Assembly (NCBI RefSeq): GCF_963921235.1
Contig: NC_086097.1
Location: forward strand, 100,380,001-100,444,000
From: Mobula hypostoma
Lineage: Eukaryota
DNA: 64,000 nt
Reading direction: 5' to 3'
Position numbers and translations under genes: made by a program. Positions 1 to 64,000 of the stretch are shown here, piece after piece. Each line of letters opens with the position of its first letter. Position 1 is the stretch's first letter. The notes beneath the pieces are model-generated. The model ran no database searches. It saw only the letters and a list, made by a program, of their open reading frames with translations, and was not told the origin of the DNA.

Positions 1-339
1 ATGCCCCTTAAACAAGGAATTGTATCTGATTCCACCATCTCCTCAGTTCCAGTTATCAAACACTCTGTGTGAAAGAAACATTCCCCTCATCCGGTTTGAA
101 ACTCTTTCCTCTCATTTTCCACCTCTTGCTTCTGTTCAGAAGATGATTTTGACCATCTACACAATCTACACCTCTCCTGATGCTACATACATTTACCAGA
201 TCACCCTACCTTAGCACCAGGGAAAACAAGCCCAGCCTCTCCAATTTCTCACCTGACTAAACTCCCACAACTTCAAGCAGCTTTATGACAAATCTCCTCT
301 ACAGTCTCTCCTGTTCTTCCAGTTAGAAGCAAGAAAGAA

Positions 340-1110
340 TAAAAACAAGTTAGAATAATAAAGAATAAGTTACCTCAAACAGTCTAACAGGAGGGGTCAT
401 CACTTCCCCGGCTATAGGGTGACTCGTTATGGAGCCTAGTGGCTGAGGGTAAGAATGACCTCATATAGGACTCTTCGAAGCAGCACAGTTGTCTTAGTCT
501 ATTACTAAAAGTGCTCCTCTGTTCAGCCAAGGTGAGAAACATTTTCTGTAGGGTCCTTTGTTCTACCACAGCCTCCAGTGTATGCAGTTTGACTCCTATA
601 ATAGAGCCAGCCTTTCTAATCAGTTTATTGAGCCTGATGGCATCACTCATGTTGATGCCATTGCCCCAGCATACCACCACATAGAAGATTATACTGGTGA
701 GAACAGACTGGTAGAACATGTGAAGGAGACGCCTGCATACTCCAAAGGACCTTAGTCTCCTCAGGAAGTGGAGATGACTCTGGCCCTTCTTGTACACAAC
801 CTCTGTGTTGGTCCTCCACTCAAGCCTGTCATCCAGGTGCACCCCCAGGTACTTGTAGGTCCTCACCACACCCACGTCCTCACCATCAATTGTTACAGGG
901 AGCAGTGCAGCCTTTGTCTTCCTAAAGTCCGTCACCATCTCCTTTGTCTTACTGATGTTGAGCTGCAGATGATTCAGCTTGCACCACTTGACAAAGTCCT
1001 CCACCAGGGACCTGTATTCATCCTCCCGTCCTCCCTTTACACACTCAACTATTGCTGAGTCATCAGAGAATTCCTGCAGACAACATGTCTCAGTGTTGTA
1101 TCGAAAGTCT
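340..1110 (-). mobile_element. Rex1/Babar-clade LINE 3' fragment (RT C-terminus)
   Basis: [11 protein letters not shown]...LQLNISKTKEMVTDFRK...YKYLGVHLDDRL...FLRRLRSFG; paralogous to 34960-35970. Confidence 0.85.
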
Positions 1111-1112
1111 GA

Positions 1113-1810
1113 AACAAAGCAAACGAGCTGGTCATTGACTTCATCGGGAAGGAGCACAGACCCAATGGAACTGAGGTGGATACAATTTATCAAATGCTTA
1201 GGTGTAAATATTACCAACAATCTGACCCAGCCTAGCTATGCGAAAGCTATGGCTCAGTGCCTCTATTTCCTCAGAAGGCTACAGAAATTTGGCACACTCC
1301 CTTCTACACTCACTCATCATACAGAGCATCCCGCTGGGATGTATCATAGCTTCATGAGACAACTGCTTTGCCCATGGCTGCAATAAACTGCAGAGACTTG
1401 GGGGGACAGCTCAGCACTTCACCAGAAACCAGCCTCCCCTCCATGGACTCTGTCTGCTATTGTAAAGCAGCCAGTGTGATCAAAGCCCCCACCCAAGCCG
1501 GCAATTCTCTCCTCTTCACAGCCATCACGCAGAAGATACAAAAGCCTGACAACACATACCACTGGCTCAAGCACATCTTCTATCTCACTGTTCTAAGAGT
1601 CTTGAAGAATTAAAAATGAACTCTTGATATTTCAGTCTACCCCATGAACTATATTTGTCTACCTTTTCTCTGTATCACTATACAGTATTCAGCACTGTTT
1701 TTTCATTTTATACTATAATTGTGTATGGAGTGATTTGTCTGGTTGGCATGCAAACAAAAACTTCTCACCCTGTCTCTGTACTTGTGACGATAACAAACCA
1801 ATTCCAAGTT
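1113..1810 (+). mobile_element. Degraded Rex1/Babar-like LINE 3' fragment
   Basis: FIKCLGVNITNNL...LYFLRRLQKFG, followed by a recurrent 3' tail (gcatgcaaacaaaa...tgtgacgataacaaaccaattcc). Confidence 0.7.
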
Positions 1811-1857
1811 TGTACTGTCTGGTATTTCACCTAATAACAAGCAGAAGAAATGCAAAC

Positions 1858-2072
1858 ACAAAATAATCTGCAGATGCTGGGTCAAAGCAACACTCACAAC
1901 ACGCTGGAGGAACTCAGCAGGTCAGGGAACCTACCAGCCTTCTCCTTCCCACCCTCCCCCCTCCTTCTTTGTAGGGCCTCTGCCCCTTCCCCCTACGATC
2001 CTGACGAAGGGTTCCGGCCCGAAACGTCGATCGATCTTTTCCACTGATGCTGCCCGACCTGCTGAGTTTCTG
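1858..2072 (+). mobile_element. Short Penelope-derived insertion (inverted pLTR piece plus 3' end)
   Basis: 14-bp TSD gaagaaatgcaaac (1844-1857, 2073-2086); 13-bp inverted repeat 1911-1923/2056-2068; homologous to the ends of Penelope copies at 6483-7020 and 15030-15775. Confidence 0.85.
1996..2033 (+). ncRNA. Minimal type I hammerhead ribozyme motif (Penelope-type)
   Basis: CGAUC-CUGACGA-A-GGG uuccgg CCC-GAAA-C-GUC-GAUCG: perfect 5-bp stem I, intact core, GUC cleavage triplet, palindromic ACGU stem III. Confidence 0.75.
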
Positions 2073-2534
2073 GAAGAAATGCAAACCCTTGCAGTTTAAT
2101 TAATGAACAAGGTGCCGGAGGGGAAGGCAGGAAACCCATCCCTGTAGATATCAATCAAGATGCAATCAAATTCCACACAACCTTGACCCACTGCCAGATG
2201 TGCATGCAAATGAGTACAGTGTCGGGGGGAATCCAGCTGATGTGGGGCCAGGTCACCAGGGTGGGCTCAAGGCCTGCTGGGGAAATCAGGCTCCTCCTCC
2301 ACTTTAGATTAATTTATTCTTGGATGGTCACATTAGGAAATGAAGATTGCCACTGTTTATAATTGCTTCACCAAGATTAATGTCACCACACAGCGGGGCA
2401 GTCAGAGGTTTGATTCCCAGGCTCTGCTGAAATTAATTGCAGGAAGAGTCAAATTTAAATAAAGTGTTTTCTTTAAAAACAACCTGATATTGCAATAGAA
2501 TAAACTGGAAACAACTGTTCTGTTGCAGAAGTGA

Positions 2535-3520
2535 TCCAGGCTCGACAAGAAGCTGGGAGACCTCAGCCTTGACCCCGCCTTGTGCAGTTGGATCCTGGAC
2601 TTCCTGTCAGTTCGCCAGCAGGTTGTAAGAGTGAACTCCCTCACCTCCAACCCACTGACTCTCAATACAGGAGCCCCTCAGGGCCATGTACTGAGTCTCC
2701 TCCTTTACTCCCTGTATACCCATGACTGTATCACCACCCACAGCTCCAATTTGCTAATTAAATTTGTTGATGACACTACATTGATTGGCCTAATCTCAAA
2801 CAATAATGAGGTGGCCTACAGGGAAGAAGTCATCACCCTGACACAGTGGTGTCAAGAAAACAACCTCTCCCTCAATGTCACAAAAGCAAAGGAGCTCATT
2901 GTGGACTACAGGAGGAATGGAGACAGGCTAACCCCTACTAACATCAATGGATCTGGGGTTGAGAGGGTGAACAGCTTCAAGTTCCTCGGCATTTACATCA
3001 CCGAGGACCTCACATGGGCTGTACACAACAGCACCTCTTTCACCTCAGACGGTTGAGGAAGTTTGGTATGGGCCCCCAAATCCTAAGAACTTTCTACAGG
3101 GGCACAATTGAGAGCATCCTGACTGGTTGTATCACTGCCTGGTTTGGGAACTGTACCTCCCTCAACCGCAGGGCTCTGCAGAGAGTGGTGTGGACAGCCC
3201 AGCACACCTTCCCAGGATTCAGGACATTTACAAGGACAGGATTATTGGGGACCCAAGCTATCCCAACCACAATCTACTCCAGCTGCTACCATCTGGGAAG
3301 TGGTACCGCAGCATAAAAGCCAGGACCAACAGGCACCGGGACAGCTTCTTCCACCAGGCCATCAAACTGATGAACTCACACTGATTTGAGTGAACTCTAT
3401 ATTACATTGACTGTTCTATTTATTATAAATTACTATGATTGCACATGGCACATTGAGATGGAGACATAACATAAAGATTTTTACTCATGTATGTGAAAGA
3501 TGTAAGAAATAAAGTCAATT
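2535..3520 (+). mobile_element. Rex1/Babar-like LINE, 5'-truncated, frameshifted
   Basis: WILDFLS...TGAPQG...KFVDDTTLIGLI...FKFLGIYITEDL, then LRRLRKFGM in another frame. Confidence 0.88.
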
Positions 3521-3602
3521 CAGTTCAGTTCACATGTCCTTCCGGAGACATTCTGCGCGATTCCTGCTTGGCATTTATGAGACTCTAGGTTCTCGGAGAC
3601 AG

Positions 3603-3930
3603 AGGGTGGCAAAGTGGCGCACCTGGTGTCACAGTTCCAGAGAATCCGCATTCGATCCCAACCTCCAGTGCTGTTCTGATGTAGAGTTTCTATGTTCTCC
3701 CATGACCACATGGGTTTCCTCTGGGTGCTCCGGTTTCCAAAGTCACAGCCCAAAGACGTGTGGGTCCAGAGGTTAACTGTATGCTGTAAAGTGGGTGGGA
3801 GAATCTGGAACGGGTGTGTGTATGATGGGAACATCAGGAGAATAATATGAGATTAGTGCAGCATTAGTCTAAGTGCTTGGCTGATGGTTAGCAGACTCGA
3901 TGGTCAAAGGATCTGTTTTTGTGTTGAATG
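3603..3930 (+). mobile_element. tRNA-derived V-SINE (HE1-like), degraded
   Basis: Central domain gttctcccatgaccacatgggtttcctctgggtgctccggtttcc and a CR1-like tail. Confidence 0.7.
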
Positions 3931-4329
3931 AACATCTGACCCTAGTATTGATACTGGCACTGAATTCAGCCAGGGTAATTTCAATTCAATGCCAGCCAAC
4001 TGACAAACACCCGAGTATTGGCATCTAAACTGGGGCAGTTGTACCACAGGGCTCTGAAGCAATAAGCGACAGTGATAATCGCAGCTTCACAATGTGCTGG
4101 ACTCCTCTAGCACAATCACTGTCCCTGTAGGGACAGGGGAAGGCACGTGGTTAGCAAGTGGGAGGGAGCAGTCCATAGGATCATTTCCAGACGCCATGCT
4201 ATTTCATAGTATCAGCATCAGACACAGACAATACCACCCCAGCTTATTACCAGCTCAGCATTCCATGGAGCAAAGTGATGGAAGCTGAACTAACAGCATT
4301 ATCCATGACACATATTCCACATGGATGCC

Positions 4330-5260
4330 CAGCATGTCTTTCTCCATAGATACTTTGCTCTGGTCCTCATCACAGCCCTGGTTCAACACAGAGCAGAGCT
4401 GAATTCCAGAGGCAAGGTGAGGGCAAATGCCCTCAATGTTGAGTATTGTGCCAAAAAGCCGTAGTAAATCGTAAGTCAGTGGGCATCAAAATGGAATGAA
4501 CTCCATTGGTGGAGTCAGACATCTCTCAATGGAAGATGTTTGTGGTGGTTGGAGGTCAATCATCATCCCAGTGCAGGAGTTCCTCAGGACAGCGTCCCAG
4601 TCCCAACCTGTACACCTGCTTCATCTTTCCATTCCATGGCAAAGTGAGAAGTGGGGTCGTTTACTGACGTGGAGCCCAGTTCACACCTCCCCAGCAGATG
4701 CAGTGGCCCATGCCTGCACACTGTAAGGTCGAGACAATGTCCAGACACGGGTTAATAGATGGCCAGTAACACATGCCACAGAAGTAGCAATGACCACTGG
4801 GGCTGACCACCTACCCTTCTCATCACTGAGAATCTCACCCCTCCCCCAACACCACTCCACAGTCAACATCTGGGGGGGGGGGGGGAACTTACTGTTAACC
4901 AGAAACATGAGTGGATCAGCCACATAAATACTGTGACAAGACCAGGCCAGAGATTGTGTCCTGTGACAAGCGACTCACCTCCTAACATCCCAGCACCTTC
5001 CCACCATCCACAAGGCAGCAGTGATGGGACAAGGGGTAGAATGCTTGAAAGAGATGTATGCTTGTTTGCAGAGTGGTAGGTGCCCGTGATGTACTGCCAG
5101 TGGAGGTGTGGGAGCAGGCATGATAGTGCCCAGGAGGCACCTGGACAGGCAGGGAATGGACAGATATGCATCATGTGCAGGCAGACGCACAGTTTAAAGT
5201 GACATCATGGTCAGCACAGAGATGACGGGCTGAAGGGCCTGCTCCTGTGAATACCACTCT
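4330..5260 (+). mobile_element. Old CR1-group LINE remnant
   Basis: Degraded RT-like segment (gcaggagttcctcaggacagcgtcc = AGVPQDSV) and the CR1-type 3' tail gggctgaagggcctgctcctgtg. Confidence 0.5.
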
Positions 5261-5473
5261 GAACTCCACTCTCTCCTCAGTGCAGTGACCCAGATCAGGA
5301 TGTGATCTGGGCCAGTCCAACACACCTTCTGCTGTCACCCAGGTCGGGCGAACTGCAGCACCCATGCAGATCGCAATAGCACCCTCAGGAGGCACGAGAG
5401 GAAAGTACACAGTTAGCTGCTGGAGGAAAGGAAATGAATGCAACGAAGACATCTCCAGAAAAATTTGGCATTG

Positions 5474-5479
5474 TTTATT
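5474..5479 (-). terminator. Putative polyadenylation signal AATAAA of the CRIP2-like mRNA (3'UTR ~600 nt)
   Basis: tttatt on the plus strand ~585 nt past the stop codon, ending an apparently repeat-free stretch; T-rich sequence follows on the minus strand. Confidence 0.65.
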
Positions 5480-6063
5480 CTCAGTAAAAGATAACTTCAA
5501 TTAACTCTAACGCTCATGAACAGGATGCTTCTCATTGCTGGTACATTAAAAAATGCATTCTTTAAGCTGAATATAATACTGTAAGTAGAGGCCTGAAGTT
5601 TCAGGAGGGAAAGTGGTGTGTCAGTTTACACTACTCCTCATGAGGAGCAGAGGAGAGTTTCAGAGCCTGGGAGGGGCAGTACACACAGATCAATAAAGGC
5701 TACTGTGGTGCTAGTGGTCCTTCCCGCAAATCCATGGTTTTCACAAGCTGCTGCCTCAGGCCAACTGTTCAATCTTGGCCTCGAGAACTTTGGGATGGCC
5801 CTTTGACAGCTTTCACCTCACCTGCTCCGACATCGTGAAAGATTGAGGGTCAGTGACAGAAGGCCACGACCATACCATGCTACAGCCCACATAAATTAAA
5901 TACTATTTCAGTCAACAGCATACTACAGTTAATACCTGGGGTACTAGTTCAGGGTTTCTAAGCTACTGTGGCGGTGTGTTGTGAGTAGAGTGTCTGTGTA
6001 GCTTGCGTTAGAATTGGGAAGTCGGCGGTATCCAATGGATTCAGCTGGGGTTGGAATCGCCTG

Positions 6064-6128
6064 TCACTGCTCCCCGGGGGTGTCCATCTTCTCATAGATG
6101 TAGCTGCCAACACCTCCAGTGTTAACCC
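6064..6128 (-). CDS. crip2: CRIP2-like exon 8, coding part ([21 protein letters not shown])
   Basis: Acceptor gttgttacag; TGA at 6066-6064. Confidence 0.93.
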
Positions 6129-9100
6129 CTGTAACAACAGCAAAGGGGTGAAGTTGGGAAGAGATATCACACTGGGTTGCCAAAATCACACCTCTCCAAT
6201 GCAGGTACTGACCCTCCCTCCAACCCTCCCAGGTTCTCCTCCTCCTCATGGAATATCGTGTGCAGTTCTAGTCGTCAGATTACCAGAAGGACGAAGAGGT
6301 TCTGGAGAGGGTTCAGCAGACACACACCAAGATGCTACCTGGATCAGAGGACATGAAGTACAAGGAGAAGTTGGACAAACTTAGATCGTTTTCTTTGGAG
6401 CATCAGAGGCTAAGGGTAGATCCAATAGAAGTTTAAAAAATTATGAGAGGCAAAGATAGGATAGTTAGAATCTTCAGAAAAGAGTTCAGTCAATGTTTCG
6501 GGCCAAGACCCTTCATCACGACTGGAGAGAAAAAGATGAGGAGTCAGGGTAAGAAGGTGGGAGGAGGGGAGAAAGAAACAGGAGGTGATAGGTGAAACCA
6601 GGAGGGAGGGAGAGGGGTGAAGTAAAGAGCTGGGAAGTTGATTGGTGAAGCAGATACAGGGCTGGAGAAGGGTTGGGGGAGGACAGAAGGCCATGGAAGA
6701 GAGAAAAGGGGGAGGAGCACCAGAGGGAGACGATGGGCAGGTAAGGAAGGAGATAAGGTGAGAGAGGGAAATGGGACTGGGGTATGCTGAAAGATGGGGG
6801 GGGGGTGTATTACAGGAAGTTCCAGAAATCGAAGTTCATGCCATCAGGTTGGAGGCTACCCAGATGGAATACAAGGTGTTGCTTCTCCAACCTGAGTGTG
6901 GCCTCATCGCGACAGTAGAGGAGACCATGGACTGGCATGTCGGAATGGGAATGGGAAGTGGAACTAAAATGGGTGGCCCCTGGGAGATCCCACTTTTTCT
7001 GGCAGACGGAGCGTAGGTGCGTGGCAAATTCATGGATAGGAAGGGTTCAAAGAGAATGGGCCAAACCTGGGTAAATGGTCAGTATGGACAAGCTGAGCGA
7101 CAGGACCTGTTGCCATGCTGTGTAACTCTGACCAAGAGGGTGAGGGGGAATTTGATCTGAATTTTCGAAGTCACAAAATGAACAAAGAAAAACAGTTCCC
7201 ACTGGCGAAGGGGGAGAATCACAAGGTACGGGGTTCAACAAGGAGCCGGGTGGCTTGAAGCAAAGCCTCTGCCTGCAGTGAACAGATGTGTACTTGAGCT
7301 GCTGCCTGCCTGAAGCAGAGGCATAAGCAAATGGAAAGGGGGAAGCAGCATTTGAGCGATGGGGAAAGAGCGATGAGACTAACTGAAATGTGAGGGATCA
7401 ATGGAGCAAATGCTGCAATGAATGGAAAAGAACGTGTGTTAAATCCTGCCCAGTACCTTCAAGGTGATCCTGCTTACCTTTCGGTCCAAACAGGATTCCG
7501 TAGCAGGGCTTGTGGCAGTAGGGCTGTCCATCATGCTGAATGGGGAGAGAGAGAAAACCGGCTTTAATGCATTGTAACCCTCAGCAGACAGCTCTGTAAC
7601 GTTCACCCAGCATCAGCACAGTGGTGCAACAGGTAGAAACGTCCCACAGCCCCAGGCACAGGGGCTCAATCCAGACCTCTCTGCTATGCGGAGTTTCAAT
7701 GTTCTCTGGGTGTTCTGGTCTCCTTCCACATCCCAAAGATGTGCAGGCTCGCTGAGCTAACTGACTGTCGTAAAAAAACTCCTGCAGTCTGCGTCCAGGT
7801 TACAAACACCCAACTCACAGATACCCTACAAACCAAAGAGCTCCCAGAATACTTGCAGATACGATTTGCAGAGTCCTTTTTTTTTTAAAGAGACTCCTGG
7901 ATAGGTACATGGAGCTTAGAAAAATAGAGGGCTATGAGTAACCCTAGGTAATTTCTAAGGTAAGGACATGTTTGGCACAGCTTTATGGGCCGAAGGGCGT
8001 GTATTGTGCTGTAGGTTTTCTACGTTTCTATTATGAAATTCAGAAATTTGACATCTATACATACACACAGTCTGCACACATCAGAATCAGCTTCCTCTCA
8101 CTCCACACATATTAGTTGTTCATTCTTCTGTGCTCTTGACGTCATTCATTACAATACTGGATGCAAAGTTGCCACATCAAGTGATTTTTGTGCATCTTCT
8201 GACTTATGGACAACATCAACCTATGGAGCTTTTGTAAAAGGTTAACCTGATGTGATAGAGGCTTTCAGATCGGCACATGAGTATGCACTGAATGGCAGGG
8301 TATGGATCATGTGCAGGCAGAAGGGGTTAGTTTAATTTGACATTGTGCTCAGCACAGACGTGGTAGGCTGAGGGCCTGTTCCTGTACTGTGTTGGTTCAT
8401 TAGGCAGGGACAGCCTGAGTGGTTAACCTGGGTGGAGCTGATAGGTTCACAGGGAGCTAAACCTCATCTTCACTCTCCTGTTTGTGGGAGTTCGTTGTGT
8501 TCTGATCTGTTGCCACTTACAACACTTTGGAAGTGCTTCTCTGTTGGTATGTGCTGGAGTCCTGAGGAGGTCTAAGCACACTACACGAGGGTGAAGATTG
8601 CCTTCTGAAGCTGTGCTGGTGAGATGGGTGCACAGTGAGGTGCATACTCAGTAACACACTGCTGCTTTACACACACAGCAAGGCAGAGAGCTCCTCCCAG
8701 TGGCAACATGTATAACACAGGCAAGGCCCAGCAGAGGCTGACGGGGCTCACAACAACATTCCTGCCCCTTGGAAGGTTTGCAGACATACTCTTTGTGGAG
8801 CCAGGCAGTTCCATGATCAAGGAGGGCCAGTAGCTTGTGAAAGGTATAGCAGCCGGGTTCTCTGTCTCAGCAGCACTGACTGGGAGCAGCAGGCAGCCAT
8901 TGTGTGTGTGTGAGTGATACGGCCCTAATCTGCCTTCTCACTCAAAAGGAAACAGGAACAGAAACAGAACTGGGGTCTTCAATCCTGCCTGCTCTTCAAT
9001 GGTGGATCTAGCCCAGTCATCAACTCCTCTTTTGTGCCTGTTCCAGGTGGTTCTCAATTCCTCCATCTTTCAGAAATTCATCTACCTCCTTTTTAGCTTC

Positions 9101-12100
9101 AATACCATATTGAAATCTGCTGACAACACCACTGTTGTCGGCTGAATTAAAGGTGGTGACAAATCAGCATATAGGAGGGAGATCGAAAATCTGGTTGAGT
9201 GGTGTCACAATAATCACCTCTTACTCAATGTCAGCAAGACCAAGGAGCTGGTTATTGACAACAGGAGAAAACCAGAGGTCAAATGAGCCAGTCCTCATAG
9301 GAGGATCAGACATGGAGAGGGTCAGCAACTTTAAATTCCTTAGTGTTAACTTTTCAGAGAACCTGTCCTGGGCCCAGAACTTAAGTAAAATTATGAAGAA
9401 AGTACAACAGTGCCTCAACTTCCTTGGGGGTTTACAAATATTTTGTATGACATCTGTACTTTCCACAAACTTGTATAGATGTTTGGTAGAGAGTATATTG
9501 ATGGGTTGCATCATGACCTGCAATGGAAACACCACTGCCCTTGCACAAAAAATCCCATAAACGGTAGTAGATACAGCCTAGTCCATCATGGGTAGAGCTG
9601 TCCCGCCCACTGGGGAGATAAATCTCCAAGGGCCTATACCCCAGGGTTATTGAGACAGAGGCAAGAGATGAGATTGCTGGGGCCTTGGCCAATATCTTTG
9701 TGTCCTCTCTAGCCAGAGGCAAGGTCGCAGAGAACTGGTGAGTAGCTACCATCATTCAAGAAAACAAGGGATAATCTGGAAACTATAGACCGGTGAGGCT
9801 CACATCAGTGGTAGGGAAATTACTGGAGAAAATTCTTAGGGATAGGATTTATGAACATTTGGAAAACCATGGTCTAAGTAAGAAGAGCCAACATGGTTTT
9901 GTGTGGGGCAAGCCATATCTTACTAACTTGATTGGACCTCTTTGACATTATGATGAGGGTGATTGATGAAGGTGGAGCTGTGGATGTTGTCTATGTGGAA
10001 TTTAGTAAGGCATTTGCCAAGGACTTTCGTGAGAGGCTCATCCAGAAGATTAAGAAGCATGGGATCCATGGTGAATTGGCTGTTTGGATTCAGAACTGCT
10101 TGCACACAGAAGGCAGAGGGTAGTGGTTGAAGGGACTTATTCTAACTGGAGGTCAGTGATTAGTGGTGTTCTGCAGAGATCTGTACTAGGCCCTCTGCTG
10201 TCTGTGATGTATATAAATAAAACTGGATGAAAATGTAGATAGGTGCGTTACTAAGTTTGCAGATTGGTGGAGTTGTGGATAGTGTAGAAGACTGGCAAAG
10301 AATACAGCATGACATAGATCAGTTGCAGATAGGGGCTGAGAAATGACAGATGAAGTTTGTAAGGCAAATGCAAGGAAACAGTTAACTATTAAGGGGAAGA
10401 TCCTTAACAGTGTTGCTGAGCAAAGAGATCATGGGATCCAAGTTCATAGCTCCTTCAAAGTGGCTACACAGGTCGATAAGGTGGTTAAGAAGGCTTATAG
10501 AATACTTGCTTTTATTAATTGAGACACTGAGTTCAAAAGTCAGGAAGTTATGTTACAACTTTATAAAACTCTATTTAGGCTCCCTATGAAGTACTGCATA
10601 CATTTGCGGCTGCCTGATTATAAGAAAGACGTCGAGGTTTTGGTGAGGGTGAAGTAGTTTACCCGCATGCTGCCAGGATTAGAGGGGGCATGTTGAAGTT
10701 GGACAAACTGGGTTGTTTTCTCTGGAGCGGTGAAGGCCGGAGGAAGATCTGAGACTTCATCAGATTATGAGAGACACAGAAAAAGTAGACTGAGGGTTCA
10801 AAACATCTAATACCACAGGACCTGCATTGAAGGTGAAGGGGGTAGGTCAAAAGATGATGTGGGGGGTAAGTTTTTTTTTAAAAACACACAGAATGATGGT
10901 GCCTGGAATGCACTGCCTGGGTGGTGGCAGAGGCAGGTACATGAGGGCCATTAAAGAGACATTTAGACAGACACATGAATGTGAGGGTAATGGAAGGATA
11001 TAGACATTGTGAAGGCAGAAGAGATAGTTTAGATGGCCACTTGATTACTTGGTTTGGCAGAACATTGTGGGTTGCAGGGCCTGTTCCTGTGCGTACTCTT
11101 CCCTGAACCACACTCCTCTGTCACCTTACCACCTGATACACTTGAATAAGATTACTTCTCATCCTTCTTCAAACGAGGAATATAGACCCAAACTATGCAG
11201 CTTCTCTTGACAGGCCAACCCTCCTTTATACTGTCTCTGAAGATACTGTGTGCCAAAGCATTCACGGTGTGGCCTCACCAACACCCTGTACAACCTGCAG
11301 TCTACAATACTTACACCCTGCAGTCTCCCCATGTACACAATAATCCACTATTTGATCCCGAATACCCAATGGTATGACCTCACACTTCCCACATCACTCA
11401 GTCTCACTACATCCAACTTAATGACACCCCACACAAACGAATGAGTGTTGGGAGACCGGTGGGATGGATCCGACAGCCACTGCAGGGCTTCAGGCATCTT
11501 CTGCTGGGTGGGAATGGGCTACTACCACATTCCCTCTATCTTCATCCACCACCACCACCGCTCCCTGCCGAGCTGCCACAAGCAGAGCTGAGCAGACTCA
11601 CCAAGGCTGGCTTCCCATTGCTCTTCCCGTACCTGTTCAGTGTCCCGTCAGCTACTTCTGTGATCCTCGTCCACCCACAGTTTGATTATTTCTGAGTTAC
11701 TAACAGTTCCCAGGTGCAGAACCCTGCCATAACCTGGGGACTGCCGATATGTCCCAGTGTTCTCATCACTATATATTCCCAGCTTCCGCCCTAACTGCGT
11801 GCCCACGACCAGTGCTCATGGGTTCTTAGAAACACTATCATTTAGTGCAGACTGGGGGCAATGAACCAAGTAAATTGCACCTCCCCCAGTCCCAGGGATC
11901 CATTCCCCACAGTTCCCAGCTCACCCAGTCCCAGGGGTCCATTCCCCACAGCTCCCAGTCCCAGGGGTCCATCCCCCACAGCTCCCAGCTCACCCAGTCC
12001 CAGGGGTCCATTCCCCACAGCTCCCAGTCCCAGGGGTCCAACCCCCACCTCACCCAGTCCCAGGGGTCCATTCCCCACAGCTCCCACCTCACCCAGTCCC

Positions 12101-15100
12101 AGGGGTCCATTCCCCACAGCTCCCAGTCCCAGGGGTCCAACCCCCACCTCACCCAGTCCCAGGGGTCCATTCCCCACAGCTCCCACCTCACTCAGTCCCA
12201 GGGGTCCATTCCCCACAGCTCCCAGCTCACCTAGTCCCAGTACAGGAAGAGGTGGCTGGGGTTTACAGGTACTGGAGGCCGTTTACACAATACGGGAAGA
12301 GGTGGACTGGGATTACAGTTACCACTGACCGTTCAACTCACCCGGTGGGGGTGGAGCTCATATTCCCTTATGACACAGGTCAATAAATCTGTCTTGTTCA
12401 ACTGGCTGGCCTTGTGGTGAGAGGCAGTTGCCTCTTCGTTGCGTCTGGAGTAGGTGACCTGGCTTGTGGATTGCCTGTGTGGGATGCTAGGCTTCTGCAA
12501 GGACTGATCTACCCCCCCCATCCCCGATACTTGGTGACATTACCACTGCCTGTGACCAGAAGCACAGTGGGTCGGCTGCACAAACACCATCGCTACAAGA
12601 GCAGTTCAGGGGCTTGAGATACCACAATTACAAATGGCTGCACTTCAAACTTGCTTTGTTGGAGGAGATGGGAAGGGGGGGACTCTGCTTCCTGTTACAG
12701 TAATGACTGAGGGGGAGAGTATGGCACTATCCTACAGTTAGCAGGAGGGTAACCGCCAAAAGCTGGCTACTGACACAGGGGAAACATTATATTCATCTTT
12801 ATGTGGTGCTTTCCGATGGCTGGCTCCTTTGTCTGACATTGTAGCTTTTCAAAAGGGATAGATATTCTTTATGGTAACACAGATGCCACAAGGGTGTGAC
12901 TGGGAGAAGGCTCCTTCAGGAAGACAAAGGCTTTAGACAGCATGGGAAGAAATTTACTAAAGAGCAGGAGGCTGAGGGGATCTGATGGAAGCATTTAAAA
13001 ATCAGGAAGAGTATAGCAAGCCTGGAGCGAGGAACTGTCCCACTGGAGGTGGGAACCGTGTGAAAGCCCTAGAGGGGGCCAGAGGGCAACGTATCGAGTG
13101 GTGACAAGAGACGCTGGGACCTGGAGCAGCTTCTCTGGAGGGGAATGGAGAGTTGACCCTTCAGCTGGACAGATGGCGTTTTCAGCTGCGTCTCGACCCA
13201 AAGGGTCCACTGTCCAGTTATCTTCCACAGATGCTGCCTGACCGCCAAGTTCCTCTGCTAGTTTGTGTTTTGCTCATACATCAGGTGGTTGGGATTAGAA
13301 AGCACTGCTGGATGGGGTGAGGATTCAGACAAGGAAAGCACTTGCAGGGCTGGACAGTGAATTGCAGGCTGCCCACAGCCTCTGGCTTCACTATTTTCAA
13401 TTAGTTCTTAAATTCCATCCAAGTTTTAAAGCATGAACCACCGTTCCTTGGAACATTCTGGCAAGCAAGTGTGGTTGGTTTAAACAGGGTTGGCTGGACT
13501 GTTCCAAAGAGTGGTTGTAGACGGGTCATATTCTGCATGGAGGTCGGTGACCAGTGGTGAGCCTCAGGGATCTGTTCTGGGACCCTTACTCGTCGTGATT
13601 TTTATAAATGACCTAGATGAGGAAGTGGAGAGATGGGTTAGTAAATTTGCTGATGACACAAAGGTCGGGGGTGTTGTGGATAGTGTGGAGGGCTGTCAGA
13701 GGTTACAGTGGGACACTGATAGGATGCAAAACTGGGCTGAGAAGTGGCAGATGGAGTTCAACCCAGATAAGTGTGAGGTGGTTCATTTTGGTAGGTCAAA
13801 TATGATGGCAGAATATAGTATTAATGGTAAGACTCTTGGCAGTGTGGAGGATCAGAGGGATCTTGGGGTCCGAGTCCATAGGAGACTCAAAGATGCTGCG
13901 CAGGTTGACTCTGTGGTTGAGAAGGCATACAGTGCATTGGCCTTCATCAATTGTGGGATTGAGTTTAGAAGCCGAGAAGTAATGTTACAGCTATATAGGA
14001 CCCTGGTCAGATCCCACTTGGAATACTGTGCTCAGTTCTGGTCGCCTCACCACAGGAAGGATACGGAAACCATAGAAAGGCTGCAGAGGAGATTTACAAG
14101 GATGTTGCCTGGATTGGGGAGCATGCCTTATGAGAATAGGTTGAGTGAACTTGGTCTTTTCTCTTTGGAGCAGCGGAGGATGAGAGGTGACCTGATAGAG
14201 GTGCATAAGATGATGAGAGGCATTGATTGTGTGGATAGTCAGAGGCTTTTTCCCTGGGCTGAAGTGGCTAGTACGAGAGGGCATAGTTTTAAGGTGCTTG
14301 GAAATAGCTATGGAGGAGATGTTAGGGTTAAGATTTTTACGCAGAGAGTGGTGTGTGTATGCAATGGGCTGCCGGAGACGGTGGTGGAGGCGGAAACGAT
14401 AGGGTCTTTTAAGAGACTCCTGGATAGATACATGGAGCTTAGAAAAATAGAGGGCTATGGGTAAAGCCTAGGTAGTTCTAAGGTAGGGACATGTTCGGCA
14501 CAGATTTGTGGGCCGGAGGGCCTGTATTGTGCTGTAGGTTTTCTATGTTTACTGAACATCAGCAATGTCACAGAGCCTGGTACACAAAGGGTCAATGGAT
14601 TGGAGTGATGCAGGATCATGTCTAGATGTAAGCTGACATCAAGGTGCCAGGTGATATTTATTTTACCTTCTGAATACACATTAATGGTGTTCTAGGAATT
14701 ATATTTGAGGCTGTCAGATCGACCCAGTTCTCTCACTCACTGAAGCTCAACACTTTTTTACAGCCGAGCTTTCTGTAAGCTGGGTCGGCTCTGGAGAACA
14801 ACGCACGTCGTTGTGCGGAGCAGGAAGCTTAAATTCCTTCACCACTTCCCCAGTCAGCAGTCAGAGTCAGGGCTGGGACAGGGGATTTTTAGAACACCAG
14901 GCCCCGGAGGCTACACTGTGTTAGAGGTCAGATGTCACAGCTCCAACATCTTGCTTGTTCTTTTAGAGACAGCCAAAGAATTGTACAGGAGAGAAACAGA
15001 CCCTTCGGCCCATAGTAACATCCCTATCTACACAAACACAAGAGATGACGGAAATCCAGAGCAAAGCATACAAAGTGCTAAAGGAGCTCAGCAGGTCAGG

Positions 15101-18100
15101 CAGCATCTATGGAGAAGAATAAAAAGTCGACAGTTTGGGCCGAGACCCTTTATCAAGACTAGAAATGAAGGGGATGAAGTCAGAATAAAGTAGGGGGAGG
15201 GGAAGGAGTACAAGCTGGCAGGTGATAGGTGAAATGAGACGAGGGGGAAGGGGGTGTGTGGAGGAATGAGAAGCTGGCAGGTGATAGGTGGTAAAGGGCT
15301 GAAGAAGAAAGAATCTGACAGGAGAGGCGAGTGGACCATGGCAGAAAGGAGAGGAGGGGCACCAGAGATGATAGACAGGTGAGGAGAAGAGAAGGGGTAA
15401 AGAGGGGAGCCAAAATGAGAATAGAAAAAGAAAAGGGGGGGGGGGAATTACTGGAAGCTGAAGAATTCAATGTTCATGCCATCCAGGTAAGGTTACCCAG
15501 GTGGAATATGAGGTGTTGCTCCTCCAGTCTGAGAGTGGCCTCATCATGGCAGAAGGCATGAAATGACATGCCGGAATATGAATGGGAAGTAAACTAAAAT
15601 GGATGGCCACCAGGAAATCCTGCCTGTTGTGGCGGATGGAGCGAAGGTGCGTGACAAGGTGGTTCCCCAGTCCACGCCAGGTTTCACCGATGTAGAGCAG
15701 GCTGCACCACGAGTGCCAGATACAGTAGATGACTCCAACAGACATGCAGGTGAACGTTGCCTTACCTGGAAAAGGCTTTGCACTAAACAAAACTCTGGCC
15801 ACCGCTTAGTCACGGAGTCACAGAACAAGGAAGCAAACCCTTTACCTCACTGAGTCTGTGTTAACCACCAACCATACGTTTACACTGATTCTACACTACT
15901 CCCATTCTTTATTCTCCCCACATTCCCATCAACTTCTCCCAGATTCTACTCTGCACTTACAAACTGGGGGGAATCTGCAGCAACTAATTAACCTAACTTG
16001 GGATGTGGAGGAAAACTAGAGTTTACACCCAGGGGAAACCTACAGTTACAGACAGAACGTTGTTATTGCTTTTCCTTTTGAAATACCTTGATGAAATCGG
16101 AGACTATCTGGGTGATCAGCATTGACTGGTTGGGCTGAAAGGCCTGTATCCATACTGCATTTCTCCATGACCCTATAATAAACCTATATGTAGAATGGCC
16201 CATCTGGGTAGCATGCAAAACAAAGGGTTTGACTGTATCTCAGTACATGTGACAATACTAAACAGCAGAACATGCGAACTCCACATGAAAAGCACCCGAG
16301 TTCAGGACTGAACCCAGGATGCAGTAGCTGTGTAGCAGTGGCCCTACCCAGTTGTCACAGGGGCATTTGTGGAACATCTCCAGCATTACTACAGTACCCC
16401 CACTTTGTGATTATCAGTCTGGAAGTCCCTATGGTGCTTAATGTAGTTTCACAAACAATCTGCTCTAGGGAGGGAAGCTCAGCTCAGCTAACCCATGCAG
16501 CCCTCACTGCACTTCCGCAATCATCAGAGCCTGTTCGTTCTAACCACATCTGTCATAGGAGCAAATTAGGCCATTTGGTCCTTCTAGTCTGATCTGCCAT
16601 TCCATCAAAGCTGGTTTAATTCATATCAACCCCATTATCCTGCCTTGGACACCCTTAACAAACATATAAATAAATATTGTAATATATATGATACGTGTGT
16701 GTATGTGGTGTATATATATACAGTGGCATGCAAAAGTTTGGGCACCTCTGGTCAAAATTTCTGTTACTCTGAATAGCTAAGTGAGTGAAAGATGAACTGA
16801 TTTCCAGAAGGCATAAAGTTAAAGATGACACATTTCTTTAATATTTTAAGCAAGAAAACTTCTTTATTTCCATCTTCTACAGTTTCAAAATAACAAAAAA
16901 AGTTAAAGGGCCTGAAGCAAAAGTTTGGGTACCCTGCATGGTCAGTACTTAGTAACACCCCCCTTGGCAAGTATCACAGCTTGTAAACATTTTTTGTAGC
17001 CAGCTAAGAGTCTTTCAATTCTTCTTTGGGGGAGCTTCGCCCATTCTTCCTTGCAAAAGGCTTCTAGTTCTGTGAGATTCTTGGGCCGCCTTGCATGCAC
17101 TGCTCTCTTGAGGTCTATCCACAAATTCCCGATGATGTTTAGGTCAGGGGACTGTGAGGGCTATGGCAAAACCTTCAGCTTGCACCTCTTGAGGTAGTCC
17201 ATTGTGGATTTTGAGGTGTGTTTAGGTTCATTATTCTGTTGTAGAAGCCATCTTCTTTTCATCTTCGGCTTTTTTTTACAGACGGTGTGATGTTTGCTTC
17301 CAGAAATTCCATGAAATTCTGCACCCTGTTTTTCTCCAAACATGCCTTTGCTTATTGCGGCCAAAAAGTTCTATTTTAACTTCATCAGTCCACAGGACTT
17401 GTTTCCAAAATGCATCAGGCTTGTTTAGATGTTCCTTTGAACCTTTTGAATAGTACTTTTATGGCCACAATGTGCAAAGGTATGTTTGGAGAAAAAAGGG
17501 TGCAGAATTTCATGAAAAGAACCCCTCCCCAACTGTTAAGCACCGGGGTGGATCGATCATGCTTTGGGCTTGTGTTGCAGCCAGTGGCACAGGGAACATT
17601 TACTGGTAGAGGGAAGAATGAATTCTGGAATCAAACATCACACTGTCTGTAAAAAAGCTGAAGATGAAAAGAGGACGGCTTCTACAACAGGATAATGAAC
17701 CTGAACACACCTCAAAATCCACAATGAACTACCCCAAGAGGCGCAAGCTGAAGGTTTTGCCATGGCCCTGACAGCCCCCTGACCTAAACATCATTGAGAA
17801 TCTGTGGATAGACCTCAAAAGAGCAGTGCATGCAAGACAGCCCAAGAATCTCACAGAACTAGAAGCCTTTTGCAAGGAAGAATGGGCAAAAATCCCCCAA
17901 ACAAGAATTGAAAGACTCTTAGCTGGCTACAGAAAGCGTTTACAAGCTGTGATACTTGCCAAAAGGGGTGTTACTAAGTACTGTCATGCAGGGTGCCCAA
18001 ACTTTTGCTTCGGGCCTTTTTCCTTCTGTTATTTTGAAACTGTAACAGATGGAAATAAAGTTTTCTTGCTTAAAATATTAAAGAAATGTGTCATTTTTAA

Positions 18101-21100
18101 CTTTATGCCTTTTGGAAATCAGTTCATCTTTTACTCGCTTAGCTATTCAGAGTAACAGAAATTTTGACCAGTGGTGCCCAAATTTTTGTATGCCACTGTA
18201 TATAGATAGAGAGAGAGAGAGACACACACACTTTATGTAACTCAGTTTTTCTTTCTCTATATTTATTTATCATGTATTGCACTGTACTGCTGTTGTAAAG
18301 TTAACAAATTTCATGATATATGCAGGTGATATTAAATCTGATTCTGATCAAGAACCTATCAAATTCTGCTTTAAATATACTCAATGACTTGGCCTCCACA
18401 GCTGTCTGTGGCGTTGAATTCACCTCCCTCTGGCTAAAGGAACCCCTCCTCATCTCTGTTCTAAAGGGACATCCTTCCATTCTGAGGCTGAATCCACTGG
18501 TCTTAGACTGCCCCACTACTGGACACATCCTCTCCATGTCCACTCTAAATAGGCTTTTCAACATTCAATAGGTTTGAACGAGATTCCCCCTCATTCTACT
18601 ATACTCCAGTGAGTACAGGTAAGAGTCATCAAACGTTCCTCATATGTAACCCTTGCATTCCAGAGATTAATCTCATTAAGCCTATCTGCAAACTTTCCAA
18701 TTCCATCTCATCCTTTCTTAGATACTAGGCCCAAAATTGCTCACCATATTCCAACTGCAGTCTGACCAATACTCCATAAAGCCTCAGCATTACATCATCG
18801 CCTTTATATTCTGGTCCTCTTGAAATGGATGTTAAAATTGCATTAGCCTTCCTTATCACCGGTACTCAACCTCCAAGTTAACCTTTAGGTAATTCTGCCC
18901 CAGAACTCTCAAGCCCCTTTCCACCTGATTTCTGAATTTGCTCCCCATATACAAAATAGTTTATGCCTTTATTTCTTTTACCAAAGTTCATGACCATTCA
19001 GTTCCCTACATTCCATTCAGTCTGCAACTTCTTTGCCCATTCTCTAATGTCCAAGCCCTTCTGAAGACTCCATGCTTCCTCAACACTACCTCCCCCTCAC
19101 CTATCTTTGTATCATCCACAACCTTGGCCACAAAGTAATCAATTCTGTCATCCAGATCATTGCCATACAATGTGGAAAGAAGGCATCCCAATATCGACAC
19201 TTGTGGGAACACCACCAGTCACCACCAGCCAACCAGAAAAGGGCCCCTTTATTTCCACTCTTTGCCTCTTGCCAGTTAACCAACCTTCTACGCATGCTAA
19301 TACCTTTCCAGTAATCCCATGGGCTCTAATCTTGTTCAGCAGCCTCATGTGTGACACCTCATCACAGACCCTCTGAAAATTCAAGTAAACAACATCCACT
19401 GACTTTGCTTTGTCTATCCCACCTGTTATTTCCTCAAAAAATTCCAACAGGTCTGTCAGGCAGCAGGATTCTTCCTAGAGGACAACCTATATTATCATGT
19501 GCCTCCAAGTATCCCAGAACCTCATCATAAATAATGGACTTAAACATCTTCCCAGCCACAGAAGTTGAGCTAACTGGTCTTTTGCCACCCTCCCTCTTAA
19601 AAACTGGAGTGACATTTGCAATTTTACAGTCCTCTGCAACCATTCCAGAATCTAGAGTTTCTTGAAAGATCACCAGTAATACCTCCACAATCTCTTCAGC
19701 TATCCTTTTTCAGAACACCGGGGTGTAGTCCATCGGGTCCAGATGACCTATTTACTTTCAGTTCTTTCAATTTTCTCAGCACGAATAATGCTGTCAAGTA
19801 TACTCACATCTGCCCTGACCCTGACACAAACTGCTGACATAATGCTGTCAAATATACTCACACCTGCCCCCCCGACACAAACTGCGGACAAAATGCTGTC
19901 AAATATACTCACACCTGCCCCCCCGACATAAACTGCTGACATAATGTTGTCAAATATACTCACATCTGCCCCCCCGACACAAACTGCGGACAAAATGCTG
20001 TCAAATATACTCACACCTGCCCCCCCGACATAAACTGCTGACATAATGTTGTCAAATATACTCACGTCTGCCCCCGACAGAAACTGCTGACATAATGCTG
20101 TCAAATATACTCACACCTGCCCCCCCGACATAAACTGCTGACATAATGTTGTCAAATATACTCACGTCTGCCCCCGACAGAAACTGCTGACATAATGCTG
20201 TCAAATATACTCACATCTGCCCCCACCGACAGAAACTGCTGACATAATGCTGTCAAATATACTCACATCTGCCCCGACAGAAACTGCTGACATAATACTG
20301 TCAAATATACTCACATCTGCCCCCTCAACACAAACTGCTGACATAATGCTGTCAAATATACTCACATCTGCCCCGACAGAAACTGCTGACATAATACTGT
20401 CAAATATACTCACATCTGCCCCCTCAACACAAACTGCTGACATAATGCTGTCAAATATACTCACATCTGCCCCGACAGAAACTGCTGACATAATACTGTC
20501 AAATATACTCACATCTGCCCCCCGACACAAACTGCTGACATAATGCTGTCAAATATACTCACACCTGCCCCCCCGACATAAACTGCTGACATAATGTTGT
20601 CAAATATACTCACGTCTGCCCCCGACAGAAACTGCTGACATAATGCTGTCAAATATACTCACATCTGCCCCCACCGACAGAAACTGCTGACATAATGCTG
20701 TCAAATATACTCACATCTGCCCCGACCCTGACACAAACTGCTGACATAATGCTGTCAAATATACTCACATCTGCCCCCCCGACAGAAACTGCGGACATAA
20801 TGCTGTCAAATATACTCACACCTGCCCCCCCGACAGAAACTGCTGACATAATGCTGTCAAATATACTCACATCTGCCCCCCGACACAAACTGCTGACATA
20901 ATGCTGTCAAATATACTCACATCTGCCCCCGACACAAACTGCTGACATAATGCTGTCAAATATACTCACATCTGCCCCGACAGAAACTGCTGACATAATA
21001 CTGTCAAATATACTCACATCTGCCCCCTCAACACAAACTGCTGACATAATGCTGTCAAATATACTCACATCTGCCCCGACAGAAACTGCTGACATAATAC

Positions 21101-24100
21101 TGTCAAATATACTCACATCCGCCCCCTCAACACAAACTGCTGACATAATGCTGTCAAATATACTCACATCTGCCCCGACAGAAACTGCTGACATAATACT
21201 GTCAAATATACTCACATCTGCCCCCCGACACAAACTGCTGACATAATGCTGTCAAATATACTCACATCTGCCCCCGACACAAACTGCTGACATAATGCTG
21301 TCAAATATACTCACAACTGCCCCCCCAACAGAAGCTGCTGACATAATGCTGTCAAATATACTCACATCTGCCCCCCGACAGAAACTGCTGACATAATGCT
21401 GTCAAATATACTCACATCTGCCCCGACCCTGACACAATCTGCTGACATAATGCTGTCAAATATACTTACAGCTGCCCCGACCCTGACACAAGCTGCTGAC
21501 ATAATGCTGTCAAATATACTCACATCTGCCCCCCCGACAGAAAATGCTGACATAATGCTGTCAAATATACTTACAGCTGCCCCGACCCTGACACAAGCTG
21601 CTGACATAATGCTGTCAAATATACTTACATCTGCCCCGACCCTGACACAAACTGCTGACATAATGCTGTCAAATATACTTACAGCTGCCCCGACCCTGAC
21701 ACAAACTGCTGACATAATGCTGTCAAATATACTCACATCTGCCCCCCCGACAGAAAATGCTGACATAATGCTGTCAAATATACTCACATCTGCCCTGACC
21801 CTGACACACAAACTGCTGACATAATGCTGTCAAATATACTTACAGCTGCCCCGACCCTGACACAAACTGCTGACATAATGCTGTCAAATATACTCACATC
21901 TGCCCCCGACACAAGCTGCTGACATAATGCTGTCAAATATACTCACATCTGCCCCCCCGACAGAAAATGCTGACATAATGCTGTCAAATATACTTACATC
22001 TGCCCCGACCCTGACACAAACTGCTGACATAATGCTGTCAAATATACTCACACCTGCCCCCTCGACACAAACTGCGGACATAATGCTGTCAGATATACTC
22101 ACACCTGCCCCCCCGACACAAACTGCTGACATAATGCTGTCAAATAAACTCACATCTGCCCCTGACACAAACTGCTGACATAATGCTGTCAAATATACTC
22201 ACATCTGCCCCAACCCTGACACAAACTGCTGACATAATGCTGTCAAATATACTCACATCTGACCCCCCGACAGAAACTGCTGACGTAATGCTGTCAAATA
22301 TACTCACATCTGCTCCCCCGACAGAAACTGCTGACATAATGCTGTCAAATTTACTCACATCTGCCCCCGACACAAACTGCTGACATAATGCTGTCAAATA
22401 TACTCACATCTGCCCCCACCGCAACACACACCAACTACTGACATAATGCTGTCAAATATACTCACATCTGCCCCGACCCCGACACACTCAAAACTGCTGT
22501 CATAATGCTGTTGTCTTCCATAGTAAGAGTGGTGCAAATTGTCCTCCATTCCTTTGCAGCCTATTATTACCTTTCTAGCACCATTTCCCAGTAGTCTGAT
22601 ATCCGCTCTTGACTCTCTTTTACTCTTTATAAATCTGAAAAACCTTTTGGTATCCTCCTATATTATTGGTCAGCATATCTTCATATTTTATCTATTCTCT
22701 CCATATTGCTTTTTCCCTTGCTTTCTGTTGGAGTTTAAAAGCTCCCCAATCCTCGAACTTCCCACTAATATATTTTTTGCCCTCACTTTTGCTTTTATGC
22801 TATCACTGTCTTCCCTTGTCAGCCACGGTTGCCTCATCCTCTCTTTAGAATGCTTCATCTTTGGGATATATCTGTCCTTCAAAGTGCTGATTGCACAACC
22901 TCTGACTCTGACTCCAGGTCGGGTGTTCATGCTCTGTCGCTGGAACCCCCATCTCCCCTTCCCTCACCACCACTGCACGATCCCGTCTCTCTCAGGTCCC
23001 ACCACCAGCTCTTGGGTCCTCGGAGACTCCAACTCACCCCACCATCCCAAACCTCCCTTCTCCTCAGATACTACCAACCCTCTTACTGAGGAACGTTCTG
23101 TCCTCAGTAAGGGTCTCATTTCTGTTTCCATGCCCACGCTTGAGATTCACGCCTGTCATGATGCTGAACTCTTCTTCCACCGCCTCCGTCTCCAAGCCTA
23201 CTTCTTTGGCAAGGATTTGCCACCCTGCACCAATAATCCCTTCTCCCATCTTCAACCCTCCTCCTCTTCCAGGACACACCGCCCTGGTCTTCTGCCTGCT
23301 CTGGACCTTTTCATTGCCAACTGCTGACGGGACATCAACTGTCTCAATTTCAACAGACCTCTCTCTCTCCAATTCCAACCACTCCTTGTGCATGCTCGAC
23401 TCTCCAATCCCGCTGCACCAATCCTAAATTCACCAAACCCGCAGATAAAGGAGGTGCTGTAGTAGTCAGGCATACTGACCTCTCCCCTGCTGAGGCCCAA
23501 CACCGACTCTCAGACACCTCCTCTTACCTACCCCTCGTACAGGACCCCACTAAAGAACACCAGGCCAACATCTCCCGCACCATCACCAACGTTATTGACT
23601 CTGGGGATCTTGCATCCACTGCCACCAACCTCATGGTTCCCGCACCCTGCGCCTCCCGTTTCTACCTCCTGCCCAAGATCCACAAACCCACTTGTCCAGG
23701 TAGACGCATTGTTTCAGTTTGTTCCTGCCCCAATGAACACATATCTGCATACTTCAACTCTGTTTTGTCCCCCTGGTTCAGTCCCTTCCCACCTACATCC
23801 GTGACACTTCACATGCTCTGGATCTTTTCAATGATTTCAAGTTTCCTGGCCTCCATCATCTTATTTTCACTATGGATGCCCAGTCCCTATACACCTCCAT
23901 CCCCCGCTAGGAAGGCCTCAAAGCTCTCTGTTTCTTTCCGAACACCAGACCTAACCAGTTCCCCTCCACCACCACTCTCCTCTGTCTAGAGGAACCTGTC
24001 CTCACTCTAAATAATTTTTCCTTTACTTCTCCCACTCTCTTCAAACAAAAGGAGTAGCCATGGGCACTTGCATGGGTCCCAGCTTTTTGTTGGCTATGTA

Positions 24101-27100
24101 GAACAGTCGATGTTCCAAGCCTACACTGGTGCCCATCCCCCACTTTTCCTATGCTACATCGGCACGTGCATTGGTGCTGATTCCTGCACCCATGCAGAGC
24201 TCGTCAACTTCATCAACTTCACCTCCAACTACCTGGTCCATTTCTGACACCTCCCTCCCCTTTCTCTATCTCTAGAGACAGCTTATCCACTGATGTCTAT
24301 TATAAACCCACGGACTCTCACAGCTACCTGGACCATACCTCTTCACTCATTTCCTTCATCTCCGCCGCACCCGCTCTCAGGATGAGACTTTTCATTCTAG
24401 AATGAAGGAGATGTCCTCCTTTTTCAAAGAAAGGGGCTTCCCTTTATCCACCATCAACGCTGCCCTCAACCACATCTCTTCCATTTCACGCACGTCTGCT
24501 CTCACCCAATCCTCTTACCACCCTACCAGGGATAGGGTTCCTCTCATCCTCACTTTCCAGCCTACCAGCCTCAGCGTGTCCAGCACATAATTCTCCCTAA
24601 CTTCCACCACCTCCAAAGGAACCCCACCACCAAGGACATCTTTCCCTCCCCACCCACAGAGATTGCTCCTTACTAAACTCCCTTGTCCATTCGTCCCTCC
24701 CCGCTGATCTTCCTCGTGGCACTTATCCTTGCAAGCAGAACAAGTGCAACATCTGTCCCTACAATGTTCCCAGAAACTCCAGTCATTGCTGCTCTGTCAT
24801 CATCCCAGATGGTGTCCTCTTCCCATCAACTTTGGCCAGATCCTCTCTTATGCCTTTGTATTTCCTTTTACTCAATGCAATACCAATATAACTGACTGCA
24901 GGGTGAATTCTGTCATATTACGCTCACTGCCTCCTAAGGATTCCGTTATCTTCGGCGTTATTAGGAATGATGCATTTGCAGAACAGCTAAGTGGGAAATG
25001 TCCATGCCTGCCAACCACAAGGACAACTGGACCAGGAGGCTGGATCCTGGGGAACTCAGGGGTTCCCCAGACACACGGGGCTTCCCCATCGCCAACACTG
25101 CATCACCACTAGTTCGCAGGCTGAAATATTGTGGTCTGTTGCCGCTGCTTTACCCTGAATCAATGGAACACAGCAATGCCACCGAGCCAACGCTCCATAC
25201 AACCGTCAGGCACAAGTCCCGCTGTCACCAGACTTCTGAATGGACGAGGTGAGCTCTCGACCTCACAAGCTAAATTATGATTCTGAACTTCATCATTTAC
25301 CTCAACTCCACTCTTTTGGTAGCCTTTCTCTTTATCTGCATTGCTATTGTTTTACCAGCTCAAAGCATTGCGTGATAATTTGATCTGTACGAACAGTGTG
25401 CAAATCAAGCTCCACAATGCATCTTGGTACGTGTGACAATAATGAAACAACAGCAACATACTAAACCTCAGAACCAGCCAGCTCTGTCTCTATCGGCTCC
25501 ACATTGACTTGCTCTCTCTCTGTCCACTCACAGGCAGTTGCAATGAGCCTGACACGCTCACAGGTCCCGTGCCCACTTCTGTGTCTGGCATGTCCTGCCC
25601 CACTGTTGGAACTGCTGTAAGCCAGTGGAGACGCGGCCCTTGCCTTTGCCGCTACTCGTGCTGAATCTCACACTGCATGTTCGGCTCGGCCCGGCCATCC
25701 ACTCACCTCTGCGTGGCCGCCTGGGTTCAGAGTCTTGTTGCAGCGCTCACACCGCAGACAGGGGCGGTGCCAGTCCTTTCCAAGCGATGTCACCTTCTCG
25801 GCTGTGGACAGCAACAAAAAGCAGCAGTTTTACACAACCAATCTCTTCCACCTACAACCACATCCCCACGCCGAGGCAGGCAGTTGAATCTGCCAGTTGA
25901 AGGACCAAAGTTGTGAGTGTGCCCTTAGTAGCACAGGCTCTGGGGAGAGCGGACTGCATCCCCGAGCTGGGCTCTCCACACTCCTGCCAAGTCCTGCCCT
26001 CAGCTGGACAACCTTGAAGTTGAACAGATGCTCACACAGTACGATGGACTCACCAAAGTAGACCTTCTTCTCACACCTCGGACAGATGTTGGGCTCCCCG
26101 GCAAACGTGGTCATGCTCGAGGCTGAGGATTGTAGGAGAAGGCTAGTCAGTCTCACCATCAGCTGAACTCACTACCTGCAATTTCAATGCTGCACAGGCT
26201 TTGTACCCTTGAAGTAGGAAAAGGTCCCTGATCTCTGCACTGCCAAAGGATGTTTGGCACTGAGGACTAAGCAGGCAAATGCCATCAGAGAGGAAGGGCT
26301 TCTGGCAACTGGAAAGGAGAGTGAAGAATGTGCTCAAAGTAAATTTATTATCAAACTACATATGCCACCATATATAACCCAGAGATTCGTTTCCTCGTGG
26401 GCAAACTCAGTAAATCCAATAACCATAATAGAATCAATGAAAGACCACATACAATAGAGAGGACTAGTGTGCAAAAGACAACAAAAGAAAAATAATAATA
26501 AATAAATAAGCAATAAATATCAAGGATATACTCACATTCAAGACTCTTCATCTCATGTTCTCAATATGTATTGCTTATTTATTTATATTATTATTATTGT
26601 TTTGGTGCCTTGTTGGTGTGGTCTCTCATTGGACTTATTGAGTATGCCTGCAAAAAAATCTCGGGGTCGTACACGGTGACATACGTGAATTTTAAAATTT
26701 GAACTTTGAAGAGTTCTTGACAGAGAGTCCATGGGTTGTGGGAACAGTTCAGTGATGGGGTAAATAGAGTTGAGTGAAGTTATCCCCTCCGTTTCAGGAG
26801 CCTGATGGTTGACGCATCATAACTGTTCCTGAACCTGGTGGTGTGAGTCCTGAGGCTCCTGTACCTTCTTCCTGATGATATCAGCAAGAGGAGAGCATGA
26901 CCTGGGTGCTGGAAGTCCCTGATGATGGATGCTGTTTTCTTGCAACAGCTCTCCGTGTAGATGTGCTCAATGGCGGGGAGTGCTTTCCCATGATGGACTG
27001 GGCCGTGTCAACTACTTTCGGTAGCATTTTCTATTCAAGGGCATTGGTGTTTCCATACCAGGCCATGATGTAACCAGTCAATATATTTTTCACCACACAT

Positions 27101-30100
27101 CTATATAATTTTCTTGAAATTTCAGATGACGCGCCCAATCTTTGCAAACTTCGAAGGAAGTAGAGGCACTGTCATGTTTTCGTCATAATTACACTTAAGT
27201 GCTGAGTCCAGGTCAGCTGTTCTGAAATGATAACGCTGAGGAACTTAAAATTGCTGAGCCTCTCCAGAGCATTCCAGCCCTGTTGTATTTCCTTGCAACA
27301 CCATAGGAACGTGGGCCAAGGCTAAGGAAATTAACTGTGACTGCACTGACCCTTACCAATTTTTGCAGCTACACAATAGAACGCAACCTACCCGGATACA
27401 TCACGGCTTGGTATGGCAACTATTCTACCTGAGACTGCAGGAAACTGCAGAGAATTGTGGACGTGGCTCAGCACATCTCCCCTCCATGGACTCTTGTCTA
27501 TACTTCCCGCTGCCTCAGGAAAGCAGCCAGCAAAAACCCTCCCACCCCAGTCCTTCTCTCTTCTCTACCATCCCACTGAGCTGAAGCTGGAAAACATGCA
27601 CCATCAGATTCAAGGACCGCTTCTATCCTGCTGTTGAACAGCGTCCTTGTACAATAAATGACCTCACAATCTACATCGTCACGGACCCCGGTACCTTATT
27701 GTCTATCTGCAGTGCACATCCCCTGTAAAGGTACTGCTATATTCTGCAATCTGTTATTGCTTTTCCGTTTGTGTTACCTTGATGTACTAATGTTTGTAAA
27801 TGATCTATATGGATGGCTGGCAAGGCAGAGGTATCTCAGTACACTGACAATAACAAACCAATTACTAATTCAACAGGCACGTGTGAACTGGTGTACTTAG
27901 GAATTTAAAACAGGGCACTGCTTGCAGTGTCCACCTGTGATGTGGTTACACAGAGACCCAGGGCTACAAGTACATAGGCAGACAAGATGGTGTGGTGGAG
28001 ACCACTTGTCTTCATTGGTCATGGCACTGAGTACAAGAGATGACAGGGCTGCACAAAATATTGTTGAGACTGCACTTGGAATATAGTGTACAGTTCCCAC
28101 TGTCATCACAAGATTACAAGACAAAGGAGCAGAAGCAGGCCATTCGGCCCATCGAGTCTGCTCTGCCATTCCACCATGAGCTAAACTATTCTCCCATCTA
28201 GTTCCAATTTCCGGCTTTTTCCCCATATCCCTCGATACCCTGACTAATTAGATACCTATCAATCTGCTCCTTAAACACCCTCAACGATGGGGCCTCCACA
28301 GCTGTATGTGGCAACGAATTCCATAGATCCACGACCCTCTGGCTAAAAAAATTTCTCCTCATCTGTTTTAAATGGGTACCCTCTAATTCTAAGACTGTGG
28401 CCTCTTGTCCTGGACTCACCCACCAAGGGAAACAGCCTTTCCACATCTACTCTGTCCAACCCTTTCAACTTTCGAAATGTTCCTATGAGATCCCCTCTCA
28501 TTCTTCTATACTCTAATGAATACAGTCCAAGAGTTGACAAACGCTCCTCATATGTTAGCCCCTGCATTCCAGGAATCATCCTCGTAAATCTTCTCTGAAC
28601 TCTCTCCAACATCAGTACATTCCTTCTAAGATAGGGGGCCCAAAACTGCACACAGTATTCCAAATGAGGTCTCACTAATGCCCCATAGAGCCTCATCAAC
28701 ACCTCTTTACTCTTACACACTATTCCTCTTGAAATGAATGCCAACATAGTCATATTGTAATACAGATAGAAAGACACCGTAGGAAGGTTGTGATTAAGCT
28801 GCAGAGGGTGCAGAAAAGATTGACAAGGATGTTGCTGGGACTGGGGGGCTCAAGTGAAAAGCAATGTACATATGATAAATAAATCTAAATCTCCATCTGA
28901 AATTAGACCCCCCCCCCAGCAGAATGAAAACGTGAACAGGCTCCACCACATTACTGGCGACGAGCAGCATGGAGCTGGACCACTCTACCTTTGCTGGGGC
29001 CCCGGACGGGAGCTGCAGTCTTCTTTACGGCTGCTGTGGGCGCTGAACCCTCGGGGGCCGGGGCTGGCTGCGTGCCTGATGACGGAGGGGGCTGGTCATA
29101 GATGTAGGAACCAAAACCGCCAATGTTGACACCTGTGAACAGGAAAGAGCAAATGCAGGTACAACTAATGGGGTTACAGCAGTCTGATTGGCACTCTGTT
29201 CCTGAACCCAGGGAGTGCCGATGGGGCGAGCAGGGGAGCGAGACGGGTTGCATTACCAGGGAAGGTAAGGAACAGCTCTGTGATCCCCACAGATCGGGAG
29301 TGTCCTGACTGGGGACCTAATCTGCAGGAGCGGGAGAGCTACAAACAACTGGAAGCAGCTCTACACGCAGGGAATACTAAGGAATGAGGTCTGGTAGCAC
29401 CCCTCCACCAGGGCAGGAGGGCATTCCACTTTCACTAGCTTGGGATATTGGGGTGCATTATGCACATCCCCATCCACATACATCCAATGAATTAGGATCT
29501 GGGAGACAGTCGGGCATGGGACGGGGGAGAAGGGCGAGGCAGACCCGAGGTGTCACTGGAATGGTTTTCTTCACGTCTCTGATCCTCACTCTCCAGTACT
29601 GGGGATCCCCAGGAAGCTCACCGCACCCGGAGACGGGCTGTCCACACTCACCCTTCGGTCCAAACAAGGTGGCGTAGCACGGCTTGTGGCAGTAAGGCTT
29701 GTCATCATGCTGTGAGGGTAAGGACACAGGCAGTGTGAGTAGCTCGTAACCCCACCCAGAGCACGCCCTCCCTTCCCATCACCAGTCCTCTCCCTCTGCT
29801 CACCCCAACACCTCTCCGGCCACTCGGTTCTGACAGCTGTTGGTTTCACCCAGAACCTTCTAGATTGTCCTTCTTCCTCTCCTCCCAGCTTTTTACTCTG
29901 GCACCTTCCCACTTCCTTTCCGGTCCCGAAGGAGGGTCTCGGCTGTAGTTAAGGCTGTTTACTCATCTCCATAGATGTTGCCTGACCTGCTGAGTTGCTC
30001 CAGTATTTGTGTGTGCATCAGAGTGACAGAGTGCTACACAGCAGCCAAAACCAAGAAAAGATGCTGAGCACCGTCGTACAAAGCTTCCCTGTGAAGACCC

Positions 30101-33100
30101 GCTAAGGGGGTCAGCAGCAGAGAGCAAGGGGGAGGTGACCTTTTGCAAAAAGTGCGTAACGTGAACATACTGCCCAGTGCCAGAGCCCACACATCATCTG
30201 ACATCGAGTTTCCTAAAGAAAGGGATGCAGAGCATAGGACAGCACTGTAGCAGGTAGAGCCATTGCCTTACAGGCCGTGACCCTCAGTTTGATAATGGTC
30301 TCTGTTACTATTTTTGTTGAGTCTGTACCTACTCAGTGAATACTGGGGTATTCTCCAGGTGCTCCAGTACCCGCTGCCCCCCCGCCCCCCACCACCACCG
30401 CCACATCCCAAAGAAGTCAGCATAGGTGGGTTAATTGGCTGTGGCTGGGTGAATGGTAGAAATGAGGGGAATGTAGACGGGATCAGTGCAGGATATGTGT
30501 CAATGGGGTCAGGCTGTGTCTCTGTTAATGATAGACTGTTTGAACAAAATGGAATGTCTCTTTGGGTGTATGGAAGTCTCCGCACAAACACCAACCTTGC
30601 CTTTCTTTCAGAGAGGTGGGTGATGCTAGGCTTGGGAAGCAGCTGCTGCCCACCCTGAATCCACAGCCGGCTGGGCCTGACAGGAGTATTTACCACATGG
30701 AGGTGTCCACAACCCACGTGTTAGAGAGAAGCAGTGCATAGGACCGGCTGCTGCCTCACACCACCAGAGACACGAGTTCAATCCTGACCTCTGGTGCTGA
30801 CTTTGTGCAGATTGTACGTTCTCCTGTGGCCACACAGTCTCCCCTCGCACCCCGCCCCCCGCACACAGTCCAACAGTACAACAATACGCAGTTCAGTAGG
30901 TTAACCAACTGCTGAAATTGCCTCTAATGTGCAAGTAGATGGCAAAATCTGGCCAGGGATGTTAGACAGGAATTGCTGAATCGTGAGAGAGAACAGGTGA
31001 CAGAAGAGTAAGTGGGAAAATGAGGTCTATGGGGGTGCATTGAGAGCCAGTATTCTTGATGGGCTGAATGGCCTCAGGTGCTGGGAGAACACAAATGTGT
31101 GTGACATGTGCCTGGGGGTGCAGTGAGGGCAACATCTTTTTGCCTGTTATGTTGCTGGTGTTTAGGGCAGCACTGGAGGCACTGGAGGTCCTCCACGTGC
31201 AGTGAGGGGAGGCACTCCTTCCTCCAGGCTTCCTGTAGAAGGATACTCACCGAAGCGTGACTGCCTGGTGACAGGATCTTGTTGCAGCGCTCACACTTCA
31301 GGCAGAACTTGTGCCAGTCCCTGCCCAGCGAGGTCACCTTCTCAGCTGCAAGAGGAATGCCAGTCAGTTAGGGGCCTCTCTTACCTCAAAATTAAACAAA
31401 CTGAAAGTACTGTACAACTCAGCACCTCTCCAGGCAAGGTCATGGAGTACAAGAATTGGGATGTCGTATTATACCTGGGCAAGTCGGTGATGAGACCACA
31501 CTAGGAGTATCGTGTCCTGTTCCGGTCACCCAGCTATAGGAAGGATGTCATTAAGCTGGAAAGGGTGCTGCGGAGGATATCACTGCCACTGGAGGGCCAG
31601 AGTTCTGAAGTGAAGCTGTAAAGATTATGATCGTTTTCCCTGGAGCAAAGGTGGCTGAGGGGTGACCTTAGAGAGATTTATAAAATCAGAGGGGGTTGGG
31701 GGGGTCCATATGGACACAATCTTTTCCATGGGTAAAGTCATCTAAAACTAGAGGATGTAGACCAAGACAAGAGGGGAAAATTTTACAAGTGAGCTGAGGG
31801 TCATTTTTCCAGAGGAGTGTGTAGAGATAGGTACGTTACAATGTTTAAAAGCCATTTTAACAGGCTGAAATGTACTGTGGATAGGAAATGGGCCAAACTC
31901 AGGCAAATGAGGCTAGATCAGAGAGCCTGGTCAGCATGAGTGAGATGGGCTGAAGGGCCTGTTCCTGCACTGCATGACTCTATACTCATTGCATCATCAA
32001 CACAACACATACCCTGACAACGCATCAATGCCACCTGTGTCCCCTCTCTAAACAACATACTCATCAGGTCTTTGAGAGGCTGTTACTCAGGATCCAGCCC
32101 CTCAGTGCCCGGTGTGCCCCTTCCCTGCAGAGCCTCTGTACAGTCCTGTACCCTGAGGGATGTGCCTGTCAGGCAACATTCCCTTAGGTCGGCAGCTCTC
32201 AGATACGCCACGATACCTCGAAGACCTGCCGGCAGCAGTTGATGCTTATCTCAGCATGCATTACCTGGGAAGAGTCCACAGAGAATTTGTCAGCTGCTCA
32301 GGGTGAGCCTGATCCAGGGCCTACCTGTGCACATGAGTTAGAGGCTACCCTGCACGTCGAAAGATATTTTATAACTACCTCAGTCTACTCCTCCTCTCAA
32401 TGTACATCAAAGCCAACTATTCCCATTTTAAAACATCCATGTTTTCTCCTTTTAAAACACCCACTGCCTTTAAGCACACTACTGCCTCCAACAGGAGTGG
32501 CGAAGGAAGAACCCCTCTCCCTGGTACCTTGACTCAACAGGCTGGCCAAGATGTTGCCCGCAAAACTGCATGAAAGGTCTGGGCTTACTGCTGACACCCT
32601 GACTTGGTACTTGACAATGTACTGTGTACTCTGGCTCAGGCACAGCAAGATCTCACCACCGCACATGATCAGAGGTATTTATAGTACAGGCCTTTCAGCC
32701 CATTCTGTCTGTGCCAGCATGAAACCATTTCTGCTCATCTTACTTCCCAGACCTCAATCTCTAGTCCTGCGTTCTAAACCCTTTCAAGACACTTCCCATT
32801 TATTCTGTTCCTGTTTCTTATCAAATCCTCCAGTCTCTGCACCGTTTACATCAGAACATACGAAATAGGAGCAGAAGCCAGCGATTTGGCCCATCGAACC
32901 TGCTCCACCATTCAATCTGATTTGGCCGTGGACTCAGCTCCATCTGCCTGCCTTTTCCCCATAACCCTCAATTCCCCCCCATGCAAAAATCTCTCTAACT
33001 ATCTTAAATATACTTAATGAGGTAGCCTCTATTGCTTCCTTAGGCAGAGAATCCCTCGGATAAATGACTCTCTGGGAAAAGCATCTCATCTTCATCCTAA

Positions 33101-36100
33101 ACCTACTCCCTCCAATCTTGAAGCTAGGTCCCCTAGTTTTAGTCTCCCTTACCAGTGGAAACAACTTTCCTGCCACTATGGGATCTATCAGTTTCATGAT
33201 TTTATGTGTTTCTGTAAGATCCCCTCTCATTCTTCTGAATTCCAGAAGTACTATCTCAGGCAATTCAATCTCTCCTTAGTTTAACCCCCTCATCTTTCCT
33301 CAGAGTATATCTTTCCTCAGGTGAGGAGATCAGAGCTGAGCACAAAACCGCAGGTGTGGCCTCACCAGTACCCTGTACAGTTGCAGCATAACCTCCCTGC
33401 TCTTAAATTCAATGATTCTAGCAATGAAGGACAACATTTCATCTGCCTCCTTGATAACCTGTTACACCTGTAAACCAATGTTCTGAATTCATGCACAAAC
33501 ACCCCCAAGTTAGTTATCTGTGGGTCATAGCAACAACTGTGATGTCACCAAGTGTATGTCCATTGAGTGAACTTCCTTTCCATCCCATTGGGATAAAGGG
33601 AGCTCTTTCTCCACCACCTACCGATGAAGAACCACAGCCCAAACGATCCACATGAACTACGGGGAGTTTGTGCTTTCAGAGTTCTTGGAGCTTGCTTATT
33701 TAGTTGGTTTGAAACATTTCTGTCTTTGATAAATGATTGATGCCTTTTTAGTTTGGGGCATACACCCCTGCTCTGACCAGTCGACGATGGAGAGACTGCC
33801 CGAGAAGGTCACTCTCTGAATGTCTCTGAGAGGGCAGGACTTGTTTCTTTTCATTCATTTTCTGGGAGGTGGGTGTTTCTGACACTGTTCACAACCATCC
33901 CAAACTGCCCTACCAATCCAGGGTCCGCTGGGTGCGAGGGACTTGGAGTCACATACAGGCCAGCAAAGGACGGTAGATATCCTACCCTGAATGATGGTAG
34001 TGAGCCAGAAGGGTTTGGCACTGGTCTGGCAGTCTTAGACCCACTGCTACTAATTCATATCTAGCTCTGCCTGTTTTTGTTTACAATTTCTAACACCTGT
34101 GTGTCCAAAAATCACTTGTACTTTTAAACAGAGCATTTTGAGAGCTCAGAAATTACTTCACAGAAGATTTTGTTTTAAAAGTCATGCATTTCAGATGTGG
34201 TCACCATATCAGCACAGGCCACATGGCTGCCAGAGGGCACAGAAAGATCCCAATTACACATCGGATCAGAGATGTTTACGGTGCAGGAGGCAGCCTTTTG
34301 GTAGCCAAAGAACATTTCTGTCACTCCCATTTACCAGTTTTCAGTTCCTAGCCCTACAATTTAAGGCTCAAGGACTCAGTAATATTCTTCTTGAAAGTTG
34401 AGAGGGTCGCTGCCTTTCAGACAGTAGATTCCAGACCACTTCCCACCATCTCCCAAACCGCCCACTCCCCCAAACTATAATTCAATTCCTCTCTGACCTT
34501 TCACCACTTAATTTAAAACTGCCCCAGTTAACAAACAAGGGTAATCATTCTTCCCATGTGTGCTTTTTCAACATTTTCACCACCTGAATTCCAGCTCTCC
34601 TCTGTCTCTCTCACACCAGACAAGATGCCTCTGGTGAGGACAGCATCTCCTCGCAACCCAGTGCCCCCACCATGTCTTTCATGCCACAACCTTCCTGAAC
34701 AGTTGGTGCTTTTCTTCATCCTCTACTGCACAGCCAGCCTCAGTCACCAATGCTAACGTACACTCACACTCAATGCCAAACTCTGACAGTACTGACTCCT
34801 TCACTGAAACAGTCTCAGACCGACCTTAACATATCTGCAAGGCGAAGGTCCCACTGACCCTGCTCACCTGCATTAGGTCACCTGCCACCTCAGCACAGGA
34901 AGCTGTGATTGCGACAGAGAAGGTGCAAGGGAGATGTACAGCATGAGAATAGACATAGTAGTAGTAGTCACAGTCATACTTTATTAATCCCGGGGGAAAT
35001 TGGTTTTCGTTACAGTTGCACCATAAATAATAAATAGTAATAAAACCATAAATAGTTAAATAGTAATATGTAAATTATGCCAGGAAATAAGTCCAGGACC
35101 AGCCTATTGGCTCAGGGTGTCTGACCGTCCAAGGGAGGAGTTGTAAAGTTTGATGTCCACAGGCAGGAATGACTTCCTATGATGCTCTGTGTTGCACCTG
35201 GGTGGAATGAGTCTCTGGCTGAATGTACTCCTGTGCCCAACCAGTCCATTATGTAGTGGATGGGAGACATTGTCCAAGATGGCATGCAACTTGGACAGCA
35301 TCCTCTTTTCAGACACCACCATCAGAGAGTCCAGTTCCATCCCCACAACATCACTGGCCTTACGAATGAGTTTGTTGATTCTGTTGGTGTCTGCTACCCT
35401 CAGCCTGCTGCCCCAGCACACAACAGCAAACATGATCGCACTGGCCACCACAGACTCGTAGAACATCCTCAGCATCATCCGGCAGATGTTAAAAGACCTC
35501 AGTCTCCTCAGGAAATAGAGACGGCTCTGACCCTTCTTGTAGACAGCCTCAGTGTTCTTTGACCAGTTCAGTTTATTGTCAATTCGTCTCCCCAGGTATT
35601 TGTAATCCTCCACCATGTCCACACTGACCCCCTGGATGGAAACAGGGGTCATCGGTACCTTAGCTCTCCTCAGGTCTACCACCAGCTCCTTAGTCTCTTT
35701 CCAATTAAGCTGCAGATAATTCTGCTCACACCAAGTGACAAAGTTTCCTACTGTAGCCCTGTACTCAGCCTCATCTCCCTTGCTGATGCATCCAACTATG
35801 GCGGAGTCATCAGAAAACCTCTGAAGATGACAAGACTCTGTGCAGTAGTTGAAGTCCGAGGTGTAAATGGTGAAGAGAAAGGGAGACAAGACAGTCCCCT
35901 GTGGAGCCCCAGCACTGCTGATCACTCTGTCGGACACACAGTGTTGCAAGCACACGTACTGTGGTCTGCCAGGGTGCCGGCTGGTACCTACAAGGAGAGA
36001 TTGGGTAGGGGTGGTTAGTGGTCTTCTCTTTAGAATCCAAGGGGCTGAGGGAGGCCTGATCGAGATGGTGAAGGACCCAAGCTGAGTAAATAGAAAGGTG

Positions 36101-39100
36101 AGAAACCGGGAGGCCCCATCATGTGTGTGCTCTTCACACACTGGGGAGGGCACCGCACAGACTGGGGCCCTGCAATAGGTCTGTCAATGGATCTGCCAAC
36201 AGCTTGTCGTCTCTGTGGGCTGGAAGGAGTGTGAGGCTGCTGCTCTACTTGGGGACTGCTTCTCACCTTCTGGCTGCACTTCAGCCCCACCCTCTTCATA
36301 CCTGACGGGGCAGAGTGGGAGGGGGATTGCTGGTCAATGTGCTTCTGGGGTTAGCCAAGTTAGCTATCCATGGGTCACAGGGACAGGCAGCTGTTAGTTA
36401 TTGCTGTAGTACTGTACTTATAATACACCTGCTAACTAGTAACTAAACTCTGAAACTAGTAGCAAACTTTCCTCATTAATGCTCATTTGGGTGGGGGAGG
36501 GTGTAGGTGGTCGTGTGTGTAAACAAGGCCAGAGACAGCAGAGACAACCAGAATACAGTCTGGGCGAGGAAATGCCCACCACTGCCAACTCAAATCCACG
36601 CACCAGCTGGATTTACAAAGGTTCCCCAAACCCAAACCCTTGTCCTTCCCTGAAAATGGCAACAAACTATTCAAACCCAAGGCGGCTGCAGAATGGCTTT
36701 GGAGACGAGGTGGATCAGTGAGCAACAATGGAGTTTGAGGGGCTGATCAACCACCCCCCCCCTCCCCAGGCCTGCTACACCAAGGGTGTTGGCAAGGTGG
36801 GATCTTACTGTGCTCACGATGACTGCGCCTCTCCTGCAACAGTAATGTCTGTGGGAGTCACACCTCGTGTGACTCAGTAACAGTCTCACCTCTAGATGTG
36901 TGCAGGAATGTGGGCGAAAGACAGACTGGAGAGGCCAGTCCGCAGAGTAAGCACATGTGACAACGTCTGACGGCCCCAGCCCTGACCCCCCTGTTAAACA
37001 TTTCACAGTAAAAGTGCTGGAGAAGACCAAAGAGTCCTATGTAGACAGGCAGGGAGGGAGGTTTCTCATGACGTGAAGGAGAGGACTATGATCCATCCTG
37101 AAATTCTTGCCCTGGTGTTGCCAGGAGGGAGAAGGGTGCAGTCAGTGCATTGGGAGTGTGGGCCTCCCACACCTAGATCATCGCCAACACTTTCCAAAGC
37201 CCAGAGGTTTACTCAGTAGAGTGCCAGGGGAAGGGATAGAGCTCAGAGACGTGTACCCAGGTCTGGATCCACAACTCAGTAACAAAATAATGTGCCTCAC
37301 TCTCCCAAATTTCTTTCCCATACAGAGGTGTACAGTGTGGGGAAGCTCAGATACAGGGGTCTGTCAGGTATCCTGGCCTTCACACCAACTTTTATTTAGA
37401 AACTAAACCTCACAACAGGATGTAGTCATTCATCATCTACAATAGTAGCAGACAAACAGAGGGAATAATGGAAGGAAATTGCTGAGGAAATCCGGAGCTT
37501 ACTGCCCCAACTCCAATGTCCCAAGGACGAACCCTCAGGAGGAATGACGTCCTGCTGCCTAGGTGCAGAGAGGAGGAGAGACACAGTGCTTCTCCTCGGG
37601 TTGACTCTGATTCTTCTTTCTGTTACTACAAATCTTCAGCCCCTGCTGTTCACCACCTCTGCGTCAATTAGATCTTCCCCGTGTGAAAATACAACCCTTC
37701 TCCTCCAGACTCGTCAATCTCTCCTCTCTGCTACTATTTTCCATTTCCACCAACATCAAGTCCTCCCTGCACCCTCTCTAGTACAATCACACATTTTTTA
37801 TGAAGTTTGAGCAGGAATCCACACAACAGGGGTCCAGCTGTGACTGGTATAATCTCACTGTCCCCCTACTGTATGCCTTGACTAATCCGGAAAGTACACC
37901 ATGCCATACCTCTGATATAAAGATGGACCCCTGATCTCCCAGTCTGCCTTGTCACAGTCCTTACACTTCAGTACTGCACTCTCACTAACTCGACCACTCT
38001 ATTCTGCATTGCTTCTCTTGTTAAATTCCACTTTCCATTTTCAGCCTGCCTGCAGCCTTTAAAAGCTTCCTCCCCACTGTCAGCTACACCGGATCTTCCA
38101 TCAATTCTATGAACACTGCAATCATTCCCCCTGCATTTGGTCTAAATCATTAACATTCACCATCAATCCAACAGACCAGATACTGAACCCTGTGAGACCC
38201 CACCGGTCATAAAAACACCCAGCACCCATCACTCTACTCCTGCCACCAAAACAGCTTTGGGTCCAACGTGTCACCCCATCTCCCACCCCCAGGATCCCCT
38301 ACCAGTTTACTTTTTTGATCTGACGTGCAGGGCTTTGGGAAAACCCACAGACTGCAGCAAACACTGCCTCACTAAACTCCCTGAGGCGGTAACAAGGTCA
38401 TCCCATCAGTCTGATAAACAAATCTGTTGTTGTTGAGTAACCTGTACAGTGAACGTTCACACTGTCCCTCTGAGCAGAGACCAAGTACTGACCCAACACA
38501 GGAGTGTACTTGCATTGATATCCCCTCCTCCCACAACACCAGCCCTGCTCCTCTCCTCTGGCCCCACTCCTGCAGCCAGAGAGGACTGAAACTGTAGTCA
38601 GTGCAAAGCCAAGTTCCCACTGTGCTTTGTTTCACACTCTAGGATACATTTCACTTGGCCTGGCCTTTTATCTACTCTGAAACACATGAAGCCCCTTTTA
38701 ATGCATCCACTTTACCACACTGAGTCCATCCAACACTTCCTTCTGAACTGCAACACCAGTGTGGTCCCACTCTCTAGTGAAAACAGCCACAAAGTCTGCA
38801 TTAAAAATCCCAACTCTTACATACAGGATAACTTTTCCTGATCCCAATGGGCCCTAACATTTCCCAATTATTCCTCTTGCTTTTGATATGCTTATAAAAC
38901 ACATTTGGATTTCCTTTGAGTGCACTTGCCGGTAATTTCTGAACATACTGTGCATCGTTGAAGAATCTGGCAGTGCTGAAGTAATGAAATGTAAGGCTCA
39001 GCCAGCCCTTTCAACTGCTGTTGTCCAGGTGCACACGGCAGCTGGCCGTGGCAGCTGCCATACAGTACTGAGATCACGAGCACGGCCTCACCCCACACCC

Positions 39101-42100
39101 CAATTCCACTGCCCTCCAAGCCGCTGAGCAGGGAAGGAGGGAAGGGCGACACAAGGCAGTGTGTAGGTGTGAAGGGTCAGTCGGGGGCAGAGAGGGCCGT
39201 TCCTGCACTGTGCATCTCTTCAGCCAGCTGCTGGTTGTGACACAGTGGGAAGTGGCTCCAAGTGCAAGTACGTTGCCCCCCCATCCCACCCACCCCTACC
39301 CGTGACCACACACAGCCTACCCGCAGCAGCAGATGCCCTGCATTCTCAGACCGCCACAGCTCACCACCCACGGGCACACCTGGTGGAAACCCAATCCCCT
39401 GGAGCCGGCCATCCTGAGCCCACATACAGAGGAGCTGCAGAATTCCTGGGCTTTGTCAATCAGGCCAGTTCAGAGCCAGACTCACTGCCCTCCGACACAA
39501 AAGTAACTCGACTCTTCGCAGCAGACAACCGGGGCGTGACAACGCTGACAAAGATGATCATTGGAACGGTCAGCTATCGTAACCTCAGACCATTACAGCC
39601 GCTCACAGGGCAAGAGCAATCTCAAAGACTGTTACAGCCGCACAGGATTACCCTACCACTTTCCTCAACGCGTTCACAGCTCGCTCAACAGGGCAAGGAT
39701 GTGACTGCAGTGGAGCCTTACCACAATGCCGCATGGGCTGGAGCATTTCAGTTAAGAGTCAGGAGAGATTGGGTTTGTTTTCCCTGGGGTAGAGAAAGTC
39801 AAGGGGGACCTGACAAGTGTACAAAATTATGAGGGACATAGATTTTGTCTTGGATGGAATTTGAGGAAATTTTTTTTCCCCCACCCAGAGGGAGGTTGAA
39901 ATCTAGAATAAACTGCCCAAGTGACAGACATGCTCACAACATTTAAGATGTACTTGGATGAGAAAGAGCATGAACAAGTTAGTTTTGAGTTGGAGGGAAG
40001 GTGGGAGAAACAAGGGGAAGGTTTGCAATAGGACAAGATCAGATGGGTTATCGAGGTTGCAGGGTGGCGGCGATGGTCAGATTCTCCTTTGTGTTGTGTT
40101 GCTAACAGCGAGACTAAGGGACATTTCAGCAAGCCAGTTTTCCCAACATACCTCACTCAACGATAATATCTCCAGCACCCCCCACTATACAGCCCTCCCT
40201 CACCCACCCATCCACTGCTTCTGCTCGTCCATCAACCATCTCCTAACACAGGAGTTCCCAACCCGGGCTCCACGGACCCCTCCATTAGTGGTAGGAGTCA
40301 ATGGCATAAAAAGGTTGGGAACCCCTATTCTGACTCAACCACTGGATGACCCCCATTTTACTGGCTGCTCAACTGCAAACACTTAGCTCATAGCCCCCAT
40401 TTCTTTCCATCCCCTCTTTTATCCTACCCAGGGTGCATGGGGCGTCAGGGAGGGGTAGCACCTCTGGTGGCGGCACATGTTGTGTCCTTTTCAAGGCGGT
40501 TTGTCCACCTTTGGTCCCCACCTGGCACTCAGCTCTCACCTGTGGCTCCCTGTAGCTGTTTGCATGTGACAGTGGCCACACCCTGGGTGACGGCTTCGAC
40601 AAGCCGGCTAAACCGGGTGAGGGTAGCTGACGGGTCTCAAACCCTCGGTGAGATAAGGAGTTGTCTATCCCTGCACGTGAAGACAGACTCCAGCGGATTG
40701 AGCAGACGAGACCAACGGAAGGTCCAACGGTCAAGAAGGCGGTCTCTGCAAGCGTCGTGGAACGCGTAGAGCTGGACAAGACACAGTAGACGTCCTGGTC
40801 ATCCACTGTGCCTAGTCCCATCTCCAGACGCCTCGACTCTTGTCTTGCCACTGGATCCAGATGGGAATTGGGAAGAGAGAGTGAGGCTGACACTGCGCAA
40901 CTCTCCCTCACTTAAATCCAAATCACGCGCTAGTCTCGACACCTCATAATGGTGTTGAGGTCCTCATCGACGATGATGGACAAACACACATACCCTAACC
41001 TATAAACCCTTCCTTTCCACTAACCCAAGTCTACCCCCTCACTCTCACTCTCTCACACACACACACACACAGACATACACACGCCTCAACCTGTCTCTGC
41101 CTCCCTCCCCAGCAGTCCCTTGCCCTACCCAGATCAACGATTTACCCTCAGCTCCCCCAAGCTCCCAGCTATCTCTCTCTGGCACAGGGAAAGGCAAGCA
41201 TAAATCGATTTTATTAGCCAAGTCTAATCGGGTTAGTTCTGGGAAACTGGACACGGTAACCTGCTTCTGAAATTTACTGAGGGGGCAGCAAGGTATGAAA
41301 TTTTCTCACAAGCACAGCACTCTCACATTATCAGGCACATTCCTCGTCTGTGCCAGCTGTCAACGGCACCCACCCACAGAACTGAGCACCAGAACAATGT
41401 CACTTTGACAGAGATTGGGGGCGGGAATCTTCCCCTGGCGCCCGATATCCCTCATTTTATTATTAGTCTGCTTTTCCTCAGTGCCAGGGTGGAGCAGGCT
41501 CCCAGCAGCATATTGTTTCAATCTTGTAATCCCATCTCCTCTCTCATATAAAGTATTCTTTAATCAACAATCTGTCTTGACACAGTTAGGAGCCAGGCTC
41601 CAGTGTTTTTTCTGTTCCAAGTCTCACTCCCTAATCCCAAGTGCGGGAGTCAAATGAAGGTCTAGGAATTTCACTGAGGAGGCAGAGTCCGATGCGCAGC
41701 CCTTCAAGGAACTCATCCTGCCGTGGATCAGCTGTGATCTTGTTACACGGCAGAGCAGGCTTCAGGAGCTCCACGCCTCACTCCCCCCATTAGTTTATAC
41801 AGAGTTAGACTTCACAATCTACATTAAAGAAGCTGCCAGCTCTCCCTCGACTCCACCCACCACCCTTGTGTACATCAAGTCCTCACACCCGCCCTACACC
41901 AATGACACGTTGTGTGGTGCTATAATCCTCTTCAGGACAGATCTGACAGCTCAGAACCACCGTCAGTGAGGGGTGGGGAGCATCGGCAGTACTGTCCCCA
42001 ACTCCACGGCCCAGCCATCCCTGGCCACAACCCTGGTTCACTCAGGGGGGCAGTGGGGCAATGCCGGGAGCAGTACTCACACCAGTAGCAGAGAAGCTGC

Positions 42101-45100
42101 GGTCAAGGACTACACGCAAGTTAAACAGCAACAACAGTGGGCCAAGTGACTCCAGACTACAAAATCCTGCAGTCTCACCACACCAGACAACGGAACAGCT
42201 AACGAGAGGTGGAGGGTACCCAGAATATCCTCATCCTCAATGGCAGGGCCCAGAACATGAGTGCCAGAGAGAAACCTTCACAACTACACTGAGGCAGAGT
42301 AGTAAATCCATTTTGAAATCCCCACTATGACAGCAGCCAGTCTAATTATCAGGAAATTGCTGTGAGCACTGGATTCAGTAAATATCCAGACAACATCCCA
42401 GCTGGATCAGTAGTTCAGAACTAGCTGCTCTACTAGCCATGAAGTTCTCGTACAATAACACTGGCATTTAACATGGAAAGTTGTTCATAACAAGTCCAAA
42501 CTGGGAAAGGGGAATTCTTCACTCAGAAGGTGGTGAGAGTGTGGAATGAGCTGCCAGCACAAGTGGTGCATGCAATTTTGATTTCAATGTTTAAGAGACA
42601 TTTGGATAGGTACATGGATGGGGAGGGTATGGGGGTTATGGTCTAGCTTCAGGTCAATGGGACAAGGCATGGACTAGATGAGCCAAAGGGCCTGTTTCTG
42701 TGCTGTGGTTTTCTGTGACTCTATCAAGTATCAAAGTGATGAAGACTACTGTCAATAATGCTCTCAACCAGTAAGCTGCTCACCACCGCAGAGTTTGGGC
42801 TTCACTTGGGCCACAAGGGTCCAAATCTCATCACAGCCTTCCCGAGTTCTGCAGGTGACAAGTGACAGGACAACATTCATGCTAAGAAATGCTCTCATGA
42901 CTCTCTGAGTGAAGGAGTTTCCACTCATGTTTCCCTTAAACTTTACAACTTTCACCCTTAACCTCTAGTTGTAGTTCCACCAAAAATTAGTGGAAAAATC
43001 CATCTATATCTCATCTATATGCTAATATAGAGATATTAGCATATCTCTATCAAATCACCTCTTAATCTTCTGTGTTCCAAGGAATAAAGTCCTAACCTAT
43101 TCAATCTTTCCTTATAACTCAAGTCCTCCAGTCCTGGCAACATCCTTGTAAATTTTCTCTGTACTCTTTCAACCTTATTTACATCTTTCCTGTAGATAGT
43201 GACCAAAACTGTATCCAATACTCCAAATTAGGCCTCACCAGTCTTATACAACTTCAATACAACATCCAATCTCCTGTAATCAATACTTTGATTTATGAAG
43301 GCCAATATCCCAAAAGCTTTCTTTACCACCCTATCTTTCTGTAACACCACTTTCAATGAATTATGGACCTGTATTCCCAGGTCCCTTTGTCCTAACACAC
43401 TCCTCAGTGCCCCACTGCTCATTGTATAAGACCTACCCTGGTTGGTCTCACCGAAGTGCAATGCCTTGCACTTGTCTGCATTAAATTCCATTTGCCATTT
43501 TTCAGCCGGTCTAGATCCCACACAAGCTCTGATAGTTATCCTTGTTGTCCGCTACATCCCCAGTATTGATGTCATCCACAAATTTGCTGATCCAGTTAAC
43601 AACTTTACCATCCAGATCACTGATATAGATGACAAACAACAACTGAACCAGCACTCATCCCTGCAGCACTCCACTAGTCACAAACCTCCAGTCAGAGAAG
43701 CAACCATCGACTACCATCTTCTGGCTTCTCCCAAAAAGCCAATGTCTAATTCAATTTACTATGTCATCTTAAATGAAAAAGTACTGAATCTTCTTGACCA
43801 CCCTCCCGAGTGGGACCTTGTCAAATGCTTTACTGAAATCCATGTAGACAACATCTACTGCCTTTCCTTCATCAACTATCCAAGTAACTTCCTCGAAAAG
43901 CTTAGTTCTATGAGATAAGCCAGACATGACCTACAACACACAAAGCCATGCTGACTATCCCTAATCAGTCCATGTCTATCCAAATACTCATATATCCAGT
44001 CCCTTAGAGTACCTTCCAATTAACTTTCCCACTACTAAAGTCAGGCTCACCAGCTTTCTACTTTCTGGTTTATTTTTAGAGCCTTTCTTATACAGTGGAA
44101 CAACATTGGCTATCCTCCAGTCCTCCATTTCCTCAACTGTCGCTAAAGATGATTTAAATATTTTGGCTTGGGCCCCTGCAATCTCCACACTTGCTTCCCA
44201 CCGGGTCTGAGGAAACACCTTGTCAGGCCCTGGGAATTTATTCACCCTAATTTGCCTCAAGACAGCAATGATCTCCTCCTCTATAATTTGCTTTGCCTCA
44301 CTTCTATAGACTCTGTGTCCATCTCCCAAGTGGATACAGATGCAAAAAATCCACTTAAAATCTCCCCATCTCTTTTGGCTCCACGCATGGATTACCATTC
44401 TGATTTTCCAGAGGACTAATTTTGTCCCTTGCAATCCTTTTGTCATTAACATATCTGTAGAAACCTTTCAGATTCTCCTTCACCTTGTCCGCTAGGCAAC
44501 CTCCTGCCTTCTTTTAGCCATCCTGATTTGCTTCTTAAGTAACACACATAAAATACTGGAGGAACTCAGCAGGCCATGCAGCATCTATGGAAAAGAGAAA
44601 ACAGTCGACAATTTGGGCCGAGACCCTTCATCAGGACACTTTAAGTGTTGTCTTGTGTTTCTAATACTCCACAAGTACCTCACATGTTCCTATTTCCCTC
44701 TATGCACCTCCTTTTTTTCTTACCAAGGGCCTCAATATGTCTTGGAAATCAAGGCTCCCTATACCTGTATCATGATCTTTTAATCCACAGGCACATACAA
44801 GCTTCATACTCTAAATATTTCACTTTTGAAGGCCTCTCACTTACCAAGTGCACCTTTGCCAGAAAACAGCCTGTCCCAATCCACACTTGCCAGATCCTTT
44901 CTGATACCATCAAAATTGGTCTTTCTCCAACTTAAAATCTCAACTCATGGATCAGACCAATCTTTTTCCATATTTGTCTTTGAAACTGATGGCATTATGG
45001 TCACTGGATACAAAATGTTTCCCTACACAAACCTGTCACATTCCCTAAGAGGACATCAATTATCGCACACTCTCTTGTTGAAACTTCTATGTACTAATTA

Positions 45101-48100
45101 AGGAAGCTTTTCTGAACACATTTGATAAACTCTATCCCACCTTATCCTTTTACAAGGAGTCTCAGTTACTATGCAGAAAGTTAAAAATCAACATTTTTTT
45201 TCTTGCAATAGTCTGCGATCTCTCTACAGATTTGTTCCTCCAAATCCCATGGACTGTCGTGTGGTCTCTAATCTTGCCCCACTAATGTTCATACCTTTCT
45301 TATTCCTCAGTTCCACCTATAAATCCTGACTAGACGAGTTCTCTGGTCTGTCCTGACTGAGCACTGCCATGACATTTTCTGACTAGTAACACCAGCCCTC
45401 CCCCTTTAATCCTTCCTGCTCCGTCATGTCTAAAACAGAACCCCGGAATATTGAGCTGCAGTCCTGCCCCTCCTGCACCCAAGTCTCACTAATGGCTACA
45501 ATATCATAATTCCAGGTGTTGGTCTAAGCCCTGAGCTCCTCTGCCTCTCCCATGATGCCTCTTGCATTGAAATTAACGCAGCTCAGGAGATTAGTTGCAC
45601 CATGCTCGACCTTTTGATTCCTGGTTTTGTCCAAGGTCAAGCAACATTTGTCTCCACAACCTCTTCACTATTTGTTCTGGCACTCTGGTTCCCATCCGCC
45701 GGAAACTCTAGTTTAACCCGCATTCCCCCCCCCCCACCCCGTCCAGCACTAGCGAACATTCCTGCTAGGGCATTTTTCTCCATCCAGTTTGGGTGCAAAC
45801 TGCCTCTTCTGTACAGGTTGCACCTTCCCTGAAAGAGTGCCCAATCATTCAGAAGTATGACACTCTCCGTCCTACACCTAACTCTCTGAACTCACTTTGC
45901 AGAACTACGCCACTCTTCCTACCTACATAGACCACCATGTCTGGATGCTCACTCTCCCACTTAAGAATGCTGAGGACTTGATCCGAGATGTCCTGGACCT
46001 TGGCACCCAGGAGGCAACATACCATCTGGGAATCCCGTTCTTATCCACAGAATCTCCCTTCTGTTCCCGTAACCAACAAATCCCCTATCACTGCAGCTCG
46101 CCTCTTCTGCCCCTTTCCCTTCTGAGTCACAGAGACAGACTCAGTGCCAGAGACCTGACAGCTGTAACTTTCCTCTGATAGGTCATCCCCCACCCCTAAC
46201 AGTATCCAAATTGTTGTTGAGGGGGATGGCCACTGGGGCACTCTGCACTGGTTGTTTAACCCCATCCCCTTCCTGATTGTCATCCAGTCTCCCATGTCCT
46301 GTGTCCTGCACCTTGGGTGTAACTATCTCTCTGTATGTCCTATCTATCACCTCCTCAGCCTCTCAAATGATCTGTAGTTCATCCAGTTCCAACTCCTTAA
46401 TGCAGAGTGTTAGAAGCTGCAGCTGGATGCACTTCTCACAGGTGTAGCTGTCAGAAACACTAGCGGTCTCCTTGCCTTCCCACATCCTGCAAGAGCAGCA
46501 TTCAACTATCCTGCCTGGCATCCCTACTGTTCTAACTGTCCAAACATAAAGAAGCAAACAATGAATAAACTGAAAGAAAAATCTACCTACAGCTTGAAAA
46601 AGGATCTAGTGCTTTCCCGGTGTATTTGACAAATAATCTCTCCTCGAGCTTCCGGCTGGGTACAGGTATTGATTTTAATCGACGTTTTGCTGACAAATTC
46701 TGCCATCATCATCAGAGATGAAGCCTAGGCAAGTCTAGTCTGGTGGCATTTATACCCTTCGTCCATCCCTCCGGACTGGTTAGTAGTCACCCAATCAGGC
46801 TTCCAACTGAACCACCTTGTTTACAATCGAATTCCAGTTCTTACTTAGAGCGAGACCTTCCCTCCAAGTAAGAACTTCCCCCCCGGGTGCCAAGCATTAA
46901 CACAGAAAAATAACCGGGAAATCATCTGATCGGGACCGAAGTTTGTCTATTGAAACATAGCATCATTCCATGTTTTGGGATAAGACAGGGAATCTTTAAG
47001 GAACAGTGTGTACACTGACAGTGAATGCAGAGATTTCATTCCATCAACTCCATCGTCTGTGTGTGATGTTACACTCCCCAATGTAGAAGGTAATCCACCT
47101 AAGCCAGCCTGCTCACTCCAAACACAATGCCAAGACACTTTGATGCTCTTTGACAACAAAGTCCTTCCCAACTCAAGCCAAGCTTCCAGTGACACATCTG
47201 GTTCTTTATAAATATACATCTTCAAAACCAGTGCAGGCTGTGGGAAGATACACAGTGGTCAACATGGACAGGCCCAGTGAATGGGTAAGGACATGACAGA
47301 TGGAATTTGACATGGAAAAATGTCACACCATCCACTTTTCTGAAAGAAATAGAGGAGGTTTCTCTTCTAAAACAGTGAGTGTTGATATTGAAGGGTCCTA
47401 AGTGCACACAAATCACTCTCAGTTAAGAAGCAGGTAGAGAAAGCAAAAATATATTCACCTTTATTGGAAAGAACACCAAAGCAAGAGTAAAGGTGTTTTA
47501 TTTGCCTGAGTAAGACTGTATCTGCACTGTTGTCTCTTGTGATACCAATTTCTTCCTACAGTAATTGCACATTGCATCTGCACATTAGCTTTAGTGACTT
47601 GTGTTCAAAGAAAATCAAGACATTTTAGCATATTACCCAACTTCACATGGCTTGAAAGTACAGTGGATTCCAGTTAACTGGGACATCAGTTAATCAGAAC
47701 AGCCACCTACTTGGAACAACTCTTAAAGAACAAAAAGTAATTGAGAAAATAGCTGGGATTCCTTCATTTATTTGGGACACTATGCTGGTTAATTGGGACA
47801 GGGGACTTAAGCCGAATAATTTCTAACTAGCATCGGTTGCATGCACTTGTGCAGCCATTAAACACTACACCGGGCTTAGAGTGAACAGTTTTTAAACAGT
47901 GTTAGTTGTGAGCATTTGTGTTCTAAAAGCAGTGAGAAAAAAGCAGTAAGACAATTCAGAACTGTTTTGCTCACTGTGGTTTCAAGCATTCAGACTTGGA
48001 AATGCCAGCAAAGGCCGGAGTGAAAATGAAACGATTTCACTACTTCAACATGTTAGGAACTATGAACAATTTGAAGGTATGACAACAATCGTCTTCAATG

Positions 48101-51100
48101 TTACCTTTGATCCCCACCGGACACACAGCTCTCACCTGTGGCTCCAAATAGCTGTTTGCATGTGCCATGACCACACCCCAGTACACCACTTTGACAGGCG
48201 AGTTAAACCAGGTGAGGGTAGCCACGGGTCTCATACTCCAGTGAGATCGGGACATGACTGCCCTGGCGTTCAAAGGCAGCTCCAGCAGTCTGGGTGGATA
48301 TGATCTACAGTGAGATCCAAAGGCCAGGACACTATGTGGAGATCGAAGGGCATGACAAGGCACAGAAGAAGTCACGGTTATCCAGTGCAACCAGGGAAGA
48401 CCCCGTCTACTGGTCCCACTGGACCCGGATCTCTGAGGTCGAGAGAATGGAACTGCCCTGATTCAACAGCTTTTCCCACTTTAAAAACTCTCCAGCACAG
48501 GTCTCCTGTCATTCTCTGATATGAAGGACAACCACCAGTAGTAATAATATTGGTGGTGTTCTAATTGGTTCTGTATTTAATTTAAATATATCGTTTGTTG
48601 GACAAACGGTTTGTTTTTTTAATACTTTTAAAAAACTATTTCCATGAAACTTTAGCTAACTGGGGAGCCCGTTTATTGGGACAAAATATACAGCTCCTAA
48701 TGTGTCTTAATTAACTAGAATCCACTGTACAGTATATGAAACTAAAATGGAACACTTCACACTCTTCCATAATGTTCCATCAGCCTTGTTCTTGCCCACC
48801 ACAGTCCAATGGCATTCCCACTGAACAGCAGGGGAGGCTCAAGGGCCTTAACGGCCTATTCCTGACCCCAATTCCACACAGTCCCATATGCAAGGCACCA
48901 CTGTTGTTGGAAGAATCTCAGATGGCAATCAGGAGGCTTTTGGTAATGAGACAGATCAATTGCTTGAGGTGTCAGCAAGACCAAGGGTCTGATTGTAGGG
49001 GAGGGTGAGAACACACCATCCCTCATCGAGGGGTCAGCAGTGGAAAGGGTGAGCAGCTTTAAGTTCCTGAATGTCAATATTTCAGAAGCCAGTGCATTGA
49101 TGCAATCTGAAGGCAGCATGCCACCGGTTCTACTACATTAGGAGTTTGAGATTTGGCATGTCACCAAAGACTCTTATAGATTTCTAAAGAATTACGATAT
49201 AGAGCACTGCATCAGAGTCTGGTATGAAGCCTCCAAAGCACAGGATCACAAGAGGCGGCAAAGGTTTGCAGACTCAGCTAGCCCCTTCACAGGCACGAGG
49301 ATATCTTCAAGATGTGATGCCTCCAGAAGGCAGCATCCATTATTAAGGACCTTCACAATCCAGTCATGCCCCTTTCTAGTTACTACCATCAGCGACGTGG
49401 TACAGGGAGCCTCGAGACCCACTTTCAATATTTTACCAACAGCTTCTTCTGCTCTGCTATCTGATTTCTGAACAGTCATGAACACTGCCTCATATTTCCT
49501 TTCCTTCAACACCATTATCTTTGTAACTTCTAGAGTTTTCTGTCGTGCACTCTATTGCTGCTGCAAAATAAAACTTCACATCACGTTGGTAAGAACAAAT
49601 CGGATTCTGACATTAGCTTAACCTTTACATTTCGGTGTGGGTGGACGTGTAGGAGCCTTCAGCTACACTGAAAGGGCATATTCAGGGAACGAAGCGTAAC
49701 CGACCAAAGGGGGAACGATCATGTGTAGCAGTTGCCTGTCACAGGGAGGAGCCATGGCAGCGCGAGCTGCTTCTGCAGTATTTACAGTGCCCAACACTCC
49801 AGTAATGAGATACAAGAGAGGTCATCCCTCTTCCTGCACAACACTGTCTTGTGAACTCCTTCCTGTTGGAAGTTGAGATGGAAGCCAAAATTCCCAGAGG
49901 AAGAATGAAAATCACACCAGCTCCAGTCAAGAGCAGATCATATGACAGGTGAGTCATGCCAGTCCCCCCCCCCCGTACTCTTCTCTGCCAATCCAACAGC
50001 CCACCCACAGATATTCCCCACCCTCTGCACCCCAGCAACCATTCCGTGATTGGCTTAACCACAATCCTGATGCTTGTGGGGGAAATTCTGGCAACTTAAT
50101 TCATAAAATAAACTGATTGTCACAGTGAATTAAACAGATGAATCCTAACACTTTGCACCTTCCAGGGTTTTGTAACTTTTCTCTGAACCAGAGGATCTGT
50201 TTAAAATAGGGTGCTCGTTGCAAAACACTTGGAAAACAGAGTTTACTTATAGCTCAGTGTAGTATGTCAACCCTGTCAACAAGACAAATACCAACATCAG
50301 TCCCACAATGCTGTAAACATCCTGGCCCTCGCACTTAACTTGCCAGGTTATGAATTTGATATTCTGTCAACAAGACAACCCAGCACAGCCCATCAGTCTC
50401 ACTCAGTTGTTAATGGCATTCCATTTAGTTTTCCTACTTTATCTAGATATTATAAAAATAGCGATGACACGATTAACCAAAAATTCAGAGTTTCCAATGG
50501 TATTTATAATCCACTTGACCTGGCATAATGTATTTCCGACATTACAACAGTCTGTATCAGAAATACATCATTGTCTGTAAAGCCTCCGGGACCTTCTGGG
50601 TCAAAGGACCCAGTAAAGTTACAAATTCTCTCTTCCTCTGGTGTGCTACAGCAGGAGCCATTGGTCTCGGATTGCACTGTGGTGTAAGGGGAGAAGTGTC
50701 TCGGGGTTTCGATGTACAGAAATGTTTCCGAAACCAGCTTGTGCTTCACAACTTCAAACAACGCTACTGTTTCTTGGCATAATTCAATTTTAACACTCCC
50801 CAGCTGAAATAAAGAAGCTTGAAAACGTGCCAGGCTTGGATCTATTGGTTAAGACACCAGTAACATTATCCTGGTTTTCCTCTCCAGCATTCTATTGATG
50901 TGGATTTTCAGCAACTTCTGTCTGCGTCACAGTCCCATTACAATGTTGCCATTGGCTGTATGCCCCTCTCATTCTTCTCCTCTTCTTACCCTCCTCAGGA
51001 CAGGTCAATTATCAACAACTTCACAGCACCTCCAACCGTGACATTATTTACCTCCGTCCTAGACACAGACCTTCCTGCTACCCTTCACTTTTCCTACACC

Positions 51101-54100
51101 TCAAAACATGTTTACTTCCTCAGTTCACCAGTTCAGAGTACATCAAAACAAATACATGTCACCATTTACAAACCTGAGATTCATTTTCATGTGGGGAATC
51201 ATGGTAAATACAAGAAGCATCATAGAATCAATGAAAGACCCTAAACAACACCACTGACAACCAATGTGCAAAGTCAATAAAGTGTGCCAATACAAAAATA
51301 GAGAAAAATTAATAAGCAATAAATATCAAGAACACGGGATGAAGAGTCCTTGGAAGTGATTCATAGGATGTGGGAACATTTCAGTGATGGAGCAAGTGTA
51401 GATGACTGAAGTTATCCCCTCTGGTTCAAGAGTCTTATGGTTGAGGGGTAGTAACTGGTGGCGTGAGTCCTGAGGCTTCCTGATGACAGCAGGGAGAAGA
51501 GAACATGGCCTGGGTGGTGAGGGTCCTTGATGATTTCCTGTGACAGTACACTGTGTAGATGTGCACAATGGTAGTGACGGACTGGGCTATGTCCACTTCT
51601 TTTTGTGGGTTTTCCATTCAGGGGCATTGGTGTTTGCATACCAGGTCATGATGCAGCCAGTCAATATACTCTATAGAAGTTTGCCACAGTTTTAGATGAC
51701 ATAACCAAACGTCACAAACTTTGAAGAAAGTAGAGGCACTGCCGTGTTTTCTGTGTGCTGGACCCAGGGCAGATGCTCTGAAATAATAACACCAAGGAAC
51801 TTAAAGTTGCTGACTCTCTCCACCTCTAAGCCCCCAGTGAGTACTGGCTCATGGACCTCTGGTTTCCTCCTCCTGTAGTCAATAATCAGCTCTTTGGTCT
51901 TGCTGACTTTGTAGTTGTATGGCACTGCTCAGCCAGATTTTCAATCTTCCTCTTATATGCTGATTCATCACCACCTTTGGCCAATGATAGTGCTGTTGTC
52001 AGAAAACTTACATATGGCACTGAAGCTGTGCTTAGCCACTGTCATAAGTGTAACATGAATAGAGCAGGGGGCTAACCACACAGCCTTGTGGTGCACCTGT
52101 GCGGATGGAGATTGTGTTGTCAATCTGAACTGACTGGGGTCTGAGAGTGAGGAGACTAGTTTTGAGGGGATTATAGAATTGAATGCCAAGCTGTAGTTGA
52201 GAAAGAGCTTCCTGAAGAGCCAATAAAATGGCGCAACCCTTCTCAGGCAAGAGTTGATAGGTTTCATCACCAACCTCTCAAAACACTTCATCACTGTGGA
52301 TGCAAGTGCTACAGGATAATAGTCATTGAGGTAAGTCACCACATTCGTCTTAGGTACCCATATAACTGAAACCTGCTTACAACAGGTGGGTACATTAGAC
52401 AGTCAAAGCTAGATGTTAAAGTTGTCAGTGAGAACTCCAGCCAGTTGATCAACACAGGTCTTTAGACTTGACCAGGTACCTCATCCGGGTTGGATGCTTT
52501 CTGTAGGTTCATTGAACAAAGGTATTGAACTTGTCTGGGAGCAAAGCCTTATTGTCACCTATGCTGCTGGGTTTCCCTTTGTAAGAGTTAATAGCATTCA
52601 AGCCCTGCCACAGCTGTCCAGCATTCTTCAGTGATTCAAGTTTGATTCAGAATTGTCACTTCACACATGAGATGGCTTACTGGAGATCGTACCTGGACCT
52701 CTCATTTTTAATTTGGTTGCCAGACCTGATTGCCACTGATCTGACCCTCAGCAGACTGTGGATCTCATGGTTCTGGTTAGAGAAGATTACGAATGATTTT
52801 GTGGGGACACACTCGTCCACGACTGTTTTTATAAAGTCCGTGACAACCATGGTGTATTCATTCATATCCTCTGATGAGTCTTTGAACACAGCCCAGGCCA
52901 CCGACTCGAAGCAATCTCGTAACCGCTCCTCTGCCTCCTGCAACCACCCCTTTGTTGTCCTCACCTCTGGAGCCCTGCCTTTTAGCCTCTGTCTGCATTC
53001 AGGTCAGAGAAAGACAATCGGGTGATCAGATCTCCCGAACTGCAGCCTAGGCATGGAACTGTAGGCACTCTTAATCATAGTATAGCAGTGGTTGAATGTG
53101 TTGGACCCCGGTACTGCAGGTAATAAGCTGATGATAATTGGGCAGAAATTTCTTCAAACGAGTCTGATTAAAGTCCCCAACAATGATTTGAAAGGTGTTG
53201 GGGTAGGTTGTTTCTTGTTTGCTGACAGTGGCATTCAGTACCTCAAGTGCCTGCTTAACATGGGCATTCTGAAGAGGAATTTAACCCTAATCCCAGTACC
53301 TACACCTGAAGCTAACTGCTCCTCTAACCCTCCATCCACAGATGCTGCCTGACCTGCTGAATATTTTCCATTTTAATTTGAGAAGTACAGATTTTTATTG
53401 TGCACTATAACCTGGTATTCCCATAAATACTTCAATAAAATCCACATTCAACTCTTCAACATCTCAAACTTTCTACAGATCTAATGAGAAAGAAAGGCTT
53501 GCTTTTACAATGTATCTCACTGTACTTTATGTTAAAGTACAACCCTTGCTTTAATGTAGGAAAGGGCAACTCATTCAGCGCAAGTGTGGGCACCATGGTA
53601 GTGTAGTAGTTAGCACAATGCTTTACAGTACCAGAGACCCAGGTTCTATTCCCACTGCGGCCTGAAAGGAGTTTGTATGTTGTCCCCATGACTGTGTGAG
53701 TTTCAGTTTCATCCCACAGTCCAAAGGCGTACAGTTAGGAGGTTAATTGGTCATTGTAAATTGTCCTGTAATTATGCTAGGATCAAACGGGGAGCTGCTG
53801 GGTGGCGTGGTGGAAGGGCCTATTCCGAGGTGTATCTCAATAAACAAACAAACCAACTCCCACAGGCAGCAGCGAGGTAGACGAGTGAGTAAGTTGTACT
53901 GGCCGGGGATAAATTAATACTGACACACTGGGGAGAGCTGCTTACTTCCTACAATAGTTCACTACACAGCCGGCAGGGTCGTAGCTTGAGTGCAGTACCC
54001 TAGTGGTCATGTACAGGAGCCTTGGGCTCAAATGCAGAGAGAAGAATTTGAATCTTCCTGTTCTCCTGTAGGGGGAACTGCTACAACACAGTCATGCTGG

Positions 54101-57100
54101 CTGCAAGGTTAAAACTGCAGCAGGAGAACTGCAAATGGGAATCTGCACATCCTCCCCGTGGATGCGAGGGTTCTCTCCAGGTCTTCCCGTTTCCTCCCAC
54201 AGTCCAAAGATGAACTGGGTAGCTTAACCGGTCATTGTAGATTGTCCGGTGATTAGGTTAGGGTTAATCGGGGTTGTAAACCGTCCTGTGATTAGGTTAG
54301 GGTTAATCCGGGTTGCTGGGGTAGTGTGGCTCAAAGGGCCTATTTGCGCTGTACTGCTAAATAAATAAATATTACAGGGAAATGAACTGCGGAGGGGACA
54401 GGATTACTCTGAGACTCACTAGGCCAAACAGCCTTCTTCCCTTGCCACTGGAAAACAGGACAAAATATTTAAAAACTTCCCCCATGTGAGTGTTCACTAG
54501 CAATGACATGCTTCAGAGTGCATGGGATTCCAGACCTCCATCAGTGATGTGTCCAACATTCGGACACAGCCTCGCAGATGCTGTGGGAGATTTATTGCTG
54601 AAACAAAGCTGCCAATAACCAGCAAGCCAACTTCATCTTAAAACTGCGCCACACCTAAGCTGAGGCACTGGGTTAACTCCTTGAGTTCTACAACAGAGAT
54701 GTTCATTTTAAAGAAAGAAGCTGTTTTTCTTTGCCAGTTGCATGTTAACGATTGTAGAATTCCACTGCTCTGGTGAAAATACCTGCAGCCGTGCTTCGAC
54801 AGTGGCCACAGTTCCAGCTGACTGACAAGTGCAAGCAACACTCGAGTAATAGTTCTCCAGTTCCACTGCCCATTCTATCCGAGTATTACAGTTACCTCCC
54901 CTTCCCACTACCCACTCTATCCTCGAGTATTAGTTACTTCCCCTTCCCACTGCCCACTCCACCCGAGTATTACAGTTACCTCCCCTTCCCACTCTGAGTA
55001 TTAGTTACTTCCCCTTCCCACTGTCCACTCTATCCCTGAGTATTACAATTACCTCCCCTTCCCACTGTCCACTCTATCCCTGAGTATTACAATTACCTCC
55101 CCTTCCCACTGCCCATTCTATCCCTGAGTATTACAGTTACCTCCCCTTCCCACTGCCCACTCTATCCTCGAGTATTACAGTTACTTCCCCTTCCCACTCT
55201 GAGTATTAGTTACCTCCCCTTCCCACTGCTCACTCCTTCCCTGAGTATTAGTTACCTCCCCTTCCCACTGCCCACTTCATCCCTGAGTATTACAATTACC
55301 TCCCCTTCCCACGGCCCATTCTATCCCTGAGTATTAGTTACCTCCCCATCCCACTGCCCACTCCACCCAAGTATTACAGTTACCTCCCCTTCCCACTCTA
55401 TCTGAGTATTACCTCCCCTTCCCACTTTATCCCTGAGTATTAGTTACCTCCCCTTCCCACTGCCCACTCCACCCGAGTATTACAGTTACCTCCCCTTCCC
55501 ACTCTATCTGAGTATTAGTTACCTCCCCTTCCCACTCTATCCCTGAGTATTAGTTACCTCCCCTTCTCACTGCCCACTCTATCCATAAGGTTCCCCATTC
55601 TCACATTTGAAAGTAATAATACTTTTCTGGGATCCACCTGCAAACTGACTACACCTTCCTCTCCTTCACAAATTATCGAAGCTTTTCACACCACAAGTAA
55701 ATGGCACTGTAAAATTGGTTACTCTCATGAAGCCAACAACATGAACAAGCAATGCACAGCCCCACCATGATAAAAAAAACACAGGGGTGCTGAAATTGAG
55801 GTCTGAGAACTCCACAGCTCACTATCAGCTACCCTGATAAAGTGTGATCAGTGAATTTGAAACCTTCCAAGTCAGCGGAGATCCACTCTTGAAAACCATC
55901 GTACATGGGCAACATTGCAAACAGCAGCTGTGGCCCAGTCTCCCAACACCACAGGAACTGTCCAAAGTTTAGCTCCATTTTGCCCACCAGCTGCCACCAT
56001 TTTGGTCACACAGAGTCAGAGGGCACAGAAACAGGCCCTTCGGCCCAAGATTCTCATCCAATCTAGTCTCATTTGATTGTGTTTGGTCGATATCATTCTA
56101 AACATTTCCTACTCATGTACCAGTCCAAGTGTGCTTTAAATGTACTGTGCCTGCCTCAACCACTTCCTCTAGCAGCTTAATCCATGCAAGTACAACCCTC
56201 TATGAAATAAAAAAAACCCCTGAATTTCCCATTATATCTTCCCCTCTCACTTTCAACCCACGTCCCCGGGAAAAAGACAGTGCATTTACCATATTGATGC
56301 CTCTGATGATTTTTATAGACCTCTGTAACAGGGGCTCCCAACAACCCCTTGCTTATGGCATAAGAAAGGTTGGGAGCTGCTGCTCTACAAGATCACCCTT
56401 CATTCTCCTACACTCCAAAACCAGCCCTAGCCTGCCCATCTTCACTCTATAACTCAGAGTCCTAGCAATATTCTTGTCAGTCTTTTCTGACTGCTTTTCA
56501 ATTTACTAATCCTTCCTGTTGTAAGGTGATCAATACTGAACTCCATGATGCAAGAATAGCAGAATTGCTGCCCAATATCAATGAGTCCCAGTTAATCAGC
56601 CTACAGTAGATTCAGGCTTGAAGGAGGGTGTAAAGACCCAGGGGTGGGGAACACCAAGAACTGAGACCCAGAGACAGCTGTTCCACCCAATACTCCCCAT
56701 AGGTCACATCCCAAACTGCTCCATCACAACAGCATTCAGCATTAAAACAATGGGTTCCACTGACAAAACATCTGCACATGCAAGCTGACACACTGCTCCC
56801 TCTGAAAGCACTTACAGATCCCAGTTAACTCATTCCTTCCTGCAGGCACTCCAACCTCCAGCTTCTCTCTAACAGCTTGCTGCCGTCCTTCAACAGTGGC
56901 TCGACCACACTTACTCAAAGGAGCACCATTACTGAGAACCAACTCACGTCTCATTAAAATAAAAGTGCCAAGTTGGCACTTCTACTCTCCAAAATTTGCC
57001 CACTTGCCTAGCTAGCAAGAACTACAAACTTGCTGGTGCTCACTCCCCTGCCTCTGCTGGGTTTGCAGGGTATGAAAAAAAACAAGCAGCCAAATTGGAC

Positions 57101-59035
57101 CCATCCTGGAACAGATGCGGGAATAGTTTTTAAATAAACTAGCAGGGAAGTTAGTACCTGGGCACGTAGGAACAATAGGCTCTACAGTACAATGCAGAAA
57201 GGGTTGAGTTACAGACAGTGCATTTTCAATGCCTAGCTAACACATCCACACTCACATAGGAGTGCAGTGCAGGGGAAATATATAAACAATCACAGCAAGA
57301 AGTGCCCTCAGGCAACAATACCAACGCAGAGATGAAACAGGACTACTTCTGAAGACATTTCCTGAGCACCAACCCATCAGTGCAGATGGAGCAGGTAAAA
57401 ATGACAACAAGTGTGCAAAATTTCATCTTGCACCACCCTGCAGAGAAACGAGCAGAGACCAGGCTAGAGAAACAGACCCTTCACCCCAGCACATCTGTGA
57501 CAGACATGATGTCAATGCAGGTGGTCCATACCCCTCCATTCCCTGTTTGTTTCTGTCTGTCCAAATGCTTCAAGCACCACTTTGTACCACTCCGGCAGCA
57601 CTTTCCAAACACAAACCATTCTCCGTAAAAAAAAACAAATGCCTCAAATCTCTTCTCCTCCTCTTACTTTAAACCCATGCCTTCAGTATTTGATATTTCC
57701 ACCCTGGCAACAAGACTCCAACCATCTACCCTTTCTATGCCTCATAATTTTATATCTTTCCCTGATCAAAAGACTGGCATTCCTTCATTCCCAACACAGC
57801 TTTATGATACCAGGTGTCAGATGGTTAAATTGAGTGTGTCACTTTTGATTTAATTTCCCCAACATGAATCTTTTCATTGCTTATTAAGAAGTTAATGTGG
57901 AACATTTCCATCGCCCCTCCAGGCAGTACCTCCCAGATCAAAACTTGCTGACTACAGCTTTCTATTGCATTCCTTTGCCTATAACATTCTAGATTTTTGC
58001 CCAAAACCCTTTCCCAAATACGGAAAATGGATTTTTAAAAAATCCCTGGTGCACAGCCATCACCCAGGCTTTTTAGGACTAAGCAGCAAGGGAGGGTGCA
58101 GCACTTAATTCACTATGTTAAATAATATTTCAATAGATTAAACCCACTGATTCCCTGTGGGTGGAGAGGAAAACAGTCAGGGTGTGACCTGCCATCTCAA
58201 AAAAGATCAGAAATTCCTTCTTCACCAAGGGAAATTAAATTCATTATTTAAAAAATACACGGCCAGTCAGAGAATCAGATAAATACCGTAGTTCCAGGTT
58301 GTAGCCTGGTCTTATTGTAAGGGGAACAATGCACCGGCTATGAGCAAAGGGCAGAGGACGATGGATCTTAAACGAGGGGCTGTGACCCGGGTCTACACTG
58401 AATGATTCCAAATAATTCTTGCTCGATAAACCGCCTACTTGAGCACCCAAATTTCATCAGCGCGTCGGCAAATCCAGTAAAAAAAATGTCTGGGTAATCT
58501 CCATTTGTGTATTGAAAGGAATTATTATTGCTGTTCTTCCCACTGGAAGCAATAACTAAGGAGAAGGACGGGTAGCTGCGGACTGCGAACCGAAATGTTG
58601 ACACGTTAATTAATGTCCAGGAGCAATACCGACCGACACCCACAAGGTGAATGGCCGCCTGCCCCCACCCCCTCCGGCGGTCAATAACGGGCTGCGAACA
58701 CGACCCAGCCCTGGGAAGGAGCAGCAGCGGTGTCGCCTGCACACCAGCTAACTCTGCTGGGAGGGAGGGCCACTCGGCCCCTCGCTAGCATGCTGGTTCC
58801 CTAACCTCAACTGCGCAATAGATCCCATTCCTTGCCCTGTGCAACCTCGTCCAATGCCCAGCCCTATTCCAATTTTTCCACCACTACCATCTTTGTGCAG
58901 AGGGATATGAAAGGAGCGCCCCAGAGAGGGATGAGGAATCTGCCACCTCCCGGTTGGTGTGCCGGACAAGGGAACACGCGCGGCTCTCTCACCAAAGTAG
59001 ACGGTCTTGTCGCACTTGGGACATTTAGACGCCAT
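6064..59035 (-). CDS. crip2: Cysteine-rich protein 2-like (two LIM domains), 8 coding exons, 208 aa
   Basis: Spliced by hand: [208 protein letters not shown]. Exons of 43+95+58+144+69+95+58+65 = 627 nt, consistent phases, all GT-AG. Closely resembles vertebrate CRIP2; crip2 vs crip3 orthology is not proven. Confidence 0.93.
6483..7020 (-). mobile_element. Penelope-like element 3' end with a degenerate hammerhead (6487-6524)
   Basis: Minus strand encodes [27 protein letters not shown] (GIY-YIG C-terminus), then a pyrimidine-rich pLTR. Confidence 0.8.
7478..7535 (-). CDS. crip2: CRIP2-like exon 7 ([19 protein letters not shown])
   Basis: Acceptor tctctccccattcag, donor G|GTAAGC, 58 nt; translated by hand. 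Confidence 0.95.
7878..8030 (+). mobile_element. CR1 LINE extreme 3' end
   Basis: Near-identical to 14404-14548. Confidence 0.8.
9100..9610 (+). mobile_element. Rex1/Babar-like LINE fragment
   Basis: [19 protein letters not shown]...ESILMGCIM. Confidence 0.75.
9620..11100 (+). mobile_element. CR1 (HER1-like) LINE ORF2, degraded
   Basis: [17 protein letters not shown]...[13 protein letters not shown], with multiple stops and a CR1 3' tail. Confidence 0.85.
11878..12240. repeat. GC-rich minisatellite (units ~27/39 bp, cccagtcccaggggtccattccccacagct)
   Basis: Tandem copies directly visible. Confidence 0.95.
13505..14548 (+). mobile_element. Young 5'-truncated CR1 LINE (RT C-terminal ORF still open)
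   Basis: [13 protein letters not shown]...[11 protein letters not shown]...[12 protein letters not shown]...[10 protein letters not shown]. Confidence 0.92.
15030..15775 (-). mobile_element. Penelope-like element 3' end with GIY-YIG endonuclease remnant
   Basis: [13 protein letters not shown]...[22 protein letters not shown]; pLTR with a degenerate hammerhead at 15125-15160. Confidence 0.85.
16721..18198. mobile_element. Tc1/mariner foldback derivative (two inverted transposase 3' halves)
   Basis: TA TSD at 16719-20 and 18199-200; ends cagtggcatgcaaaa / tttgtatgccactg; motifs [29 protein letters not shown]. Confidence 0.92.
18340..22870 (-). mobile_element. CR1 LINE ORF2, degraded and split by a minisatellite
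   Basis: [13 protein letters not shown]...[30 protein letters not shown]; resumes after 22512 (QPWLTRED). Confidence 0.85.
19785..22512. repeat. ~2.7-kb minisatellite, unit ~46-54 bp (ataatgctgtcaaatatactcacatctgccccc-gacacaaactgctgac)
   Basis: Roughly 55 tandem units directly visible. Confidence 0.98.
22875..24762 (+). mobile_element. Penelope-like element RT body, degraded
   Basis: [75 protein letters not shown]. Confidence 0.88.
25707..25801 (-). CDS. crip2: CRIP2-like exon 6 (LIM2, [32 protein letters not shown])
   Basis: Acceptor tgtccacag, donor GAG|GTGAGT, 95 nt; translated by hand because it is absent from the ORF track. Confidence 0.95.
26054..26122 (-). CDS. crip2: CRIP2-like exon 5 ([23 protein letters not shown])
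   Basis: Acceptor aatcctcag, donor G|GTGAGT, 69 nt. Confidence 0.95.
26335..27265 (-). mobile_element. Rex1/Babar-like LINE 3' part
   Basis: Reverse strand reads [10 protein letters not shown]...[11 protein letters not shown]; homologous to 51130-51900. Confidence 0.7.
27365..27875 (+). mobile_element. Rex1/Babar-like LINE 3' tail, degraded
   Basis: Similar to 1320-1810. Confidence 0.6.
28105..28750 (-). mobile_element. CR1 LINE 3' fragment
   Basis: [21 protein letters not shown]...RRMRGDLI. Confidence 0.9.
28989..29132 (-). CDS. crip2: CRIP2-like exon 4 (Gly-rich motif plus Pro/Ala linker)
   Basis: Acceptor ttcctgttcacag, [12 protein letters not shown]...GPSK, donor G|GTAGAG, 144 nt, phase 1-1. 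Confidence 0.9.
29652..29709 (-). CDS. crip2: CRIP2-like exon 3 ([19 protein letters not shown])
   Basis: Acceptor ccctcacag, donor G|GTGAGT, 58 nt. Confidence 0.95.
29750..30020 (+). mobile_element. Degraded Penelope pLTR
   Basis: Ends in tctccatagatgttgcctgacctgctgagttgctccag; hammerhead remnant at ~29922-29945. Confidence 0.6.
30740..31075 (+). mobile_element. V-SINE (HE1-like), degraded
   Basis: B-box-like gagttcaatcc and tail gatgggctgaatggcct. Confidence 0.6.
31251..31345 (-). CDS. crip2: CRIP2-like exon 2 (LIM1, [32 protein letters not shown])
   Basis: Acceptor ttcctcttgcag, donor TCG|GTGAGT, 95 nt. Confidence 0.95.
31435..31985 (+). mobile_element. CR1 LINE 3' fragment, degraded
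   Basis: [20 protein letters not shown] plus a CR1 tail. Confidence 0.75.
32850..33510 (-). mobile_element. CR1 LINE 3' fragment
   Basis: [18 protein letters not shown]...FSQRV. Confidence 0.85.
34955..35970 (-). mobile_element. Young 5'-truncated Rex1/Babar LINE
   Basis: Open [23 protein letters not shown]...[11 protein letters not shown]...[17 protein letters not shown] and a short (TAC)n tail. Confidence 0.92.
40249..40327. mobile_element. Tiny hAT-like MITE
   Basis: TIRs caggagttcccaacc / ggttgggaaccccta; related copy at 56329-56382. Confidence 0.65.
40428..40990 (+). mobile_element. Unclassified interspersed repeat (possible SINE or non-autonomous retroelement)
   Basis: ~150-bp core shared with 48100-48255; CpG-rich; short simple-repeat-like end. 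Confidence 0.55.
41040..41082. repeat. (CT)n(CA)n microsatellite
   Basis: Directly visible. Confidence 0.8.
42880..46545 (-). mobile_element. Near full-span degraded CR1 LINE (ORF1 zinc-finger and esterase remnants, plus ORF2)
   Basis: ORF1: [10 protein letters not shown]...[12 protein letters not shown] and [16 protein letters not shown]2: [35 protein letters not shown]. Confidence 0.88.
44541..44640 (-). mobile_element. 100-bp Penelope pLTR insertion nested in CR1
   Basis: Flanked by ttaagt (44535-40, 44641-46); contains a core-mutated hammerhead at 44604-44637. Confidence 0.75.
46632..46860 (-). mobile_element. 3' end of a second Penelope family, with a hammerhead-like motif (46678-46719)
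   Basis: Minus strand [21 protein letters not shown], followed by CUGAUGA-U-GAUGGCA/UGUCAGC-AAAA-CGUC. Confidence 0.65.
47661..48727. mobile_element. Non-autonomous Tigger/pogo-like DNA transposon
   Basis: TIRs cagtggattccagttaact / aattaactagaatccactg; TA TSD on both sides; nested repeat at ~48100-48540. Confidence 0.8.
48890..49610 (+). mobile_element. Rex1/Babar-like LINE 3' fragment, degraded
   Basis: [16 protein letters not shown] plus a 3' tail. Confidence 0.65.
51130..53240 (-). mobile_element. Rex1/Babar-like LINE, degraded
   Basis: [11 protein letters not shown]...[54 protein letters not shown]. Confidence 0.88.
53588..53855 (+). mobile_element. tRNA-derived V-SINE (HE1-like)
   Basis: A/B-box-like gtgtagtagttagc...ggttctattccc, the V-domain, and an (aaac)n tail. 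Confidence 0.8.
54135..54370 (+). mobile_element. 5'-truncated V-SINE with an internal duplication
   Basis: tttcctcccacagtccaaaga...; duplicated gtgattaggttagggttaatc; (taaa)n tail. Confidence 0.7.
54841..55585. repeat. Pyrimidine-rich minisatellite (~30-45 bp, gagtattacagttacctccccttcccactgcccactctatcc)
   Basis: About 19 tandem units directly visible. Confidence 0.95.
56010..56545 (-). mobile_element. CR1 3' fragment containing a nested 54-bp hAT-like MITE (56329-56382)
   Basis: CR1 tail reversed (acaggcccttcggcccaa); MITE flanked by ctctgtaa / ctctacaa. Confidence 0.65.
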
Positions 59036-59350
59036 CACGGCCGCTGTCCGCCCTCGCTCGTCCCGCTAGCCCGCCGTACTGACACCCACTCTCGGCGCTC
59101 CGGGCGCCACCCGCCTGCTCCGGCTCCCGCCCCCGCCCCCATAGCCACCGCTCATTGGTCAGAGGCCCCGGCTCCCTTCTCCTGTCCGTCGCCTATTGGC
59201 CACCACCACCGTCTGTCGATCGCGGAGCCGCCCCCTCCTTCTCCCGCCCTCCCTCTCCCAGATCTGGTCCTTCTGGGGAGCAGTAACTGTCTCTAGTTCC
59301 ACCTGTTCCCCGACTGACTCCCCATACCGACACCAGCAGCCGCCCACAGA
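58560..59350 (-). promoter_or_regulatory. CpG-island promoter of the CRIP2-like gene
   Basis: Dense CpG. Tandem GGGCGG boxes at 59127-59138 plus one near 59244-59249. CCAAT boxes (minus) at 59154-59158 and 59195-59199. No obvious TATA box. Confidence 0.8.
58993..59035 (-). CDS. crip2: CRIP2-like coding exon 1 ([14 protein letters not shown]+G)
   Basis: ATG at 59035-59033; donor G|GTGAGA at 58992; lies in a CpG-rich region. Confidence 0.93.
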
Positions 59351-59764
59351 ATACTCCCTGCAGCATTTAAACACATTTATCATCCGACTCATGGGACAGT
59401 GCGCGTTTTAATCATGTTTCCACCGAGAATGCACCGCTAAAGGATGGAGCAAGCAGATTGATCCCAGAACAGGGCTGGTATTACTAGGGCTGTCATATCT
59501 TTGATGCATTCACGCATTGTAGGCTTACTTGCAACATCGAGAAAAATGTGCAATAAGAAGAAAGCCGAGAATGGCTGGTTGCAGGTTTGGAGCGCAGTGG
59601 GAATGCGCAGCATTGTTGCTACATTATAATGTGTTACTGATTTGGAATGGGGTGTAGGAGCCTTAGTAAAAATCAGTAGTAGGGATAGAAAGTGGATTTA
59701 TTGATAAGCTGCCGAGGCGGCAGACGCTTTGCAAGCCGCAAGCAGTGGAGAAAGTGGAAGCTGA

Positions 59765-60260
59765 GAACTGGTAATTGGTTCATTATTGTCACATGCACTG
59801 GGATGCAGCCTTTGTTTGCGTGCCATACAGACAGACAGATCATAATTACATCGAGGTAGAACAAAAGAAAAGAATGCAGAATATAGTTTTACAGTTACAG
59901 AGAAAGTGCAATGCTAGTTATCAATTAAGCCGCAAGGGTCTCTAAATAGACTGAGAGATCAGGACTTCTTTATGGCACGAGAGATTCGTTCAAGGGTCTT
60001 TTAAGAGTGGGAGATAAGCTGTCCTTGATTCTGGTGGTACAATTCCCAGGCTTTTGTGTATTCTGGTAGACCGGCGGGAGAGAAGAGAGAATGTTCGCGG
60101 TGCGTGGGTGAGATCTGGCCACTTTACCGAGGCAGCGGGACTGTGGACAGAGTCTGGGGGCGGGAGGCAGATTCACAACTTTCTGTAGTTCTGTGCAGGC
60201 TTGAATAGAGCGCCTGCTAGACCAAGCCGTGATGCATCAGGGTAGGGTGCTGATTGATCC
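59765..60260 (-). mobile_element. Rex1/Babar-like LINE 3' tail
   Basis: Reverse complement resembles 27365-27875 (TTRIKDSLSP). Confidence 0.6.
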
Positions 60261-60662
60261 GGGTGGGAATTTCAATGAAAGATTGCCGGTTACTGTGTAT
60301 GGTGCAATTGTGAGCGTGCTCGGGAAAAGGGAGAGCTGGTTGAGGGAGAACAGAATAATAAGGATGGAAGTAGAACCCAAGGCATTGCATTCAACACGGG
60401 TTTGACATATGGGCCGGAGGAAAAGGGAGTCTGCTCAAGGGGAGGGAAGGAAATGGTAGGGCAGTAGACCAGAAGGTCTCAATCTCCGTGGTGGAAGTTG
60501 TCACCCTGTATCTACGCAAACATTTAAACGTTGTAACTGGTAACTGTATTGCCTCTACCACTTTCTCTGGCAGCTCATTCTGTATACCCACCGCCCCCAA
60601 TAGAGGCAGTGACTATTGCAACAGCGAGAAGGAGTTAGAGGCCATCCCAACGACGTAGGGAG

Positions 60663-60719
60663 ATGAGAGAGAGAGAGAGATAGAGAGAGAAAGAGAAAAA
60701 AAGAAAAGAAAAGAAAAAG
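60663..60719. repeat. (GA)n / A-rich purine tract
   Basis: Directly visible. Confidence 0.8.
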
Positions 60720-62497
60720 CGGGACAGAGGGCCGAGTTCGACGTGTGGTTGGTCAGCCGGGTCTGGCGATGAATAGTGAGGAATCTCTTGCCCCTCTCTG
60801 GCGTCACGCTGGACATCGATTTCTTACCTATTCCCTATGTGTGTGTAGTTTCTGGGCATTATTATCAGAAGATGACTCAAATACTATACGTGCAATGGTG
60901 ACTCCCTGAAGCCTTCAAACACCCGTGATCCTGTGGTGAATAATTCACCTCCTATATTCCTGTGGTTTCCACAGTACTGGTGCAATGGGCCAGTAGTTGC
61001 CTCCGTGGGACCCTGCATATTGAACCAGATCTAATCCCAGCATCCATGAGGTTATTTACTCTCTCCTCCAAAATTCCCTCCAATTTTGTTTTACAGTTGC
61101 ATGGACCAACCATTGCTCTGAGCAGAAATTTTTAGACAGCTTGAAACTATGCGGCACTTTAAATGTTTTTTTTGTAATGTGCACACTATGAATATTTACA
61201 ATGAAACTGAAAAATCTCATACTTTTGATTTATTTGTTAATTAAAGGGTATAATGAAATGCAGTACAACAAAGAAAATCTTCCACATGTTGCAAACTTTT
61301 TCTCTTCTGCCTTTAAAGTCAGAATATAAAAATGATCACCACAAACAAGTACAAGGCACAACTCACAACACAAGTAAAAATGTTGGGCAGTCAAAGCAAA
61401 AGTAGAATGTTTTGACTAGTTGGCGTCAGTGTTCAGCAGGCCAGCAATTTATTAATAATAAGCAACCAACTTCCATTCTGTGCTTATTGTTACAATTTGC
61501 AACAGTGTTGTAACATGAAGCATGGACAATGTAAATATGTTGAAGCTTTAAAATGTTTCAAAGTAAAGGTTGTGGTAGGTTTGTTACTTAGAAAATTTAT
61601 GGATTATATTTATTAACCCACAATTAATTACAGGGTATTTCACAATTACATTAACATTTCAAAATTATATCAGCATAATGTCAAAACTATATTAACATTA
61701 TACAAAATACAATTACAGCAGGGCATCAACAAAGGTTATGTGCACGGGAGCCTTTCAGTAACTGCGCGGCCGTGCACCCATGCAGCATAGTGGGAACAGT
61801 CGCTGACTCTCTGCCCTCCTCCCACGGACACCCTTGCCTAGAGACATGGCTGTTTCCTGCCATCTCTAAAGTTCGGCTGCGGTTGGCAGATAACCAGCCA
61901 CTGTAACTTGTGCCAGTGTGTAGACGAGCAGTGGAATCGGGGGAAGTTGATGGGAACATGGGCAAAATATAACAGAATGAATGTAGGATTGGTGTAAGTG
62001 GGTGCTTGATTGTTGGCGCAGACATGAAGGGCTGAAAGGCCTGTTTCCTTGTTCAGCCAGAGTGGCTCTGCTCCCCAAATTTCCAAGTTCATTCCCCTCT
62101 ATGTTGCTGCCTTACTTTGGTTCCTAGTTAGGAAATGCCTTCACTCCTTGTTTCCAACTCTCCTTTGGCCTCAGCACCCTCAGAAATCTTCCCCCATTCA
62201 AGCCGCTCCGAAATAGTCACATTTCCCCAATTCCAGCTTCTTGCACTTGCACGGGGTTCCTAGTTCAACCATTAGCTGCTTTGCCTTTCAATGTCACAGA
62301 CCAAAGCTCAAATCCTCCAAAACCCCTCTGCTCTGCACAACCACTTCATTATTTATGATGCTCCTTAAACACCTTAAGCATGCCCTTAAATCTGGTTAAA
62401 ATGTTAGAGGAACCTTGCTTCCTGTCACCATGTCACACCAGCCATGTGAATACAAGTTCTTGTAGACAGTGCATGTGGCCAAGCTGAGAGATGATAA

Positions 62498-63373
62498 TGT
62501 CATACAGAGGAGGTGGCTGGGAATGGACCCAAGTGCAAGACACAGACACTGAAGTACGAGGGACAGGACTAGGATACAGGGTGAGGGCAAGGACATGGAC
62601 ATGAAAACTGGGAACCCGGAACTGGACTGGACAAGAGAGCTAGGAGCCTGGACTTGGACTCTGAGCCAGAGACTGGACAAGGATCCAGTACCTGGGTCTT
62701 GCCTCTGGCTCGGACCCCAGAACTAGGCAAGGATGAGGCTTGGCAGGCAGGCAAGACGAGGCTGGAGTCTTCAGGCTTGAGGCTAGAGGCGAAGCTTGGC
62801 AGGAGGCAGGAAGCTGGAGTCTTCAGGCTTGAGTCTAGAGGCTAGAGACTTGAGGCGAGGCTTGGCAGGAGGCAGGAGGCTGGAGTCTTCAGGCTTGAGG
62901 CTAGGCAGGAGGATGGAGTCTTTAGGCTTGAGGCTAGGCAGGCTCCTCCTGGGCAGGGCGCGGATCACCACCCGACAGAGGCATGGGACAGGAAGGGACA
63001 GAACCAACCGCAGGTAACGGCAAGACAGCCTGTCTTACCCGGCGGAGGCAAGGGACAGGAATGGAGCTAGGTACGGGGTGGCTCCAGGACAAGACTGAAG
63101 GCAAGACGAGGTGAGAGTTACCAGCAAAACCAAGCAAGGTTTCAGGCGAGGAAACAGAACGCAGAGGAAGGGATACAAGGAGTAAGGACAAGAACAATCC
63201 AGCAGCCATGTCCTGGTCTCTGAAGGTATTTATGTAGCCAGCCCCAACGAGCATCAGCTGCCTCAATTAGAGCTCAACAAGAACAGAGACAGGGTAGACA
63301 GGAAAATCTGGAGCAAGGGTCGATGGACCGGACCGTGAACCGGAATATGGACTACGCGGATCGGACCATGACA
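62498..63373 (-). mobile_element. Solo LTR (876 bp)
   Basis: TGTCAT...ATGACA termini; perfect 5-bp TSD GATAA (62493-97, 63374-78); TATA-like cataaata (minus) near 63230; internal tandem repeats at 62735-62945. Confidence 0.88.
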
Positions 63374-64000
63374 GATAATAGTATTAATGGAGACCAAGAC
63401 ATCAAAGGTGGCTAATGCAAGGATATTATAATTTATTGGGGTATCATGATGTCTATATTCTGAAAGCATATATTTGCAACTACCTCACTATTTTTTTCTC
63501 GCTTTCCACTATTTATTCAATTTAACTTTTTAAATATATATATTACTTACTGTAATCCAGTTTTTGTTATCATGTATTGCAATATACTGCAGCCGCATAA
63601 CAACACATTCCAGTGATGTTAAACCTGATTCTGACTCTGAACTAATTGGCTCATTTTTGTTTTACAAGGGCAGCATGTTGAGATGAGGGTGGAGAGAAGT
63701 GGCGATGTGGATGGTGCCAAAGTAAGGAGTGGTCAGAGGGTGGGCCAGTGAGCTCAGACAAGACAGCAAGGTGAAGACAGTGACTGTAACTATAGTGTAG
63801 GCAGCTGACTTACAGATGGGAGAGATGAATGGAGGGATGGAGGGCAGAGAATTGAAAAGGACACAGATCAGGACTTCTCTTAACATCAGTGCAGCAGTTG
63901 AGCAGGTATAGCATCAAGGAGCCCTGGTAAATCTGATGTCAGTGGGCGTCGTAGCGGAAAACTCTCCAGTGGCTGGTGTCAGTTCTGTTGTGATATTTAT

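Follow-up and report, generated by a model that had tools for sequence, protein, structure and literature searches.

A short head-to-head insertion from the end of a Penelope-like element, carrying a hammerhead motif, in the genome of Mobula hypostoma

The locus studied here, at positions 1858-2072 of a 64-kb stretch of the Mobula hypostoma genome (the window), is an insert of 215 bp in which two pieces of the end (pLTR) of a Penelope-like element (PLE) lie head to head, one of them carrying a hammerhead motif. It raises the question whether such a unit is a copy of a retrozyme-like, non-autonomous family or a one-off truncated and inverted Penelope insertion, alternatives that an earlier note on this DNA had left side by side. 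We consider it very probable that the insert is a single, old and dead insertion made by the reverse transcriptase (RT)-endonuclease of a Neptune-type PLE. Positions of features are given in Table 1.

Table 1. Features of the insert, of related copies and of the neighbouring gene in the window
Feature	Position	Strand	Remarks
Left target-site duplication (TSD), 14 bp	1844..1857	no strand	Exact repeat; site in organism C lacks the insert
Microhomology of TSD end and last bases of the tail, 4 nt	1854..1857	-	Same 4 nt end the copy at 15125
PLE "tail", 31 nt	1858..1888	-	At one end of the insert only
Inverted arm	1858..1926	-	69 nt from the 3ʹ end of the pLTR, tail included; 5ʹ-truncated at 1926
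Left arm of the 19-bp inverted repeat	1908..1926	+	pLTR segment common to both pieces
Head-to-head inversion junction	1926..1927		G1926 compatible with both arms (1-nt microhomology)
Forward arm	1927..2071	+	145 nt of pLTR; stops 19 nt before the tail-less end of copy 44604
Minimal type I hammerhead motif	1996..2033	+	Predicted cleavage after C2028
Right arm of the 19-bp inverted repeat	2053..2071	+
Single extra G	2072..2072		Fits neither the family continuation nor the target
Right TSD, 14 bp	2073..2086
Older related copy	6477..7031	-	C-terminal part of a GIY-YIG endonuclease, followed by pLTR whose hammerhead is decayed
Older related copy	15039..15620	-	Bounds approximate; broken endonuclease end, pLTR, decayed hammerhead and tail
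Related copy	44537..44637	-	Apparently starts in stem I of the hammerhead; ends without a tail; TSD of 6 bp possible
Eight exons of a two-LIM-domain gene, presumably CRIP2-like	59035, 31316, 29709, 29112, 26084, 25778, 7535, 6130-6065	-	Span about 53 kb

The 14-mer in front of the insert is repeated exactly (14/14) behind it, and no other exact 14-mer direct repeat with a spacing of 100-400 bp lies outside tandem arrays in the 64-kb window, for which a naive estimate gives about 0.07 such repeats. No tandem repeat was found at the insert locus. Contigs from 4 of the 24 listed runs were placed on positions 1600-2400 at 85% likeness; run X4 may be the window's own sample and is not taken as independent support. 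For organism C (run X10), one 695-nt contig covers 1698-1822 and resumes at 2073-2357 after 23 intervening letters. In that interval the window has 21 unique bases, and run X5 has a 2-nt insertion at 1822, so that the 23 letters fit an empty site in which the 14-mer occurs once; the letters themselves are not printed, and the reading of organism C as empty follows from this tight agreement in length. For organism B (run X5), contigs covering 1600-1878 and 2043-2400 enter the element from either flank, indicating that organism B shares both insertion junctions, which are the part of the insert that these contigs resolve. The flanks diverge by about 2.5% for organism B and about 8.4% for organism C. 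The comparison shows that the insertion postdates the split from organism C and predates the split from organism B. A chance origin of the 14-bp repeat was rejected, since an empty site exists, and the exact 14-bp TSD claimed in the earlier note was confirmed by the 14/14 identity together with the empty site and both junctions in organism B. An empty site served likewise as proof in PMC3846280.

Both arms of the insert align to non-coding pLTR, which in copies 6487 and 15125 lies 3ʹ of the stop codon of the endonuclease, and the forward arm aligns with pLTR contiguous to the endonuclease fragment at 6813-7031. This 73-aa fragment matches three of nine candidate proteins (Mobula hypostoma, Hypanus sabinus) with 74-79% identity. 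Two of the matched proteins, P0001 and P0002, gave Pfam GIY-YIG matches at E values of 0.00046 and 0.002, below the curated cut-off, and a Pfam scan of the 73-aa fragment itself gave no match. All three matched proteins (P0001-P0003) have a CX4CxxC linker before the endonuclease, and a CX2-5CxxC linker in this place is a mark of Neptune and Nematis PLEs (PMC8557442). We assign the source family to the Neptune-type PLEs, with the linker criterion applied to database homologs rather than to this genome's own element, and with the choice of Neptune over Nematis resting on the known host range. The Penelope origin proposed earlier thus stands, the arms being pLTR that adjoins an endonuclease fragment whose homologs have both GIY-YIG and CX4CxxC. 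By alignment, the 31-nt tail is missing from copy 44604 and a related tail is present in copy 15125, which fits the optional 30-40 bp tail of PLEs. The source family is a very high-copy repeat, as marked by the summed contig depth in X4, which is 1e5-2e6 within the element versus 4-10 in the unique flanks and is not a copy number. Scans of viral contigs, metagenomes and prokaryote genomes with family patterns gave 0 matches. The literature searched contained no study of this ray PLE family; most subscription papers, Repbase and Dfam lay outside its scope.

The structure of the insert matches an already published arrangement of PLE insertions. Endonuclease-bearing (EN+) PLEs are described as leaving 5ʹ-truncated insertions with an adjoining inverted copy and a one-sided tail of 30-40 bp (PMC8557442, PMC3846280). 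The insert shares with them the head-to-head truncated pLTR, the one-sided tail, the TSD around the unit and the hammerhead in the pLTR, but it is only 215 bp long and without coding sequence, and its forward arm is 19 nt short, so that the flanking inverted repeat is only 19 bp. In one event, 14 bp of the target were duplicated and two 5ʹ-truncated pLTR pieces were placed head to head, so that their 3ʹ ends face outward and the tail is confined to one side. The 13-bp inverted repeat noted earlier is real as an exact core; with 2 mismatches allowed it reaches 19 bp (17/19 complementary), because both pieces contain the same 19 nt of pLTR. The left edge of the insert is blurred, as the tail overlaps the TSD by 4 nt, and this 4-nt microhomology is the likely priming site. 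Contigs of other copies begin matching at 1854-1856 (X10 records 2-4, X9 record 24).

A plausible course of integration is as follows. The endonuclease would cut both target strands 14 bp apart; one target 3ʹ end would prime at the RNA tail through the 4-nt match, from which 69 nt would be copied, and the other would prime internally, with 145 nt copied through the hammerhead. The two cDNAs may then have been joined at the 1-nt microhomology in a twin-priming-like manner, and the joining of overlapping cDNAs would duplicate the 19 nt and so create the inverted repeat. The hammerhead would be a passenger of the pLTR. A related course is known from 5ʹ-inverted L1 insertions (PMC2912911), with which the insert shares the inverted 5ʹ segment, the presumed use of both target ends as primers, a 14-bp TSD and microhomology both at the 3ʹ end and where the two arms join; it differs from them in its GIY-YIG PLE enzyme, in having no poly(A) and in showing no microhomology for internal priming. 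Unlike in usual L1-type twin priming, the forward arm's end has no microhomology with the TSD and is followed by one extra base, G2072, which we take to be untemplated. The internal start without microhomology and the extra base speak against a strict L1-type model. The PLE protein of the anole cuts and extends both strands and starts reverse transcription internally, and the tail may be an RT start signal (PMC11167929). Self-priming has been discussed for junctions with palindromes (PMC3846280), and no palindrome was found at the inversion junction of this insert.

The same one-off event could have drawn its arms from two RNAs or pLTR variants, for example through a dimeric RT-endonuclease, a possible variant of the mechanism that we hold to be clearly the less probable one. 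The 19-nt segment is not identical in the two arms (2 sites differ), both forms occur family-wide (loose ends at 1923 and 1926, among the rows listed), and the anole protein, which extends both strands, is predicted to be dimeric (PMC11167929). Against this, both differences are transitions, one of them at a CpG, and with flank divergences of 2.5-8% the insertion is old enough to have acquired both in place. Under the one-event reading, the locus is a clean, dated case of two-end integration by a PLE, filled in two organisms and empty in a third. The locus alone matters little; inverted mini-insertions gathered genome-wide would map RT start and stop sites in vivo.

The window contains six other related stretches, and the 1926/1927 junction is found in 0/6 of them. 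At these copies, TSD candidates of 6-7 bp, which may be chance, were seen in four and none in two. The copy at 44537-44637 (-) sits inside another repeat, and an apparent start within stem I of this kind occurs in one of the six. The contigs of the runs extend the comparison to the family, on the basis of 15 of 109 joints, 24 of 803 loose-end rows and 32 of 45,637 pieces, the joints having short sides of 18-35 letters. Loose ends at the junction run on as uninverted pLTR, with at least 175 plus at least 118 contigs behind the junction and at least 50 before it in X4, and at least 162 plus at least 122 behind and at least 34 before it in X5. Among the rows listed, loose ends behind both 1923 and 1926 continue as normal pLTR. 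Eleven of the 15 listed joints (of 109) link the inverted to the forward arm at other positions, indicating that head-to-head products recur with different junctions. No contig bridging 1926/1927 is among the pieces listed, where the junction contig of the locus itself is likewise unlisted. The uninverted continuations and the other junctions in relatives support the one-off truncated and inverted insertion.

A separate joint, from 1881 to 1999, was seen among the joints listed in three organisms (depth 34, 24.9 and 13.5); it either recurs through short microhomology or belongs to a small propagated unit.

The other alternative of the earlier note, a retrozyme-like family, found no support: there are no tandem units, and the listed junction contigs continue as pLTR on both sides. 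Its fullest form, in which the 215-nt fold-back unit belongs to a small non-autonomous family, transcribed and re-inserted whole by Neptune proteins, with swapped stem I pairs recording selection on the ribozyme in that lineage, appears to us very unlikely. Several features would suit it: the hammerhead motif is intact, the forward arm has 8 CpG versus 2-3 in older copies, the tail with its possible start signal is retained, the recurrence of the 1881-to-1999 junction in three organisms suggests that fixed inverted units may exist in the family, and X4 lists no perfectly matching contig across the forward-arm interior, a weak hint of shared variants. The unit also resembles animal non-LTR retrozymes (PMC7229834, bioRxiv 10.64898/2026.07.22.740005), being non-coding, derived from pLTR and within their size range of 150-450 bp, with a type I hammerhead and a long TSD. 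It departs from them in its inverted structure and single ribozyme. The head-to-tail tandem arrangement by which non-LTR retrozymes are recognised (PMC7229834, PMC6765202) is absent from the insert, and no tandem array exists at the site. As there is only one hammerhead, an RNA of unit length cannot be released. Moreover, hundreds of contigs exit the junction as uninverted pLTR while no listed piece spans 1926/1927, and the window holds no second copy. If true, such a fold-back family would stand beside the tandem retrozymes as a dispersed counterpart with a single ribozyme.

For the hammerhead itself, all parts of the claimed minimal type I motif are present, namely stem I (1996-2000/2029-2033, 5/5 Watson-Crick), the core boxes (CUGACGA at 2001-2007, then A2008, GAAA at 2021-2024 and CGUC at 2025-2028), a 4-bp stem II (2009-2012/2017-2020) with the G10.1-C11.1 pair, and the palindromic 15.2-16.2 pair. 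A search of both strands with a strict hammerhead descriptor had one match in the window, at 1996-2033, and none in 20 controls of 64 kb simulated by a Markov model. An Rfam scan of the window at E ≤ 1 found no hammerhead and two weak, unrelated matches. The motif is like the minimal hammerheads of metazoan PLEs (PMC4209133) in its CUGANGA box with an extra nucleotide, its G10.1-C11.1 pair, its palindromic C15.2-G16.2 without loop 3 and its 5-bp stem I, and the fish, lamprey and frog rows of that source have the same CUGANGAA and CGUC boxes as here. Its stem II of 4 bp differs from the 7-8 bp of the Schistosoma families (PMC4209133). Shark, skate and Callorhinchus gave no match in one of the two supplement files of PMC4209133. 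The extra A before stem II had been called non-canonical, a view that we rejected, since PLE minimal hammerheads conserve an additional nucleotide at this place, between 9 and 10.1 (PMC4209133).

The motif is probably inactive, being single and having a core predicted to be trapped in a hairpin. Folding, which leaves out tertiary contacts and protein, gave -14.0 kcal/mol when the core pairs with the cleavage-site strand versus -10.0 for the open form, a pairing that C at position 7 allows, and the core-trapping helix had a pairing probability of about 0.9 in the full insert. In an artificial tandem, the double-hammerhead fold reached -16.9 versus -31.1 kcal/mol for the best fold, again without tertiary contacts and protein. 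Folding z-scores were not significant, with -1.68 for the whole insert and about -1.1 for the motif. Single Schistosoma motifs showed no cleavage and dimers low cleavage (PMC4209133), one of nine Xenopus dimers cleaved (bioRxiv 10.64898/2026.07.22.740005), and the hammerhead of the anole requires protein for cleavage and is not required for insertion in vitro (PMC11167929). No run in the list is recorded as RNA, and X9, which may be RNA, was left out of account for expression, since contigs show neither strand nor ends.

Stem I of the insert differs from the majority of the genome by two compensatory pairs. The earlier note had compared it with the copies at 6487, 15125 and 44604, giving CAGUC/GACUG as an example; of the three, only 6487 has this stem, while 15125 has UAGUC/GACUU and 44604 appears 5ʹ-truncated within stem I. 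The hammerhead cores of all three are damaged. The covariation claimed on this basis stands as a sequence fact, as two stem I pairs are changed on both sides versus the window copies (A-U to G-C and G-C to A-U), but four sequences lend it no statistical support, with 75/500 shuffles reaching two both-side pair changes in a count that left out the relatives at 13223 and 29968 (the most decayed or shortest) and the fragment 53335. By summed depth in X4, the family has A at 1997 and G at 1998 in 99.7%, with C at 2031 in 98% (40 of 69 rows listed), and the stem I of the insert is therefore rare. Of the five near-fixed differences in 145 nt, three fall within the 10-nt stem I (post hoc P about 0.002, or 0.007 if seven differences are counted). 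This clustering speaks for a minor source lineage in which compensatory changes had occurred, rather than for random decay. The changes may also have arisen after insertion, the insertion being old enough for 2-6 substitutions. At position 2032, about 65% of the family depth is C (rows listed), a share that bias in contig placement may inflate; C2032 in the majority form would give an A-C mismatch intermediate, possibly a subfamily and possibly an effect of that bias. The residual depth of the insert's letters at 1997/1998 is 0.3-0.4% in X4 and X5, within the range of 0.02-0.6% at 1962/1971, and thus gives no evidence of a subfamily. The compensatory stem I is the one unexplained detail of the locus, and it could reveal whether selection acts on the hammerhead in lineages that propagate.

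A decayed hammerhead at 15124-15161 (-) has U3 and A8 in place of C3 and G8 and has also lost G12. A U3/A8 core covariation is described for Schistosoma PLEs, and given the loss of G12 the pair at 15124-15161 is probably chance.

Exons of a two-LIM-domain gene, which we take to be CRIP2-like, lie on the (-) strand of the window, with a LIM domain match in Pfam. The gene has its stop near 6065 and a likely polyadenylation signal at 5479, which places the insert about 3.4 kb downstream, with the ribozyme on the opposite strand. That the host retained the locus as a functional RNA, a ribozyme or hairpin acting on this gene, is the least credible reading of all: the locus occurs in two organisms and stem I is fully paired, but the insert lies that far past the signal at 5479, its hammerhead, whose core is predicted to be trapped, and the gene are on opposite strands, and organism C does without the insert. 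Elsewhere in the window, a minisatellite at 19785-22511 has a 51-bp unit in about 53 copies with 89% matches, and three more compound minisatellites lie at 11881-12240, 54863-55579 and 62738-62943. Decayed LINE-like reverse-transcriptase fragments, judged by eye, are present on both sides of the locus at 330-1100 and 2520-3560.
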